From a virus: a stretch of DNA of 64,000 nucleotides. The position numbers and the translations under genes are program-made. The stretch is from the IMG/VR virus record IMGVR_UViG_3300016667_000143; one strand, written 5' to 3'. Below the pieces are notes generated by a model that saw only the letters and a program-made list of their open reading frames with translations, was not told the DNA's origin and did not search any database. Below, one piece after another: positions 1 through 64,000 of this stretch. Numbering within the stretch: the first letter of the stretch is position 1; every line of letters begins with the position of its first letter.

Positions 1-2
1 TG

Positions 3-173
3 CTCATGGCCAATCAGTTGTTTAAGCAGGCGCATGAGAGTGGTTTGAAGAGGGAGTTTCTGGAAGCCGGGGAGAAGGTGGCAGAAGCGATTGTTTGGTT
101 AAGGCAAGCTAAAGAGGCGTTTCTGGAGCATGATGAGGTTGAGAGGTTATGGGCAGACCGAGATCGAGGATGA
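3..173 (+). CDS. hypothetical protein, probably 5'-truncated by the window edge
   Basis: Open frame LMANQLFKQAHESG...DRDRG* ends at TGA 171-173, overlapping ATG 170 of the next gene; not in the supplied track. Confidence 0.5.
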   Translation, partial: LMANQLFKQAHESGLKREFLEAGEKVAEAIVWLRQAKEAFLEHDEVERLWADRDRG

Positions 174-400
174 CCACGAGGTGGGAGAAGGTTTTAGCCT
201 TTATCAAGGCGTATGTGAAGATTCATGGTGCGCCGCCGTCTTATGAGATTATTGCGAAGGGTTTGGGGATGAGGTCTAGGTCTAACATGCACAGGATTGT
301 GCATAGGTTGGAGGAAGAGGGTTTGTTGGAGACTAAGCCCCGAAAGTTTTTATCGATTAGGGTTAGGGATAGGTCTGTGCAGGAGATTAGTGCTTTATGA
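149..400 (+). CDS. LexA-like winged-HTH DNA-binding protein, N-terminal domain only (start may be ATG 170)
   Basis: VLAFIKAYVKIHGAPPSYEIIAKGLGMRSRSNMHRIVHRLEEEGLL parallels the LexA DBD pattern (G.PP...EIA..LG..S......L..L...G.I); no S24 peptidase domain. Confidence 0.75.
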   Translation: MGRPRSRMTTRWEKVLAFIKAYVKIHGAPPSYEIIAKGLGMRSRSNMHRIVHRLEEEGLLETKPRKFLSIRVRDRSVQEISAL

Positions 401-1893
401 GTTTGTTGTCGCAAAAGGAGATTGCTTCTTATCTGGCTATTGTGGACAAGGTTCCGGAGGCCGAGAGGAAGAAGATTTTGCGGCTATTGGAGATGGACCG
501 GGTTGAGAGGTGCCGGGATTCGTTTTTGTTCTTTGTGCAGCAGATGTGGCCGGTGTTTATATCTGGTAAACATCATAAGATCATGGCAGATGCCTTTGAG
601 AGGGTTGCGTCAGGCAGTTTAAAGAGGTTAATTATTAATATGCCTCCCCGGCATACCAAGTCTGAGTTTGCGAGTTATTTATTGCCTGCGTGGTTTTTGG
701 GGAAGTTTCCGGAGAAGAAGATTATTCAGACTGCCCACACGGCAGAGCTGGCTGTTGGGTTTGGTAGGAAGGTTAGGAATCTGGTTCAGTCAGAGCCGTA
801 TAAGAAGGTGTTTGACACTGAACTGTCCAGCGATTCAAAAGCTGCGGGAAGATGGAATACCAAACAGGGTGGTGATTACTTTGCTATCGGTGTTGGTGGT
901 GCTGTAACGGGTAAGGGTGCGGATATTTTGATCATTGATGATCCGCATTCTGAGCAGGAGGCTAAACAGAATAATCCTGCGGTGTATGACGGGGTGTATG
1001 AGTGGTACACCTCTGGTCCTCGGCAGAGGTTACAGCCCGGCGGGGCCATCATCATTGTGATGACCCGGTGGGCCAAGAAGGATTTAACTGGGCAGATTCT
1101 TAAGAATTCCGGGAAAGATGGAACCGATGATTGGGAAGTTATTGAGTTCCCGGCGATTCTTCCGTCAGGAACGCCGTTGTGGCCCGGGTTTTGGAAGAAG
1201 GAAGAGTTAGAGGCCATTAAGGCTGAGATCCCGGTGTCTAAATGGGAAGCTCAGTATCAACAGAATCCCACCTCGGAAGAGGGCGCGATTGTCAAAAGAG
1301 AGCAATGGCGTATTTGGGAAGATGATTCTCCCCCGGAATGTGAATACGTTATTCAGTCATGGGACACGGCGTTTGAGAAAAGTAATAGAGCCGACTTCTC
1401 AGCCTGTACCACATGGGGTGTATTCCAGAAGGTCAATGACAAGGGTGAATACCGGCCCAACATTATTTTGTTGGATGCGTTTAAAGACCGCATGGAGTTT
1501 CCGGAGTTAAAACAGAGGGCGTTTGAGTTGTGGAAGGAATGGAACCCGGACACCTTGATTATTGAAAAGAGGGCGGCGGGTGCGCCTTTGGTTTATGAGT
1601 TGAGGAAGATTGGCATTCCTTTGTCCGAATACACCCCGTATAAGGGGCAGGACAAGATTGCGCGGGTGAACTCAATTGCAGATTTATTTGCCTCTGGAGT
1701 AGTCTGGAGGCCGGAAACCCGATGGGCAGATGAAGTTGTAGAGGAGATGGCGTCATTTCCTAATGGGGACCATGATGACCTTGTGGACTCATCTTCTCAG
1801 GCCCTGATGAGGTTTAGGCAAGGGGGCTTTATTTCGGTTCAGTCTGATGAAGAGGACTATCCGATTGTTCGCCGCAGAATTGAATACTACTAA
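397..1893 (+). CDS. terL: terminase large subunit
   Basis: Walker A region LIINMPPRHTKSE, Walker B ILIIDDPH, RNase H-like nuclease motifs SWDTA and HDDLVDSSSQAL. Confidence 0.95.
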   Translation: MSLLSQKEIASYLAIVDKVPEAERKKILRLLEMDRVERCRDSFLFFVQQMWPVFISGKHHKIMADAFERVASGSLKRLIINMPPRHTKSEFASYLLPAWFLGKFPEKKIIQTAHTAELAVGFGRKVRNLVQSEPYKKVFDTELSSDSKAAGRWNTKQGGDYFAIGVGGAVTGKGADILIIDDPHSEQEAKQNNPAVYDGVYEWYTSGPRQRLQPGGAIIIVMTRWAKKDLTGQILKNSGKDGTDDWEVIEFPAILPSGTPLWPGFWKKEELEAIKAEIPVSKWEAQYQQNPTSEEGAIVKREQWRIWEDDSPPECEYVIQSWDTAFEKSNRADFSACTTWGVFQKVNDKGEYRPNIILLDAFKDRMEFPELKQRAFELWKEWNPDTLIIEKRAAGAPLVYELRKIGIPLSEYTPYKGQDKIARVNSIADLFASGVVWRPETRWADEVVEEMASFPNGDHDDLVDSSSQALMRFRQGGFISVQSDEEDYPIVRRRIEYY

Positions 1894-1901
1894 GGACCAC
1901 C

Positions 1902-4274
1902 ATGAGCATTGACCGCGCTTTAACGCCAATGGCCCCCGCAGAGGGTCCGGAGATCGAGATTCTTGTCGAGAATCCGGAATCCATGACCATCAATCTGGAT
2001 GGGGTGCAGATTGAGCTAGGGGAAATGGAAGAGGAGTTTGATAAGAATCTGGCTGAAGATATGGATGAAGGCGAGCTTCAGAGCTTGGCTTCTGAGCTTA
2101 TCGGATTGGTTGATGCGGATATTGCATCCCGCAAAGATTGGGCAGATATGTTTGTCAAAGGCCTAGAGGTTTTGGGCATGAAGTATGAGGAGAGGTCTGA
2201 GCCTTGGCTCGGAGCCTGTGGGGTGTATAGCCCTCTTCTCACGGAAGCTGCCATCAGGTTCCAGTCTGAGATGATCACTGAAACCTTCCCGGCTCAGGGT
2301 CCGGTTAAGACCCAGATCATTGGGGAAGAAACTCCAGTGAATAAGGCTGCTGCATCCCGTGTTCGGGATGACATGAACTTCCGGCTCACCGAGCAGATGA
2401 TTGAGTACCGCCCGGAACATGAACGCCTTTTATACGCGCTGGGCCTCGCCGGAGCTGCGTTTAAAAAGGTCTACTACGATCCGAGTTTAGAGCGGCAGAC
2501 CGCCCCGTTTATCCCGGCAGAAGACATGATCATGCCCTATGGGGCAGCTAACATTTATAGCTCTGAGCGTGTCACCCATGTCATGCGGAAGACCAAGAAT
2601 GACATCCGCAAACTTCAGGTCGCCGGGTACTACCGAGATATTGATCTTGGTGAACCTGTCAGGATGTTCACCGACATCGATAAAAAGAAAGCCGAAGAAC
2701 AGGGCTACACCTTAAACGATGATGATCGCTATCAAATCCTTGAGATTCATGTTGATTGGGATCTCGGGGAAGATGAGGATGAGGTGGCGTTACCTTATGT
2801 CATCACCATCGACAAAGGTTCAAGTAATGTCTTAGCTATCCGCCGTAACTGGCAGGAAGATGACAAGAAACGCCAGAAGCGCCAGCACTTCGTTCAATAC
2901 ACCTACATCCCCGGATTTGGCGCATACGGCCTTGGTTATATCCATTTGATCGGTGGATATGCCAGAGCCGGAACCTCAATCATCAGGCAGTTGGTTGATG
3001 CCGGGACATTGAGCAATCTCCCGGGTGGTTTAAAAACCCGTGGCCTGAGGATTAAAGGGGATGACACCCCGATTGCCCCGGGTGAGTTCCGTGATGTTGA
3101 TGTTCCCAGTGGTTCTGTCCGGGACAACATCATGCCGCTGCCCTATAAGGAGCCTAGTCAGGTTCTGGCCGGGCTGTTGGAAAGGATCACAGAAGAAGGC
3201 AGAAGGCTTGCTGCCATTGCTGATTTAAAGATCAGTGATATGTCAGCTCAGGCTCCGGTCGGCACGACACTGGCCATTTTGGAGCGCCAGCTTAAGACCA
3301 TGAGCGCTGTTCAGGCTCGTGTCCATTCCAGTCTTAGGATGGAATTTAAACTTTTGAAGCAGATTATCCGGGATTTCATGCCCCCGGATTACAGCTATGT
3401 ACCTCAAGGTGGTGATCGGGCAGTTAAACAGTCTGATTATGACCAAGTTGAGGTGATTCCGGTGTCTGATCCTAATGCCGCCACGATGGCGCAGAGGATC
3501 ATGCAGTACCAAGCTGCCCTCCAATTAGCGCAAGGGGCACCTCAAATCTATGATTTACCCCAGCTACACCGGCAAATGTTGGAGGTTTTAGGCGTTAAAA
3601 ACGCCGAAAAGCTGGTTCCGGTCGAAGATGACCAGAAACCACGGGATCCTGTGAGCGAAAACATGAGTTTCCTCACCGGGAAACCCACCAAAGCCTTCAT
3701 TTACCAAGACCATGAGGCTCATATCGCCACTCACATGGCGTTAATGCAGGATCCTTCGGTCATGGCAATGATCGGGCAGACCCCGATGGCCCAGCAAATG
3801 CAGGGCGCCATCATGTCTCACATCGCAGAACACATGGCGTTTAATTACCGCGCCAAGGTTGAAGAGCAACTCGGTGTCCAAATGACGCCCCCGGACGCAG
3901 AACTGCCTGAAGAGGTCGAAGTTCAACTGTCCCGAGTGGTTGCTCAGGCTGCACAACAACTTCTTCAGACCAATCAGGCCAAGGCCCAACAGGCTCAGGC
4001 ACAGCAAATGGCGCAAAACCCAATGCTCCAGATGCAACAAGCAGAACTTCAGCTAAAAGCCGAAGAACTGAAGAGGAAAGAAGCTGATAGTCAACGTGAT
4101 TTCCAGATCGCCCAACAGAAACTCCAACTGGAGCAGACCCGATTGGCGCTGGAATCTCAAAAAGAAGCTGCGCGGTTAAACGCTCAGGATCGAAATGTTG
4201 ATAAGAAGCTCAAAACGGACATGCTGAAACACATGACCAAGCAAGTGAAGCCCCCAAGACAAACCACTCAATAA
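1902..4274 (+). CDS. portal protein (P22-like, with long Q-rich C-terminal coiled coil)
   Basis: 790 aa directly after terL; motifs AFKKVYYD, YGLGYIHLIGG, LVDAGTLSNLPGG; helical C-terminus. Confidence 0.85.
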   Translation: MSIDRALTPMAPAEGPEIEILVENPESMTINLDGVQIELGEMEEEFDKNLAEDMDEGELQSLASELIGLVDADIASRKDWADMFVKGLEVLGMKYEERSEPWLGACGVYSPLLTEAAIRFQSEMITETFPAQGPVKTQIIGEETPVNKAAASRVRDDMNFRLTEQMIEYRPEHERLLYALGLAGAAFKKVYYDPSLERQTAPFIPAEDMIMPYGAANIYSSERVTHVMRKTKNDIRKLQVAGYYRDIDLGEPVRMFTDIDKKKAEEQGYTLNDDDRYQILEIHVDWDLGEDEDEVALPYVITIDKGSSNVLAIRRNWQEDDKKRQKRQHFVQYTYIPGFGAYGLGYIHLIGGYARAGTSIIRQLVDAGTLSNLPGGLKTRGLRIKGDDTPIAPGEFRDVDVPSGSVRDNIMPLPYKEPSQVLAGLLERITEEGRRLAAIADLKISDMSAQAPVGTTLAILERQLKTMSAVQARVHSSLRMEFKLLKQIIRDFMPPDYSYVPQGGDRAVKQSDYDQVEVIPVSDPNAATMAQRIMQYQAALQLAQGAPQIYDLPQLHRQMLEVLGVKNAEKLVPVEDDQKPRDPVSENMSFLTGKPTKAFIYQDHEAHIATHMALMQDPSVMAMIGQTPMAQQMQGAIMSHIAEHMAFNYRAKVEEQLGVQMTPPDAELPEEVEVQLSRVVAQAAQQLLQTNQAKAQQAQAQQMAQNPMLQMQQAELQLKAEELKRKEADSQRDFQIAQQKLQLEQTRLALESQKEAARLNAQDRNVDKKLKTDMLKHMTKQVKPPRQTTQ

Positions 4275-4282
4275 GGTAATTC

Positions 4283-4477
4283 ATGGCCGCTACTGCGTTT
4301 TCCGTAGTGCTGAAAGACATTGAAGCAAAAATTGAATCCATGACTCGCGCTTTAGCTGATGGCGCGGCGAAGGATCATGCTGAATATAAGTCCATGACCG
4401 GCGAAATCCGAGGTCTATCGCTGGCTCATTCCTTCGTAACTGACCTCGTGCGTAAATTGGAGCGTGATGATGAGTGA
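4283..4477 (+). CDS. small conserved phage protein (helical)
   Basis: 64-aa ORF coupled between portal and GroES-like gene; Y..M.GEIRGL motif. Confidence 0.7.
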   Translation: MAATAFSVVLKDIEAKIESMTRALADGAAKDHAEYKSMTGEIRGLSLAHSFVTDLVRKLERDDE

Positions 4478-4874
4478 AATCCTCCTTAGTACCGGAGAAG
4501 ATGCTGTCCCGACAACCCTTCCTGCCTCTGCCGAGGAAAAGGCGCGTCAATTACCTCAACCTTCGACCTACCACATTCTCTGCGCCCTTCCGGAGATTGA
4601 GTCGGAGTATGAGAGCGGTCTTCTGAAGGCCGATAAGACCATTTACTTCGAAGAAGTGATGTCGCCCGTGCTGTTTGTCGTGGCGATGGGGCCTGATTGC
4701 TACAAGGATAAAGCCCGGTTCCCGAGCGGTCCTTCATGCAAGAAAGGTGATTTTGTTCTTGTCCGGCCAAACACCGGAACCAGAATCAAAATTCATGGCA
4801 GAGAGTTCCGGATCATCAATGATGATTCCGTGGAAGCTGTCGTGCAAGACCCCCGTGGCATTTCGAGGAGTTAA
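4464..4874 (+). CDS. groES: GroES/Cpn10-like co-chaperonin
   Basis: LPQPSTYHILC..., VVAMGPDCY, CKKGDFVLVRPNTG, FRIINDDSVEAVV follow the Cpn10 pattern. Confidence 0.8.
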   Translation: MMMSEILLSTGEDAVPTTLPASAEEKARQLPQPSTYHILCALPEIESEYESGLLKADKTIYFEEVMSPVLFVVAMGPDCYKDKARFPSGPSCKKGDFVLVRPNTGTRIKIHGREFRIINDDSVEAVVQDPRGISRS

Positions 4875-4876
4875 AC

Positions 4877-5806
4877 ATGGCTTTTGAAAAGGAAGAATTT
4901 AAGTTTCCGGATGAAAAGCCGGAAAAAGAGGCAAAACTGGAGATTGAAGTCGAGGGTGAGGCCGAAATCGAGGTGGTAGATGACACCCCGGAAGCGGATA
5001 AAAACCGCACCCCGATGAAAGAGCCCCCTGCGGATGTCACGGATGAGGAATTAGCCCAAGTCCAAGATGAACGCTTCCGGCATCGGCTTCAGCATTTTGC
5101 CAAAGGCTACCATGAAGAACGCCGGGCTAAAGAGGCAGCTATCCGGGAACGGGAAGAAGCCTTAAAACTCGCTCAAAATGTTCTGGAGGAGAATAAAAAA
5201 CTCCAAACTAATCTTGGGCAGGGCCAGCAAGCTCTCTTGGAACAAGCTAAACAAGTTGTTGCCAAAGAGGTTGAAGAGGCTAAACGGAAGTATAAAGAAG
5301 CGTATGAATCCGGCGATTCAGATGCTTTAGTGGCAGCGCAAGAAGCGTTACTTACGGCGAAAATCAAAGCCGATAAAGTGGCGAATTTTAAACCTGCTTT
5401 ACAAAAGCCAGAAACTCCGGTACAAACTGCTCCTAGAACCGTTGAATCTCCGGTTGATCCGAAAGCCAATGCGTGGAAGGAAGCAAATCCTTGGTTCGGT
5501 GAAAACAAACGGATGACCGCAATGGCTCTTACGATTCACCAAGAACTTGTGGATAGTGGAGTAGATACACGGAGTGATGATTATTACGGGAAACTCAATA
5601 ACGAATTGAGGCAAATGTTCCCTGATGCTTTCCCCTCAGAGAAACCCGTAAAAAAATCAACTGTTGTAGCTCCCGCGACCCGCAGCACTGCGCCAAAGAA
5701 AATCGTGCTGACTCAATCGCAAGTTAATACTGCCAAACGGTTAGGACTGACTCTTGATCAGTATGCCCGTGCGGTAGCGGAAGAAATGAGGAAACAAAAT
5801 GTCTGA
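4877..5806 (+). CDS. putative capsid scaffolding protein
   Basis: Acidic N-terminus, long coiled coil, W...NPWFG motif, position before capsid genes. Confidence 0.6.
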   Translation: MAFEKEEFKFPDEKPEKEAKLEIEVEGEAEIEVVDDTPEADKNRTPMKEPPADVTDEELAQVQDERFRHRLQHFAKGYHEERRAKEAAIREREEALKLAQNVLEENKKLQTNLGQGQQALLEQAKQVVAKEVEEAKRKYKEAYESGDSDALVAAQEALLTAKIKADKVANFKPALQKPETPVQTAPRTVESPVDPKANAWKEANPWFGENKRMTAMALTIHQELVDSGVDTRSDDYYGKLNNELRQMFPDAFPSEKPVKKSTVVAPATRSTAPKKIVLTQSQVNTAKRLGLTLDQYARAVAEEMRKQNV

Positions 5807-6245
5807 ACGTCAACCCCGTGAAACTCGTGAAAAGTTTGAGCGTCCTAAGTCTTGGATGCCTCCGCAGCTTCTCCCTAATCCGGCACCGGAAGAGGGGTAT
5901 CAGTTTCGCTGGATTCGGGTCAGCACCTTGGGTTCCAGTGACCCAATGAATGTTTCTTCGAAGCTCCGCGAAGGTTGGGAACCTGTAAAGGCTTCTGAGC
6001 ATCCCGAAATCCAACTGATGGGCACCGGGGACAAACCCCGCTTCCCGGACAGCATTGAGATTGGTGGACTCTTACTTTGCAAAACCCCGACTGAGTTTGT
6101 CGAGCAGAGGAACGCGCATTTTCAGGCGCAGACTGAAAGCCAGATGACCTCGGTTGATAACAACTTCATGCGCCAGAATGACCCCCGCATGCCGGTGTTT
6201 AAAGAACGCCGTAGCGAGGTTAAATTCGGGCGTGATGCCAAATAA
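5799..6245 (+). CDS. conserved phage head-region protein
   Basis: 148 aa, translationally coupled; FRWIRVS, KLREGWEPV, GGLLLCK motifs. Confidence 0.7.
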   Translation: MSERQPRETREKFERPKSWMPPQLLPNPAPEEGYQFRWIRVSTLGSSDPMNVSSKLREGWEPVKASEHPEIQLMGTGDKPRFPDSIEIGGLLLCKTPTEFVEQRNAHFQAQTESQMTSVDNNFMRQNDPRMPVFKERRSEVKFGRDAK

Positions 6246-6258
6246 TTAGGAGTTTTCG

Positions 6259-7089
6259 ATGGCCTATCCTGTGATCGACGCCCCTTACGGGCTAAAGCCG
6301 GTCAATTTGATCGGCGGTCAGGTGTTTGCGGGTTCTACCCGTGAATATCCGATTACCTACGCTTACGCAACCAACATCTTCTACGGTGACTTCGTTGGTC
6401 TGTCCCGTGGCGAGATTGTGCGTTTGTCGGTTTCGACCGGCACGGCTGGCAATCAGACCGGCATTTTCTTGGGCTGTTCTTACACTGACCCGACCACCAA
6501 ACAAAAGCGTTTCTCGCAATACTGGCCTGCCAACACGGCGGCTGGTGATGCGGTTGCGATTGTTTGCGATGACCCGGACACGGTGTTCAAGGCAGTGATC
6601 TGCTCGTCGGGCACTACGGTGGCCTCGGGCGCTCGCGCGATGATCGGGCAGAACCTTGCCTGTATCAACAACACGGGCAGCTCGTTTACCGGCGACTCCA
6701 AGAACGCTCTGCTGGCTCCGACTGACACGCCTGCGACCACCTCGTCGCTTCCGACTCGTGTTCTGGGCCTTGTGCCTGACACGGCGGTGGCTCTTGGTAC
6801 CGCAACGTACACCAGCATTGCGACCGCGACCGTGACCTGCTCGGCGCTTCCGTTTGCCCTTCCGGTTGGTACGGATGTTGGCTCGCTGGATAGCAACGGC
6901 CAGTTCATTTCGTCTGGTTCGTTCGTTGACACGGCTGCGTCTGCCGGTGCGACCTCGTTTATCCTGAATCAAGCCCCGGCTGTGGCGTTTGCTGCAAGTG
7001 CCACGCTGGTGTTCACTCAGTACCCTGAGCTGCTTGTCAAGATCAACTTTGGTCAGCATCAGTATTACGCTGGCACCAGCATTGCCTAA
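6259..7089 (+). CDS. putative capsid decoration/cement protein
   Basis: A/T/G-rich beta protein just before MCP with the same high-expression codon bias; N-terminal PYGLKPV motif. Confidence 0.6.
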   Translation: MAYPVIDAPYGLKPVNLIGGQVFAGSTREYPITYAYATNIFYGDFVGLSRGEIVRLSVSTGTAGNQTGIFLGCSYTDPTTKQKRFSQYWPANTAAGDAVAIVCDDPDTVFKAVICSSGTTVASGARAMIGQNLACINNTGSSFTGDSKNALLAPTDTPATTSSLPTRVLGLVPDTAVALGTATYTSIATATVTCSALPFALPVGTDVGSLDSNGQFISSGSFVDTAASAGATSFILNQAPAVAFAASATLVFTQYPELLVKINFGQHQYYAGTSIA

Positions 7090-7101
7090 GGAGTGATCTA
7101 A

Positions 7102-8013
7102 ATGGCTATTTCACGCGCACAACTACTTAAAGAACTCCTCCCGGGGCTTAATGCACTGTTCGGCATGGAGTATTCGCGCTACGGCGAAGAGCACAAAGAG
7201 ATCTACGAAACCGAAACTTCGGAACGTAGCTTTGAGGAAGAAACCAAGCTGGCCGGTTTCTCCGCTGCTCCGGTGAAGAACGAAGGTGCTGCGATTGCGT
7301 ATGACAATGCGCAAGAAGCATGGACTGCTCGTTACAACCATGAAACCATTGCGATGGGTTTCTCTATCACCGAAGAGGCGATGGAAGACAACCTGTATGA
7401 CAGCCTCTCGGCTCGTTATACCAAAGCTCTGGCTCGCGCTATGGCGTACACCAAGCAAGTCAAAGGTGCTGCTGTCCTGAACAACGGTTTCAGTGGCAGT
7501 GTTACCTATGGCGACGGTCAGCCGCTGTTCTCGACGGCTCACCCGCTGGTGTCCGGTGGCACGAACAGCAACCGCCCGACCACGGCTGTTGACCTGAACG
7601 AAACCGCTCTTGAGGCGGCTGTCATTCAGATCGCTGCGTGGACGGATGAGCGTGGTCTGCTGATCGCCGCCAAGCCCCGCAAGCTGATTGTTCCCCCGGC
7701 TCTGATGTTCGTTGCCACCCGCCTGCTCGAAACGGAACTCCGTGTCGGTACGACGGACAACGACATCAACGCCATCAAGAACAACGGCTCGATCCCCGAA
7801 GGCTACACGGTCAACCACTTCTTGACCGACAGCAATGCGTGGTTCCTCACCACGGATGTGCCTAACGGTCTGAAGCACTTCGTGCGGACGCCGCTGGCCA
7901 CTTCGATGGACGGTGACTTTGATACGGGCAACGCTCGTTACAAAGCTCGTGAGCGTTATAGCTTCGGCGTGTCGGATCCCCTCGGTATCTGGGGTTCGCC
8001 CGGCGCAAGCTGA
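7102..8013 (+). CDS. major capsid protein (Mu gpT-like family)
   Basis: MAISRAQLLKELLPGLNALFG..., PRKLIVPPAL, KARERYSFG; strong codon bias; followed by an intrinsic terminator. Confidence 0.9.
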   Translation: MAISRAQLLKELLPGLNALFGMEYSRYGEEHKEIYETETSERSFEEETKLAGFSAAPVKNEGAAIAYDNAQEAWTARYNHETIAMGFSITEEAMEDNLYDSLSARYTKALARAMAYTKQVKGAAVLNNGFSGSVTYGDGQPLFSTAHPLVSGGTNSNRPTTAVDLNETALEAAVIQIAAWTDERGLLIAAKPRKLIVPPALMFVATRLLETELRVGTTDNDINAIKNNGSIPEGYTVNHFLTDSNAWFLTTDVPNGLKHFVRTPLATSMDGDFDTGNARYKARERYSFGVSDPLGIWGSPGAS

Positions 8014-8030
8014 TACACCATGTAGTAGGG

Positions 8031-8059
8031 AAAGGGGGCTTCGGCCCCCTTTTCTTTTT
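8031..8059 (+). terminator. intrinsic terminator after MCP
   Basis: AAAGGGGGC-TTCG-GCCCCCTTT followed by TCTTTTT. Confidence 0.9.
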
Positions 8060-8069
8060 ATATCTCCCG

Positions 8070-8078
8070 TGGTATAAA
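8070..8078 (+). promoter_or_regulatory. putative extended -10 promoter
   Basis: TGG-TATAAA directly after the terminator and before the structured leader. Confidence 0.45.
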
Positions 8079-8084
8079 CAATTA

Positions 8085-8160
8085 CCCCCGGGATTTAACC
8101 AGCGTATTAGACAGACCCGGCTGACGGCATGCAGACTAATACGCGACTCGCATGTGAGGC
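8085..8160 (+). ncRNA. structured RNA with interleaved helices, candidate Mu-gpT-DE-type motif
   Basis: CCGGG 8088-92/CCCGG 8116-20; GCGTATTAG 8102-10/CTAATACGC 8136-44; GCATGC 8127-32/GCATGT 8150-55; directly downstream of a gpT-like capsid gene. Confidence 0.6.
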
Positions 8161-8166
8161 AATAAA

Positions 8167-8679
8167 ATGGGTTTAGCTTCCCACCTTGGTCCGTGGCTGT
8201 TGGGCACGGTTAAAGACACCACCGGCACGACCGCTGGCACGATCCGTAATATGGGCGCGACGATTGTTGCCCAGTCTTATACGGCTCCTTTTTCGGTTAT
8301 GACCACTTCGCCCACGGCGCAGCAAATGTTCACGCTGCCTGCTGGCGCGAAGATTCTCCGTTTCGATGTTGAAGTAGTGACTGCCCTGTCGGGCGGTTCT
8401 GTGTCAAACTGCGGCATCACGATTGGCAACGCCGGTACGGCTAATCTGTATGTCACCACGTTTAACTCTGGCACTTCGGCGGCTAAAGTCGCGCAATCGA
8501 CTGTTGACGCAGCCATGCAAGTCGCCCAGACGAACAACATTGGTTCGACGGATGTTCCGGTTTATGCCACGTTCACGGCTGCTACCGGCAACCCCACGGC
8601 TGGTTCGATTGTCATCACTTGCGAATATATTGTCCGCAATTCGGATGGCACTTATGCGCCTACTTCGTCGCAAGTGTAA
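8167..8679 (+). CDS. putative virion structural protein
   Basis: 170 aa, T/A/G-rich, GAGG RBS, capsid-like codon usage. Confidence 0.75.
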   Translation: MGLASHLGPWLLGTVKDTTGTTAGTIRNMGATIVAQSYTAPFSVMTTSPTAQQMFTLPAGAKILRFDVEVVTALSGGSVSNCGITIGNAGTANLYVTTFNSGTSAAKVAQSTVDAAMQVAQTNNIGSTDVPVYATFTAATGNPTAGSIVITCEYIVRNSDGTYAPTSSQV

Positions 8680-8687
8680 TTGATCTC

Positions 8688-8709
8688 GGGGGCTTCGGCC
8701 CCCTATTTC
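8688..8709 (+). terminator. hairpin / weak intrinsic terminator
   Basis: GGGGGC-TTCG-GCCCCC then TATTTCT. Confidence 0.6.
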
Positions 8710-8716
8710 TAGGAGA

Positions 8717-9013
8717 TTGATTATGATGCAGACCGATGTTAAGTCCGCGCATGCGAGCGTTGCAGGAACGTTGTTTAACGGGCCTACGCGCTTAAAAGGG
8801 CTGATTATTTGCCCGGCGGTCAGCACGGCAGCTACGGTGCAATTTAAAGACGGCGGGGCTTCTGGCGCTGTATTGTTGGAAATTGATATTGCCAGCAACA
8901 CCAACCCGAACACCTATACGTTTGACATCCCGGGTGAAGGGATTAAATTCAGCACCACGCTGTATCTTGCTCTGAGCGCCGCAGTGACCGGCGTGACTGC
9001 TTTTTACGGCTAA
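8717..9013 (+). CDS. small beta-rich virion-associated protein
   Basis: 98 aa, GGAG RBS, beta-strand pattern. Confidence 0.7.
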   Translation: MIMMQTDVKSAHASVAGTLFNGPTRLKGLIICPAVSTAATVQFKDGGASGAVLLEIDIASNTNPNTYTFDIPGEGIKFSTTLYLALSAAVTGVTAFYG

Positions 9014-9055
9014 ACATCCTAGCGCCGCTTAATTGCGGCGCGGTAGGATACCGCG

Positions 9056-9568
9056 ATGATTGATCCGATCACCGCACTGGCCACTGCAACCGCAGTGTTC
9101 AACGGCATTAAACAAGCCGTTGCCGTTGGCCGGGAAGCTCAAGATATATTTGGACAGCTTGGCAAATGGGCAGGGGCTGTTGCCGACCTCCAAGAATGGA
9201 TGCGCGGCAATGATGAAGTTCAAGCCAAACCTTCTATTTTCAAAAAGCTCACGTTCGCTAAATCAGCCACGGCTGAAGCGTTTGATACCTACGCTGCTCA
9301 AGTGCAAATCCGGCAGATGGAAGCCGAGATTCAGCATATGTTTACATGGGGCGAACTCAGCCATCTAGGTCTTGATGGCTACAATGAGTTCATCATGTTG
9401 CGTCGCAGGATTAAGGAACAGCGCGAAAAGATGGTGTATGAACACCAGCGCCGTAAACAGCGGTTTATTCGGACCACCACCGAATGGGCGCTGATAACGA
9501 TGGTGCTGTTTATAGGTGGGCTGATCCTGTTCCACATCATCAGCTTTATTGTGGATCACGCAAAATGA
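9056..9568 (+). CDS. membrane-anchored hypothetical protein
   Basis: MIDPITAL... helical protein with one C-terminal hydrophobic segment. Confidence 0.7.
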   Translation: MIDPITALATATAVFNGIKQAVAVGREAQDIFGQLGKWAGAVADLQEWMRGNDEVQAKPSIFKKLTFAKSATAEAFDTYAAQVQIRQMEAEIQHMFTWGELSHLGLDGYNEFIMLRRRIKEQREKMVYEHQRRKQRFIRTTTEWALITMVLFIGGLILFHIISFIVDHAK

Positions 9569-9905
9569 TGTATGTCGCAGTAGGAATGATGGCTGTTGTA
9601 TTGATGCTGTTTTTTCTAGCGAGCGTTTCATCGTGAGAATGACCACAGAAGAGATTGAAGTAAGAGTATGGGCTGCTATCCTGCTCACTCTTGCAGGTAT
9701 CTTAATGATTAGCGTGATTGCCATCATTGGCGGTGTTTTATTTGTAGAGCAGGACAAAGAGCGTATTTCCCCTATTGATCAGGCGTTCCTTGGCATCTTG
9801 AAGGATGTCATGTTGTTGTGTATCGGCGCCGTGGGCGGGATTGCGGGACGTAAAGGTGCGTATGCTGCCGCCAACCTGTTAAAGGATAAGAAAGAAGATG
9901 CTTGA
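9549..9905 (+). CDS. two-TM membrane protein, holin-like candidate (start uncertain)
   Basis: Two hydrophobic helices, basic C-terminus, coupled to the next gene. Confidence 0.55.
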   Translation: MWITQNDVCRSRNDGCCIDAVFSSERFIVRMTTEEIEVRVWAAILLTLAGILMISVIAIIGGVLFVEQDKERISPIDQAFLGILKDVMLLCIGAVGGIAGRKGAYAAANLLKDKKEDA

Positions 9906-10377
9906 TGCTCTTATCGGGTTGGTCAAAGGGGCTGCTCCGGGGCTGGCCACGGCTTTGGGCGGGCCTATGGCAGGCATGGCTGTTAAAGCCTTAGCCGAGA
10001 AATTAGGCACTTCCGAAGACCCGCAGGAAATAGTCCAAAAAATCCAAAACGACCCTTCTGCACTTCTTAGACTGGAAGAGTTGGAAAACGAAAAGTTTAA
10101 AGCTGTGCTGGCTGATGTGCAGGATGCGCGGGCAATGCAGGCTGCTGCGATGCAGTCTGAAGATCCTTTTGTCCGTCGCTTTGTCTACTACTTCATCATG
10201 TTCTGGTCGATTTTTGCGGCCGTGTTTATCCCGTCTATTGTGTTCCTGCCGATCCCCGATGAGAACGTGAGGTTTGCGGACACCATACTCGGGTTCTTAT
10301 TGGGCACTATGGTAGCCAGCATGTTTGCCTTCCTTTTGGGGTCTTCGCTGGGCAGCAAGCAAAAGGATAAGAAATGA
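9898..10377 (+). CDS. putative holin
   Basis: N-terminal APGLATALGGP motif plus two TM helices and a KQKDKK tail, directly before the endolysin. Confidence 0.6.
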   Translation: MLDALIGLVKGAAPGLATALGGPMAGMAVKALAEKLGTSEDPQEIVQKIQNDPSALLRLEELENEKFKAVLADVQDARAMQAAAMQSEDPFVRRFVYYFIMFWSIFAAVFIPSIVFLPIPDENVRFADTILGFLLGTMVASMFAFLLGSSLGSKQKDKK

Positions 10378-10892
10378 TTGAGAATTTTGATGCTGCGCTG
10401 GCAGCAGTGCTTAATCACGAAGGTGGTTTTGTCAATCACCCATCAGATCCGGGCGGCATGACCAATCTAGGCTGCACCAAGAAAGTTTGGGAAGAATGGT
10501 GTGGCCGGGCGGTTGATGAAAAAGACATGCGGGAACTTACAAAGGGCGATGTAGCGCCTTTGTATAAACAGAAATACTGGGACAAAGTTCAGGCAGATTA
10601 TCTTCCTGCCGGTGTTGATTATGTCGTTTTTGACTGCGCCATTAACTCCGGACCCGGTAGAGCCGCGAAGTTTTTGCAACAAGTTGTTGGGGCCACGCAG
10701 GATGGGATGATTGGCCCCGGCACATTGAAAGCCGTATCCGCCATGCCTGCTGCGGAAGTGGTAGAACGCTATAGCGCCGTGAGATTAGGGTTCCTGCAAG
10801 GTCTAGCCACATGGGAAACCTTTGGCAAAGGCTGGGGGCGCCGGGTTGAAGAAGTTAAACACTCAGCATTAAAAATGGTGCGTTATGGCTAA
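10374..10892 (+). CDS. endolysin, glycoside hydrolase family 108 with peptidoglycan-binding domain
   Basis: HEGGFVNHPSDPGGMTNLG catalytic motif; DGMIGPGT and FGKGW.RR in the PG-binding part. Confidence 0.92.
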   Translation: MIENFDAALAAVLNHEGGFVNHPSDPGGMTNLGCTKKVWEEWCGRAVDEKDMRELTKGDVAPLYKQKYWDKVQADYLPAGVDYVVFDCAINSGPGRAAKFLQQVVGATQDGMIGPGTLKAVSAMPAAEVVERYSAVRLGFLQGLATWETFGKGWGRRVEEVKHSALKMVRYG

Positions 10893-11139
10893 GACACCCG
10901 CATGGCAGCGCAAGGAAGGCAAAAACCCAGAAGGCGGGTTAAACGCTAAAGGCAGGGCTAGTTATAACAAAGCTAACCCCGGGAAGCCGGGTCTTAAAGC
11001 CCCGCAGCCTGAAGGCGGTCCTCGTCGGGATTCATTCTGTGCCCGGATGAAAGGGATGAAGAAGAAATTAACTTCTGCCAAAACTGCAAATGACCCGAAC
11101 AGCAGGATTAACAAAAGTTTAAGAGCATGGAATTGTTAA
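10885..11139 (+). CDS. small basic conserved phage protein
   Basis: MAKTPAWQRKEGKNPEGGLNAKGR...SFCARM...SLRAWNC; very Lys/Arg-rich. Confidence 0.8.
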   Translation: MAKTPAWQRKEGKNPEGGLNAKGRASYNKANPGKPGLKAPQPEGGPRRDSFCARMKGMKKKLTSAKTANDPNSRINKSLRAWNC

Positions 11140-11140
11140 G

Positions 11141-11329
11141 ATGACCGACAGTTCACATGAAACCGGCAAGTTTATTTTAGACGGTCTATCAGTAGTTACC
11201 GTGATTGGTACATTGGTTGACATGCTTCCGTCTATTGCTGCATTATTCACTATTATCTGGACCGTCATCCGTATATGGGAAACTGACACGGTTCAGGGTT
11301 TGCTCGGAAGGAAAAAAGATGCCGAGTAG
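11141..11329 (+). CDS. small membrane protein
   Basis: 62 aa with a long hydrophobic core. Confidence 0.7.
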   Translation: MTDSSHETGKFILDGLSVVTVIGTLVDMLPSIAALFTIIWTVIRIWETDTVQGLLGRKKDAE

Positions 11330-11690
11330 CACCGCTAAACAGCACAGATTCATGGCTGCTGTCGCCAATAACCCGGCTTTTGCAAAGAAAGCTGGCGTTC
11401 CTCAGTCTGTAGGTGAAGACTTCATCAAGGCCGACAAAGGCCGTAAATTTTCCAAAGGTGGTGATATGAAAGAGTCCAAAGCAATGATGGGCAAAGAACT
11501 TGCCTTTATGAAGAAAAAGGGCGCTCCGAAATCCATGATTCAGCATGAGGCTGCTGAAATGGGCGCCATGAAAAAAGGTGGCACGGCCAAGTATTCGGCT
11601 GGCGGCTACACCCGTGCGGCTGATGGTGTTGCCAAGCGCGGCAAGACCAAAGGCACGATGATCAAAATGAAACATGGCGGCAAGTGCTAA
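11319..11690 (+). CDS. small basic protein with repeated aromatic/Met-x-x-GG motifs (start revised from 11205)
   Basis: MPSSTAKQHRFMAAVANNPAFAKK...; ATG 11319 overlaps the end of the upstream gene, avoiding a long overlap. Confidence 0.75.
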   Translation: MPSSTAKQHRFMAAVANNPAFAKKAGVPQSVGEDFIKADKGRKFSKGGDMKESKAMMGKELAFMKKKGAPKSMIQHEAAEMGAMKKGGTAKYSAGGYTRAADGVAKRGKTKGTMIKMKHGGKC

Positions 11691-12065
11691 ATGCCTACTT
11701 TAGAAGAAATCCGCGACGCCAAACGGCGTCAACAGATGAGTAAGGCGTATGATCGTGCGCCTTATTATTCTATGGGCACCACGCCGCCGAAGCCTGCTAA
11801 GACTGAACCTCCGGTTCCTGCGATTGCTCCTGTGCCGCCCAGCCGTCCCATGACGGACGCTGATATGACGCCGGAACAGGAAGAAAAGATCCGTCGCCGG
11901 ATGGCTCAAGAGAAGGCAGACAAAGCCGCAGATGAGGCGTATGAGAATGCGCCTTATGAGTCGATGGGCACCAAGCGGTATAAGAAAGGTGGCTCTGTCA
12001 GCTCTGCGTCTAAACGTGCTGATGGAATTGCACAGCGCGGCAAAACCCGGGGTAAATATCTATGA
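11691..12065 (+). CDS. small basic protein, C-terminus paralogous to 11319-11690
   Basis: YKKGG...RADGIAQRGKTRG versus AADGVAKRGKTKG. Confidence 0.75.
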   Translation: MPTLEEIRDAKRRQQMSKAYDRAPYYSMGTTPPKPAKTEPPVPAIAPVPPSRPMTDADMTPEQEEKIRRRMAQEKADKAADEAYENAPYESMGTKRYKKGGSVSSASKRADGIAQRGKTRGKYL

Positions 12066-12346
12066 TGGCATCCAGAGGGATGGGGGCAATCAGTCCCTCA
12101 AAGATGCCCGGGCCAAAGCGTAAAGCTCGCCGGGATGACACGGATTTCACGCAGTACGCCGAAGGCGGAAAAGTTAAATCCAAAGTCAACGAAGCTGGTG
12201 TTTACACAAAGCCGGGGATGCGTAAGTCTCTTTTTGAGTCTATCAAGTCTCGGGCAGTGCAAGGCACGGGCGCGGGCCAATGGTCGGCTAGGAAAGCACA
12301 GCTACTTGCCAAGCAATACAAGGCCAAAGGTGGCGGCTACAAATGA
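12062..12346 (+). CDS. small basic protein
   Basis: MASRGMGAI...YAEGG...WSARKAQLLAKQYKAKGGGYK; coupled ORF. Confidence 0.75.
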   Translation: MMASRGMGAISPSKMPGPKRKARRDDTDFTQYAEGGKVKSKVNEAGVYTKPGMRKSLFESIKSRAVQGTGAGQWSARKAQLLAKQYKAKGGGYK

Positions 12347-12576
12347 AAGGCCCGCAGCAGTCGCTTAAAGACTGGACCGCGCAGAAGTGGCGCACCAAGT
12401 CTGGTAAGCCCTCCTCAAAAACCGGGGAAAGGTATTTGCCTGAAGCGGCTATCAAGTCTTTGTCCCCGTCCGAATATGCTGCTACGACTAGGGCAAAACG
12501 GGCGGGCAAGGCAGCGGGAAAACAGTTTGTAGCGCAGCCCAAAAAGATCGCTCAGAAAACAGCGAGATATAGATGA
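12343..12576 (+). CDS. small basic protein
   Basis: QSLKDWTAQKWRTKSGKPSSKTGERYLP; coupled ORF. Confidence 0.75.
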   Translation: MKGPQQSLKDWTAQKWRTKSGKPSSKTGERYLPEAAIKSLSPSEYAATTRAKRAGKAAGKQFVAQPKKIAQKTARYR

Positions 12577-13505
12577 CCACCTCCGGCACGACATCGTTTA
12601 ATCTGGAATTTACAGAGATCGCTGAAGAAGCGTGGGAGCGGGCTGGCCGGGAGATGCGTTCTGGCTATGATCTCAGGACCGCCCGGCGGTCCATGAACTT
12701 GATGACCATCGAGTGGCAGAATCGTGGCATCAATATGTGGACGATTGATCAGGGTGCCATCACCTTGACGCCCGGGTTAAACACATACGCTCTACCCACC
12801 GACACCATCGACTTGATGGAGCAGGTAATCCGCACCGGAGCTAACACCTCCAGTACGCAGGCAGATTTGAACATCACCCGGATCAGTGTTTCGACCTACG
12901 CCACGATCCCTAACAAGATCCAGCAGGCTAGGCCAATTCAGGTGTGGATTCAGAGGTTATCCGGGATTTTGAGTCCGACCTCTGCCACGTTGTCTGGGTC
13001 AATCAACAGCACCACCACGACCATCACCTTGAGCAGCACTTCCGGGTTGCCCTACGCCGGGTTTATCCGGCTTGGGTCGGAAGACATTGCCTATGGCTAT
13101 TTAGACGGCAATACATTGGGGAATGTGTTTCGCGGTCAGAATGGAACGACAGCGGCCTCTCATGCAGGCGGCACGGCTGTTTATAACCCGAATCTTCCGG
13201 CTATCACTGTCTGGCCAACTCCGGATAACTCGCAGACCTACCAGTTTGTCTACTGGAGGATGCGGAGGATTCAGGACGCCGGGAACGGTGTAGAGACTGC
13301 GGATCTAAACTTCAGGTTCCTGCCATGCCTTGCGGCAGGCTTGGCCTATCACATTGCCATGAAGGTTCCTGAGCTGATGCCCCGTGTGCAGATGCTCAAA
13401 GCTGCCTATGATGAGCAGTTTGATATTGCAGCCGGGGAAGATCGGGAAAAGGCTGCTGTACGGTTTGTGCCTCGTCAGACCTTTATTGGTGGCGCGAGTT
13501 CCTAA
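12573..13505 (+). CDS. putative head-tail adaptor / tail tubular protein
   Basis: MTTSGT..F.L...EIAEEAWER, VWPTPD, FLPCLAAGLAY motifs and position. Confidence 0.6.
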   Translation: MTTSGTTSFNLEFTEIAEEAWERAGREMRSGYDLRTARRSMNLMTIEWQNRGINMWTIDQGAITLTPGLNTYALPTDTIDLMEQVIRTGANTSSTQADLNITRISVSTYATIPNKIQQARPIQVWIQRLSGILSPTSATLSGSINSTTTTITLSSTSGLPYAGFIRLGSEDIAYGYLDGNTLGNVFRGQNGTTAASHAGGTAVYNPNLPAITVWPTPDNSQTYQFVYWRMRRIQDAGNGVETADLNFRFLPCLAAGLAYHIAMKVPELMPRVQMLKAAYDEQFDIAAGEDREKAAVRFVPRQTFIGGASS

Positions 13506-13894
13506 TGGGGAACAGGTTTGCGTCTGGCAAGAAGGCCATTGCGATATGTGATCGCTGTGGCCAGCGCTTTAAGCTCAAGCAGCTTAAAGAGGAAGTGATT
13601 AAAACCAAGAGATATAATCTTTTGGTATGCGAAGAATGCTGGGATCCGGATCATCCTCAGTTGCAGTTAGGGATGTATCCGGTGGACGATCCTCAGGCTT
13701 TGAGGAATCCTAGGAATGACACGACCTATTACACCTCGGGCGTCAACACTGCCGGGGATTTATCAGGCGGTTCTCGGGTGATTCAATGGGGGTGGAGTCC
13801 GGTAGGTGGGTCAAGTTCATTTGATGCAGAACTCACGCCCAATTACTTGGTGGCCATCGCCGAAGTTGGTACAGTAACGATCACTACGTCTTAG
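13505..13894 (+). CDS. conserved protein with CxxC...CxxC zinc ribbon
   Basis: ICDRCG...VCEECWDPDHPQ. Confidence 0.75.
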   Translation: MGNRFASGKKAIAICDRCGQRFKLKQLKEEVIKTKRYNLLVCEECWDPDHPQLQLGMYPVDDPQALRNPRNDTTYYTSGVNTAGDLSGGSRVIQWGWSPVGGSSSFDAELTPNYLVAIAEVGTVTITTS

Positions 13895-13903
13895 AGGTTA
13901 AAC

Positions 13904-14074
13904 ATGGACAAGAAGCAAGTTAAACAGATCGCGGATGTTGAGGCCAACAAGGCGGTGCGCGGTCACGAATCTCGTATGCACGCCAAGGGCATGAAAAAGG
14001 GCGGTCCGACCAGTATGGATCGCCGTAAATATGGCCGGAATCTGTCCCGTGCCATGAACCAGCGGGGTGGATAA
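13904..14074 (+). CDS. small basic protein (56 aa, not in ORF track)
   Basis: MDKKQVKQIAD...MKKGGPTSMDRRKYGRNLSRAMNQRGG*; GAGG RBS; stop overlaps the next ATG. Confidence 0.7.
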   Translation: MDKKQVKQIADVEANKAVRGHESRMHAKGMKKGGPTSMDRRKYGRNLSRAMNQRGG

Positions 14075-14340
14075 TGGCCAAGTTCAGCAAGAAAATGATG
14101 GGCAAGGAAGTGGGTGATGCGTCTGTTTACGCGCAGCCTCATTCCATGACCGGAACTCCGGGTGTAGACATCAGCAATTCTGGTTATTCCACCAACCAGA
14201 CTAGCGCAGCCAAAAATGTCAACATGAGTGTTGGCAACATTAACCGTAATGGCTATCCCGGCGAAAAAACCTCGGGCATCAAAGTCCGTGGCACTGGGGC
14301 TGCAACCAAGGGTTTGATGGCGCGTGGCCCGATGGCGTAA
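14074..14340 (+). CDS. small basic protein
   Basis: C-terminal IKVRGTGAATKG..ARGPMA resembles the tails of the other small basic proteins. Confidence 0.75.
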   Translation: MAKFSKKMMGKEVGDASVYAQPHSMTGTPGVDISNSGYSTNQTSAAKNVNMSVGNINRNGYPGEKTSGIKVRGTGAATKGLMARGPMA

Positions 14341-14343
14341 AAC

Positions 14344-15267
14344 ATGAACTACACCGAGTTAATCACCAACATTCAGGACATCTGTGAAAACACTTTCACG
14401 GATTCTCAATTGGCGATGTTCGTTCGGCAGGCCGAAGAGCGAATCTATAACTCGGTGCAGTTGGCGTCCTTGCGGAGTAACCAGACAGGCTCCTTATCGG
14501 CTGGCAATCCTTATTTGTCTTGCCCGGGTGATTTTCTTTCTGTTTATTCTCTGGCTGTTATTGACGCCGATGGGGAATATAAATTTCTCCTGAATAAAGA
14601 TGTCAACTTTATCCGGGAGGCTTATCCCAATCCCGGGACATCCAATGTGTCTAAACGGGGTCTGCCAAAGCATTACGCCATTTTTGGTCCTGCCACGGCG
14701 AACAGCAATGAGCTGACCTTCATCCTTGGGCCAACTCCGGACGCAGCTTATTCGGTTGAGCTTCACTACTACTTTTACCCGACTTCGATTGTGCAGGCTG
14801 CAATTGATTCCGTGGGCACGATCACGGGCGGGTCAGGATACAACTCAGGCACCTATTTCAATGTGCCTCTGACGGGTGGTAGCGGATCAGGCGCAACGGC
14901 AACGATTGTAACCTCTGGCGGTGCTGTCACTTCCGTGACGATCTCCAATCCCGGAGTGTTCTACGCCGTCAATGACACTTTGAGCGTCAGTAATGCAGAT
15001 GTAGGTGGCGCGGGAGCGGGCTTCTCCATCCCCGTGACCGGGATCTTAAATTCCACTGGAACGACTTGGCTGGGCGATAACTTTGACCCGGCTCTGTTAA
15101 ACGCCAGCCTCGTGGAAGCTATCAGATTTATGAAGGGTGAAGCAGATCTTGTGGCGCTGTATGAGAAGCGTTACATGGATTCGCTGCTTCTGCTCAAGAA
15201 CCTTGGCGATGGTAAGCAACGTATGGATGCGTACCGCGACGGTCAGGTTAGGATACCCGTGCAATGA
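14344..15267 (+). CDS. putative tail adaptor/connector protein with an inserted G/S/T-rich domain
   Basis: MNYTEL...AEERIYN, G.PKHYA, LGPTPDAAYSVELHY, TWLGDNF...LL.ASL.EA..FMKG. Confidence 0.6.
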   Translation: MNYTELITNIQDICENTFTDSQLAMFVRQAEERIYNSVQLASLRSNQTGSLSAGNPYLSCPGDFLSVYSLAVIDADGEYKFLLNKDVNFIREAYPNPGTSNVSKRGLPKHYAIFGPATANSNELTFILGPTPDAAYSVELHYYFYPTSIVQAAIDSVGTITGGSGYNSGTYFNVPLTGGSGSGATATIVTSGGAVTSVTISNPGVFYAVNDTLSVSNADVGGAGAGFSIPVTGILNSTGTTWLGDNFDPALLNASLVEAIRFMKGEADLVALYEKRYMDSLLLLKNLGDGKQRMDAYRDGQVRIPVQ

Positions 15268-15680
15268 TTGTCCAGACCCAGACCACATCATTCAAGGCAG
15301 AGCTTTATCAGGCTATTCACGACCTGACCACGGACAATTTATACATTGCGCTCTATACATCTAGCGCAAATTTAAATGAGTCAACCACGGTTTATTCCAC
15401 GGATAATGAGATCTCCGGAACCGGATACAGTGCAGGCGGTCAACTTCTTCAGAATGTCACGGTGAATAGTTCCGGGTATACAGCATGGGTCAGTTTTAAC
15501 AATCCCGTGTGGACTCCTGCATCATTCACAGCGCGTTGTGCATTGATTTACAATGCATCCAAGGGTAATAAATCCATTGCGGTTTTGGATTTTGGGTCAG
15601 ACAAAACCTGCACCACTTCCTTTCAAATCACTTTACCTGCCAACACGGCGACCAGTGCGATTATTCGCGCATCGAACTAA
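15264..15680 (+). CDS. virion structural protein
   Basis: TTSFKAEL, IALYT, EISGTGYSAGG, LDFGSDKT; coupled ORF. Confidence 0.7.
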   Translation: MIVQTQTTSFKAELYQAIHDLTTDNLYIALYTSSANLNESTTVYSTDNEISGTGYSAGGQLLQNVTVNSSGYTAWVSFNNPVWTPASFTARCALIYNASKGNKSIAVLDFGSDKTCTTSFQITLPANTATSAIIRASN

Positions 15681-15689
15681 GAGGCCATT

Positions 15690-16268
15690 ATGTCTATCGA
15701 AAAAACCAAAGCCCAAGATACCGTTTCCAGCGGTCTTGTGTGCGCCCCTCAGTCCGGTGAGCAGGCTAAAGCTACCGGCAAATTTACCGTTCAGTGCCTT
15801 GATAAAGACGGCAATCTGAAGTGGGAGCTTGAGTCGAAAAATCTGGTAGTGAACGTGGGCCTGCAATATATGGCCGGTGCGGCATTGACCGGAACGTCGC
15901 CTATCACGACTTGGTACATTGGTTTATACGGTGCCGGGGCGTCAAATGCACCCGCTGCCGGGAATACGATGTCTTCTCACGGCACTTGGACCGAAGAGAC
16001 TGGGTATAGCAACGCCAATCGCCCAACCGCCACGTTTGTTGCGGCCACCAATGCCAATCCTTCGGTTGTCACAAACTCTGCTTCGCCTGCTGCGTTTAAT
16101 ATTAACGCTACAGCGACGATTGGCGGTGCGTTTTTGACTTCTGACAACACCAAGGGTGGAACCACGGGGACGCTGTTCTCGGCTTCTGATTTCACCTCCC
16201 CCGGTGATCGCAGCGTTGTGTCTGGTGACACACTCAATGTCAGCTATAGTTTATCTCTTGCAGGATAA
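15690..16268 (+). CDS. virion structural protein
   Basis: KNLVVNVGL, WYIGL, GAFL, GTLFSA, SGDTLNVSY; T/A-rich beta protein. Confidence 0.7.
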   Translation: MSIEKTKAQDTVSSGLVCAPQSGEQAKATGKFTVQCLDKDGNLKWELESKNLVVNVGLQYMAGAALTGTSPITTWYIGLYGAGASNAPAAGNTMSSHGTWTEETGYSNANRPTATFVAATNANPSVVTNSASPAAFNINATATIGGAFLTSDNTKGGTTGTLFSASDFTSPGDRSVVSGDTLNVSYSLSLAG

Positions 16269-16307
16269 TGTGATAGACTAGGCCCTCAACTCACACTTGG
16301 GGGCTTT

Positions 16308-16871
16308 ATGAAACGAGATCTTCGGCAATACAGGATGTGGCGTGGGATGCACAATCGTTGCTACAACAGCAACGTGAAGTGTTACAAGCATTACGGCGGT
16401 AGAGGGATCGTGGTGGACCCGCGCTGGCATGGCAAGGAAGGGTTCTTTAACTTCATTGCCGACATGGGGCCAAAGCCGGAGGGTGCGTCATTAGACAGAA
16501 TTGACAACAACGGTCCGTATAGTCCTGAAAACTGCAAGTGGGCTACACAGTCGGAACAAGCTAACAACAAGCGCAACAATCGGTGGATCACGGCTAACGG
16601 ACAGACCATGACGTTGGCGCAATGGGCCAAACAGTTAGGCTGCAATCCTTCTAACATTTTGTACAGAATTAAATCCGGGATGTCTGAAGAACAAGCTGTT
16701 ACGATGCCGGTGGCGGACAGGCCAAACTCTAAATTGACCGTGGCAGATGCCGTGTTTATCAAGGATAATTACCCGATGTTGACCGCTACGGCGATGGCTA
16801 AGAAACTTGGGGTCAGCAAGAAAACCGTGTTAAATGTGCTCCACGGCAAAACATTCCGAGATGCAGCATGA
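16308..16871 (+). mobile_element. free-standing HNH-type homing endonuclease with C-terminal HTH
   Basis: W..M..RC, YGGRGI.V..RW, SLDRIDNNGPYSPENCKWAT..EQANNKR; interrupts the structural operon; SD-occluding hairpin at 16280-16306. Confidence 0.75.
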
Positions 16872-17044
16872 TTAAGATCGACTTCTCGTTTGAAACTAAG
16901 TACGGCAAGTTTGCAGACGCCCTGCACTTGCCGGACGATCACGGCTTCACGGACGAAGAGATTGAAGCCATGAAACAGCAACGCCTGACCAACTGGCTTG
17001 CGATTGTAGAGCCACAGGAACCGCCTCCTCCCACGGAGGCGTAG
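16868..17044 (+). CDS. small acidic protein, possible fibre assembly factor (58 aa, not in ORF track)
   Basis: MIKIDFSFETKYGKFADALHLPDDHGFTDEEIEAMKQQRLTNWLAIV...; overlaps the HNH stop and abuts the fibre ATG. Confidence 0.7.
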   Translation: MIKIDFSFETKYGKFADALHLPDDHGFTDEEIEAMKQQRLTNWLAIVEPQEPPPPTEA

Positions 17045-20000
17045 ATGGCAAATAGGTACTGGGTCGGGGGTTCGGGGACATGGAACACCACCAGCACAAC
17101 TAACTGGTCTGCCTCGTCTGGCGGCGGGTCGGGCGCGTCTGTACCGACCGCTGCCGATAACGTCATTTTCGACCAAGCCGGAACTTACACCGTCACAATG
17201 ACGGGTGCGCTGACCTGTCTTGACATTACGGTGTCAGCAGGCACGGTGACGTTTGCTACGGGTACGACGCCTACACTTGCAATCAGCGGATCGATGTCGT
17301 TGTTGGCCGGGACGGTGTGGAACAGCACGGGCGCTATTACGTTTAATGCCACGACAACGGGTAAAACAGTTACCACTAACGGAGTTTCAATTTCTGGATC
17401 AGTTACATTTAATGGTGTTGGCGGGGGATGGACTCTAGGAAGTGCTTTAACGACAACATCTTCTGTTTTTGTAACAGCGGGCACATTTAGTACGTCAGCA
17501 AGCAATTATGCCATTTCATGCACATTCTTAAATTCAAGTTCTTCAAGTACGCGAACAATTAGCTTAAATAATTCAACAATTACAGTTTCTTTTAACGGAG
17601 GAGCGGCTGCGTTAAATTTTTTAACAATTACAAACCTTACATTTAACGCTGGTGCATCGCAAATAAATTTAACCGGCACAACCTCCGGCATTTCATCTGG
17701 CGGATTGACATTTTACAATGTAGCATTTACGTCTACCACAGCCGGAACAAAAATAATCATCGGCGCAAACACTTTTAACAACTTTGCTGTCACAGCACCA
17801 TCATCCGCTGGCCTAGCCACCGTCACATTTGATTCCAGACAAACCATCAATGGTACGCTGTCCACCACAGGCACAGCAGGCAACCGTCGCGTCTTTTTCT
17901 CGTCTGACACTTACGGCATAGCTCAAACGCTAACCGTCAATTCAGCACCTAGTTTGACTGACGCCGATTTCCGTGGCATCTATGTCATCGGCACTTCCGC
18001 ACCGATCAGCGGCACTCGTATCGGCAACCGAGGCGAATGCAGCGGCATCACGTTCAGCACGCCTAAGACGGTGTATTGGAATCTTGCAGGCGCACAGAAC
18101 TGGTCGGCTAACGGCTGGGCCACAACATCAACAGGCGTACCCTCAACCGACAATTTCCCGCTGCCGCAGGACACGGCTACGTTCACCAACTCAGGCTCGG
18201 TGACGGGCACGATCACGCTGGATACGGCCATTGCCTATGTGCCTAACGTCGATATGTCAGGCCGCACCAGTGCTATGACGATTGGCACATCCAACGCCAC
18301 GACGGTCTATGGCAATTGGACGAATGGATCAGGTACAGCTTTTACCGGCACCGCAGCATTGACATTTTCCGGTGGGGGCACACAAACCATCACTAGCGCA
18401 GGCAAAACATTTTCTGGCGCAATCACCGTAGACACATACGGTGGCACAGTTCAGCTTGCAGATGCTTTGAACATTGGAACCAACACGCTGACGGTTACAA
18501 ACGGCACGTTTGACACTAAAAACTTTAATGTTACTGTTGGCTCGTTGGCATCAAGTAATACTAATGTCAGAACAATTACGCTAGGCTCAAGCACCGTTAC
18601 AATAAGCGGCGCAACAGGATTAAATTTTGCAGCTTTTCTTAATTTAACTTTTAATGCTGGCACTTCGCAAATAACAGCGTCAAGTAATGGACTTACTTTT
18701 TCCGGTGGGTCAAGAACTTTTTACAATGTTACTTTTAGCGGAGCTTCAGCAGGCAGCACAGTTACTCTTACTGGAGCTTCAAATACATTTAATAATTTAT
18801 CTATTACAGGCCCAAGTTCAGCAGGTATACTGCAAATTACTTGTAGCGGCAATCAAACTATCAACGGCACGCTAACTTGTGCCGGGGCATCTGCGGTTAG
18901 ACGAATCTTTTTGCGATCAGACACAATTGGTACGCAACGCACTCTAACGGTCAACAGCATTTCTGCAACGGACTGCGACTTTCGTGACATCAACCTTGCT
19001 GGCACGGCTTCTGGAGTGTCACCAACTCGTGCAGGCGACTGCGGTGGCAACGCAGGCATCACGTTTTCGGCTGCGAAAACTGTTTATTGGAACCTTGCTG
19101 GAGCGCAAAACTGGTCAGCTACGGGCTGGTGCCCGTCATCGGGCGGTACGCCTGACATCAATCAGTTTCCGCTGGCTCAAGATACGGCTAAATTTGATGA
19201 CACCGGCAGCGTGACCGGCACGATCACCATCAATGCCGCATGGAACATCGGTACATTTGATGCGTCAGCACGAACAAGTGCAATGACGCTGACCACCAGC
19301 ACCAATACGCCGTCAGTTTACGGCGATTGGAAGTTCGGCACAGGTGTAACGTCATCAAGTACGACGGGTACGATTACGTTTTCAAAACCCGGAACCCAAA
19401 CTATTACCAGCAACGGTGTGCAGTTTGGATGCCCTGTAACAAGCAATCATCCATCTGGAACGGTACAACTTGCTGATGCGCTGTCTTTAGGGGCGACAAG
19501 AACTTTAGCAGTAGGTGGCTCAACTTTTGACGCTGTTACATATAACGTAACAACCGGAACATTTTCATGCAATACCTCCGGCAGCGTAGTAAAAATGGGG
19601 TCAGGGACTTGGACGTTATCTGGCACTGGCACTGTTTGGAATTTAGCACCAGTAACTGTTTTTGCTGGCACTTCCACCATCGTCCTATCTGATACATCAA
19701 CAACTGCTCGCACATTTAATGGCGGCGGTCTTTACTACAACAAACTGACCATCGGCGGCACGACCGGAACGTCAACGCTGACGATTACCGGGGCTAACAC
19801 ATTTGGTGAGCTTGCTTCGACCAAGACCGTAGCGCATACAATTACGTTCCCATCGTCTACCACGACAACAATCGGCAAATGGTCAGTCACCGGCACGGTA
19901 GGCAACGTAGTCACGCTTGCACCATCTACGGCAGCAACGACATATACGCTTTCAATTGCAGGCCCAGCCAACTCCGGCATCGATTACCTGTCAGTCAGCT

Positions 20001-23000
20001 ATTGTGCTGTCTCTACTACCAGCCCCGGCGAGTTCTACGTCGGAGCCAACAGCACCAACACCGCAGGCAACACCGGGGCCATCATTTTTACTGCTGCGCC
20101 TACGCCCAGAACGCTTTATTGGGTTGGCGGTACAGGAAACTGGTCTGCCACAACGTCATGGTCTACAAGCTCAGGTGGTGGGTCTGGCGCGGCTATTCCA
20201 ACGTCTCTTGATTCCGTTAATTTTGACTCTCTATCCAACGCTACGGCTTACACCGCAACGATTGATGCGGGTGTCACAATTGCTCGATGCGCTGCGTTTA
20301 CGATGGCAGGGCCGTTAACTGGCAACGTGACGTTTGCTGGTACGGTGCCTATTGCGTTTCATGGCAACGTGACTTTTGCAGCGACTGGGATTACAAGAAC
20401 GTATGCAGGAGAAATGAATGGGGCTGGCAACAGCAGTTATACGTTTACAAGCAATGGTTTAACTTTCAATTCTGGTTTTACTTGTATTGGCATTGGGTCA
20501 ACTTGGACTCTTGGCAGCGCGTTAAATATTTTTGCAAGTGCTCTAACCGTTACTTATGGAACATTTAATACTTCTGCCAGTAATTATTCTGTAACTGGCG
20601 GATATTTATCTTCGTCTTCTGTAAATGTTCGTTCTATAGTATTAAACGCTAGCGCCATTACAACAAGCGGCGCAGGAAGTCCTGTTTTATTTTCAACAAC
20701 AACAAATTTTACTTTTAACGCCGGTACTTCGACACTTTCGTCAGCTAATAGCAGTCCAGCATTTGCGGGAGGCGGATTGACGTATTATAACGTCAGTTTT
20801 ACCAGCACCGCTGCGTCAACAATTACAGTCACCGGCGCAAACACTTTTAATAACTTGACATTTACAGGTCGAACTACAGTAGGTATTACGCCTGTAACAT
20901 TCAACGCCAATCAAACTATTAGCGGCACGTTGACGTTACCCGCAGGCACTGCTGCTGCATACCGCAACTTTCTGGCTTCTGACACCATCGGCACTCAGCG
21001 CACCCTGACCGTTAATGCGTTAGCCGCAGGTGCTACGGACGTAGACTTCCGAGACATTGCGATTGCTGGTGCTGCTGCGCCGATCTCAGGTACAAGGTTC
21101 GGTGACTGCAAAGGCAATAGCGGAATTACGTTCCCCGGCGCAAAGACAGTTTATTGGAGGCTTACGGGGTCTTTTAATTGGGGAGTAGCAGGTTCCGGTT
21201 CATGGTCTGCAACGTCTGGCGGTACGTTAGACGCAACGCAATTTCCCCTTGCACAAGACACCGCCGTTTTCCCAGCGGCAACGTACCCAGCATCAGGCTC
21301 AACGATAACGATTAATGCCAACTACAACATTGGCACGATTGATATGTCGCTGCGTACAGCAAACACGATGACGCTGGATACGGGGTCAACGTCACCGCAA
21401 ATTTATGGCAATTGGGCAAACGGCACCGGAATTACAGTTTTAGGCACGGCGGGACGCATTACGTTTTGTGGGCGCGGCAGTCAAACCATTACAAGCGCCG
21501 GAAAAGATTTTCCAAAAGCCATTACCATTAATACGCCTAGTGGTTCGGTAACATTTGGCGATGCCTTTTTGTCCTCGTCTACTGCGTCAGATTCTTTTTT
21601 GTTGACATCCGGAACAATTGATGCGGCTGGGTACAATTTTACTAGCGCCGACACTGCAAATAGTAATTGCGGATTTTCTACTAGCGGAACAGCAACAAGA
21701 ACCGTTGCCGTAGGGTCTGGAACTTGGACAATTCGATGTGCAACTAATACTTGGAATATTGCGTCAAGTACAAACCTAACTGTTACCGGCACCGGAACAA
21801 TTACGTTAACGTCGGCAAGCGCAAAAACATTTGCTGGCGGCGGCGCGAACTATTCCGGCATCACGCTTAACCAAGGCGGCGCAGGCGCATTAACCATTTC
21901 CGGCAACAACACATTCAAAGACATCACCAACACTTACAGCGCGACAGGTGCAGCGACAATTTCGCTAGGCGCAACAACTACAACGCTGACGCAGTTCACC
22001 GGCACAGGTGCATCGGGTAAAGTCTTAACGCTGTCTGGTACGTCTGCGGCATCGCCAGCCACTTTGATTCTGTCCAGCGGTACGGTCACAACGCCCAACT
22101 ACCTGACTATCTCCAATGTCCGGGCATACAGCCTGTCCAGCACTTGGTACGCTGGCGCAAACTCAACGAATGCCGGATCACTAGGCTGGATCTTTGCCGC
22201 TTCTGGCGGCGTTACTTACACCGGCACGATCTCCGAGACTGCGACAGGAACGGATACAGTTTCTGCATCTTTCCTTTACTTAGGCTCTATTTCTGAGACT
22301 GCCACGGCGACGGATTCCACCACCGTCGAAGCCTCTACGTTTAACGCTGCGTTAACTGAGACTGCCACATCTGCCGACACCATCACGGTGGTGGCGTCTA
22401 CCTTTAACGCCGATTTGAGCGAAACAATCCTCAGCACGGATTCGACTGTTGGTTATATTTTGTTTTCATCCAGCGTCGATGAAACGGCTACAACTTCAGA
22501 TTCTGTGGTTGGTTATATCACCTTCCCCGGCAGTATTTCGGAAACATTAGCTGCTTCAGATTCTATTTCCGCAGTTGCCACATTTTTATCTGTTATTGCT
22601 GAATCCGGCACTGCCACCGATTCGACGGTGGGTTACACCCTGTTCCCGGCTTTCATTGCCGAGACTGCTACCAGCACTGACAGCACTGCGTCTATTCAAC
22701 TCTTTGCTTCGACCATCCTCGAAACCACCACGGCGACGGATGCCACCTCTGCACTTGCTGCATTTGGCGGAACGATCCTTGAGACTGGCACGGCTACCGA
22801 CGCTGTAAACGCTCCCGGTAGTGTTTATAACCCCAGCATTGCGGAAACTGCCACGGCAACTGACTCAACGGTCGGATATTTGCTGTTTCCGGCGACCATC
22901 GTTGAATCTGCGACTAGCACCGATCAGGCATCAGCTTTTGTAGTATTTGTGGGGGCAGTGGCGGAATCAGCCGCCGGAACGGATGAATTTAGTTCAACGC

Positions 23001-23374
23001 AGCTCTTTAGCTCAATCATTGAAGAGACTGGTGCCGCGACCGATGCCATAGCCGTGGCACCTTCTGTATTTAACGCCCCGGTAGTAGAATTGGTAACTGG
23101 GACGGATGCGCCAAGTGCATCAGCTATTTTCCCGAATTACATCGTTGAAACGATCAGCATCACGGATTCTGTAATCGGGGCATATCTTTGGACCCCGATT
23201 GATGATGACCAAACCCCGGGCTGGAACCCGGTCAATGATTCTCAGTCAGTTACTTGGTCGGCAGTCAATGACAGTCAGACAGCAAGCTGGCAGAATGTAA
23301 ACAACTCACAATCTTCTGGCTGGGTGGATGTAAACGACAGCCAGACACCGGGGTGGACCCCGGTTCTCCCATAG
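17045..23374 (+). CDS. giant tail fibre / adhesin-like protein (2109 aa)
   Basis: T/G/S/A-rich beta-solenoid-like sequence, five ~340-aa modules beginning YW, C-terminal short repeats. Confidence 0.8.
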   Translation: MANRYWVGGSGTWNTTSTTNWSASSGGGSGASVPTAADNVIFDQAGTYTVTMTGALTCLDITVSAGTVTFATGTTPTLAISGSMSLLAGTVWNSTGAITFNATTTGKTVTTNGVSISGSVTFNGVGGGWTLGSALTTTSSVFVTAGTFSTSASNYAISCTFLNSSSSSTRTISLNNSTITVSFNGGAAALNFLTITNLTFNAGASQINLTGTTSGISSGGLTFYNVAFTSTTAGTKIIIGANTFNNFAVTAPSSAGLATVTFDSRQTINGTLSTTGTAGNRRVFFSSDTYGIAQTLTVNSAPSLTDADFRGIYVIGTSAPISGTRIGNRGECSGITFSTPKTVYWNLAGAQNWSANGWATTSTGVPSTDNFPLPQDTATFTNSGSVTGTITLDTAIAYVPNVDMSGRTSAMTIGTSNATTVYGNWTNGSGTAFTGTAALTFSGGGTQTITSAGKTFSGAITVDTYGGTVQLADALNIGTNTLTVTNGTFDTKNFNVTVGSLASSNTNVRTITLGSSTVTISGATGLNFAAFLNLTFNAGTSQITASSNGLTFSGGSRTFYNVTFSGASAGSTVTLTGASNTFNNLSITGPSSAGILQITCSGNQTINGTLTCAGASAVRRIFLRSDTIGTQRTLTVNSISATDCDFRDINLAGTASGVSPTRAGDCGGNAGITFSAAKTVYWNLAGAQNWSATGWCPSSGGTPDINQFPLAQDTAKFDDTGSVTGTITINAAWNIGTFDASARTSAMTLTTSTNTPSVYGDWKFGTGVTSSSTTGTITFSKPGTQTITSNGVQFGCPVTSNHPSGTVQLADALSLGATRTLAVGGSTFDAVTYNVTTGTFSCNTSGSVVKMGSGTWTLSGTGTVWNLAPVTVFAGTSTIVLSDTSTTARTFNGGGLYYNKLTIGGTTGTSTLTITGANTFGELASTKTVAHTITFPSSTTTTIGKWSVTGTVGNVVTLAPSTAATTYTLSIAGPANSGIDYLSVSYCAVSTTSPGEFYVGANSTNTAGNTGAIIFTAAPTPRTLYWVGGTGNWSATTSWSTSSGGGSGAAIPTSLDSVNFDSLSNATAYTATIDAGVTIARCAAFTMAGPLTGNVTFAGTVPIAFHGNVTFAATGITRTYAGEMNGAGNSSYTFTSNGLTFNSGFTCIGIGSTWTLGSALNIFASALTVTYGTFNTSASNYSVTGGYLSSSSVNVRSIVLNASAITTSGAGSPVLFSTTTNFTFNAGTSTLSSANSSPAFAGGGLTYYNVSFTSTAASTITVTGANTFNNLTFTGRTTVGITPVTFNANQTISGTLTLPAGTAAAYRNFLASDTIGTQRTLTVNALAAGATDVDFRDIAIAGAAAPISGTRFGDCKGNSGITFPGAKTVYWRLTGSFNWGVAGSGSWSATSGGTLDATQFPLAQDTAVFPAATYPASGSTITINANYNIGTIDMSLRTANTMTLDTGSTSPQIYGNWANGTGITVLGTAGRITFCGRGSQTITSAGKDFPKAITINTPSGSVTFGDAFLSSSTASDSFLLTSGTIDAAGYNFTSADTANSNCGFSTSGTATRTVAVGSGTWTIRCATNTWNIASSTNLTVTGTGTITLTSASAKTFAGGGANYSGITLNQGGAGALTISGNNTFKDITNTYSATGAATISLGATTTTLTQFTGTGASGKVLTLSGTSAASPATLILSSGTVTTPNYLTISNVRAYSLSSTWYAGANSTNAGSLGWIFAASGGVTYTGTISETATGTDTVSASFLYLGSISETATATDSTTVEASTFNAALTETATSADTITVVASTFNADLSETILSTDSTVGYILFSSSVDETATTSDSVVGYITFPGSISETLAASDSISAVATFLSVIAESGTATDSTVGYTLFPAFIAETATSTDSTASIQLFASTILETTTATDATSALAAFGGTILETGTATDAVNAPGSVYNPSIAETATATDSTVGYLLFPATIVESATSTDQASAFVVFVGAVAESAAGTDEFSSTQLFSSIIEETGAATDAIAVAPSVFNAPVVELVTGTDAPSASAIFPNYIVETISITDSVIGAYLWTPIDDDQTPGWNPVNDSQSVTWSAVNDSQTASWQNVNNSQSSGWVDVNDSQTPGWTPVLP
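22228..23374 (+). repeat. coding tandem repeats: ~20-aa ETA(T/S)xTD units, then 11-aa WxxVNDSQ units
   Basis: Read from the translation: ISETATGTD, ISETATATD, IAETATSTD...; WTPIDDDQTPG WNPVNDSQSVT WSAVNDSQTAS... Confidence 0.85.
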
Positions 23375-23383
23375 GAGCATCAA

Positions 23384-24349
23384 ATGCCCACCGGATACAC
23401 TTCCCTGCTTGGTCTTGCCCTGCCTGTCACCGGGGATCTATCCGGGTTTTGGGGGGATACGGTCAACAATTCGCTGACTCAATTGGTGGATTCTGCCATC
23501 GCCGGAACCACGACTTTAAGCACGGATGCGGATGTCACTCTCAGCACCACACCGTTAGCAAGCAACACAGCAAGGCAGATGATTTTGTTATGCACCGGGA
23601 ATCGAACCTCGGTAAAGACAATCACCGCCCCGGCACAGAGCAAGATTTACATCATCATCAACGCCACCACGGCGTCTGTGGGTGGGCCTTACGGCGTTAA
23701 ATTGGTGGCTACTGGACCAACCAGCGGTGTGACCGTGAACAACGGCAAATATGCGGTTGTGGCATGGAACGGTTCAGATTTTGTTCAGGTGTCCGGCAAT
23801 GATTTAACAATGATGACTGGCACTTTGGCTGTAGCCAACGGAGGTACTGGTGTCACAACCAGCACAGGCTCCGGGGCCAATGTTCTGGCCACATCGCCGA
23901 CGCTCACGACGCCTAATATAGCGTCTATCGTTAACACCGGAACTTTGACGCTGCCGACCAGCACCGACACTCTGGTAGGCCGCGCCACGACAGATACGCT
24001 GACTAACAAACGCATCAATCCACGGGTCAGCAGCACAGCAAGTATTTCTTCGCCGCTTACGCCTAATAGCGATAATTTTGACCAGTATTGCGCCACTGCT
24101 CAGGCTGGAAGTTTAACGATCAATGCCGATTCCGGAACTCCTGCCAATGGTCAAAAACTTATTTTTAGGTTTAAAGATGACGGCACGGCTAGAACTTTAA
24201 CGTGGACAACCGCCGGGACCAATTCTTTCCGCGCATGCGGCGCTACGTTACCAACCACTACCGTGGCCTCTAAAACCATGTATGTCGGCTGTTTGTTTAA
24301 CAGCGCCAGCTCAGTATGGGATGTAGTCGCCGTCTCACTGGAGTCATAA
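23384..24349 (+). CDS. tail fibre / spike protein
   Basis: N-terminal YTSLLGLALP.TG...WGDTVN anchor-like module; LAVANGGTG fibre motif. Confidence 0.7.
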   Translation: MPTGYTSLLGLALPVTGDLSGFWGDTVNNSLTQLVDSAIAGTTTLSTDADVTLSTTPLASNTARQMILLCTGNRTSVKTITAPAQSKIYIIINATTASVGGPYGVKLVATGPTSGVTVNNGKYAVVAWNGSDFVQVSGNDLTMMTGTLAVANGGTGVTTSTGSGANVLATSPTLTTPNIASIVNTGTLTLPTSTDTLVGRATTDTLTNKRINPRVSSTASISSPLTPNSDNFDQYCATAQAGSLTINADSGTPANGQKLIFRFKDDGTARTLTWTTAGTNSFRACGATLPTTTVASKTMYVGCLFNSASSVWDVVAVSLES

Positions 24350-25492
24350 ATGGCTGACTATTATTGGGTTGGCTCCGGGGCAACCGGCACAAAAAATTGG
24401 AACAATTCAACATATTGGGCATCTTATTCAGGTGGTCCCGGCGGTGCCGGAGTTCCTAATGGCGCATCCTCAAATGCCATTTTTGATGCTAATAGCCCGG
24501 CTGACAGAGTAAAAATCAATGCCGCCAGCAGCACCGTTATCAATGACTTTGATTCGTCAGCGTGGACCGGCACTTTTTATTATGACTGGACAACAATCAA
24601 CGGGTTTTATTTAAACGGCAATATAAAAACCAATGTTAATGTTACTTGGGAAAGTGGCGGAACAGGCACAACCACCAGAACCATTTGCGCGCTTAACTGC
24701 CAAGGCTCTGGAACACAAAATATCACTACCAACGGCGCAACATTTAATGTATATCTGACCGCGAGCGGCAGTGGGCAAGTTGTTTTACTGGATAACTGGG
24801 ATTCTACGTCTACCACTGTTTTAAACAACGGCACCACTTTGTTTGTGTCCGGAGGATATTTTAGCGCCAATGGCTACAATGTTTCTTTAACGAGGGTGTC
24901 AGCTACCAGCGGTTCTTTAGTTTTGGGAAATGGCTCTTGGACAATCAGAGGGTCTTCTGCCGCTTCCAACATTTTTACGGCTTCTGGATTAACCACTTAT
25001 TCTGCCGGGACATCAACCGTAACATTCACAGGCACAAGTGCTTTAATCAATGTTTCCGGAACCAACAATCCGTCTGCTTATATTTTTTATAATTTGGTTT
25101 TAGCCGGAACTTCTTCTGGCGGCACTTATAAGATTTATGGCAGCTCTAACTTATATATCAACTACTATAGTTTATCGGTCACGACCACAGCGCCATACAC
25201 TTTAATTTTTGGGTCAGACAAAACCAACAATTACACCCATGTATTTGCTAACAATTTTTCTGCCAATGGAACCGCTGGCAATCTTATAACTCTTCAGTCC
25301 TCTGACGGGAGTTATATGTTGATGAACAACAATACGGGTTCTACCAAAACCATTTCGTATGCCAAGATAACAAACTTTTATGGCGCTGGCGGCACATGGG
25401 TTGGCGACTATTGTAATAACTTAGGCAGCAATGCCAACATTACGTTTACCAATAGCGTTGGCGGTTCTTTCATGCCTCTTTTGGTGACATAA
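24350..25492 (+). CDS. stand-alone single copy of the fibre module (putative receptor-binding protein)
   Basis: Starts MADYYWVG..., contains NAIFDANS, QNITTNG, G.W motifs shared with the modules of 17045-23374; AT-rich. Confidence 0.7.
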   Translation: MADYYWVGSGATGTKNWNNSTYWASYSGGPGGAGVPNGASSNAIFDANSPADRVKINAASSTVINDFDSSAWTGTFYYDWTTINGFYLNGNIKTNVNVTWESGGTGTTTRTICALNCQGSGTQNITTNGATFNVYLTASGSGQVVLLDNWDSTSTTVLNNGTTLFVSGGYFSANGYNVSLTRVSATSGSLVLGNGSWTIRGSSAASNIFTASGLTTYSAGTSTVTFTGTSALINVSGTNNPSAYIFYNLVLAGTSSGGTYKIYGSSNLYINYYSLSVTTTAPYTLIFGSDKTNNYTHVFANNFSANGTAGNLITLQSSDGSYMLMNNNTGSTKTISYAKITNFYGAGGTWVGDYCNNLGSNANITFTNSVGGSFMPLLVT

Positions 25493-25495
25493 GCC

Positions 25496-27424
25496 ATGAC
25501 GCTCAAAAAGATAGTTCTCAAAGCCGGAGTCAACAAAGAAAACACTCGCTATGCCAACGAGAACGGTTGGTATGAGTGCGACAAAATTCGATTCCGCCAA
25601 GGAACGCCTGAGAAGATTGGCGGATGGCAGAGGATTTCTTCCAATACATTTTTAGGTGTCTGCCGCAGTCTATGGAATTGGATCACCTTAGATGGCACGA
25701 ACCTGATTGGCGTAGGCACCAACATTAAGTTTTATGTCTCTAGTGGTGGTACCTACTACGATATAACACCCATCGTTAGCACGGTGGCATTAACTTTAAA
25801 TCCGCTTTCTACGACCAATGGATCTCCCACCGTCAATGTCTATGCGCCATCTCATGGCGCTCAAACCGGGGACTATGTGATCCTTCCCTCTACGGGAAGC
25901 GTCACAATTGGTGGTTTAACCCTTAGCGGCGAATACGTTGTCACGGCGGTGGACGCCAACAACTACACCATTACGGCAAGTTCTAATGCCACCTCCACGG
26001 TTGCGGCAGGTGGCGGATCGTTTTCTGTAGCCTATGAGTTGCCGGTGGCCCCGGCGGTTCAACAGCCTGTTTCAGGCTGGGGTGGTGGTGGCTGGGGCGG
26101 AGTGACAGCAGGTTTGGCAAATACTGGCTGGGGATATGGCACTACCTCAACGACCGTAACCACGATCAGGCTGTGGAGCCAAACAAACTTCGGGCAGGAT
26201 TTAATCTTTGGGCCTCGCGGCGGAGACATATATTACTGGGATGCCAACTTAGGGTACACCTCCCGGGCAGTGAGCCTGTCATCTTTGGGAGATGCGGGAA
26301 CTCCAACGCTCCAGAACTACATTCTTGTATCGGATACCAGCCGATTTGTGTTCGCTTTCGGGGCGAATCCTTATGATGCTGACACCGGCACTCTAGGCGC
26401 TCAAAACCCCATGTTGATCCGTTGGTCTGGTCAGGAAGATGCCCAGACATGGATTCCTGCGGCAACCAATCAAGCGGGTGATTTAACCCTATCCCACGGC
26501 TCTCAGATCATCACTGCCATCCAGACCCGGCAGGAGATCGTGGTGTTTACCGACTCCTCTGTTTACTCGCTTCAGTATCTTGGCCCGCCAGTTGTATGGG
26601 GCAGTCAATTACTTGGTGACAACATCTCGATTCAGAGCGAGAACGCCGTGGCGTTAGCATCCGGCGTGGTCTACTGGATGGGTGTGGATAAGTTTTATGC
26701 CTATGATGGCCGGGTACAGACCCTGAACTGCGATCTCAGGAAGTTTGTGTTTAGCGACCTGAATCAAGGTCAAAATGAACAAATCTTTGCCGGGACCAAC
26801 GAAGGATTTAACGAGGTCTGGTGGTTCTATTGTTCTATTACCGGCCCTGATGGAACCGGAACGGTCAACAACCCTAACACCACCATTGATCGGTATGTGG
26901 TCTACAACTACATCGAGAAGTGCTGGTATTACGGGACCATCGCCCGGACAGCATGGCTAGATTCCGGTCTTCTGCCCAATCCTATTGCTGCAACGTATAA
27001 CAACAACATCGTTTACCATGAATATGGATTAAACGATTACGAGACTGCCACGCCCGCGCCGATCTATTCCTATATCGCTTCGTCTGAGTTTGACATTGAT
27101 GATGGCGATAAGTTTGGGTTTGTCTGGAGGATGTTGCCTGACATCACCTTCTCCGGCTCCACGGCTGAGAATCCGGTGGCAACACTCACGCTCATCCCGA
27201 TGCAGAACTCCGGCTCTGGGTATAACTCACCACGTTCAGTCGGCGGATCGGACAACGCTCAAGTTGTCCGCACGGCAACAGTCCCGATTGAAAAGTTCAC
27301 CGGTCAGGTGTATGTCAGAGTCCGTGGCAGGCAGATGATCCTGAAGGTCGAGAACGAACAACTTGACACAGCATGGCAGTTGGGCTTCCCGCGAATTGAC
27401 ATCCGGCAGGACGGCAGGCGATGA
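25496..27424 (+). CDS. tail stabilisation protein (P22 gp10 / T7 gp12-like beta-propeller)
   Basis: 642 aa; beta-propeller-like motifs (IRWSGQED, IVVFTDSSVYSLQY, VYWMG, EVWWFY) directly before ejection genes. Confidence 0.7.
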   Translation: MTLKKIVLKAGVNKENTRYANENGWYECDKIRFRQGTPEKIGGWQRISSNTFLGVCRSLWNWITLDGTNLIGVGTNIKFYVSSGGTYYDITPIVSTVALTLNPLSTTNGSPTVNVYAPSHGAQTGDYVILPSTGSVTIGGLTLSGEYVVTAVDANNYTITASSNATSTVAAGGGSFSVAYELPVAPAVQQPVSGWGGGGWGGVTAGLANTGWGYGTTSTTVTTIRLWSQTNFGQDLIFGPRGGDIYYWDANLGYTSRAVSLSSLGDAGTPTLQNYILVSDTSRFVFAFGANPYDADTGTLGAQNPMLIRWSGQEDAQTWIPAATNQAGDLTLSHGSQIITAIQTRQEIVVFTDSSVYSLQYLGPPVVWGSQLLGDNISIQSENAVALASGVVYWMGVDKFYAYDGRVQTLNCDLRKFVFSDLNQGQNEQIFAGTNEGFNEVWWFYCSITGPDGTGTVNNPNTTIDRYVVYNYIEKCWYYGTIARTAWLDSGLLPNPIAATYNNNIVYHEYGLNDYETATPAPIYSYIASSEFDIDDGDKFGFVWRMLPDITFSGSTAENPVATLTLIPMQNSGSGYNSPRSVGGSDNAQVVRTATVPIEKFTGQVYVRVRGRQMILKVENEQLDTAWQLGFPRIDIRQDGRR

Positions 27425-28797
27425 GTTTACTCATTACAAATGCACAGGCGGTTCCACCGCCTAACCTTCCACTTGCCCCGCAGGATTACGATTCCCGGTA
27501 TCAGGAGCAGTTTAATAACATCCTGCGTTTGTATTTTAACCGTTTAAATAGTCTATTGGGGCAGATCGTGGCAACCACTTCTCCAATCCCGGTTTCCATT
27601 GATGGCACCAATACTGATGCGTTTGGCAGGATCAGAGTTAGCCAGCCTTATACCCTGTTTGATAGCCAGAACCGGTATGCGGCTGACAATCAATTTGACA
27701 CTTCTACATCTGGCACGGGTTCCACGACCTACAACGCTAATCAGGCGTCTGTATCACTGTCTGTCACAGCCGGAGGCGTGGGGTCAGTAGTTCGGCAAAC
27801 GTACAGGAGTTTTCCGTATCAGCCCGGCAAAGGGCTGTTGGTCCTTGCAACGTTCGTGATGGACGCAAGCAATAGCCTGAACCTGACGCAACGGGTTGGC
27901 TACTTTAATACGCAGAACGGGGTCTTCTTCCAGCGCGTGGATGGGACGTATTCTTTTGTCCTGAGATCATATATCTCAGGCTCTGTGTCGGATGCGCGGT
28001 CGGTGCCGCAATCTCAATGGAATGGCGACAAACTGGACGGCACCGGAGATAGTGGTTTAACGCTAGATCCGTCTAAGGCTCAGATCCTTTGGATGGATTT
28101 TGAGTGGCTAGGCGTTGGTTCGGTTCGATGTGGCTTTATCATCAATGGGCAATACATCGTCTGCCATACGTTTAATAACGCTAATGACATTACCTCGGTT
28201 TACATGACCACGGCGATTCTGCCGGTGAGGTATGAGATCACCACAACCTCAGCTTTAGCGGCAACGCTCACGCAGATCTGCTGCTCCGTGGTATCAGAGG
28301 GCGGATTTGAGCAAACTTCGATAGACCATGTGGCGCGACGTACCTCAGAGTTTTTAAACATTGACACGGCTTCTACGTTCTATCCGATTGTGTCTATCCG
28401 GCTAGCATCCACGGCTTTGGGAGCCGTGGTGTTGCCTAATCGGGTTCAATTTCTGCCATTAACCAATCAGAACTATGAAGTGGTTCTTATGAAGAACCCG
28501 ACACTGACCGGCGCGACATGGGCGGCTACCGTGCCTTCGGATTCAAATGTTGAATATGACGTTGCAGCCACGGCGATTTCATCTGTTGGGACAATTGTTC
28601 AGACAGACTATGTAACGTCTAGTGGTAGCGGCGGAGTGACGAACACCTCTTCTCCAACCGGATACAACTGGGATTTACAGATCGGGGCATCTCTTGCCAA
28701 CGTCAGTGATATTTACACCTTGGCAGTCAGAACCGTGTCCGGAGCTACCAAAGGCTCCGGCGTGGGGTCGATTTCCTTCTACGACCTGACCCAGTGA
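27421..28797 (+). CDS. virion structural protein with a beta-sandwich domain
   Basis: N-terminal PNLPLAP.DY....Q..NILRLYFNRL module, then DAFGRIRVSQPYTLFD domain. Confidence 0.7.
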   Translation: MSLLITNAQAVPPPNLPLAPQDYDSRYQEQFNNILRLYFNRLNSLLGQIVATTSPIPVSIDGTNTDAFGRIRVSQPYTLFDSQNRYAADNQFDTSTSGTGSTTYNANQASVSLSVTAGGVGSVVRQTYRSFPYQPGKGLLVLATFVMDASNSLNLTQRVGYFNTQNGVFFQRVDGTYSFVLRSYISGSVSDARSVPQSQWNGDKLDGTGDSGLTLDPSKAQILWMDFEWLGVGSVRCGFIINGQYIVCHTFNNANDITSVYMTTAILPVRYEITTTSALAATLTQICCSVVSEGGFEQTSIDHVARRTSEFLNIDTASTFYPIVSIRLASTALGAVVLPNRVQFLPLTNQNYEVVLMKNPTLTGATWAATVPSDSNVEYDVAATAISSVGTIVQTDYVTSSGSGGVTNTSSPTGYNWDLQIGASLANVSDIYTLAVRTVSGATKGSGVGSISFYDLTQ

Positions 28798-28804
28798 GTT
28801 AAAC

Positions 28805-29236
28805 ATGGCTGGCACTTCAGATCAAAAACACAACGAAACTGTGCTGCGTATTGCGACAGAGCATTATCGTCAGACGGCAAAATCCGAAAAAGAAGTTCAG
28901 GAAAACTTGCAAAAGTTGGCTCGCGTCTTAAAAGATGACGGGGCAAAGTTAGTGCATCTTGGGAATGTGCTGTTTTTGCTTTTGGTCCGCGCTAAATCTG
29001 TGGTGGAAATTCATATCCTTGGCAAAGAAGCCAGCGCCGAGGCAATGGTAAAAAACATCAAACAACTTTTAAAGTTTTTGAAAAACATCAACGTGGAAGT
29101 GGCGTATGCGTACACTCCTGCAATTAAAAATGACCCATTTAAGAGGTTAGTTAAAACCATCAAAGGGTTTGATATTAAAGAATATCAAGCTGAACACGAA
29201 GGCAAGAAATTTAATGTCTTTGTGGTGGAGCTATAA
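28805..29236 (+). CDS. hypothetical protein, possibly GNAT-like internal virion protein
   Basis: 143 aa alpha/beta protein at the T7 gp13-equivalent position (positional inference). Confidence 0.5.
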   Translation: MAGTSDQKHNETVLRIATEHYRQTAKSEKEVQENLQKLARVLKDDGAKLVHLGNVLFLLLVRAKSVVEIHILGKEASAEAMVKNIKQLLKFLKNINVEVAYAYTPAIKNDPFKRLVKTIKGFDIKEYQAEHEGKKFNVFVVEL

Positions 29237-32200
29237 ATGCCCGAAGCCGCAGTTTTTTTATTGGTTGAAGTTGGCGCTGCGGAAGCAATCGGCGCAGGCA
29301 TTGCCGGTTTGTTGGGCGCCGGGACAATTACTCCCGCAGTAGCCACTGCCATTGGTGCTGGCGCTATTTCAGCGGGGATGGCGCTTGGTCGAGATGAAAA
29401 TTTATCAAATGTGTTGAAATCCGCCGTTGTTAACGGCGTGTCTGTTTATGCTGGGTCTGCTGTTGCCGGAAGCGTTGCATCATCTGTTAGTTCTTCATTG
29501 GCCCGGGAAGGGGTTGATAGCGCCGTAGCTAACGCTATGGGTCGAGTGCTTGGCGGAGCGGCAGGCGGCGCAATTCGTAGTGGAACTAGCGCGTTACTTA
29601 CAAACAAAGATCCGATAGCCGCATTACTAAAAGGCGGTATCACCGGAGGATTGGCGGCTGGCGTCACGGCTTCTATTGACGCTGCACTCAAAGATGCGCC
29701 GGGTTTTGGCGAACCGGCAAATGCCGTAGAAGCAGGACTTCAACGTGCTGTTAAAACAGCTTTAGCCAATACGGCGTTATCCGGCGGGGACCTTAGTAAA
29801 GTTGGTCCTGCGGTGATCAATTCATTTATTTCTGGCGCGGGCAAATATAGCTCGCAAATGAAAGATGACACAACCACAGTTAAAACTGCCAATAATGAAT
29901 ATCAAGCTGCGCTGTTAGCTTATGACAATAACATTGGCGAACAAAACAAATTAGTTAGCAAATACAACGCCGAAATTGCGCCATTAAACGCTCAATACAG
30001 CGAAATCATGGGCCTTAAAGCCCAATATGATTCTGCTGCGCTTGGAGCAAGGGATTGGGCCGGATGGGCGGCGGCGAATGGTTATAGGCCGCAAGAAGAT
30101 GAAAATGGCAATTGGTCTGGAAATTATATTCGTGAAAAACCAGATGCTAAGTGGCATTGGGAAACAAATCAAATTTGGGTGGATGATGGGCAGGGCGGAT
30201 CTAATTTAGAAACTCGTACTTATAAACAGTACGATGAATCGCCTTATGAGTTTGCCCCCGGCCCCGGTCAATTGGCCGCTGAAGCCAATCGACTAGCAGG
30301 GATTATCAATCCTAAAGTTGAAGAATACACGACCGCGCATCGCAATTTATTTGGCGGTACATATACAGAAACAGAAACAACTTATTATAAAAATCCAGAA
30401 ACCGGGGAAGATCAATGGTTTTTGGCTGATGACGGTAGCGTTTACCGCATGCCTGCCGGTGAGCAAGAAGTTGAGCGCACGGTTGTCGGTAGCTTAAAAC
30501 CCGTAACCGATAGATTGGATGTTTTGAAAGGGTCAATACCCGGTATTGAAACAGCCATCACCACTAAAAAAACCAATTTAGAAGAAGCTGTTGCGTCATT
30601 TAACCAAAGTGAATTGCTCAATGCTTCTTTGCTTCAGCCGACGTTAAACAACTTAATCACAGCTAAACAGTTATACGCACAAGAATTTGGTTTAGATCCG
30701 TCTCAAGATACGCTGCAATCGTATGTGGATTCCGGAGACATCTTAAAAGCGGTGACAAAAGACGTTACGGATCACTCCAATGAAGCTCTGGCAAAGAGCA
30801 AAGGATTTGAAGATTACGCAGACTTTAAAGACGCAGGCAATTTATCGGCAGCAGATTACTACGCAAAAGAAGAGGGCTGGGAAGACGGCGCCGAGAAGCT
30901 GGAGGCGTCTGTTAATGGGTACACCTCTCCGGATGAGTGGGATACATTTGTAACGAATCAAACCACTGCCAAAAACGCAGGCTTTGACAATTACGCAGAT
31001 TATCAAGCGGCAGGGGACACTACGTCGGCAGATTTCTATGCTCAACGTAGCGGATGGACAAATGCTGCACAAAAGTCAGAAGCCGCACAAGCTGGCTTTA
31101 CGATGCCGTCATCGTGGGCGGCTTATGTAGATAACAACACTGTAGACCGGCAAGAAGTTTTAGATGCGTTTAAAACAATTCCCGGCTCTTTTATCCCCTC
31201 TGAAGCTGACATTGAGCAATTGATTGGCAATAAGCCGGATACCAATCTTGGCCAACAAATCCAACAGTATGTAAAAGATAAACAAGACCCCATCAAAGAA
31301 ATCTTTAAGTCATTTGAATACGAACCTTCAATTGAAGAAATCAATTATTTTTTGAACAACCCGGCAGAAACTCCAGAACAAACTAAACAACAAATTGCCA
31401 ATTTGGTCGATGACAAAACTGTCACCAAAGAAGAGGCCAAGGCTGCGTTTGAAGCCGCAGGTTATCCGGTCACAGAAGATCTGTTAAATCAATTTGTTGG
31501 GAAAACCAATGAAGGGACGATGCTAAATACCATCATCCCAGAATATATTTCTAACCACCCTGTTAAAACCACGCCGCCCGTGGAGCAGGCTGCTGCGCCG
31601 CAACCGGCTGCTCCCACGCAACCCACCACCGCCGCCCCTGTTGCACAAACCGGAACAGAGCCGGTAGATTGGACTGCCTACAATGAATTGTTAGCACCCA
31701 AGGCCGCGCCAGAACGCACCACCCCGGCGACCATCGCGCAGATGCGCGACCCAAGTTTTCAGGCTACAGATGCTGAAAAGACGGCATGGGATCAATTTAT
31801 TCAGAAGAAAATCGCAGATCAAAAAGAAGCGTTTGAGTTTCAATATGGCAGAACGCTAACCGACGCTCAGGCAAAAACTCGTGTTGAGGCTTGGCTCAGG
31901 CAAAATGAAGCCACGCCAGAGTGGCCAAATACTTTAAACAGAGTTACGCAAGAATTAGCGACCGCCAAACAAGTTGAGACGCCCGAAGCTCCTGCGGCAG
32001 CAGTTGTTCCGGGGGCAGGGCAAAACTTGGTTGTTGAGCCATCCGGAAATGTGCAGGTGGTGGATACCGTGGCTGGGGGCAATGCTGTCGTAGAACAGCC
32101 GCCGGTTATTAACAAAGAAGTTATCTCTCCGGCTTTGGATGCGGGCGCTGTGGCGGCGGTTGCAGCAGAAGCGGGCTTTACTAAAGAAGAAGTTAAAGAC

Positions 32201-33412
32201 TTGGTAAATACTGCTCCGGAAATCATCCGCGAGTTTTATGGACAGGAATCCGAGCCGGTTGGGCCAAAACCGGGCCAAATCGGGCCTAGTATTCTGGAGC
32301 CAATCGGGCCAGAAGAATTTATCCCGTTGACCGGAACGCCTACGGAACAAACAATTGGCCCGTTCCTGCCCCGCGAGCCTATAGCTTCTGTAGATGAGTC
32401 TCCTGCCATTGATAGGGATGTTATTTCACCGGGGCTGGACCTGAACTCCGTGGCATCAGCCGCTAAAGAGGCAGGATATTCAGAACCCGAGATGCAAGAT
32501 TTGTTAAAAGAGCTTGGTGAAACCAAATCTACGACCATCCCCGGAGAAACCGGCGAACTGACCGTGGATCAAGCCGGGCAGGTATCTGTATCTGAGCCTG
32601 TAACCCAAGAGGTGCCACCCGTTCCAGTTGAACGTGAGGTGATCACCCCCGGCTTAGACCTTAATTCTGTGGCAGATGCCGCTCAAAAAGCAGGGTATAC
32701 AGAAGCTGAAACCCAAGAATTGTTATCCGGTACAGAAGTTAAACCTGTGGATAACATGGGGATAACCGATGTAAACGATACCTTGCAAGGCGCTGCGACC
32801 AATGACACGCTAACCGGTGTTGCCGAAGATACATTAACTGGCGCTAACGATACGCTGACCGGCGGCGATAACATCGAGAGGATTGATGTGGCTGGCGGCA
32901 CGGCTGTCGATGCCGATCAAGGTGAGGCTGAAGCCGGGGCAGGTTTAGGGGCGGGAGTTGGTGTCAGCGATTACGATACCCTTGCGGGCGCTACCGGCAA
33001 CGACACGGTAGAAACCACCCCGTATACACCGGGCGAGGATGCAAAAGACTTTACGCCTCCTTATACACCCGGTGAAGACGCGCAAGATTTTACCCCTCCC
33101 TATACCCCCGGGGAGGATGCTAATGAGTTTCCGGCAAACCAGCCGGATGCAGCGTGGCCTAATTGGCTGAAATCGTTGTTCACCAACTTAATTTCCAGCG
33201 GCACTTCCCCGGCTGCGGCACGAAACTTTGCCTCTGGGTTCTTGGGCACTGGAACTAGCACTCAGACACCGGCAGGGATACAATCGCTAGTAGGGCCGAC
33301 AACTCAGCCGTGGTATTCAGAAATGCCCGAGTTTGACATCACCAAAGCATTCTCGCCCACCTTATACGCCTTGCGTAAAGAAGAGCCTGACACTCAGGCA
33401 GAAGAGGAATAA
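29237..33412 (+). CDS. putative ejection / internal virion protein with internal repeats
   Basis: Gly/Ala-rich membrane-inserting-like N-terminus, coiled coil, several repeat families, acidic C-terminus. Confidence 0.65.
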   Translation: MPEAAVFLLVEVGAAEAIGAGIAGLLGAGTITPAVATAIGAGAISAGMALGRDENLSNVLKSAVVNGVSVYAGSAVAGSVASSVSSSLAREGVDSAVANAMGRVLGGAAGGAIRSGTSALLTNKDPIAALLKGGITGGLAAGVTASIDAALKDAPGFGEPANAVEAGLQRAVKTALANTALSGGDLSKVGPAVINSFISGAGKYSSQMKDDTTTVKTANNEYQAALLAYDNNIGEQNKLVSKYNAEIAPLNAQYSEIMGLKAQYDSAALGARDWAGWAAANGYRPQEDENGNWSGNYIREKPDAKWHWETNQIWVDDGQGGSNLETRTYKQYDESPYEFAPGPGQLAAEANRLAGIINPKVEEYTTAHRNLFGGTYTETETTYYKNPETGEDQWFLADDGSVYRMPAGEQEVERTVVGSLKPVTDRLDVLKGSIPGIETAITTKKTNLEEAVASFNQSELLNASLLQPTLNNLITAKQLYAQEFGLDPSQDTLQSYVDSGDILKAVTKDVTDHSNEALAKSKGFEDYADFKDAGNLSAADYYAKEEGWEDGAEKLEASVNGYTSPDEWDTFVTNQTTAKNAGFDNYADYQAAGDTTSADFYAQRSGWTNAAQKSEAAQAGFTMPSSWAAYVDNNTVDRQEVLDAFKTIPGSFIPSEADIEQLIGNKPDTNLGQQIQQYVKDKQDPIKEIFKSFEYEPSIEEINYFLNNPAETPEQTKQQIANLVDDKTVTKEEAKAAFEAAGYPVTEDLLNQFVGKTNEGTMLNTIIPEYISNHPVKTTPPVEQAAAPQPAAPTQPTTAAPVAQTGTEPVDWTAYNELLAPKAAPERTTPATIAQMRDPSFQATDAEKTAWDQFIQKKIADQKEAFEFQYGRTLTDAQAKTRVEAWLRQNEATPEWPNTLNRVTQELATAKQVETPEAPAAAVVPGAGQNLVVEPSGNVQVVDTVAGGNAVVEQPPVINKEVISPALDAGAVAAVAAEAGFTKEEVKDLVNTAPEIIREFYGQESEPVGPKPGQIGPSILEPIGPEEFIPLTGTPTEQTIGPFLPREPIASVDESPAIDRDVISPGLDLNSVASAAKEAGYSEPEMQDLLKELGETKSTTIPGETGELTVDQAGQVSVSEPVTQEVPPVPVEREVITPGLDLNSVADAAQKAGYTEAETQELLSGTEVKPVDNMGITDVNDTLQGAATNDTLTGVAEDTLTGANDTLTGGDNIERIDVAGGTAVDADQGEAEAGAGLGAGVGVSDYDTLAGATGNDTVETTPYTPGEDAKDFTPPYTPGEDAQDFTPPYTPGEDANEFPANQPDAAWPNWLKSLFTNLISSGTSPAAARNFASGFLGTGTSTQTPAGIQSLVGPTTQPWYSEMPEFDITKAFSPTLYALRKEEPDTQAEEE
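33020..33133 (+). repeat. three 39-bp coding repeats (PYTPGEDAxDFTP)
   Basis: In-frame tandem units differing mainly at synonymous sites. Confidence 0.85.
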
Positions 33413-33414
33413 TT

Positions 33415-35340
33415 ATGGCTATTCAACGTCAATGGATCGAAGGTTATGGCGATGATGATTCCGGCTATTGGTATGAATATGATGATGGTATTTCGGCTGA
33501 TTCTAGCGATCCGGATGTTGGCGGTCCGCAAAGTGGTGGTGGAGCGGATACTTCGCAAACATCAGATACCGCGCAATCAGATTATGTGACTGAAATTACC
33601 AACCCTGCTTTGCCGGGGCAAACCGGTTATGGCTGGCGCTATTTTAGTAACGGCACGGCAATTGGCCCGGATGGAAAGTATTACAACCAAGATGGCCAAG
33701 TTGCGTATGACCCGTCTAGCAGGAGTGATTCTGCCCGATTGATAGGGTTAGCCAAAGGTGCCGTAGAAAAGTTATCCACCCCCCAAGGCATTGCCGGGTT
33801 GTTAGGCACTGCCTATGCTTTGTCTACTAGCCAAGCTCCTAAAACGGGAGGTTGGAAAGGCACGATCCCCAAACTCACGGCGATCAGGCAGCAAGTTGCA
33901 CAACCGGAATATAAACCGTATTCCGGTCAGGCTGTGATGGGATCTAGGGCGTTTACCACCCCGAAATATGTTTTATCTTCTGCTGATAAAACTGCCGCTG
34001 AAACTGCTGACACCGCAGAAGCCCAAGGTTTAGCGCGTCTGGCCAAAGCTGCTCCGGCTGCTCAAATGGCTCCTGCCGCTCCTCCTGTTCAACCAAAACC
34101 TCTGCCCGTGCCAGAGGGTTACACCATGAATCAGTTTAATCAGTTGGTTGCCAAGCCCGTGGAAAAAGCCACCGGCGGCATTGCAGAGTTAGCCAAAGGC
34201 CGATATCTGTCCGGACCCACAGATGGCATGGCAGACAAGATTCCTAGCTCTATTGATGATAAACAACCTGCCAAACTCAGTCATGGTGAGTTTGTGATCC
34301 CTGCGGATGTGGTATCCCATCTTGGGAATGGGAACTCTGAAGCCGGGGCTAACCAACTTTATAAGATGATGGATCGCGTGCGTAAAGCACGCACCGGAAC
34401 TACCAAACAGGGTAAACAGATTAACCCGGAGAAATTTACACCCGGTGGAATTGCCAAGTTTGCCAGCGGTGGTGCAGTGGCGTTCCCCTCTGGAGGTCTG
34501 GTAAACACCGGAACAGGCGTTAGCGGCAACGCTCCTTATGGCACCACCACGGAAACCTCTCTGGCTCCGTGGGTGGGTGATTATGTTTCGGACTACCTGT
34601 CCCGTGGGCTGGCTCTGTCTAAAGAGCCGTATCAGGCGTATCAAGGTCCGCTAACTGCGGGCATCTCCGGTCTTCAGCAGAAGGCCTTTGATCTGGCTGG
34701 CGGGTTAGGGCAAGGATTTGATGCAAACGCCATCAACCAATACATGAACCCGTATATCCAGATGTCGCTTGCTCCTCAGTTGGCTGAACAGCGCAGGCAG
34801 GCTGACATTACTCAACAGAATTTACAGGGCCAGTTTACCCGGGCAGGAGCATTTGGTGGGTCTAGGGAGGCTCTGGCTAGAACCGAGAATGCTCGGAACC
34901 TTGCTGCGCTTCAGGCTCGGACCACGGGTGAGGCGTACCAGACCGCCTATGACAAAGCACTCAATCAATACAATGCGGAACAACAGCGCCGGATCGGTGA
35001 GATCAATGCGCTGGCGGGTCTTGGCAGCGCCCAGAGGGCTATCGAGCAAGAAGGCATCACAGCTCAGAAAGCTGCGTTTGAAGCCGAACGGGAAGCTCCG
35101 TATAAACAGGTTCAGTTTGCTGGAAGCCTGCTGTCTGGCCTGCCCACCGGCACCACCTCCACCACGCCCAACACCACGGCTCTCAGTCAACTTGGTCTGA
35201 CGGCTTCGCAATTGGCCACGCTTACAGACATTATCAATCGCTGGGGAACTTCCGGAACTCAAACTAGCTCAAGCACCGGGACCGGCACTAATACGTCCAC
35301 GGGCACCGGAACCAATACCGGAACGGGCACGGTCAACTAG
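33415..35340 (+). CDS. putative ejection (pilot) protein
   Basis: GPTDGMADKIP...LSHGEFVIPADVVSHLGNG, MNPYIQ, GAFGGSR motifs; Q/A-rich helices; GTGT-repeat tail. Confidence 0.65.
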   Translation: MAIQRQWIEGYGDDDSGYWYEYDDGISADSSDPDVGGPQSGGGADTSQTSDTAQSDYVTEITNPALPGQTGYGWRYFSNGTAIGPDGKYYNQDGQVAYDPSSRSDSARLIGLAKGAVEKLSTPQGIAGLLGTAYALSTSQAPKTGGWKGTIPKLTAIRQQVAQPEYKPYSGQAVMGSRAFTTPKYVLSSADKTAAETADTAEAQGLARLAKAAPAAQMAPAAPPVQPKPLPVPEGYTMNQFNQLVAKPVEKATGGIAELAKGRYLSGPTDGMADKIPSSIDDKQPAKLSHGEFVIPADVVSHLGNGNSEAGANQLYKMMDRVRKARTGTTKQGKQINPEKFTPGGIAKFASGGAVAFPSGGLVNTGTGVSGNAPYGTTTETSLAPWVGDYVSDYLSRGLALSKEPYQAYQGPLTAGISGLQQKAFDLAGGLGQGFDANAINQYMNPYIQMSLAPQLAEQRRQADITQQNLQGQFTRAGAFGGSREALARTENARNLAALQARTTGEAYQTAYDKALNQYNAEQQRRIGEINALAGLGSAQRAIEQEGITAQKAAFEAEREAPYKQVQFAGSLLSGLPTGTTSTTPNTTALSQLGLTASQLATLTDIINRWGTSGTQTSSSTGTGTNTSTGTGTNTGTGTVN

Positions 35341-35350
35341 AGAGTTAAAC

Positions 35351-37243
35351 ATGATGAACACTCAGCTTCCCAGCGGGTTGCAGGCGCTGTTACAAGCCTC
35401 TCAGGTCTTACAACAGCAATCTGCCCCCACTGCTCCCGGCCCTCAAGGCCCGCAGCCCACGGTCGCCAGCAAGATCAATCAGCAGATCCAGCAAACTGCC
35501 GCCCCACAAGGCATCATGCCGGGCATGCGAGACATGGGGCAGCAGGCTGGGATCGCCGGGCAGATCATGGCTCAGAAACAGGCCCAGCAACAGCAGATGG
35601 CCCAAAACCCCCAAGCCGTGGCACAGATGGCAGCACAGATGCTGCAAGGCCAAGGTGTGGCAGGTTTACCCTCTAACATGGAGTTTAAAGAGGGCGGGAT
35701 TATTGGGTTCTCTGATGGCGAAGAAGTCCCGGAGGCTGAAGAACCTGAAACTCGTCGGCGCAGATTGTTTCGTCGTTCAGATTCCGCCATTGATCTTGGC
35801 GATGATTTATATCGTGATGACACGGCGCGTCGCACTCGGTCTGATGAAGCTGTTGAGCTTGGCCCGCAAGTCAATCGCAGTGATGTTGCTGTTTCACCGG
35901 AAGCGGCTCGACCCCGCGATCGGATGACAGATGAACGGCTTGATGCGGAACTAGGCAGGGGTTATCGCGGAGCCACCGCAGATCGGCAAGGCATTCGTCA
36001 GGCGCTGGAATATACGTTTAAAGATGTTCCAATGGCTATTGGCCGGGGTTTGCTCGGTGGCGCTAAAACAGTAGCGCAACATCTGGTTAGTGCGCCCGGG
36101 CATGGGATTAGCGCACTGATGGAAGGCAAGCCCGTAGTTTCTCCGGCAACCGGCGCAGAACCTTCAGCCATATGGACTGCCGGTCCCAAGCCTGATAAAG
36201 ATGTCCCTGCTGCGCCCGGTGGCGAACCTCCGGCTGTCGTAAAATCGACACCTGATAGCGGTATTGCAGCTTTAACTCCTCCGCCCGCTCCGGCTGTGCC
36301 CAGAGCAGAAATTCCGGCTCCGCCCAACATTGAAGCAGCGTTAAGAAAATACAAAACACCGGAAGAGATTGCTAAAGCGCAACAAGCCGTGGAAGCCGCA
36401 GATGCCGCCATCTTGGCGAGAAAGAAAGCTTCTCCGGAATTTGAAGAGCAAGGTATTGCAGCCATTACCCGGGCAGATCAAGAACGTCGCCAACAGCTTG
36501 CACAAAGCCGTGCTGGTGATGACTGGACCCGTTTACGCGCTTTCTTCCGTGATCTTTCCACTCGCGGTAATTCTTATGACGCTGTTCAGGCGGGCATGGA
36601 CGCCCGTGATGCGGGTGCCACTAAAGCTGCTCTGGCCCATGAACAAGCTGTCATTGAGCTGAGAAAAGCCAAGGAAGCCCGGGAGATTGGCAATCTTGAG
36701 TTAGAACGTGAACACAAAGCCAAGGCTTTGGCCTTCCTCCAGAACGAACGGAAGATTTCTCAGGAACTGGCTAAGTTGGACATTGAGACTCAGGCCAACT
36801 ATGACAAGTTGACGAGTACAGAGCGCACTCATTTTGCTGATCGGCAGTCTGCCACGCAACTTGAGATGTCGCGTCAAGCTCACCAAGCAGTGATTGAAAC
36901 GGCAAAACTTAAACAACGTGCGGAAGAACTGAATGACGCTAAAACTGCGACTGCATTAAGCGGCATCATTTCACGGCTAAACCAAGGCTATGAAACAGCG
37001 CGTAAGATTGCCGAAAAGTACCCGATGTTGAAAATCCCGGCATCTAAAGAAATGCTGCAAGACAAAGGGTATTTGGAGCAAAAAGCTCAGTATGACCGAG
37101 AGATTGCTGAGATTGAGCGCAATATCATTAACCCGGCAATTCAAGAGCGTGACCGGCTGACGGCTAAGTTGCAAGGCACCACGCCCGCCCAAAGCTCGGC
37201 AAACGTGCAAACATACGATGCTTCTGGCAAACGGATTAAATAA
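35351..37243 (+). CDS. putative ejection protein
   Basis: Q-rich N-terminus, FKEGGIIGF motif, long coiled coil; between pilot-like and giant genes. Confidence 0.6.
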   Translation: MMNTQLPSGLQALLQASQVLQQQSAPTAPGPQGPQPTVASKINQQIQQTAAPQGIMPGMRDMGQQAGIAGQIMAQKQAQQQQMAQNPQAVAQMAAQMLQGQGVAGLPSNMEFKEGGIIGFSDGEEVPEAEEPETRRRRLFRRSDSAIDLGDDLYRDDTARRTRSDEAVELGPQVNRSDVAVSPEAARPRDRMTDERLDAELGRGYRGATADRQGIRQALEYTFKDVPMAIGRGLLGGAKTVAQHLVSAPGHGISALMEGKPVVSPATGAEPSAIWTAGPKPDKDVPAAPGGEPPAVVKSTPDSGIAALTPPPAPAVPRAEIPAPPNIEAALRKYKTPEEIAKAQQAVEAADAAILARKKASPEFEEQGIAAITRADQERRQQLAQSRAGDDWTRLRAFFRDLSTRGNSYDAVQAGMDARDAGATKAALAHEQAVIELRKAKEAREIGNLELEREHKAKALAFLQNERKISQELAKLDIETQANYDKLTSTERTHFADRQSATQLEMSRQAHQAVIETAKLKQRAEELNDAKTATALSGIISRLNQGYETARKIAEKYPMLKIPASKEMLQDKGYLEQKAQYDREIAEIERNIINPAIQERDRLTAKLQGTTPAQSSANVQTYDASGKRIK

Positions 37244-37245
37244 TT

Positions 37246-40200
37246 ATGGCGATCCGCGCTCAGTTATTTGACGGAACGATCCTTGAGTTTCCGGATGACA
37301 CCGATCAAACTGTCATTGACCGTGTGGCGCAAGAAGAAACTTTAGCGCGGAAACCGGCTCCTCAGCCTGTACCACCTTCCACTAAACGCACCGCAGGCGA
37401 AGCTGCTGTTGACGTTGGTGCCGGTGTTTTAACCGGGTTAGGTGGTTTAGCTCAGGCTCCCGGTCAACTTCTTCGTTTAGTTCCCGGCTTATCCGGGGTG
37501 GGCGAGGCTCTGGCCAAGCCCGGAGAATGGATTTCGGAAGCTGGTGAGAACCTTAAATCTGAAGGTTTAAAAGCCAGAGAAGCATTACGTTCTCAGGCCA
37601 TCTCTGAAGCCGAGAAAGACGGCATCATTTCGTCTTTTGTCACGGCGATCACATCCACTCTTAAAGATCCTGCCCTTATCACATCGTTTGTGGCAGAGCA
37701 GGTTCCTTTATTACTTGGCCCTGCGGGTGCTGCGAAGGTTACACAACTTCTTGGCCGTGGCGCTGTAGAAGCTGCTGGCCGTGGTTTAACTGGAGCTGCG
37801 GCAGAAGAAGCTGCCAAGGTTGCCGCTCAACAAGTTGGCCAACGGGCTACCCGGGCTGCTATCGGTACGGGCGTGGGTATGCAGGCTGCTGATGTCAGCG
37901 GCGATGCTTATCAGGATGCCTATAAGAGAGCCATTGCCCAAGGTATGACTGAGCCGGAAGCCCGGGATGCTGCGTTAAACGCCGCACGCATTGCCGGTGC
38001 TGGTGCTGGTGCGGCCAGTCTGGCAACCGCAGGTTTAATGAGCAAGATTGGCGGTTCTGCCATTGAACGCAAGCTGGCCGGTGTTCCCGGATTTACCCGC
38101 CCGGTCAGTGCATTTGGTGAAGCCACATCCGAGGGCTTAGAAGAATCTGCGGGCCAGTTGTTCAAGAATATCGGTCTTCGGCAGGTTGATCCTAATCAGT
38201 CGCTCACAGAAGGTGTGGGCGCTGCCGCAGGTCTTGGTGCGTTAGGCGGCGGGTTCTTTGGAACCATCCTTGGTGGCAAACCTCCCGAGCCTTTAGCTGC
38301 TGGGCAACGAGAAGGCGAAACCCTTGGCCAAGCTGCTACCCGTTTAAGCCGTGAGCTGGCTCATTTAGAGCAACAGATCAACCCGCCTGCTCCTGAAAAA
38401 ACTGTCGCTTCTGTCCAAGATTTGGTGGCGATGGCCAGCCAGCCTCAAGGATGGACTAGGCTCCTTCAGTATGAAGATCAGCTTAAACAGATGCCCGCCA
38501 GTCCTGAACGGGATGAGGCGATGCGTGTGGCCAAGGAACTGCGTGGCCGGTTAAGCGCAGAGGAAGTATCTCGCAAAACTCCGGAGGGTGCTGAGTATCC
38601 TCATGGTCAGGAGCTTCCTGTCGAACCTACACCTGAGTCCCCCTACCCCACCTTCACGCAGTTGGTGGAGATGGTTAACCGTAGCCCCAATGCGGAACAG
38701 GCTCTTGCAGACCTGAATGAATACGCAGATTCCATCCGGAACCTTCCGGCTTCTGCTGCGCGTGCAGCGCATTTAAAGGAAGTGGCGGAACTTCGGAACA
38801 TCATCAAAACCGAGGCTGCTGCCCGGGTTCCAAAAGGTCCGGAAAAGTTCATCCTCAAGGGCGCGGATCTGGCCAATATCGGCATCACGCGCTCAGATGT
38901 GTTGCACCATCAGCTTGCCGGGAAGAATTTAACCGATCCCGAACAGGCAGATTATGTTGTTCGCCAGCTCGAAAACGCTTTAACTCGCGCCAATCTCACG
39001 CAGGCAAAGTTTGATGCCATTTCCGGCTTGCTGGAAACCGTGGATCAAATCTTAAAAGATGTTCAAGGGAGTGGGTTCTATGCTCAACGAACTGTCACCG
39101 AACCAAGTGGAGCGGGCGCTGGAGTGGTTAGTGGAGAGGTCGGACCATCCGCCCCCAAAGGATCTACAGAGCCTAAACGAACTGGAGTGGTTCCTCCTAC
39201 GGCGTATGTTGGACCACCTGTATCTGGAGAAGAAGGCCAGCCCCCTTCAGTAGTTCCGGAAGGCGAACCTGCTCCGTATGTGGAAGGCCCAGAGCCGGGG
39301 CTAGAGGAAGTGGGTCGTCCCATCTCGGATGAGATTGCTCAACTGGAAGCCGAGGTTCGTCAAACCGAGAAACTGGGATTAAAGCCCAACCTGTTCAGCA
39401 TGCTGATCGGGAAGGTTGATCGCAATGATGTCAAAGACATCGGGACCAGTGCCGGGAAGATTGAGCTTCAGTATCGTCCGTTAGTTAAACGCGAAGGCCT
39501 TGGCAAGTCCGTTAGCGAGTTTGTTAATGACGGCACTCTCGATGATTTTCTGCCGTATGAGATGCGCCATGATGCGCCCAACTTCAATGTTCAGGATTCC
39601 ACTGAATACATCAAAGACAAGCTGCGCCAGCGTATACACATCAGCTATGAAACCGAGGAGATGCTTCATAAGCTGAACCTCGCCATCACGGACCTGATGC
39701 CGTTACTGGAAATTGAGGAAATTGAAAATGAACGCCAACGCGCCATCCGGGAAATCAACCTCAAGATCACGCAAGAACTCGATGAGCAAAGAGAGCGCGA
39801 TCAAGAAGCTGAGATCGCTGCCGCCGAAAAACCGGCTGGAGGTGTTGCAAGAACTGCTGGCCAGAAAAGGCAACCAAAACGTGCCCGTTTAACCTCTGAG
39901 CCTTTCACAATTGATGTTGAAGCTCGGGTAATCTCGGATGTTATTGAACGTAATCTTGAGGCGCTGCCTGACAAACAAATTGCCAAGCTCGAAACGGCGT
40001 ATAAGTTAGTCGCTAAAGAAGACGGCAAGTTCACGCCAGAGTTTATTGAGCGCGTTAAACAAGACATTGCTCAACTGGAAGCCGAGGGCACTAAGGCCAT
40101 CACCGAATCAATTCGGGGAGTGATTGGACCTTTGCGGGCCAAGGTCAATGCCGGAGTTAAACAACTAGGCAGAGAGCCGATCACCATCGACGTCGAAGCT

Positions 40201-43200
40201 CGCGTGGTGGAAGAAACTATTGCCCCGCAAGTCGCTGCTTTGCCCGCGCCGGATGTTGTCACCTTAGAGAATCATTACGGCGTTAAATCAGGCTCTAAAG
40301 AGTTCTTGCAAAAGGTTAAAGAGGATGTTGTTCTCTTTGCCACTAAAGGTGCCAATGCGGTTGCATCTGCCATCCGCTCAATCATTAAGACTATCCACGC
40401 CGGTGTTCTGTCGATTTCCCTGATCTTTAACCCAATCAACATTAACCCGCCCGAGGCTTATGCGGTTGTGCCCAAGGCCACGCCGCAGGTTGTGGCTCCT
40501 GATGAAACGCCGACGCAACAGTTTGTTATCGACTTAGCCAAGGTTCCGTCCAATGTTCAGGGCATGTCTGATGCGGCCCAGCAGGCTTATCAAACCCTTA
40601 TTCCGTCTTTAAACGGAAAAATCGGCGACAAGTTAATTGTTATCGCTGACAAACCCGGTGGCCGGGTGTTTGTCTTCACCGCAGATGGGACATTGGTTGC
40701 TCAAAACAAAGCACTGTTCGGGGCGGCAAAGGGTGATCTCTACAAGGGTAATGTTGATGTCCCGGCAAATCGCGTCACACCCGCCGGGTTGTTTGGTTTA
40801 AAACTGGTCGATGCTGCAAAAGGCGGAGCGGCCAAGAAGACCGCTGGTGAGTATGAGTTTGGGAAAGTTTTTGCCTTAAACGATCCCGAAGCTGTCATCA
40901 CCATCATGCACTCTGTCTGGCTAAAAGAAGCAGATGCTCCTCAACGTAAAGCTGCGTTGGCCAATCAGGACGCCGAAGATTCCCGGTATTCATTTGGTTG
41001 CATCAATGTAGACAAAGACACCTTCAAGTTTTTGTTAGACAACTATCAGGCTCAGATGGACGGGGCCAAGTTGTTTGTTGTGCCGGATAACCAAGCTCAA
41101 GTTAAAGAGTTTTTATCCGGGCAGATTGCTCAGAATGTTGGCGGAATTAAACCCGGAGAAGGTCCGGATAGGCTTGTGCGCGAGGCGGTGGAAAAGAAAA
41201 GCCTGCGTGAAGTTGCCAAGAATGTTTCGGAGGGCAAGTTCCGGGAACTTGAGAAGCGGGCTAAGACCCCTTCTGAACCAAAGCCGGAAGTGCCACAGGC
41301 TGAGTCTCCCACTGTCACCGCTCTTAAAGCTCAGAAAAAGCTCAAGGCAGATCAACTCCAAGGAATCTTGAAGAAGATTCTGGCCCAGTACGGCCTGAAG
41401 GGTGTGGAGTTAAACCTTGAAGAAGGGATGCAAGATGAAGGTTCCTACAGCGGGCAACTCATCAAGCTGGCCTTAGACAATCTTGATCCTGTCCGGGTTC
41501 TGCGCCATGAATCCATTCATGCCTTAAAGGAACTTGGCTTCTTTACCCCGCAACAATGGAAGGTGTTGACTGACCGGGCCAACAAGGAATGGATCGACAC
41601 CTACCTCAAGAACCGGAATATTGATGGCAAACCGTTAGAGCCGGGGCAGCAATCCCGTTATGACGCCTATATGGATCTCTATAAGGGAGATGCCGAGGCA
41701 GTCATGGAGGAAGCCATCGCTGATGCCTTCGGATCTTTCCGGCAAACCAAACCTCCTGCGGGGATGATGAAAGCCCTGATGGAGCGGTTAAGCAACCTGT
41801 TCAAAGCTATTAAACAAGCCATGAACATGGGCGGCTATGAAACCGCAGAGGATGTGTTTGGCGCAATTGAGAAGGGCAAGCTGAAGGGCGCTGCCCCTGT
41901 CTCTAATGCGGAAGTTAAAGCTAGTTTGCGTAATGCGCGTGTGTTTTATACAGATCGCTACATCAAGCCCGTAGTGGTTGATAACAAAACCGAAGGTTGG
42001 GATCTGATCAATCCTGTGACATTAAAAAATGGCACGCGCTTAGACGGATTTTCAGACGTTGCACAAACCACCTTTAAAGGATATGAACAAGGTCGTGTTC
42101 GCATCACGCAGCGCGTTAATACTGTGGATCCTGAAGATATTGTCTTTAGCAAAGATAGCAACCGTACAGCAGAAGCTCTAAAAAAAGCTCTTCTTGATCT
42201 CCGGCAGCAAAAAACAGATGAAGCCATACCAGTCAAGGCCAGCTTAAGAAATATCCAAACTGATTCTGCCAACTTTAAGAAGTGGTCTAGCGATGCACCA
42301 ATTATTGTAGATACCACGGATTACAAAGGTGGTCCTGCTGTATTTAAAGCATTCCACGGCACTACGCACAACGACATCACCGTGTTTGACACGGGGCGAG
42401 GATCTAAAGAAGGGGCTTTAGGTGCCGGTCCATATTTGTCTACCAGCGTTGACGATGTAAACGCGAACTATGCTGGGGTTGGACCTGATCTTACGGTGCG
42501 TATTGGCCGCGAAGTGGATCAAATATCCGACGCTTTTTATGATGACAACTTTTATGCCGGTGAAGTTTTAGAAGATTATTTTTCAGACAATGATTTAGAC
42601 ATTGAAATCACGGATGAAAACTTTGAAGAATTAAAAAATCAGTATAACGATGAAGCCATTCAACATGCTGCGACCAAAGCCGTAAAAGGCAAATCGGAAG
42701 GCTTGGTGGTTCCGGCGTATGTCCGTTTGCTGAAGCCGTTTGATATGCGCGGCAATCAAGGAACATACTTCACGATTGAATCAGAATACGATGCAGAAGG
42801 TGAGCCAATTGGCGAACCAACTGGCTCCGGCATGGATTTGATTAAAGCCATTGGATCCGTGGCTGATTCATACAACGCTGACGCTTCAGATCTTCAAAAT
42901 TACATTTTTGAAAATCAGGAAGTCACAGCCCAAGAAGTTTTTGATCGTGCCTCCAAATCCGTTGGCGATCTTTATGATGACAACGGAGAACTCATTAGTT
43001 CCGGGCAGTTTATCCAAGATGTTGCCAAAGAAATGGGCTTCGATGGCCTAATACAAAAGGCTGATGATTATTTCGGTGCCAACAGAGTTGGACCTTTTGG
43101 AATTAAACAAAAAGGCATGACCGGGGTATATAAAAACACCCTGCACATCATGCCGTTTTCTTCGGATCAAATTAAATCTTCTATTGGAAACATTGGCACG

Positions 43201-46200
43201 TTTGGTCAGGAAAAACCCACCGCCGAACAAGCTGCGCGTCTTGGCATGACGCAAGCGCAAGCTGAAAAAGCTCAAGCCAAAGGCGATATTCGTTTAAGCA
43301 TCCGCGCTCCTAAAACTCCGGAGTTCAAAACATTCTTCGGTCAGTCCAAGATTGTTGATAAAGATGGTGAACCCCGTGTGATGTACCACGGCACTGCCCG
43401 TGACATTACCGAGTTCCGTCCTCAACAGGCTGGCGCTATCTTTGTATCGCCAAATCCGGAAATCTCTGCCGGGTATGCCCAACAATCAGCAAGCTGGATG
43501 GCAGATCATGCTGACGAGTTTTTGACACCAGAGCAGCTTAAACAAACCCTTAAGGACGCTAAAGCTCTCCTCAAGGATAACGGCTACACCGCCAAACAGA
43601 TCACTGCGCTTGAGGCGGATAACAGCATCTATAAAACGGATGAGTACCGTGAAGCCGTGGGCAAGTTCATGCCGTCCGGGCCGAACATCATCCCGGTGTT
43701 TGTCAGGGCAGAGAACCCGTTTGACTACGAAGATGATAAAACCCGCAAGTTGGTGCTTCGGCAAGTTAATCAACAACGCGAAACCTCGTTTAAAGACTCT
43801 GACTTCCTTAAGACTAACAACTGGATTGCCATTGAAGATCCGGTGACGCAACAGGTTCTCCGGAACATGGGCTTTGATAGCTTTTATGTCCAAGAGAACG
43901 GCGTTAAGAATCTTGCGGTCTACAGCCCCTTGCAGATTAAATCTGCCATTGGGAATGAAGGTGGTTATTCTTTAACTAACCCGGATATTCGTAAGAGTTT
44001 GCGGGCTAAATGGTCTGATGACCGTATCAACAAATTAGTCCGTGCTTACGGGTTTAATCTTGGCGGGCGCGAAAAAGACACGAAAGCATTTGCTGCGGCT
44101 ATTAAACCCGAGGATTTTCTCAGGGCCACTGCAACCAAGGAAGAACGTCAGCGTATTGCTGAAGAAACTAAACCGTTAGACCCGGAAATGCTTGCTCAAG
44201 AAGATCAAGAGTTATATCTTGAGATTGAACCCACTGAAGAAGACGGGGTTTATCAAATTAAAAACCATGAAGGCCGTCATCGCATGACGGCTTTGATGAA
44301 TGCCGGATACGACACTCCCATCCCGGTAACATTGCGGATCAATCGTAGAAATGCTGAAACTGAACAAGAGGTATATCTCAAACCTCAAAAGTACCGTCAG
44401 GGTAATCGATTAGTGACTGCGCCTAGAGGCATTTTCGTGTCTCAAATGGTCCCAATTAGTCATGCTAGTAAAGCAGAATTGCGTGACACATTTGGCGGTG
44501 AGGCTGATATTAAATTCAGTCTTCGCACGCTCCCGTCCGTCAGCACTGATGTGTCTGATCGCGTCACACAGACGGTCATTCCCCGTATCCGCCCCGGCTT
44601 TATAGAGCGGATTCAGGACGCCTTTACTCCCACGCAATACTCCAAGTTCCGCGCTCAGTTCATTAATCGATTTGATGTGATGGCCCGCAATGACCGTGAG
44701 GCCGCACGACAAATTAAACTGATGGGCGGCACAGAGCAGCTTGCGGATGTTAAATCTGAATCTGCTGCGCTCTATGCGGATCTGGGGGGTGGTTTAGCTG
44801 CTGCTGCCTTCGGCGTGCATGACCGGCGCGGTGGTATCCCTAAATACAAGAAACGTTACCTTGTTGAAAAAGATTTCCAGCAACTTGGAGAGTATGACAA
44901 CAAGGCTGATGCAGACCGTGCTGCTCAACAAATTGGCGCACAGGTTTATGAGATTGGACACACCGTCATCACTAACGAAGGCGATGTCGAAGGTTTAATC
45001 AAGATCTATGCGCCGCTGATGGCTTATGAGCGTCCCACTGACGGCTCACCGGATGTGTGGAGTTTGTATCAGTTCTGGGCTGATGTTAAACGCGCCTCTA
45101 AATACCTTCTGAATCCGCAGACTGGTAAGTATGAAGAAAAGCTATTCGAACAAGCTGACATTGATCGAGCCGCTGAGATTGAACGAGAGTTCCCGGAGTT
45201 TGTTGAGATCCACAAGAAATGGATTAAATATAACAACGGTCTTGTAGACTTCATGCGTGACACGGGCGTGATCAGCGCAGAAGGTGCCGCTGAAATGAAG
45301 AGCCACGGCGACTACTTCCCGTTCTATCGGCATCTTGGCGAAGATGACATTCAGGGGCCTAAGCTCTTTTCCTCCATCTCCGGAGTTAAAGGTCCTAGAG
45401 CTGCGACCGGCAGTGAAGCGCCTGTCACGGACTTCTTTGAAACCATTGTCCGGAACACTCAGTCTGCCATTCAGGCTGGGATCAAGAACATTGCTGCCCG
45501 TCGCGCCACGGATCAGGCGATGAGGATCGGGCAAGTTGCACGGATGCCTAGTGTCACCACTGGCCCGGCTGCTTACCGGGTCTTGGAGAATGGCAAAGAA
45601 GTTTATTACGAAGCAAACGATCTTATGTTTGTGGAGGCTTTAAAAGCGTTAAATCAGGCAGACATCCCCGGCCTTGGATTTATTGCAAAGCCCGCTCAGT
45701 TACTTCGCACCTTGGTCACTAAAGATCCTGCATTCATGTTTGCCAACCTGATGCGGGACTCCATGTCCGCATGGCAAACCTCCGGGGTCAAGATGACTCC
45801 AATTGCTGCCACCATGAAGCAGTTCGCCACGGCATTGCGTGGAACATCTCCGGAGCTAGACGCTCTTTACAAGGCAGGTATCTTGGGAGGGTATGACTAC
45901 TCCCACGGCGTTGAACAAAGCGCCAAGAGCCTTGAAGCCGAGATGAAAAAGGAGATGAAGGTTCGTAGCACCATTCAGAAACTCACTTCCCCCATCACCT
46001 CCCTCTGGGGTGCGTTAGAGAAAGGCTCTGCTGCCTCTGATGCTGCCACCCGGATGGAGATCTACAAGAAGGTGATGGAGCAGACCGGCAACGAAGCTGA
46101 GGCTTTGTGGCAATCACTGGAGGTGATGAACTTTAACCGCAAGGGTCGCTCCCCCATCATCAGGATTTTGACGGCTGCTGTGCCGTTTATGAACGCCCGG

Positions 46201-47205
46201 ATTCAGGGTTTAGATGTTCTCTACCGTACTGGCATCAGGCCTGCACTGGCCAGTGACACCACCGATGCAGAACGCGAACGCTTTAAAACATTCTGGACTC
46301 GCGGCATGGTGATGATGGGACTGGCCACGATGTATTGGGCTATGACCCATGATGATGATGATTACAAAAAGCAGGAGCAGGAAACCCGGGATAACTATTG
46401 GTTGATCCCTTCTCTGGGCATTAAGATTCCCATCGCATTCGAGGTGGGCTTCATGTTCAAGGTTGTACCTGAGCGGATCATGCAATACGCATTCGGCTCA
46501 GACACCGGAGAAGATTTCCTTCGTTCAATGGGCAGACAGCTTCACAGCACCTTCGCCGTGGGATTCCCGCAGATCATCAATCCGATGTTGGAGGTGGGTG
46601 TAAATCACTCCTTCTTTACCGGGCGCCCGATCATCGGCCAAGGTTTAGAGGATGTTGCGCCTGAATATCAGGTTGGCCCCAACACCTCAAGGATGTCTGC
46701 TGCCATTGGTCAGAGCCTCGGAATCTCCCCGATGAAGCTGGATCATTTAATCCAAGGGTACAGCGGCACGATGGGGATGTACGCCGTGGATCTGGTCGAT
46801 TCATTTTTAGGAATGAACGCTCAGTCACCCAAGGCGTCTAAACGATTTGAGCAGATGCCGGTGATCCGCCGGTTCCTGTTAGATCCGGAAGCGCGTGGCA
46901 CGGTCACTGGCTACTATGAGTTAAAGCACAGTGTCGATGAGGCGGTACGCACCACGAACTTCTTGGAGCGTTCTCAGGACTTTGAAAACTATGGGAAGTT
47001 TGCCCGGGAAAATATCGGGCTGTTGGCTACCCGGGATTACATCAATGATCTTGAGAAGACCATGAAGCAGTTCCGGGAGATGAAGAACACCATCCGGATC
47101 TCTAGCATGGATGCGGATGCTAAACGGGATGCGCTTGTGAGTATTGGCAAGATGGAGCAACAGCTCACTGCCAACATCCAATATCTCAAGAAGCAGGCAA
47201 AATAA
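37246..47205 (+). CDS. large polyvalent protein (3319 aa): L,D-transpeptidase-like, HExxH zincin, two ART-PolyVal-like, ParB-like and LPD38-like regions
   Basis: MHSVW...RYSFGCINV (40909-41010); LRHESIHAL (41500-41526); FHGTT and MYHGT domains each ending QIKS.IGN; HEGRHRMTAL (44266-44295); FNRKG...PFMNARIQGLD...YWLIP C-terminal block. Confidence 0.8.
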   Translation: MAIRAQLFDGTILEFPDDTDQTVIDRVAQEETLARKPAPQPVPPSTKRTAGEAAVDVGAGVLTGLGGLAQAPGQLLRLVPGLSGVGEALAKPGEWISEAGENLKSEGLKAREALRSQAISEAEKDGIISSFVTAITSTLKDPALITSFVAEQVPLLLGPAGAAKVTQLLGRGAVEAAGRGLTGAAAEEAAKVAAQQVGQRATRAAIGTGVGMQAADVSGDAYQDAYKRAIAQGMTEPEARDAALNAARIAGAGAGAASLATAGLMSKIGGSAIERKLAGVPGFTRPVSAFGEATSEGLEESAGQLFKNIGLRQVDPNQSLTEGVGAAAGLGALGGGFFGTILGGKPPEPLAAGQREGETLGQAATRLSRELAHLEQQINPPAPEKTVASVQDLVAMASQPQGWTRLLQYEDQLKQMPASPERDEAMRVAKELRGRLSAEEVSRKTPEGAEYPHGQELPVEPTPESPYPTFTQLVEMVNRSPNAEQALADLNEYADSIRNLPASAARAAHLKEVAELRNIIKTEAAARVPKGPEKFILKGADLANIGITRSDVLHHQLAGKNLTDPEQADYVVRQLENALTRANLTQAKFDAISGLLETVDQILKDVQGSGFYAQRTVTEPSGAGAGVVSGEVGPSAPKGSTEPKRTGVVPPTAYVGPPVSGEEGQPPSVVPEGEPAPYVEGPEPGLEEVGRPISDEIAQLEAEVRQTEKLGLKPNLFSMLIGKVDRNDVKDIGTSAGKIELQYRPLVKREGLGKSVSEFVNDGTLDDFLPYEMRHDAPNFNVQDSTEYIKDKLRQRIHISYETEEMLHKLNLAITDLMPLLEIEEIENERQRAIREINLKITQELDEQRERDQEAEIAAAEKPAGGVARTAGQKRQPKRARLTSEPFTIDVEARVISDVIERNLEALPDKQIAKLETAYKLVAKEDGKFTPEFIERVKQDIAQLEAEGTKAITESIRGVIGPLRAKVNAGVKQLGREPITIDVEARVVEETIAPQVAALPAPDVVTLENHYGVKSGSKEFLQKVKEDVVLFATKGANAVASAIRSIIKTIHAGVLSISLIFNPININPPEAYAVVPKATPQVVAPDETPTQQFVIDLAKVPSNVQGMSDAAQQAYQTLIPSLNGKIGDKLIVIADKPGGRVFVFTADGTLVAQNKALFGAAKGDLYKGNVDVPANRVTPAGLFGLKLVDAAKGGAAKKTAGEYEFGKVFALNDPEAVITIMHSVWLKEADAPQRKAALANQDAEDSRYSFGCINVDKDTFKFLLDNYQAQMDGAKLFVVPDNQAQVKEFLSGQIAQNVGGIKPGEGPDRLVREAVEKKSLREVAKNVSEGKFRELEKRAKTPSEPKPEVPQAESPTVTALKAQKKLKADQLQGILKKILAQYGLKGVELNLEEGMQDEGSYSGQLIKLALDNLDPVRVLRHESIHALKELGFFTPQQWKVLTDRANKEWIDTYLKNRNIDGKPLEPGQQSRYDAYMDLYKGDAEAVMEEAIADAFGSFRQTKPPAGMMKALMERLSNLFKAIKQAMNMGGYETAEDVFGAIEKGKLKGAAPVSNAEVKASLRNARVFYTDRYIKPVVVDNKTEGWDLINPVTLKNGTRLDGFSDVAQTTFKGYEQGRVRITQRVNTVDPEDIVFSKDSNRTAEALKKALLDLRQQKTDEAIPVKASLRNIQTDSANFKKWSSDAPIIVDTTDYKGGPAVFKAFHGTTHNDITVFDTGRGSKEGALGAGPYLSTSVDDVNANYAGVGPDLTVRIGREVDQISDAFYDDNFYAGEVLEDYFSDNDLDIEITDENFEELKNQYNDEAIQHAATKAVKGKSEGLVVPAYVRLLKPFDMRGNQGTYFTIESEYDAEGEPIGEPTGSGMDLIKAIGSVADSYNADASDLQNYIFENQEVTAQEVFDRASKSVGDLYDDNGELISSGQFIQDVAKEMGFDGLIQKADDYFGANRVGPFGIKQKGMTGVYKNTLHIMPFSSDQIKSSIGNIGTFGQEKPTAEQAARLGMTQAQAEKAQAKGDIRLSIRAPKTPEFKTFFGQSKIVDKDGEPRVMYHGTARDITEFRPQQAGAIFVSPNPEISAGYAQQSASWMADHADEFLTPEQLKQTLKDAKALLKDNGYTAKQITALEADNSIYKTDEYREAVGKFMPSGPNIIPVFVRAENPFDYEDDKTRKLVLRQVNQQRETSFKDSDFLKTNNWIAIEDPVTQQVLRNMGFDSFYVQENGVKNLAVYSPLQIKSAIGNEGGYSLTNPDIRKSLRAKWSDDRINKLVRAYGFNLGGREKDTKAFAAAIKPEDFLRATATKEERQRIAEETKPLDPEMLAQEDQELYLEIEPTEEDGVYQIKNHEGRHRMTALMNAGYDTPIPVTLRINRRNAETEQEVYLKPQKYRQGNRLVTAPRGIFVSQMVPISHASKAELRDTFGGEADIKFSLRTLPSVSTDVSDRVTQTVIPRIRPGFIERIQDAFTPTQYSKFRAQFINRFDVMARNDREAARQIKLMGGTEQLADVKSESAALYADLGGGLAAAAFGVHDRRGGIPKYKKRYLVEKDFQQLGEYDNKADADRAAQQIGAQVYEIGHTVITNEGDVEGLIKIYAPLMAYERPTDGSPDVWSLYQFWADVKRASKYLLNPQTGKYEEKLFEQADIDRAAEIEREFPEFVEIHKKWIKYNNGLVDFMRDTGVISAEGAAEMKSHGDYFPFYRHLGEDDIQGPKLFSSISGVKGPRAATGSEAPVTDFFETIVRNTQSAIQAGIKNIAARRATDQAMRIGQVARMPSVTTGPAAYRVLENGKEVYYEANDLMFVEALKALNQADIPGLGFIAKPAQLLRTLVTKDPAFMFANLMRDSMSAWQTSGVKMTPIAATMKQFATALRGTSPELDALYKAGILGGYDYSHGVEQSAKSLEAEMKKEMKVRSTIQKLTSPITSLWGALEKGSAASDAATRMEIYKKVMEQTGNEAEALWQSLEVMNFNRKGRSPIIRILTAAVPFMNARIQGLDVLYRTGIRPALASDTTDAERERFKTFWTRGMVMMGLATMYWAMTHDDDDYKKQEQETRDNYWLIPSLGIKIPIAFEVGFMFKVVPERIMQYAFGSDTGEDFLRSMGRQLHSTFAVGFPQIINPMLEVGVNHSFFTGRPIIGQGLEDVAPEYQVGPNTSRMSAAIGQSLGISPMKLDHLIQGYSGTMGMYAVDLVDSFLGMNAQSPKASKRFEQMPVIRRFLLDPEARGTVTGYYELKHSVDEAVRTTNFLERSQDFENYGKFARENIGLLATRDYINDLEKTMKQFREMKNTIRISSMDADAKRDALVSIGKMEQQLTANIQYLKKQAK

Positions 47206-47476
47206 AGTTGTTGTCGAAGAGCCAGCCCACGGTTTTCCTGTGGGCCTCTTCCCACATGTTTACACGCTCTTCACGGCTTAGAGATGCACCCTGATCGAGA
47301 TCAGCATGACATCTATAACAAAGAGCAGCAATACGATAGTCATGGGCTTTAATCCCCCTGCCTTTGCCGTCACGGAGTTGATTGCTGTGTGCAGCAACCA
47401 CGGTGCCATCTCTGACACCGCAGTGCTGACACGGAGACTGCCTGACAAGCTCTAACAACTTCTTGTTGCGGTACAT
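47186..47476 (-). CDS. Zn-binding HNH-like protein (YbcO/DUF1364-like)
   Basis: PCQHCG...VVAAHSNQ...GKGRGIK..D...AALCYRCHADLD. Confidence 0.75.
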   Translation of the reverse strand: MYRNKKLLELVRQSPCQHCGVRDGTVVAAHSNQLRDGKGRGIKAHDYRIAALCYRCHADLDQGASLSREERVNMWEEAHRKTVGWLFDNNFILPAS

Positions 47477-47751
47477 CAGAAGTCCATCTCTTTAAACTCT
47501 TTCAGCTTCTGGATGTAATGCAAACATTTCTCCGCATCCGGAGAATCTTTCTTCCCCTGCCGCATGCCGTACTTGATGATATTTCCTTTCAAGTACCCAA
47601 TGAACTCCACGCGACTTAATGCGGCTTCCATCACCGTCCACGGCTGTACGCCCATCTCTTTGTAATGGGTGCCACCTGCCTGAATTTCGTCGGCAGGCAT
47701 AGCTTCCATGTCATTCAGCGTTTTCATGTTTAGACCTTCCGTATAATTCAC
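47476..47751 (-). CDS. DUF3310-like protein
   Basis: Q.GGTHY...QPW...FIGYLKGNIIKY..R.GKK. Confidence 0.8.
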   Translation of the reverse strand: MNYTEGLNMKTLNDMEAMPADEIQAGGTHYKEMGVQPWTVMEAALSRVEFIGYLKGNIIKYGMRQGKKDSPDAEKCLHYIQKLKEFKEMDF

Positions 47752-48067
47752 TGCGCCACATCATCACCACCGGCATGTGATTGTGTTTTTGTTTTGGCTC
47801 AACCCTAGCGATGGGGGAGATCCATCCTAATAGTTGCAGAGCTTTAACCCCGGACACCCAAACATTCGGGTGCAGCTCTTTAGGACGGTACAAGCTATTA
47901 GCACGGCAGTGTTCACGGAACTCATCGCCAAGAACCGTGGGTTTAGACGTAAGAAGCAGGTCTGCCAACTCCAGATATTTTTCTACAAACTCCGGAGCGG
48001 CGGCATAGGCTTTGCCCCAGCATCGCTGTGCAAGTTCGTATGCGTTTTGCATTCTGTCGTTTACCAC
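47711..48067 (-). CDS. hypothetical protein
   Basis: In-line ORF of the minus-strand operon. Confidence 0.6.
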   Translation of the reverse strand: MVNDRMQNAYELAQRCWGKAYAAAPEFVEKYLELADLLLTSKPTVLGDEFREHCRANSLYRPKELHPNVWVSGVKALQLLGWISPIARVEPKQKHNHMPVVMMWRSELYGRSKHENAE

Positions 48068-48082
48068 GGCGCATCTCCTTGT

Positions 48083-48505
48083 TCAGTCATCATAGCCGCG
48101 AATGTGGGCGTAGCTGGGCGTCGGCGGGATTTTTTTTCCGATAACGGGGGCGGGTTCGTTGGGTCGTACTGGAGCGGGCTTAGGGGGAACGGCCAAGTGG
48201 TTCCAACTCCATTGGTTTTTGCCGCCCGCGAGTTTTGTGCGTTTGACTTTTCCGGCATCTTCAAAGTCCTTCATCAGTTTGTTGATGGTGCCACTGGACA
48301 CCATGAAATACGCCGCTAACACGGCTGTGGTTGTGGGGCGTTTACGCTCTCGCATAAACTTTTCCAGCTTCTCTCTCGTGTGCATCTCAGGCTCGTACAG
48401 AACTTCTATCGTTGAAAACTTGTGCCCACAACTGCGGCACACCCGGTGTCGAATGATCCCTTTGTTTTCTGATTTGGTGTCTCCGAAACATTCAGGGCAG
48501 AGCAT
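48083..48505 (-). CDS. NrdR-like zinc ribbon fused to an HTH; putative transcription regulator
   Basis: MLCPEC...IIRHRVCRSCGHKFSTIE, then TTAVLAAYFMVSSGTINKLMKDFEDAGKV. Confidence 0.65.
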   Translation of the reverse strand: MLCPECFGDTKSENKGIIRHRVCRSCGHKFSTIEVLYEPEMHTREKLEKFMRERKRPTTTAVLAAYFMVSSGTINKLMKDFEDAGKVKRTKLAGGKNQWSWNHLAVPPKPAPVRPNEPAPVIGKKIPPTPSYAHIRGYDD

Positions 48506-48677
48506 CTTTTTCTTCCAGTAGTTTCTTTACCATAGCAAGCACCTCGCTACACATTACCTTGACCGAGTTGTAACCTTCGCTGTCGTCGCGGTCGGCGAGG
48601 TCATACGCTTCCTGCATGATGCGTACTCTGATCGGCTTAAGCCTTGCCCACATCGCTAAAGTTTCTTCGTCCGTCAT
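48492..48677 (-). CDS. hypothetical protein
   Basis: Coupled small ORF, GGGG RBS. Confidence 0.6.
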   Translation of the reverse strand: MTDEETLAMWARLKPIRVRIMQEAYDLADRDDSEGYNSVKVMCSEVLAMVKKLLEEKDALP

Positions 48678-48952
48678 TTCCCCCTCTCCTCGTATCCAGC
48701 TTTGAATCCTTCAGCCCATGCCTTCTCCCACGCCACGCACCAGACTTCGTAAGACCCATCGAGCGGGAACCTGAAGTCGGCTCTGTCTGCCATGAAAGCC
48801 TTTACTGTCTTGCGTTTAATGAAGTTACCCCACGCTTTGTCGCGCTCGGCGTTTGTGATCGGTACGTTATCTAGCATTGTTCTCTCCTTGTATACCTGCT
48901 CCCAGACCTGACCCAGATAGGCCAGCCATTCTTTCCGGGTCATGGCGCTCAT
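48674..48952 (-). CDS. hypothetical protein
   Basis: Coupled ORF; W..AWEKAW.EGF..G motif. Confidence 0.6.
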   Translation of the reverse strand: MSAMTRKEWLAYLGQVWEQVYKERTMLDNVPITNAERDKAWGNFIKRKTVKAFMADRADFRFPLDGSYEVWCVAWEKAWAEGFKAGYEERGK

Positions 48953-49188
48953 TTCTGTGCAAAGCCCAGCCGACGCATACCCAACTCGATCAGCATGGCG
49001 GCATCTTCCAGACCGTTCGCACTTTTACTCATAGCTGTCTGCCATTCCCCGCCGACTCGTTTACCCACCAGCCCCACGGTGATGATCTCCCCGGCCTTGG
49101 CATCCTCTAGCCACTGCTCCAGCATATTCACGGTGTCCGAGTTGTCGGCGGTGGTGACTTTGATAAAGGGTTTAATGTTGTCAGTCAT
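48949..49188 (-). CDS. hypothetical protein
   Basis: Coupled ORF with GGAG RBS. Confidence 0.65.
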   Translation of the reverse strand: MTDNIKPFIKVTTADNSDTVNMLEQWLEDAKAGEIITVGLVGKRVGGEWQTAMSKSANGLEDAAMLIELGMRRLGFAQK

Positions 49189-49580
49189 GTGTTCTTCTCC
49201 CGGAGTTTTGCTTCGATGGCTTCAGTCAAACGCACCGGATACCCGGCGTGTTTAAGCGTTAACTCTGCAACTTCTTCCCCGGTCAGTCCTTGCCACCGGC
49301 GCGGTGCGGTGTAGAGCGGAATCCATCCTTCAATCTGTATTGATTCAAAACTGTCGCTTGCCCAACCTCGCGTATCAGGATCAATCCATGACGGGTTCAT
49401 CCACGCCACCGGCTCCTGCTCCGGCTGCTTCTCTGGTGTGGTGTATTGCGGTTCGCCACCGGCGTAGGTTTTGACCCAAGGTTTCTCGGCCAAAGGGCAC
49501 TCTGGATCAGTCCCTCCACAATCGTCGCAGTACGGCTGCGCGAGCTTCATTGTTTCGATGGTCATGCCACCTCCGTACAC
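49185..49580 (-). CDS. phage accessory protein (EPVAW...PLYT...W.GLT.EE type)
   Basis: Motif common in lambdoid accessory proteins. Confidence 0.65.
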   Translation of the reverse strand: MYGGGMTIETMKLAQPYCDDCGGTDPECPLAEKPWVKTYAGGEPQYTTPEKQPEQEPVAWMNPSWIDPDTRGWASDSFESIQIEGWIPLYTAPRRWQGLTGEEVAELTLKHAGYPVRLTEAIEAKLREKNT

Positions 49581-49906
49581 ACGAAAAATGCGGGTTGAAA
49601 CTCATCGCCCAACGCAGAAGCTTGTGCTCTGGCTTGTTCTTCACTGTGCGCGACCCACCAATCTTGGTTATCTGCACTGGTCAACAAAATGTCGCCGCCG
49701 TCAGTATTGATACGAATATGCAGTAGCAATCCAGTGGGTTTGTGATGCACGGCCCAAATCTTGTCTCCCAACTGGTAAGTAACACTTGTCAGTTCAGGCA
49801 ACTCTGGCGTTGGTACCAACCATGCTTCCGTTGCGATTGGACAGGAGGGGGACATTTTGTCACCTACCTTTATGTGCTCATCCCGCGCATGCGGTGCTTT
49901 TTTCAT
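49562..49906 (-). CDS. hypothetical protein
   Basis: In-line ORF. Confidence 0.55.
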   Translation of the reverse strand: MKKAPHARDEHIKVGDKMSPSCPIATEAWLVPTPELPELTSVTYQLGDKIWAVHHKPTGLLLHIRINTDGGDILLTSADNQDWWVAHSEEQARAQASALGDEFQPAFFVCTEVA

Positions 49907-50139
49907 TTCTTCTTCTCCTCCATCATGGCGTCTGCCAAGTCATAAGACATTTTTGCCAATTCGCCATCGGGCGGTGTGTAGATGCCTTTGATCGAGCTGT
50001 ACTGGATGAATCCTTGCATCGCTTTCGCCGCAAAATAATCGCGCAAATCCATTTGCATCCTGAGTTCAACTGCTTCTTTGATTCGCGCGTCTGCCGCTCG
50101 AACCCACAGTTCACCGTCGATTTCTTTTGCCGGAATCAT
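49903..50139 (-). CDS. phage protein with RDYFAAKAMQ motif
   Basis: DLRDYFAAKAMQG...SYDLADAMM. Confidence 0.75.
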   Translation of the reverse strand: MIPAKEIDGELWVRAADARIKEAVELRMQMDLRDYFAAKAMQGFIQYSSIKGIYTPPDGELAKMSYDLADAMMEEKKK

Positions 50140-50441
50140 TTCTCTCCCCTTGCTCTAATTGCTGCGGCGCAGTGATCTACGACACGAGTTGCTATGTGCT
50201 GATCTGCTGACGTTACGCCGTGTCGTCCGTCTATGTTGAGGCGAGACCGTTCTGCGGCTAAAGCACACGCCTCGCGCTCCTGCCGGATTGCGTGGTTAAA
50301 CAACGCATACGCTTCGATCAAACGGATCACCAAAATCCTGCGGCCCTCGCTGTCTACATAGATCGTCTCGTGCATGCTGTTGTTGGCGTACGAAACAAAT
50401 TCGTCGTATGTCATCTGTCCTCTCCTATCTTGCTCGGGCAC
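50136..50441 (-). CDS. phage protein (EREACA...AAAIRARGEK type)
   Basis: Common lambdoid accessory motif. Confidence 0.65.
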   Translation of the reverse strand: MPEQDRRGQMTYDEFVSYANNSMHETIYVDSEGRRILVIRLIEAYALFNHAIRQEREACALAAERSRLNIDGRHGVTSADQHIATRVVDHCAAAIRARGEK

Positions 50442-50614
50442 ACGCCGTTGTCGAACAGCGGGGGGTGGAAATAACTGACACGCGCAGTCGGTGGATCGAG
50501 CGCAATCTGTAAGCGACGCTTACAAGTTTTGCAGGCGTCTATCAACCTGCCTTCTTTTTCATTGCCCCACCGCACACCGTGGCAGCGGGCAATATCATTG
50601 AGAAGCGGTTTCAT
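50411..50614 (-). CDS. small Cys-rich protein
   Basis: LLNDIARCHG...CKTCKRR...CPSKI. Confidence 0.6.
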   Translation of the reverse strand: MKPLLNDIARCHGVRWGNEKEGRLIDACKTCKRRLQIALDPPTARVSYFHPPLFDNGVCPSKIGEDR

Positions 50615-50811
50615 TGTTTACCCTTCACAATTGATGCTTCCCACAGAGCATGAGTTTTTTCTTTTGCCCCAAGAAACTTCAGTTGTTCAGAGGTGTAAAC
50701 CTTTGAATGATGAAAGCCGTAGCCCGGACCAACAAAGGCATCATTCGTTTGATACTTGGGGACATGGATGATCCCGCGAAACTCAAAGACCCGCTGTTTG
50801 GTGCGTTTCAT
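50611..50811 (-). CDS. hypothetical protein
   Basis: AAAGGA RBS, coupled ORF. Confidence 0.6.
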   Translation of the reverse strand: MKRTKQRVFEFRGIIHVPKYQTNDAFVGPGYGFHHSKVYTSEQLKFLGAKEKTHALWEASIVKGKQ

Positions 50812-50821
50812 TTTTGTCCTT

Positions 50822-50906
50822 TGGTGCGACAGGCCGGACTCGAACCGGCACGCCTTGCGGCGGCGGATTTTAAATCCGCTACGGCTACCTATTACGTCAC
50901 TGTCGC
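50822..50906 (-). tRNA. trnL: tRNA-Leu (anticodon UAA) with encoded CCA
   Basis: Reverse complement GCGACAG...GCGGA-TTTAAAA-TCCGC, long variable arm CCGC-AAG-GCG, T-loop GGTTCGAGTCC, acceptor CTGTCGC-A-CCA. Confidence 0.93.
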
Positions 50907-50912
50907 TATTCG

Positions 50913-51065
50913 TTATTTGGTTTTAACTTCCGTGAGCGTGTGGAGTGTCTGGTAGTAGTGCCACTTCGCAATGATCTTGGGATCAAGCGAGGGCGGAACC
51001 CATCCAAACTCTTTCCACGTTGCCTGCACATCCGTGGTCTTGCGGTATTTGCCTTGTGGTTTCAT
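50913..51065 (-). CDS. small hypothetical protein (50 aa, not in ORF track)
   Basis: MKPQGKYRKTTDVQATWKEFGWVPPS...; GAGGTGA RBS. Confidence 0.6.
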   Translation of the reverse strand: MKPQGKYRKTTDVQATWKEFGWVPPSLDPKIIAKWHYYQTLHTLTEVKTK

Positions 51066-51068
51066 GGC

Positions 51069-51860
51069 TCACCTCGGGATCGGATAGACAAGCTCAGGCG
51101 GCATGTAGAGCTTGGCAATGGGGTTGCCTGCTGCAAATGCTTCAATCGCTCTCTGCGCCCGTTTAGATGTTTCAAAGCGGGCATTGCCAATCCAGCATCC
51201 GGTGTTGGAAATCAAAAACTCACGGAGCCTGATCGCGGCGTTTTCAGAAGAACTCGCAATCTCCCCGGTATACATCACATGAGAGAAGCGTTTAACTTTC
51301 TCTTCCGGAACCCCGGCAATCAACGCGCACACATAGTTAGCGCAAATACCACTGTGCGTGACGTATCGTTTCTTGGTGGAGGTCATGGACTCCACCAATT
51401 GAATCGGCTCTTTGTGGCGTTCTGCAAAACTCAAGATGTTGTTGATGGAATGAGGCATAGTGACCTCGCCCATTTCCGACATCAAGAACCGCACAATAGA
51501 CACCGTGTTCTTCGTGACCCAATTTGCAGCACCGCTAATCCGGATCGCGTCATGCGCCATACGGGCACGGCCTTGGTCAATGGTCTGAGCCGTGGTTTTG
51601 GGAAGCCCGGTAGTGACCATGAATTTAATTGGCATGTTGGCTTCCACCACCGCCGCAAGACGGTGCTGACCATCTGCCAACGAACCATCGGCATAAAACG
51701 CAATGCCTTGGTGAGTGAACTCCCACCGTTTGTTTTTCATGTCCTCGACAAACTGTTTAACTTGAGTGTCGCGCATGGTACGGTTTTGAGTGTTGAAACT
51801 TTCGAGCCACCGTTTTGCTTGTTGGGGGCTAACCGTAAGAACCTTAGTTTCGATCTTCAT
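51069..51860 (-). CDS. ParB-like (ParB/Srx-fold) protein (start revised to ATG 51860)
   Basis: VSPQQAKRWL...NR...VKQFVEDMKNKRWEFTHQGIAF...LADGQHRLAAVV; GGAG RBS before MKIETK. Confidence 0.7.
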   Translation of the reverse strand: MKIETKVLTVSPQQAKRWLESFNTQNRTMRDTQVKQFVEDMKNKRWEFTHQGIAFYADGSLADGQHRLAAVVEANMPIKFMVTTGLPKTTAQTIDQGRARMAHDAIRISGAANWVTKNTVSIVRFLMSEMGEVTMPHSINNILSFAERHKEPIQLVESMTSTKKRYVTHSGICANYVCALIAGVPEEKVKRFSHVMYTGEIASSSENAAIRLREFLISNTGCWIGNARFETSKRAQRAIEAFAAGNPIAKLYMPPELVYPIPR

Positions 51861-52059
51861 GTTCTCTCCGAAAAGTATTTTTTGAACCAATCCAGAAACC
51901 GTCATCCCGAAGGATCATTCCCTTGTTGATCATTTCTTCTGTGGTTAAACAACGTCTGTGATGAAAATCTCCTGTGCGATGTTTTTCAAAGGCACCTGTG
52001 GAATTGAAATACTTGTCACAGGTTGGGCATTGATTACGATCACCCCTCAACACTTTCAT
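51844..52059 (-). CDS. small C2H2-like zinc-finger protein
   Basis: NQCPTCDKYFNSTGAFEKHR.G....RRCLT. Confidence 0.7.
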   Translation of the reverse strand: MKVLRGDRNQCPTCDKYFNSTGAFEKHRTGDFHHRRCLTTEEMINKGMILRDDGFWIGSKNTFRREHEDRN

Positions 52060-52372
52060 AGAGCAATACCTTCTCCAAATCTTCTTGCATCAGTTCCGCA
52101 AACGACTTCCCTGATGGGAACCGCATCTGCGACGCTTTGTTATCTGCCACGACTTTGATGGCAGCATTGATCCCGGCGTTAAACCCTTCTGTGTAGGGAT
52201 TACCGGGAGTGATCCGGATCTCAATGGCTTCCCGGATAAGTTGTGACATAGCGATCTTGTGTTTGTTACAGAACTTCTTCATCCGGGCGTACTGCCCTTC
52301 GTCGATGTAAGCCATGAATGGCTTGAGCGGTTTAGAACGGGTCTGCATTCTCATACTCCCTAACCATTTCAT
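52040..52372 (-). CDS. ribbon-helix-helix DNA-binding protein
   Basis: KPFMAYIDEGQYARMKKFCNKHKIAMSQLIREAI. Confidence 0.6.
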   Translation of the reverse strand: MKWLGSMRMQTRSKPLKPFMAYIDEGQYARMKKFCNKHKIAMSQLIREAIEIRITPGNPYTEGFNAGINAAIKVVADNKASQMRFPSGKSFAELMQEDLEKVLLYESVEG

Positions 52373-52712
52373 CGAAGGCAGCTTGTGCCTTCTTGTTGCC
52401 GTTTAACTCTGCACGGGAGTCGATGCCGCATCGAGCGCAGATTGCATTCGCCGCAGCATCTTCATCACCCACACCTACCCAGTCTTGGAAGGCAGCATTC
52501 TTAGACAAGATCGCAGCTTGCTGTGTCCGATTGCGGTACTCAGTGGGGGACTCATCATCCTGAATCCGCACCATCGCTACCGCATATCGCGCCCCGACAA
52601 AATCCCGGAGAAGTTCTTCCGGGATCTCATCAGGATGCAGGCACAGCGTCAGCACGAAGCCGGTCTTGTCTTGCTTTAACGCAACCTTGCGGCATTCAAA
52701 CTGAAGCGCCAT
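52332..52712 (-). CDS. conserved hypothetical protein
   Basis: QFECRKVALKQDKTGFVLTLCLHPDEIPEELLRDFVGARY. Confidence 0.65.
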   Translation of the reverse strand: MALQFECRKVALKQDKTGFVLTLCLHPDEIPEELLRDFVGARYAVAMVRIQDDESPTEYRNRTQQAAILSKNAAFQDWVGVGDEDAAANAICARCGIDSRAELNGNKKAQAAFDEMVREYENADPF

Positions 52713-52720
52713 GTGTCACC

Positions 52721-53020
52721 TCAAAATGGCATATCGTCTTCAATATCTTCCGTGCGCCGTGCAGCAGGACGCGCAGCAGGACGCGCAGCCGATTTCTCGA
52801 CATACCGATCCACGGAGAGGGAGAGGTAAGTGGAGCCGCCCTCACTACGCCGCTTCCAACCGTTGATCTTGAAGATACATAGATCACCTTGGCGCTCAAC
52901 CTTGGTCATGTCCTTTACATTGATCGCAATCTCGCCCCAGTAATCCGGGGACTTCTCATGGAGCTTAGATTGCGTCGCCATCAGGCGACCGGAATCAGGG
53001 CGGTGTTCAAACTTCTTCAT
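52721..53020 (-). CDS. putative small single-stranded DNA-binding protein
   Basis: KSPDYWGEI, GW, YLSLSV and an SSB-type acidic tail EDIEDDMPF; next to the annealase. Confidence 0.6.
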   Translation of the reverse strand: MKKFEHRPDSGRLMATQSKLHEKSPDYWGEIAINVKDMTKVERQGDLCIFKINGWKRRSEGGSTYLSLSVDRYVEKSAARPAARPAARRTEDIEDDMPF

Positions 53021-53711
53021 TTTTCATTTCCTTAAAAGCGGCTTGCGCCTGTTTAAAACGAGCAAGGACTTGCTCAAACGCCTCGGGTGCTGCCACCTTC
53101 AGCTTGTCGATCTGAGCCTGATTAGCCTTCCAGTAGTTTCGCAGACTCTTTTCATCCACTGCCACATCAACAAACTTGATCAGCCCTTCAGCAAACAACA
53201 GCATCTCTGCCATGTCATACGCTTCGCGCGGCTTCTCAGTCTTCTCCACCTCTTCAACAGGCAGGTCTTCCCCGGCGTAGATATAAAGCCCAAGGCCGAA
53301 GAGACTCAGGGTCTTGGCCAGACACCGCATCAGTGCCGTGTTGACTTGGAACGCATCCGGCTCCGAGATCGGTTTGTTACGGTGATCCATGATCGGAAGG
53401 AAGCCAGTACGGGTCCGTCCGTTTAACGTCACATCTACCCACACCATCCCGGTGTCGCCGATCTTCATCACCGGTGATGACCCGTCATTAGCCGCGCTGA
53501 AGGTGTGAACCCGGAAGGATGCAGCGGGGTCAGCCGTCAGAGCTTGGGACCATGCCCACGCCCAACTAAGATAGGTCAGCCCGTTTTTCTTCTCCGTGTG
53601 GCTGTTCACATTTAATTTCAGCAGCGAGTGCTCTAAACTGATCGCAGAACTGGGCGACTCCGCAGTAGTTTCCGGTGCAGCGTTTTGATTCCCCGGGTCT
53701 TGTTTCGACAT
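53007..53711 (-). CDS. sak: Sak / Rad52-like single-strand annealing protein (DUF1071-like); start uncertain
   Basis: HTEKKNGLTYLSWAWAW, LPIMDHRNKPI, AFQVNTALMRCLAK..SLFGLGLYIYAGEDLP. Confidence 0.8.
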   Translation of the reverse strand: MSKQDPGNQNAAPETTAESPSSAISLEHSLLKLNVNSHTEKKNGLTYLSWAWAWSQALTADPAASFRVHTFSAANDGSSPVMKIGDTGMVWVDVTLNGRTRTGFLPIMDHRNKPISEPDAFQVNTALMRCLAKTLSLFGLGLYIYAGEDLPVEEVEKTEKPREAYDMAEMLLFAEGLIKFVDVAVDEKSLRNYWKANQAQIDKLKVAAPEAFEQVLARFKQAQAAFKEMKNEEV

Positions 53712-54477
53712 AGCCTTTTTCCTTTTCAGCAAGTTGAGTAGCTTCTTCAAGCGTTTTAAACACACGGATAGCGGTCTTGCGACCCTCCCGCTTTACGGCG
53801 TAGGTGGTTTCTGACTGCCACCTTTCTTGGGGTGAGCATTGCGGCAGCTCATCCCCCCAACTGTGTGCCACCTTGGACTCACGGTGGTGATCTAGCCTCT
53901 CTGCCACGAACTTGGAGGCGGTTTCGTAGTCCCAGAGCGGGATTTCAATGACATGAATCTGAGCCTGCGGATACCCGGGCTTTGAAGTCTCATGCCGACT
54001 CCAATCCCGTAGCAGCGCACAGATCTTCAGGCCCGCAACCTTCTGCTTCTTCACGGTCTGGACTAGCCACCCGTAGAGATTTAACTGCTCCTCCCATTCC
54101 ACCTTGTCGTTCATCACGGCCCAGACCGAGGTGAACTTGTAGTCATGGAGGATTAAACCTTCCGGTGTCTCTTCCTGAAGGTCGATCTGCCCGGAGATGG
54201 TCACGCCATCCACCTCGGCGAACAGCCGCTCTTCCGAGATCCACCCCGGGGTGATGCCTCGCTCCATCACTACATGCAGGGCAGAACCCAACAGCGGCCA
54301 GAGCATGTCCGCCACATCCTGAACAATCTCGGCGTCATATTGTTCGCGCAAACGCCGCACCCTCGGGGGAGACAATAGCTCGGTCACGCTATACTGACTA
54401 GCGCCTTTGCTATAGTATTCACGAGAGGCCAGCGTCATAAGAGGCGCGGGCACTCCGTGTGTGTTGGTGATCTTCAA
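53566..54477 (-). CDS. PD-(D/E)xK exonuclease (Cas4/RecB-like); probable TTG start at 54477
   Basis: YSVTELL, SEERL, SGQIDL, HDYKFT, QLNLY, C-terminal Cys cluster RC..YC..AQFC; GGAGG five nt before TTG. Confidence 0.8.
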   Translation of the reverse strand: MKITNTHGVPAPLMTLASREYYSKGASQYSVTELLSPPRVRRLREQYDAEIVQDVADMLWPLLGSALHVVMERGITPGWISEERLFAEVDGVTISGQIDLQEETPEGLILHDYKFTSVWAVMNDKVEWEEQLNLYGWLVQTVKKQKVAGLKICALLRDWSRHETSKPGYPQAQIHVIEIPLWDYETASKFVAERLDHHRESKVAHSWGDELPQCSPQERWQSETTYAVKREGRKTAIRVFKTLEEATQLAEKEKGYVETRPGESKRCTGNYCGVAQFCDQFRALAAEIKCEQPHGEEKRADLS

Positions 54478-54487
54478 GGAAGCCTCC

Positions 54488-54937
54488 ATGTCATCAAAGA
54501 AATTGCAGGATAGCACTATCTGGGGTGGACCGCAAGCACTATTTCAGATTATACTTGGCGAACCTGCTTCGAAGGCGAACTCAAGGAAGATTGTGAGATA
54601 CGGTGGGGTGTCGCGGTTGATCAAGTCGGACAAGGCCAGAGCCTATGCTGCGGCTTTTCTCTCTCAGGCGAAGCCGATAGAGCCGTTGATCACGCAGGAT
54701 GTTCGGATCACGATCCACATCTTCTATGCGTCGCGCAGGCCGGATCTTGATGAGAGTCTAATTCTTGACTTGCTACAAGGGGTATTCTATGTGAACGACC
54801 GGCAGGTCAAGGAGAAGCACATCTACTGGGGCTTGGACAAGGAGTGTCCGAGAGCCGAGATCATGATCGAAACGATGGAGGGCAAAAAAAATCCCCGCAG
54901 GGAGCGGGGCAAGGACTTGAAGGAGAGAACTCAATGA
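54488..54937 (+). CDS. rusA: RusA-like Holliday junction resolvase
   Basis: GEPASKANSR, RRPDLDESLILDLLQG..YVNDRQV...H. Confidence 0.75.
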   Translation: MSSKKLQDSTIWGGPQALFQIILGEPASKANSRKIVRYGGVSRLIKSDKARAYAAAFLSQAKPIEPLITQDVRITIHIFYASRRPDLDESLILDLLQGVFYVNDRQVKEKHIYWGLDKECPRAEIMIETMEGKKNPRRERGKDLKERTQ

Positions 54938-54947
54938 GGATTTTACC

Positions 54948-55325
54948 ATGTTTATAGAAATCGATGAATCAACCGTCCCGGAACGCAGGCTTTTGGCGCA
55001 GGTCATCCTTTTGGCATTAAACGATGCGTGTCAGCCACCCTACAAACAAGAGGGCAGACTCCGGATGAGCAACCACGCCTACACGGCGATGCGGTTTTTG
55101 ATGGATGAAACCGTGGCAGGGTTAAACGAGTATGCAACGTGGTTGGACATGGACCCCGGGAACTTCCGGCGGCACTTGTTAAACATCATGGCAGACACTT
55201 CCCCGAAGATCATTGGTGAGTGGGACTCTGGACGCCGTAGGATCTTCCGGATCAATCTTGCCCTGTGGCGGGAACAAAAAGGGCTTGACACGATGATGGA
55301 AGAGGAAGACAATGAGCTTGCCTAA
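54948..55325 (+). CDS. hypothetical protein
   Basis: GAGG RBS; ERRLLAQVILLALNDA motif. Confidence 0.65.
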   Translation: MFIEIDESTVPERRLLAQVILLALNDACQPPYKQEGRLRMSNHAYTAMRFLMDETVAGLNEYATWLDMDPGNFRRHLLNIMADTSPKIIGEWDSGRRRIFRINLALWREQKGLDTMMEEEDNELA

Positions 55326-55391
55326 GCGGAAGCTACGACGCCGAATCTAAAGCGTCTGAGGTTGACCCTCACCGAGAAACAGAAGAGGGGC

Positions 55392-55421
55392 TTGACACCG
55401 CTTAGGCCAGACGTATAGGAT
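55392..55421 (+). promoter_or_regulatory. sigma70-type promoter of the replication operon
   Basis: TTGACA 55392-97, 18-bp spacer, TAGGAT 55416-21. Confidence 0.65.
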
Positions 55422-55427
55422 GAAGTT

Positions 55428-55526
55428 GTTGGCGTAGGAACCGACAGCAGAAGCCGCTTACTCATGCTCCCGCCCGTCGAAAGATGGGTTCCTACCGGGG
55501 GCAGCAGTAAGCGGCTTTTTTGTTTT
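55428..55526 (+). ncRNA. structured leader / C4- or CI-like antisense RNA ending in a terminator
   Basis: 12-bp stem 55451-62/55506-17, GAAA-capped inner hairpin 55472-89, U-tract, alternative 9-nt pairing 55434-42/55487-95. Confidence 0.55.
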
Positions 55527-55848
55527 CTACGTCAGTTAAACGGGGCCATAACCCAGCCCTCGATGCGGTGGACGCGACCTATTCGGATAAACGTGGCGAA
55601 TCGCGTGGTACTTAAGTAGCCTTGGCGAACGGGACCAGATGCGCGGGGATCGTAAGATCTAGCCTAGATAAACGAGAGCGTCAGGCGAGTAGCCTTTTCC
55701 GGGGAGAAATCCCCGGGTGAGGTTTATTGGTAGTGTTTTAAGGTATTCGGGATGTCATAAGATTCTTTGGACCTCCCGTGGTTCCCGGGGACATCTCAGT
55801 GGTGTCATGAAGTCCCCGGGGTGTGTTTTGGTTTAAAAGCAATCTGCC

Positions 55849-56064
55849 ATGAAGGAGAGGTTTATGAATTACTACATTGGAGAGGGAGGCCCGGCGATTT
55901 CAGAGGACCGGGGTGAAGGGCTGACCGTCCGTGACTACTTCGCAGCTAAGGCGATGCAAGCCTTGTGTCAGGACGCTGAGGCTTGGGACACTTGGAGTGT
56001 TGTCCGGAAGGCTTATCAGATTGCAGATGTGATGATGAATGTTCGTGAAGAAGATATTCCATAA
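55849..56064 (+). CDS. phage protein with RDYFAAKAMQ motif (paralog of 49903-50139)
   Basis: GLTVRDYFAAKAMQAL...AYQIADVMM. Confidence 0.7.
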   Translation: MKERFMNYYIGEGGPAISEDRGEGLTVRDYFAAKAMQALCQDAEAWDTWSVVRKAYQIADVMMNVREEDIP

Positions 56065-56073
56065 GGAAAAGCC

Positions 56074-56298
56074 ATGAGAGAACAACTCAATTTAAAAGCC
56101 AACGAAGTTTTTGAGGAAACTGGCGAGATCATTAACCAGATCCTTGATGATTTCCCGAAGGATTTTGCGTATCTTCTGGTGTTGTCTTTGTTGGCATTAA
56201 AGGTCTATGAATGTGGCGCAGACATTGAGGAAGTGCTGAAGGATGTGCGCCGGTCAGTTGAAACGTGGTCCAAGGTTATCCGTAACAAGGCGAATTAA
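56074..56298 (+). CDS. hypothetical protein
   Basis: AAGGA RBS, helical 74 aa. Confidence 0.6.
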   Translation: MREQLNLKANEVFEETGEIINQILDDFPKDFAYLLVLSLLALKVYECGADIEEVLKDVRRSVETWSKVIRNKAN

Positions 56299-56410
56299 AT
56301 GAAAGATCCGGCAGATCATTTCACTATGGGGATGTGGCCTGATGAGGTGGAGGCGCACCCAGTGCGCCGTGAGGTCACTGAGACACCTGTGGAACCCGTG
56401 GAGGAAAAAG

Positions 56411-56647
56411 ATGAGGGACTATAAACAGGAATACAAAACGCAGGTAGCGCGAGGCGAGCATGAGAACCGCATGGAACGCCAGCGGGCACGCCGCAAGCTC
56501 GACAAGAAAGGTGTAAACCGGGCAGGGAAAGATGTTGCCCACGTTGTCGCGTTAAGCAAGGGCGGAAGCAACAAGGACGGGATTCGATTAGAGTCCCCGT
56601 CGAAGAACAGGAGTTTTAAACGGAACAAAGATGGCAGCATGAAATGA
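56411..56647 (+). CDS. small HNH-like endonuclease (start revised to ATG 56411)
   Basis: MRDYKQEY...GKDVAHVVALSKGGSNKDG.RL.S.SKNRS. Confidence 0.7.
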   Translation: MRDYKQEYKTQVARGEHENRMERQRARRKLDKKGVNRAGKDVAHVVALSKGGSNKDGIRLESPSKNRSFKRNKDGSMK

Positions 56648-58326
56648 TTCCAGAATTTACGGGCGACACAGCCCGAGTCCGGTGTCCGTACTGTTCACCG
56701 GAGAGAAAGAAAAAGAACTTGAAGGAAATGACGCTGACAAGAAAGCCGGATGGTGCGGTGATGTATTACTGCCACCACTGTGATGCTAACGGGTCAGTGC
56801 AACCACGGAGAACGCCGATGCCAAGCGCAGTGCCGGTCCCCCCGGCAGAGATCCTAGATTCCAAGTTAAAGGCCCACCACTATTCATACCTCGCAAGCCG
56901 AGGAATTTCTCAGGCCACTGCCGACAAGATGCAGTTGTTTGCGGCCAAGAAGTTTTTTAAACGGCTTGAGAGGGAATCGGATTGCATAGGCTTTCCGTAT
57001 TTCCGGGAAGGTACTTTGGTGTCAGCCAAGTATCGAGCCATCCCGGACAAAGATTTCACCCAAGAGACGGGTGGGGCACATGATTTCTTTGGGATCAATC
57101 ACATCGTCCCGGGTAAACCGATCATCATCGTGGAAGGTGAGATCGACTGTTTAACCTGCATGGAGATCGGGATCGAGAATGTAATCTCGGTTCCCAATGG
57201 CGCCCCCCAGAAGGTTTCAGATGGCAGAGTTGCTGCGGAGGAAGACAAGAAGTTTTCCTATGTGTGGAACGCAGACAAAGTTTTAGAGCAGGCACCCTAC
57301 ATCGTGTTAGCCACGGATCAGGATGGTCCGGGGCAGGCATTGACCGAAGAGTTAGCTCGCAGGATTGGGAAAGAGAAGTGCAGAGTTGCTAAATTCGATA
57401 AAAAGGATTTAAACGATGTTCTTACAGACCCGACACGTTTGGATGCAGCCGAGGACATACGGGAGATACTTGAGAAGGCCGTTGCTTACCCGATCTCAGG
57501 ACTCTCGGATGCTTCAACCTTTTTGGACAGGATCAATGACCTTTACGCCAAAGGTTCCGGTCGCGGATTTTCGACCGGGTATCCATCGTTAGATCAGATT
57601 TACACCATAGCGCCGGGGCAGCTCACGGTTGTGACGGGGTATCCGAGTTCCGGTAAATCCAATATGGTGGATCAGATCATGGTGAATCTGGCGAAGGCAG
57701 AAGACTGGAAGTTTGTGTTGTGTTCGTTTGAGAATCAGCCGGAGGTTCACATCATCCGGTTGATGGAAATCTTCGCCGGGAAGCGGTTCCATCACGGGAC
57801 TAATCAGATGACGATCCCGGAGAAGGAAGACGCTTTCAGGTTCGTCAACGATCATTTTCTTTTCATAGATGTAAACGGGGAAGAACCCAGCACGCTTGAC
57901 TCAATCTTGTCTAGGGCAAAAGGTGCGATTAAACGGATGGGTGTCCGGGGGATGGTGATTGACCCTTACAACTATGTTGAGTTGGAGAGGGCCAACAAGA
58001 CCGAGACTGAATCCATCAGCAACATGCTCACGCAGGTTCGGAAGTTCTGCATGGCCAATGAGATCCATTGTTGGTTTGTGGCGCATCCGAGCAAGATGGC
58101 CAGATCCGGAAACGATCAGCCGAGGCCGGACGGTATGAGTATCTCAGGCAGTATGGCGTGGTGGGCAAAGACAGACTGCGGTTTAACCGTTCACAGGGCA
58201 GAAGGAAAGACCGTGGAAGTGGTGGTATGGAAGTGTAGATATAGATGGGTAGGAAGACAGGGGGAAACCTCGCTAGTCTATGACCCGACAGCAGGAACGT
58301 ACACGGAGAACCTCGACAAATTTTAA
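56644..58326 (+). CDS. T7 gp4/Twinkle-like primase-helicase
   Basis: Zn ribbon CPYC...CHHC, TOPRIM IIIVEGEIDC and LATDQD, DnaB-type Walker A VTGYPSSGKS, VIDPYN, VAHP. Confidence 0.92.
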   Translation: MIPEFTGDTARVRCPYCSPERKKKNLKEMTLTRKPDGAVMYYCHHCDANGSVQPRRTPMPSAVPVPPAEILDSKLKAHHYSYLASRGISQATADKMQLFAAKKFFKRLERESDCIGFPYFREGTLVSAKYRAIPDKDFTQETGGAHDFFGINHIVPGKPIIIVEGEIDCLTCMEIGIENVISVPNGAPQKVSDGRVAAEEDKKFSYVWNADKVLEQAPYIVLATDQDGPGQALTEELARRIGKEKCRVAKFDKKDLNDVLTDPTRLDAAEDIREILEKAVAYPISGLSDASTFLDRINDLYAKGSGRGFSTGYPSLDQIYTIAPGQLTVVTGYPSSGKSNMVDQIMVNLAKAEDWKFVLCSFENQPEVHIIRLMEIFAGKRFHHGTNQMTIPEKEDAFRFVNDHFLFIDVNGEEPSTLDSILSRAKGAIKRMGVRGMVIDPYNYVELERANKTETESISNMLTQVRKFCMANEIHCWFVAHPSKMARSGNDQPRPDGMSISGSMAWWAKTDCGLTVHRAEGKTVEVVVWKCRYRWVGRQGETSLVYDPTAGTYTENLDKF

Positions 58327-58350
58327 CGACCCTACACCGAAGATACCAGT

Positions 58351-58381
58351 AGCCTGCCCCCTCCGGCGGGCTTTGCTTTTC
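58351..58381 (+). terminator. intrinsic terminator of the replication operon
   Basis: AGCCTGCC-CCCTCC-GGCGGGCT then TTGCTTTT. Confidence 0.65.
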
Positions 58382-58496
58382 TGGGGCGCCAAAAAATGTC
58401 GCGTTAAGGGGTTAAACGCCGATTGGTTTAAATGCGGATGTCGCCCGCCCCGGGTTAGATGTCAGCGGGCAATTTAAACGCGGACGGTGCGGACGT

Positions 58497-58545
58497 AAAA
58501 AAACCCGGCTGATCCGGGCAATAAAAAACCCCGCCGAAGCGGGGT
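58497..58545 (-). terminator. two tandem intrinsic terminators of the early operon
   Basis: Minus strand ACCCCGC-TTCG-GCGGGGT-TTTTT and CCCGG-ATCAG-CCGGG-TTTTTTT. Confidence 0.8.
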
Positions 58546-58562
58546 CGAGGGGTGAGGGAGGA

Positions 58563-58778
58563 TTACTCTGCGGTTTCGTAATATTCGTCGAGAGCCGGTT
58601 GCATGCCGACTCCCTCCGGGCCTTGCCAAACCCAAACAACCTCGGCGTCCGGATATGCGTTAAGGGTTTGCTCCTCGGCGTGATCGGCATCATCTGCCCA
58701 ACATTGAAACCCGAAAGGGGCGTCAAGCGGGGTCATAATAGCCTCGATTCGGTACAGTGTGACGTAGTTTTGCATCAT
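58563..58778 (-). CDS. hypothetical protein
   Basis: FQCWADDADHAEEQTLNAYPDAEVVWV; last gene before the terminators. Confidence 0.65.
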   Translation of the reverse strand: MMQNYVTLYRIEAIMTPLDAPFGFQCWADDADHAEEQTLNAYPDAEVVWVWQGPEGVGMQPALDEYYETAE

Positions 58779-58999
58779 TGCCTCGCAGCCGCGATTGCGG
58801 CGTTAACAGTGGAAAAGCGTCCGAGCGGGATAGCCCGGCGCGGTCGGCGCAGCATGCGCCACGCAAGGAAACCATCTGCCCATGAGATGAACCGGCCTCC
58901 GCCCGGTATCTCGTCGATCACATTCACCAAAACCACAGGCGCGGGATAGACCGCCTTCAGATAGACCGGGTGCCGGTCAGTCACGGCGTAGATCACCAT
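58775..58999 (-). CDS. hypothetical protein (start revised to ATG 58999)
   Basis: MVIYAVTDRHPV...RFSTVNAAIAAARQ; removes the overlap with 59073-59444. Confidence 0.5.
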   Translation of the reverse strand: MVIYAVTDRHPVYLKAVYPAPVVLVNVIDEIPGGGRFISWADGFLAWRMLRRPRRAIPLGRFSTVNAAIAAARQ

Positions 59000-59073
59000 G
59001 CCATCACCAGATACATGAGGGCATAGATCAGTGCCGCCATCACGGCGGCGCGGACATAATCGAACGGACTCAT
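58993..59073 (-). CDS. 26-aa single-pass membrane peptide (not in ORF track)
   Basis: MSPFDYVRAAVMAALIYALMYLVMAW*; coupled to both neighbours. Confidence 0.5.
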   Translation of the reverse strand: MSPFDYVRAAVMAALIYALMYLVMAW

Positions 59074-59444
59074 CACGCCCCCCGATAATGAATGTTCCGG
59101 ACCGCTTGAATGTCATAGGCTCCGCCGCCCACGGCGAAGCCCTGCGCCTCAGCGTAAGCCCGGGCGTCATGCTCCGATTTAAATAAACCGTAGACCTCGG
59201 CAGGGTCGCGTTCAAAATACACGGTCACAATCCAAACCCCCATATCGTCAAGGGACCGAATCGGCAATTGATTCTCGACCGCCCGGAGCATATCCGGGGC
59301 GGCGGCGTCCCAATCAATCTGATATTCGCCCTGCACCTTCAGCGTCAATTGATAGGCAATGTCAGCGGCGGCGCGGTGGTCCTGCGCCACGGTTCGGGAA
59401 GTTGAAAGCTCATCGAGACACCGAGCAAGTTTCGCAATGTGCAT
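59073..59444 (-). CDS. hypothetical protein
   Basis: CAGGAG RBS. Confidence 0.65.
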   Translation of the reverse strand: MHIAKLARCLDELSTSRTVAQDHRAAADIAYQLTLKVQGEYQIDWDAAAPDMLRAVENQLPIRSLDDMGVWIVTVYFERDPAEVYGLFKSEHDARAYAEAQGFAVGGGAYDIQAVRNIHYRGA

Positions 59445-59458
59445 TTAAATCACTCCTG

Positions 59459-59479
59459 AAAAAAGGGGGCAAAGCCCCC
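59459..59479 (-). terminator. intrinsic terminator after the vWA gene
   Basis: Minus strand GGGGGC-TTT-GCCCCC-TTTTTT. Confidence 0.7.
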
Positions 59480-59484
59480 GGGGG

Positions 59485-61203
59485 TTAGGCGGCAATCTTG
59501 ATCTGGCGAAGCGATGCAGTGGCGAGTGCGTCGAGGTCTTGCACCCGGATGTTGCGGGGATAGACCGCCGAGACATCAAGCTGCATGCCGAGGCCAATCG
59601 TCACAATCCCGAGGTTTTCTCCGGCCTGCACCTGATTGCGGCTGAGGGATACGCTCCCGTTTCCGTCAGTGATGGAAAAGCAAACCTTCCGGGCCTCGGG
59701 CCGGGCGAGCAGCATATCGTGCGCGACTCGAAGGGCGGCGTGGTCGTTCGTATTGTCGTCGCTCCGCAGGCGGGACAGAATCTCCCGTGCCTTAACAGTC
59801 GGAGTGCCCCACGGGATCGTCACCGAGGCGGTATCGCCGAACGTCACCACGGCGACCGCGACACCTGCCCGAGTGAGCACCCGGTGAAGTAAGTCGCAAG
59901 TCGAGAGCGCCGCCCGGATCCGGTTCGGGCGCATAAACATTGACCCCGAAATATCTAGGACGATGACAACAGCGGAATCAATCCCCTCAACGTCACGGCG
60001 TTGTTTAAACAGTCGGTCGGTGGTGCCGACCCGTGCCAGTGCGTTGACGTTGACGGACCCGGCGCGGCGGTTGAGGGTGAACAGGGTCGAGCCGGAATCT
60101 TCAAACAGTCGGCGGACCTCATGCTCCAGTCGCGGGGACGACACCGGGTCAACCGAGATTGCGGACGCCTTGCCGAGGTGAGCACCGGGGCGGCGAGTCT
60201 CAGTCCGGGCGGACCAAGACCCGCCACCGGATGCACCCTCGGGAGTGTCGATGCGCGGCTCGACCTCCCGTGCCTGTTCGTCCCCGCTCATGGGGCGAGC
60301 GGGTCCGGGCTGCGCCTCGCCCTCACCTTGTCCGTTGCCCGGGGCGTTACCCTGCCCCTCGCCCTCGCCTTGCCCGTCACCGGGTTGCTGCCCCTCACCG
60401 TCCCCGGGTTGCGCCTCGCCCTGTCCGTCACCTTCGCCTTGCCCGTCCCCGGGTTGGCCATCGTCGCCCGGCTCGCCCTGCCCGGGTTCCTGCCCCTGCC
60501 CGTCTCCGGGTTGATTGCCCGGCTCTTGCCCGGGTTCCTGCCCCGGATCCTGTGCGGAGTCTTGCTGCGGGAGCGCCTGCAATTGCGATAGCACCCACCT
60601 TGCAACTTCGAGGGTGTCGGTCGAAGATTGGCACCCGTCGATGCGGCGCGAGGCCTCCTCGAAGATAGGGGCAAGCCCGGCGGCGAGCGGGACAGTCACC
60701 CCGGGATATGCTCTCGCAGTCACGGCGAGGGCGAACGGATACAGTGCCGGGTCCGTCCAGTCCTGCACCTCAGCCCGGGCGCGGTCGGTCATCTCGCGCA
60801 GCAGCCCGGTGAGCAGCGACTCGATGTTGCCGAGCAGCCCGGAGCGGATCGCGGTCCGCTCGATCCATGCGTCCTCGATTGCGTTGTGCAGCGTCCGCAA
60901 AATCGAGGGTTCGTCACGGCGAGCGTTGGCGCTGAAGTCGGTATACCGGCGGTGCAAGAGTTCGTGGACAACGAAGCCCAGATAACGCAGGACGTCCGCC
61001 CGTTTAATCAGTGCGTCATCTCGGACGGATGACAGATACAGGTCGCCCCCGTCATTGATAGCGGCGGTGCTGATCTCGACCCACGAGATAGACACGGGGC
61101 GCAGTGTCAGCCCCGAACAAACATGGTGCGCGAAGGCCTCAACACCTTTCCTGAGTTCGTGTCCCCGGATGGCGGGGCGGTTGAGCAGGATATTTGCGTT
61201 CAT
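59485..61203 (-). CDS. CobT-like protein: N-terminal HExxH metallopeptidase, P/G/Q/E-rich linker, C-terminal vWA domain
   Basis: VVHELLHRRYTDF...HNAIEDAWIE; MIDAS IVLDISGSM; FSITDG. Confidence 0.85.
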   Translation of the reverse strand: MNANILLNRPAIRGHELRKGVEAFAHHVCSGLTLRPVSISWVEISTAAINDGGDLYLSSVRDDALIKRADVLRYLGFVVHELLHRRYTDFSANARRDEPSILRTLHNAIEDAWIERTAIRSGLLGNIESLLTGLLREMTDRARAEVQDWTDPALYPFALAVTARAYPGVTVPLAAGLAPIFEEASRRIDGCQSSTDTLEVARWVLSQLQALPQQDSAQDPGQEPGQEPGNQPGDGQGQEPGQGEPGDDGQPGDGQGEGDGQGEAQPGDGEGQQPGDGQGEGEGQGNAPGNGQGEGEAQPGPARPMSGDEQAREVEPRIDTPEGASGGGSWSARTETRRPGAHLGKASAISVDPVSSPRLEHEVRRLFEDSGSTLFTLNRRAGSVNVNALARVGTTDRLFKQRRDVEGIDSAVVIVLDISGSMFMRPNRIRAALSTCDLLHRVLTRAGVAVAVVTFGDTASVTIPWGTPTVKAREILSRLRSDDNTNDHAALRVAHDMLLARPEARKVCFSITDGNGSVSLSRNQVQAGENLGIVTIGLGMQLDVSAVYPRNIRVQDLDALATASLRQIKIAA

Positions 61204-61213
61204 GGTTTAAACC

Positions 61214-62635
61214 TCACAGATGACGGTCAATAAAAGCGGGGTCAATGCAGGCCTCGAAAATTCCTTGCAAAGCGAGCGCCGATTCCTGCGGCTGTCGCGC
61301 TGCGATTGCCGAATTCCACGCCTCGCGTACTGGCATCATGCTCAGGGCGCGGACAAAAGCCACAACGGAGCGGATACTCGGGGCGTCGATAATGTCGCCC
61401 GTCGAAACCTTCGATCTGGCCATTTGCACCGCGCGGAGAATATGTTCGGCGAGAGCCGGGGCGCAGCCAGTGTGCCGGGTCACGGCCTCGACCTCGACCG
61501 CGAGGGGCAGAAAATCGAAGGGGACGATACGCGCGAAGCGATCCGCCAGTGCGCTATTCATCTGGCGCGTCCCGCTATACCTGCCGGAGCTATCGCCATT
61601 CGTCAGGGTGTTGTCGGCGGCGAAGATCAGCACCCCGGGGGCGCGCCGCCATACTGAACCGCCGATTGTGACTGCGGCGTTCGGTTCGAGCAGCCCATTG
61701 AGGATCGCAAGCTCGCCCGGGTCTGCGTTGGTGATTTCGTCGAGCAAGATCACCGTGCCGGGGGAGGTAAAGGCCCGGAGAAAAGGCCCGGGGACGAACT
61801 CGGTCGCTCCATTATTTAAACCGACCGCGCCGATAATTTCCTCGGCCGTGCTGTATTTGTGGAAGTTGATCCGGACATAAGAGCGCCCGGTACGGGCGGC
61901 GAACTGTCGGACAGTCTCGCTCTTGCCCGTGCCCTTTTCCCCGCCGAGCCAGAGATTTTCCCCGGTCGATTGACTCAGCAGCAGGTGCCGGAGAATCTCG
62001 GCCTGCCAGATAAACATCGGGTCCACCGACTCAGCGACAGGCGATGCGTAGCAGTGGACCGGCACGGTCCGTCCCTTGACGTCCCGAATGTCCACCCCGA
62101 AAACCGAGAGCGCGTCAGACTCGCCCGGCAGCGCCTCGGCGATTGCCAATACCTCGGCCTCCCGCCCCTCAGCGCGGACCTGAGTCTCGAAGGGTTTAAA
62201 TGCCTCCCGCACGGCGGCTGCGACCTGACCCGCCACGGCGGCGGGGTCGATTGCGGGGCGCTCTGCGGCGCGGCGCATGCTCAGGTCGAGCGACTGGACC
62301 GATGCGGCGATGCCGGACACTTGCCCGGCGAGGCCTTGCACCTCGCCCGTGAGCCGGTCGTCGAGATGAGTGATGCTTGCGGCCAGAGCATCGCGCACTG
62401 TGCCGAGTTTGCGGTGGGCGTCGATTTGCTCGTCGGTGATGGCGTTGATAGTGCTGCGGATCTGCGCCAGTTCGGCGGTGTCAGTCGAGGCGGCGGGAGC
62501 GGGTCCGAGCGGAGCGGCGGACAACTTGCCCGACAGGGACGCCACTGCGGCGGCTTTGCCGGGGAAGGGCTGCCCGGGGTATTGGGCCTGCCAAGTTGCT
62601 TGCACCGTGGCGAGGGGGGTATTCATGCTGACCAT
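61214..62635 (-). CDS. MoxR/CobS/CbbQ-like AAA+ ATPase with N-terminal coiled coil
   Basis: LWLGGEKGTGKS, VILLDEI, IFAADNT, MNSALADRF, SIRS. Confidence 0.9.
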   Translation of the reverse strand: MVSMNTPLATVQATWQAQYPGQPFPGKAAAVASLSGKLSAAPLGPAPAASTDTAELAQIRSTINAITDEQIDAHRKLGTVRDALAASITHLDDRLTGEVQGLAGQVSGIAASVQSLDLSMRRAAERPAIDPAAVAGQVAAAVREAFKPFETQVRAEGREAEVLAIAEALPGESDALSVFGVDIRDVKGRTVPVHCYASPVAESVDPMFIWQAEILRHLLLSQSTGENLWLGGEKGTGKSETVRQFAARTGRSYVRINFHKYSTAEEIIGAVGLNNGATEFVPGPFLRAFTSPGTVILLDEITNADPGELAILNGLLEPNAAVTIGGSVWRRAPGVLIFAADNTLTNGDSSGRYSGTRQMNSALADRFARIVPFDFLPLAVEVEAVTRHTGCAPALAEHILRAVQMARSKVSTGDIIDAPSIRSVVAFVRALSMMPVREAWNSAIAARQPQESALALQGIFEACIDPAFIDRHL

Positions 62636-62637
62636 GA

Positions 62638-63207
62638 TTAGGCCTCCTGAGTCGTTTCGAGGTTGAAGGTGTCACCGCACGGGCACTGCGGCATGCCTTT
62701 GTCGGCCCATTTTTGCGTCAGGCGGATCGTGTATCCGCAGGTCGGGCACAGCCCCTTGAGCAGTCGCGTTGCGGCTTTCGGGCGGTCCGCCAAGCTCAGG
62801 GCGGCATGCGGATAAGCGCCGAGCGCTGCGGCGATGCCCTGCAATTTGCTGCCAAGATTGATACCGCACCCGGGGACGTCCCGAGGTTTGTCGGGGCGCA
62901 AGTCCAGAGCAGCGTAGACCGCGCTCTTATGGGAGGCGTTGCCCGTGATCGCTTCGACTAGTTGCCGGAGCAGCACGGCGAGTACCGCCCCCGGATCGCT
63001 CAGTGTTGGGCTGATGAGAATCTCGACCGTCGAATCGGCCGAGTCGCCCGGGCGGAAGGTTTCGCCGAGCGCCCCGGAGCGGCGGTACGTGGAGGGAAAC
63101 CCGCAGGCGATGCGGATTGATGCCGGGAGCATGCCCCCGGCGGTGGTGATAAGGGGAGTCAGTTCCCCGGCTGCGTCAGTAAGCCAAGCCTCTCGTGTCG
63201 CGTACAT
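62638..63207 (-). CDS. SprT-like protein with C-terminal Zn ribbon and a degenerate catalytic motif
   Basis: EILISPTLSDP..VLAVLLRQLVEA; TRLLKGLCPTCGYTIRLTQKWADKGMPQCPCG; GGAGG RBS before ATG 63207. Confidence 0.6.
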   Translation of the reverse strand: MYATREAWLTDAAGELTPLITTAGGMLPASIRIACGFPSTYRRSGALGETFRPGDSADSTVEILISPTLSDPGAVLAVLLRQLVEAITGNASHKSAVYAALDLRPDKPRDVPGCGINLGSKLQGIAAALGAYPHAALSLADRPKAATRLLKGLCPTCGYTIRLTQKWADKGMPQCPCGDTFNLETTQEA

Positions 63208-63228
63208 CGTCAAACCTCCCGGTTTTGT

Positions 63229-63408
63229 TTATCGCCACTGCCCATAAGCGTTGACTTGGTGCGTCGTTGGCAATCGGTCGAGCGCCTTATTAAGCACTGC
63301 ATACGCGACTGCGTGACTGTTTTTGCCGTTCGGCATCGTGTATGCAGGCTGCGCGAGAATGCCTTCGGCCCACGTTATTTCAGCGTTGCTAAATTCTTTG
63401 TTGGTCAT
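63229..63408 (-). CDS. first gene of the early operon, hypothetical (start revised to ATG 63408)
   Basis: MTNKEFSNAEITWAEGILAQ...; GGGGA RBS. Confidence 0.55.
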   Translation of the reverse strand: MTNKEFSNAEITWAEGILAQPAYTMPNGKNSHAVAYAVLNKALDRLPTTHQVNAYGQWR

Positions 63409-63467
63409 AGTGTTTCCCCGGGCTGCGCCCTGTATAGGTTGCGTGTCCCCCCTTTGGGGGAACCCCG

Positions 63468-63496
63468 ATTTAATCACAACTGCTAGTGCTGTGCAA
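63468..63496 (-). promoter_or_regulatory. sigma70-type early promoter
   Basis: Minus strand TTGCAC, 17-bp spacer, TG-n-TTAAAT. Confidence 0.55.
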
Positions 63497-63605
63497 GTCG
63501 ATAGTGCAAGTGCATCTCATTAGGGGTTGATCTGGGGAGGTTTCCCGCGACTAGCACGGTTTCCGGATTCGGCAAAACCGGCCATTTCACTTTCCGGAAA
63601 ACCCC

Positions 63606-63806
63606 TGTGGATAACCTGTGGAAAGCGAAATTTTTAGGGTGCCAATGGGGTGGTGGCTTAAACCGAAAAAATCGCTCTGAGGCCCGTTTAAGCGGTTCTA
63701 GCGGCATGTATGGATATACAGTGGTTGGATATACAGCTAGGGAAAACCCCTATTGCCTTTTACTTATCCCCAACTTATCCACAGGCTGTGGATAACCTGT
63801 GGACAA
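63606..63806. promoter_or_regulatory. cluster of DnaA boxes (three perfect, three imperfect)
   Basis: TGTGGATAA 63606-14 and 63787-95, TTATCCACA 63775-83; near matches 63617-25, 63764-72, 63798-806. Confidence 0.7.
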
Positions 63807-63870
63807 CCCGCTCGGGGAGGTGTATTCTGCGAACAGTCTAATAACCTGCCCTGATTGATAGGGGAATGCT

Positions 63871-64000
63871 ATGAGCAATCGACTGAGCGGGATTGATTAT
63901 CAAAACTTACTGGAAGGCGCGGGACAGGATGCCGAGGACGAGGCCGACGAAGCCTTGATGCTTGCGCGTTTAAATCAACTGGGGATCGAACCCGGCGAAG
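63871..64000 (+). CDS. 3'-truncated ORF, possible terminase small subunit
   Basis: MSNRLSGIDYQNLLEGAGQDAEDEADEALMLARL... runs off the window; GGGGA RBS; would precede terL if the genome is circularly permuted (inference). Confidence 0.4.
   Translation, partial: MSNRLSGIDYQNLLEGAGQDAEDEADEALMLARLNQLGIEPGE

Follow-up and report, generated by a model that had tools for sequence, protein, structure and literature searches.

Sites for the host replication initiator DnaA are crowded into the 460-bp spacer that separates the leftward early genes of an uncultured phage from terS, its small terminase subunit gene. This locus, which we call the hub, raises the question of what host DnaA could be doing in front of a packaging gene. 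The stretch of DNA analyzed here, referred to as the window, comprises the 64,000 nt of IMG/VR virus record IMGVR_UViG_3300016667_000143 from a freshwater metagenome, and the phage is a member of a large uncultured freshwater family with 401 TerL loci in IMG/VR. Phage DNA with DnaA boxes is known from P1 and lambda. Boxes were also described in T5 (bioRxiv 10.1101/866236), and they appear in origin predictions in genome papers (PMC11512268). Literature searches turned up neither this phage family nor any terminase promoter with DnaA boxes in it. The results described below indicate that host DnaA is a probable regulator of packaging-gene expression, of phage replication, or of both. Under any reading, the conserved cis-element shows an apparent dependence of the family on the host initiator.

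Gene content around the hub

The window is a phage genome, as seen from its genes for a large terminase, a portal and a polyvalent virion protein of 3319 aa (37246-47205, plus strand). The latter carries ART-PolyVal (ADP-ribosyltransferase) and LPD38 domains. Also encoded are a Sak annealing protein, a PD-(D/E)XK nuclease, RusA, a Toprim/DnaB-type primase-helicase, and a MoxR ATPase with its VWA partner. A tRNA-Leu with the anticodon TAA (50822-50906, minus strand) is the sole tRNA in the window. Upstream of the primase-helicase operon (55385-55530, plus strand), there is a TTGACA-type promoter and, behind it, a structured RNA some 100 nt in length, with a long hairpin and a T-run at its end. 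This RNA matched no Rfam family at the gathering score and could be a small RNA or a regulatory leader. Contig L229, from another assembly, is identical to the window over 5363 bp and adds 757 bp between the window's end and its start, which makes it probable that the genome is circular, with a length of about 64.76 kb.

On the early side, the first gene (63229-63408, minus strand, as called on the identical contig L229) reads leftwards from the hub and encodes 59 aa with no Pfam or PHROG hit. The second (62638-63207, minus strand, 189 aa, phrog_6361) was considered as a Rep initiator and rejected, because its homologues are SprT-like according to their Pfam hits. The SprT-like, MoxR and VWA genes form a conserved trio. 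The region that holds them (59000-63000) has a GC content of 0.61-0.65, compared with about 0.50 elsewhere in the genome and at the homologous loci of relatives.

On the other side, the gene starting at 63871 (plus strand) is cut by the window end at position 64000. The whole gene, present on L229, encodes 207 aa, and its full-length homologues match small-terminase families (phrog_51, phrog_1595), which confirms its provisional naming as terS. The order from the hub onwards is terS, a 223-nt spacer, a 70-aa gene, a gene whose product is a LexA-type DNA-binding domain and nothing else, and terL. This LexA-type protein (76-83 aa; window 149-400, plus strand) is kept between terS and terL in relatives; as a speculation, it might bind the CTGTATA-type motifs of the hub. 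Outside the window, the 223-nt spacer that follows terS (L229:2491-2713) is non-coding and conserved across the family. It contains C-rich repeats of the CCCACCCCCC type, a CCCCCGGGGG palindrome followed by TATATA and, ahead of the 70-aa gene, a second AATGCGAACA site, and is a candidate pac or cos site combined with a candidate second late promoter.

None of the window ORFs of at least 450 aa matches a polymerase, and Pfam and PHROG gave no initiator when the window's long proteins and most of its early genes were scanned. An earlier, sequence-only reading of this DNA had described a phage with a primase-helicase and without a recognizable polymerase or initiator; the primase-helicase is real, and the ORF, Pfam and PHROG scans agree with the rest. 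PolA, PolB and PolIII-alpha are absent from the complete or near-complete family genomes G001, G004, G005 and G006, and DnaA domain IV is absent from the relatives G001-G003. The named or cultured cousins HTVC023P, HTVC027P, 023Pt_psg01 and DSL-LC04 (51-60% TerL identity) all carry PolA and have no perfect box. Since one clade is thereby compared with another, the association of boxes with polymerase loss amounts to only one evolutionary event. As a general rule this link is ruled out by Pag-Yong1, which has neither PolA nor boxes, with not a single TTNTCCACA. In the family itself, the boxes and the missing polymerase would fit a reliance on host replication.

DnaA boxes of the hub and their conservation

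Three perfect TTATCCACA boxes, all inside 190 bp, are found in the hub at 63606 (minus strand), 63775 (plus) and 63787 (minus), and two more lie outside it at 26683 and 32746 (both minus). The window total of five compares with 0.47 expected, and 0 of 100 dinucleotide shuffles got to five. Next to the perfect boxes, those at 63764 (TTATCCCCA) and 63798 (TTGTCCACA) have one mismatch and that at 63617 (CTTTCCACA) has two. The starts within the pairs 63606/63617, 63764/63775 and 63787/63798 are exactly 11 bp apart, leaving 2-bp gaps. Block shuffles gave five boxes within 210 bp in 0 of 3000 cases, and tight pairs that include at least one perfect box were seen four times against an expectation of 0.0003 per genome.

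The arrangement agrees largely with what the sequence-only reading had reported. It had placed the three perfect boxes correctly, and the 11-bp spacing of the pairs, the opposite orientation of the last two pairs and the repeat preceding both clusters (GGAAAACCCCT, at 63596 and 63741) were all found again; the genome-wide 9-mer count that it had suggested confirmed the excess. As for its three near-matches, those at 63764 and 63798 hold as one-mismatch boxes, but the one at 63617 is weaker than implied.

A further tight pair (32746-32765, minus strand) lies inside a gene for a 1391-aa structural protein. It has the same form as the pair at 63764-63783 (TTATCCCCA, a 2-bp gap, then TTATCCACA/TTATCCACAGG) and a chance expectation of about 0.0003. 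No DNA match to it was found in four complete relatives, and no protein relatives were found for that segment of the gene.

Read from the early side, the hub begins with two GTGCAAGT repeats 13 bp apart (63491-63511), which on the early strand read ACTTGCAC and include TTGCAC. They are a candidate -35 element or operator of a presumed leftward early promoter, and repeats of the ACTTGCACTATC type occur at the equivalent place in the relatives L004, L149 and L176. The distal sub-array follows (63596-63625, minus strand), with GGAAAACCCCT abutting the perfect box at 63606-63614 and then CTTTCCACA at 63617-63625. Counterparts of this sub-array were found 150-220 bp from the proximal one in L014, L156, L165, L167, L176, L187 and L205. 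In L205, a 16-bp palindrome with the core GTCTTATAGAAGAC is repeated four or five times between the two sub-arrays (4660-4790), and the repeats look like iterons or operators for a dimeric protein.

Between the two sub-arrays of the window, a MAFFT alignment of 14 family spacers revealed a conserved non-coding block (63626-63705). On the minus strand it reads CTAG..TTAAAC..AGCGATTTTTT..CCCC(A/T)T, a G-rich stretch flanked by A/T tracts, and its conserved elements are ATTTAAAC, GCGATTTT and ACCCCTT. Rfam gave no match anywhere in the hub, this block included. Next to it are two TGGATATACAG repeats 15 bp apart (63711-63736, plus strand), which form the least stable duplex of the hub. By nearest-neighbor calculation the least stable 25-mer (63709-63733), beside the proximal array, is at the 99th percentile of the window, and the AT content reaches a maximum of 0.62 over 40 bp. 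A palindrome, TAGGG-N5-CCCTA (63738-63752), contains the second GGAAAACCCCT; similar AGGGTAAACCCT palindromes precede the boxes in L187, L193 and L209. The proximal array itself (63764-63806) is an inverted repeat made of two converging two-box arrays with 2-bp gaps, namely TTATCCCCA (plus), TTATCCACA (plus), GGC, TTATCCACA (minus) and TTGTCCACA (minus), so that the opposed boxes are 3 bp apart. An 18-mer with a box pair is present twice at a distance of 181 bp, which is the distance between the two sub-arrays.

Conservation was assessed with two anchors. Among MoxR-anchored relatives (50-67% identity), the homologous spacer carries 4-8 boxes in all 14 loci that cover it. The second anchor was the large terminase, for which the best 80 of the 401 loci were taken (81-89% identity) and the 34 with at least 2.3 kb of upstream DNA were scored. 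At least three boxes were present in 33 of these 34, 1.1-2.1 kb upstream of terL and thus just before terS. Conservation in relatives, a check that had been called for earlier, is therefore evident with both anchors. The complete relative G001 (63,973 bp) has only two perfect boxes, and both are in the hub spacer. Across 36 unique arrays we counted 3-8 boxes per array. The spacing of neighbors has two peaks, with 45 cases at 11-12 bp and 17 at 21 bp. The variants used are the known functional ones (TTATCCACA, 92; TTGTCCACA, 43; TTATGCACA, 16; TTATCAACA, 10). Box number, order and orientation change between clades while the 9-mers remain DnaA boxes, indicating selection on the boxes as binding sites and not on a block of sequence. 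Family conservation and the spectrum of variants strongly support the prediction that these are true DnaA sites under selection, and binding of host DnaA at the hub is very likely.

The exact 29-mer core of the proximal array also occurs in three unrelated viral contigs (L001:2402-2433, L002:42-105 and L003:133-230) with GC contents of 0.39-0.57 and other gene neighbors, each time within a larger DnaA-box array. A blastn search of the hub region against a phage collection gave no match. Tandem perfect boxes (TTATCCACANNTTATCCACA) are present in at least 119 other viral contigs of IMG/VR, which suggests that hijacking of DnaA by phages may be much more common than the textbook cases. The boxes are also a usable marker, as the usage of TTATCCACA and TTGTCCACA constrains the host.

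The terS promoter and possible roles of DnaA

A promoter scan placed the terS promoter at 63800-63835 (plus strand), with a -35 element TGGACA (63800-63805), a 17-nt spacer, a -10 element TATTCT (63823-63828) and GCGAACA (63829-63835). The -35 element is inside the DnaA box at 63798-63806. When 39 unique sequences were anchored on GCGAAC, an xAxAAT hexamer was found immediately 5' of it, ending in T in 37 of the 39, and several relatives have a TTGAC-type -35 hexamer 17 nt further upstream. By this conservation, terS is predicted to have a conserved sigma-70 promoter whose -10 hexamer abuts the invariant GCGAAC. The conserved GTTCGCA had been considered as a regulator site or LexA-type box; this was rejected, since the anchored alignment identifies it as the sequence right after the -10 hexamer (GCGAAC on the terS strand). 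The strict motif is present in 26 unique sequences. Among these, the box closest to the promoter lies on the -10 in 12 and on the spacer or the -35 in 10, giving core-promoter overlap in 22; in the remaining four it lies 0-7 nt upstream of the -35. Where the -10 is overlapped, TGTGGATAA plus T itself makes GATAAT. A second GCGAACA site with a preceding -10-like hexamer, 3' of terS, has no boxes in L229 and the relatives checked. If that site is a promoter, DnaA control would be specific to terS.

Our preferred, though tentative, reading is that the hub serves as a DnaA-occupied operator that gates terS. DnaA would bind the terS-proximal boxes inside the sigma-70 promoter core, and its occupancy would spread cooperatively along the boxes spaced by 2-3 bp and perhaps bridge to the distal sub-array about 180 bp away. 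Bound in this way, it would keep RNA polymerase off the terS promoter. Repression would be lifted once replicating phage genomes, with 5-8 strong sites each, outnumber free DnaA, and terS, hence packaging, would turn on only after genome copies have accumulated. The boxes exceed chance by far, the array recurs in the homologous spacer of every MoxR-anchored locus that covers it (14 of 14) and of nearly every TerL-anchored locus scored (33 of 34), and the promoter that the nearest box overlaps is defined by conservation. The geometry of the array is variable but the promoter overlap is constant, which suits an operator that works by occupancy better than an unwinding module for which geometry is critical. 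The box-free GCGAACA after terS points in the same direction. However, all of this is read from sequence, and origins are a much more frequent place of DnaA action than promoters. Gating of terS does not account for the conserved block between the sub-arrays, for the distal sub-array about 100 bp from any promoter-like element, or for the absence of boxes from the PolA-bearing cousins. In the four relatives with the nearest box just upstream of the -35, DnaA could activate instead of repress, and at oriC and dnaA regions, too, it is normal for an origin to overlap a promoter.

An origin of phage replication that depends on host DnaA is nearly as likely. DnaA oligomers on the two sub-arrays would open the intervening spacer, the phage primase-helicase would load itself and host Pol III would copy the DNA, with divergent transcription of the early genes and terS helping the opening. 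This would account for the absent initiator and polymerase, the bipartite array and the conserved block, which an operator does not. The window's early genes contain no recognized initiator and the family genomes searched lack PolA, PolB, PolIII-alpha or DnaA domain IV, and the four PolA-bearing cousins have no perfect boxes. Located between promoters that diverge, the bipartite array extends over about 200 bp around a conserved block with A/T tracts. The DNA of the hub that should melt most easily adjoins the proximal sub-array, and the 2-bp gaps and opposed arrays recall the low-affinity arrays of E. coli oriC (PMC4451416). Against an origin, no DnaA-trios were found in the required orientation at any tandem pair (criteria of PMC8287927), the AT content is only 0.62 over 40 bp, there is no GC-skew signal, and the orientation of boxes relative to the conserved block varies among relatives. 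Moreover, no Rep-type gene is adjacent, the neighbor being SprT-like, and the link with polymerase loss is a single clade contrast from which Pag-Yong1, without both PolA and boxes, deviates. The origin proposed by the sequence-only reading thus gains from the missing polymerase and initiator and from the bipartite array around the block, but it lacks the DnaA-trios expected of an oriC-type unwinding module, and a Rep gene was not found. That reading had ranked a tie to transcription last of its three proposed functions; its DnaA sites are supported, and the boxes in the terS promoter core favor this last function.

Its remaining proposal, a DNA-only decoy similar to datA, appears improbable. 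With rising genome copy number, the boxes would titrate DnaA, stop new rounds of host replication and free Pol III and nucleotides for the polymerase-less phage. Several high-affinity boxes per genome, conserved across a family that depends on host polymerase, would suit this purpose, and E. coli is an established case of chromosomal boxes that titrate DnaA (PMC12371093). But a decoy could sit anywhere and the array always abuts the terS promoter, so that its tracking of a promoter is left unexplained; in addition, the hub has no datA-type IHF consensus site, and 3-8 boxes per genome are a modest number. By analogy with the box pairs in the injection stop of T5 (bioRxiv 10.1101/866236), boxes near the end of the virion DNA might be bound by membrane-associated DnaA, so that the genome is held or paused during entry. 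Were packaging to begin at the conserved element 3' of terS, the hub would be about 1 kb from one genome end. We consider this very unlikely, as the contigs are circular assemblies in which virion ends are not placed, the hub has no terminal-repeat context, and the T5 model is itself a proposal. The lowest probability of all goes to the repeats being a pac or cos site bound by TerS and not by DnaA, which the sequence-only reading had named as a refuting outcome. Packaging sites are often beside or inside terS, and the repeats lie directly upstream of this gene. However, they agree with the DnaA consensus exactly or through mismatches typical of known DnaA boxes, unrelated viral contigs carry the 29-mer core of the array next to other genes, and the element downstream of terS, with its C-rich repeats, CCCCCGGGGG palindrome and TATATA, is the better pac or cos candidate.

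Gating of terS and an origin are compatible with each other, as at bacterial dnaA-oriC regions, and the same hub may double as an origin. A full dual role, in which DnaA fires replication of a polymerase-less lytic phage here and represses terS until amplified genomes titrate it, seems rather unlikely. If true, the phage would count its own genome copies via the host initiator and have a replication-coupled late switch without a phage-encoded regulator. If DnaA gates terS, this would be a simple viral way to time packaging by genome copy number; if the hub is an origin, it would explain how a lytic phage with a helicase-primase but without a polymerase or initiator starts replication.

Comparison with known DnaA-site systems

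The origin oriR of P1 combines five RepA iterons and a neighboring repA gene with DnaA boxes on either side of a core of about 250 bp. The hub resembles it in that its sub-arrays, 181 bp apart (150-220 bp in relatives), flank a core, and P1 is also a phage that uses host polymerase. Of possible iterons, the hub of the window has only two short TGGATATACAG repeats, against the four or five palindrome copies of L205. Unlike oriR, it has no Rep gene; its neighbors are the 59-aa orphan and the SprT-like, MoxR and VWA genes, and the scanned early genes gave no Rep family hit.

In E. coli oriC, the low-affinity arrays have 2-bp gaps and one orientation per array, and the two arrays are opposed (PMC4451416). 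The hub also shows 2-bp gaps, a single orientation within each array, opposed arrays and strong sites about 180-200 bp apart that bracket a region. It differs from oriC in the absence of a 13-mer unwinding element, a DnaA-trio run and an IHF site, and in boxes that are mostly high-affinity, not weak, and change orientation among relatives. The boxes adjoining the least stable 25-mer point the wrong way relative to E. coli R1. The criteria for an oriC-type basal unwinding system (BUS) comprise one or two boxes, with up to two mismatches in the better one, a 0-16 bp spacer and at least three DnaA-trios (NAN) on the correct side (PMC8287927). Suitable boxes are present in all three 11-bp pairs, but at most two consecutive NAN units lie beside any pair in all frames read, and what flanks each proximal pair is the other pair and not a run of trios. 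The GC skew tracks the direction of the genes and locates no origin.

The hub resembles datA and DARS, which are clusters of 3-5 DnaA boxes outside origins and have DnaA itself as their target. In datA an IHF site is essential (PMC4585315), whereas none of the six WATCAANNNNTTR matches in the window, a consensus that may not be that of the host, falls in the hub. In the DARS core, box II faces box I across a 5-bp gap and has box III as its tandem partner (PMC6868365). The opposed boxes of the hub have tandem partners as well, but their gap is 3 bp, and the arrangement is not that of DARS.

T5-like phages have eight paired DnaA boxes with 3-bp gaps, conserved in the injection-stop region (iss), which was argued not to be an origin (bioRxiv 10.1101/866236). 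Paired boxes with 2-3-bp gaps in a large non-coding region, conserved family-wide, are common to both. The T5 pairs are in inverted repeats with a fixed 52-bp spacer in the terminal repeat, whereas those of the hub overlap a promoter between divergent operons.

DnaA-regulated promoters, such as those of E. coli dnaA and nrdAB and lambda pR, have boxes within or beside a sigma-70 core promoter. We know of no described counterpart for relief of DnaA repression by genome amplification. Compared with these promoters, the hub differs in belonging to a lytic-type phage of a large uncultured family, in its location at a packaging gene, and in its 4-8 tight boxes with a second sub-array. Like them, it has a recognizable promoter with a box within the core (22 of 26 sequences) or 0-7 nt upstream of it (4 of 26).
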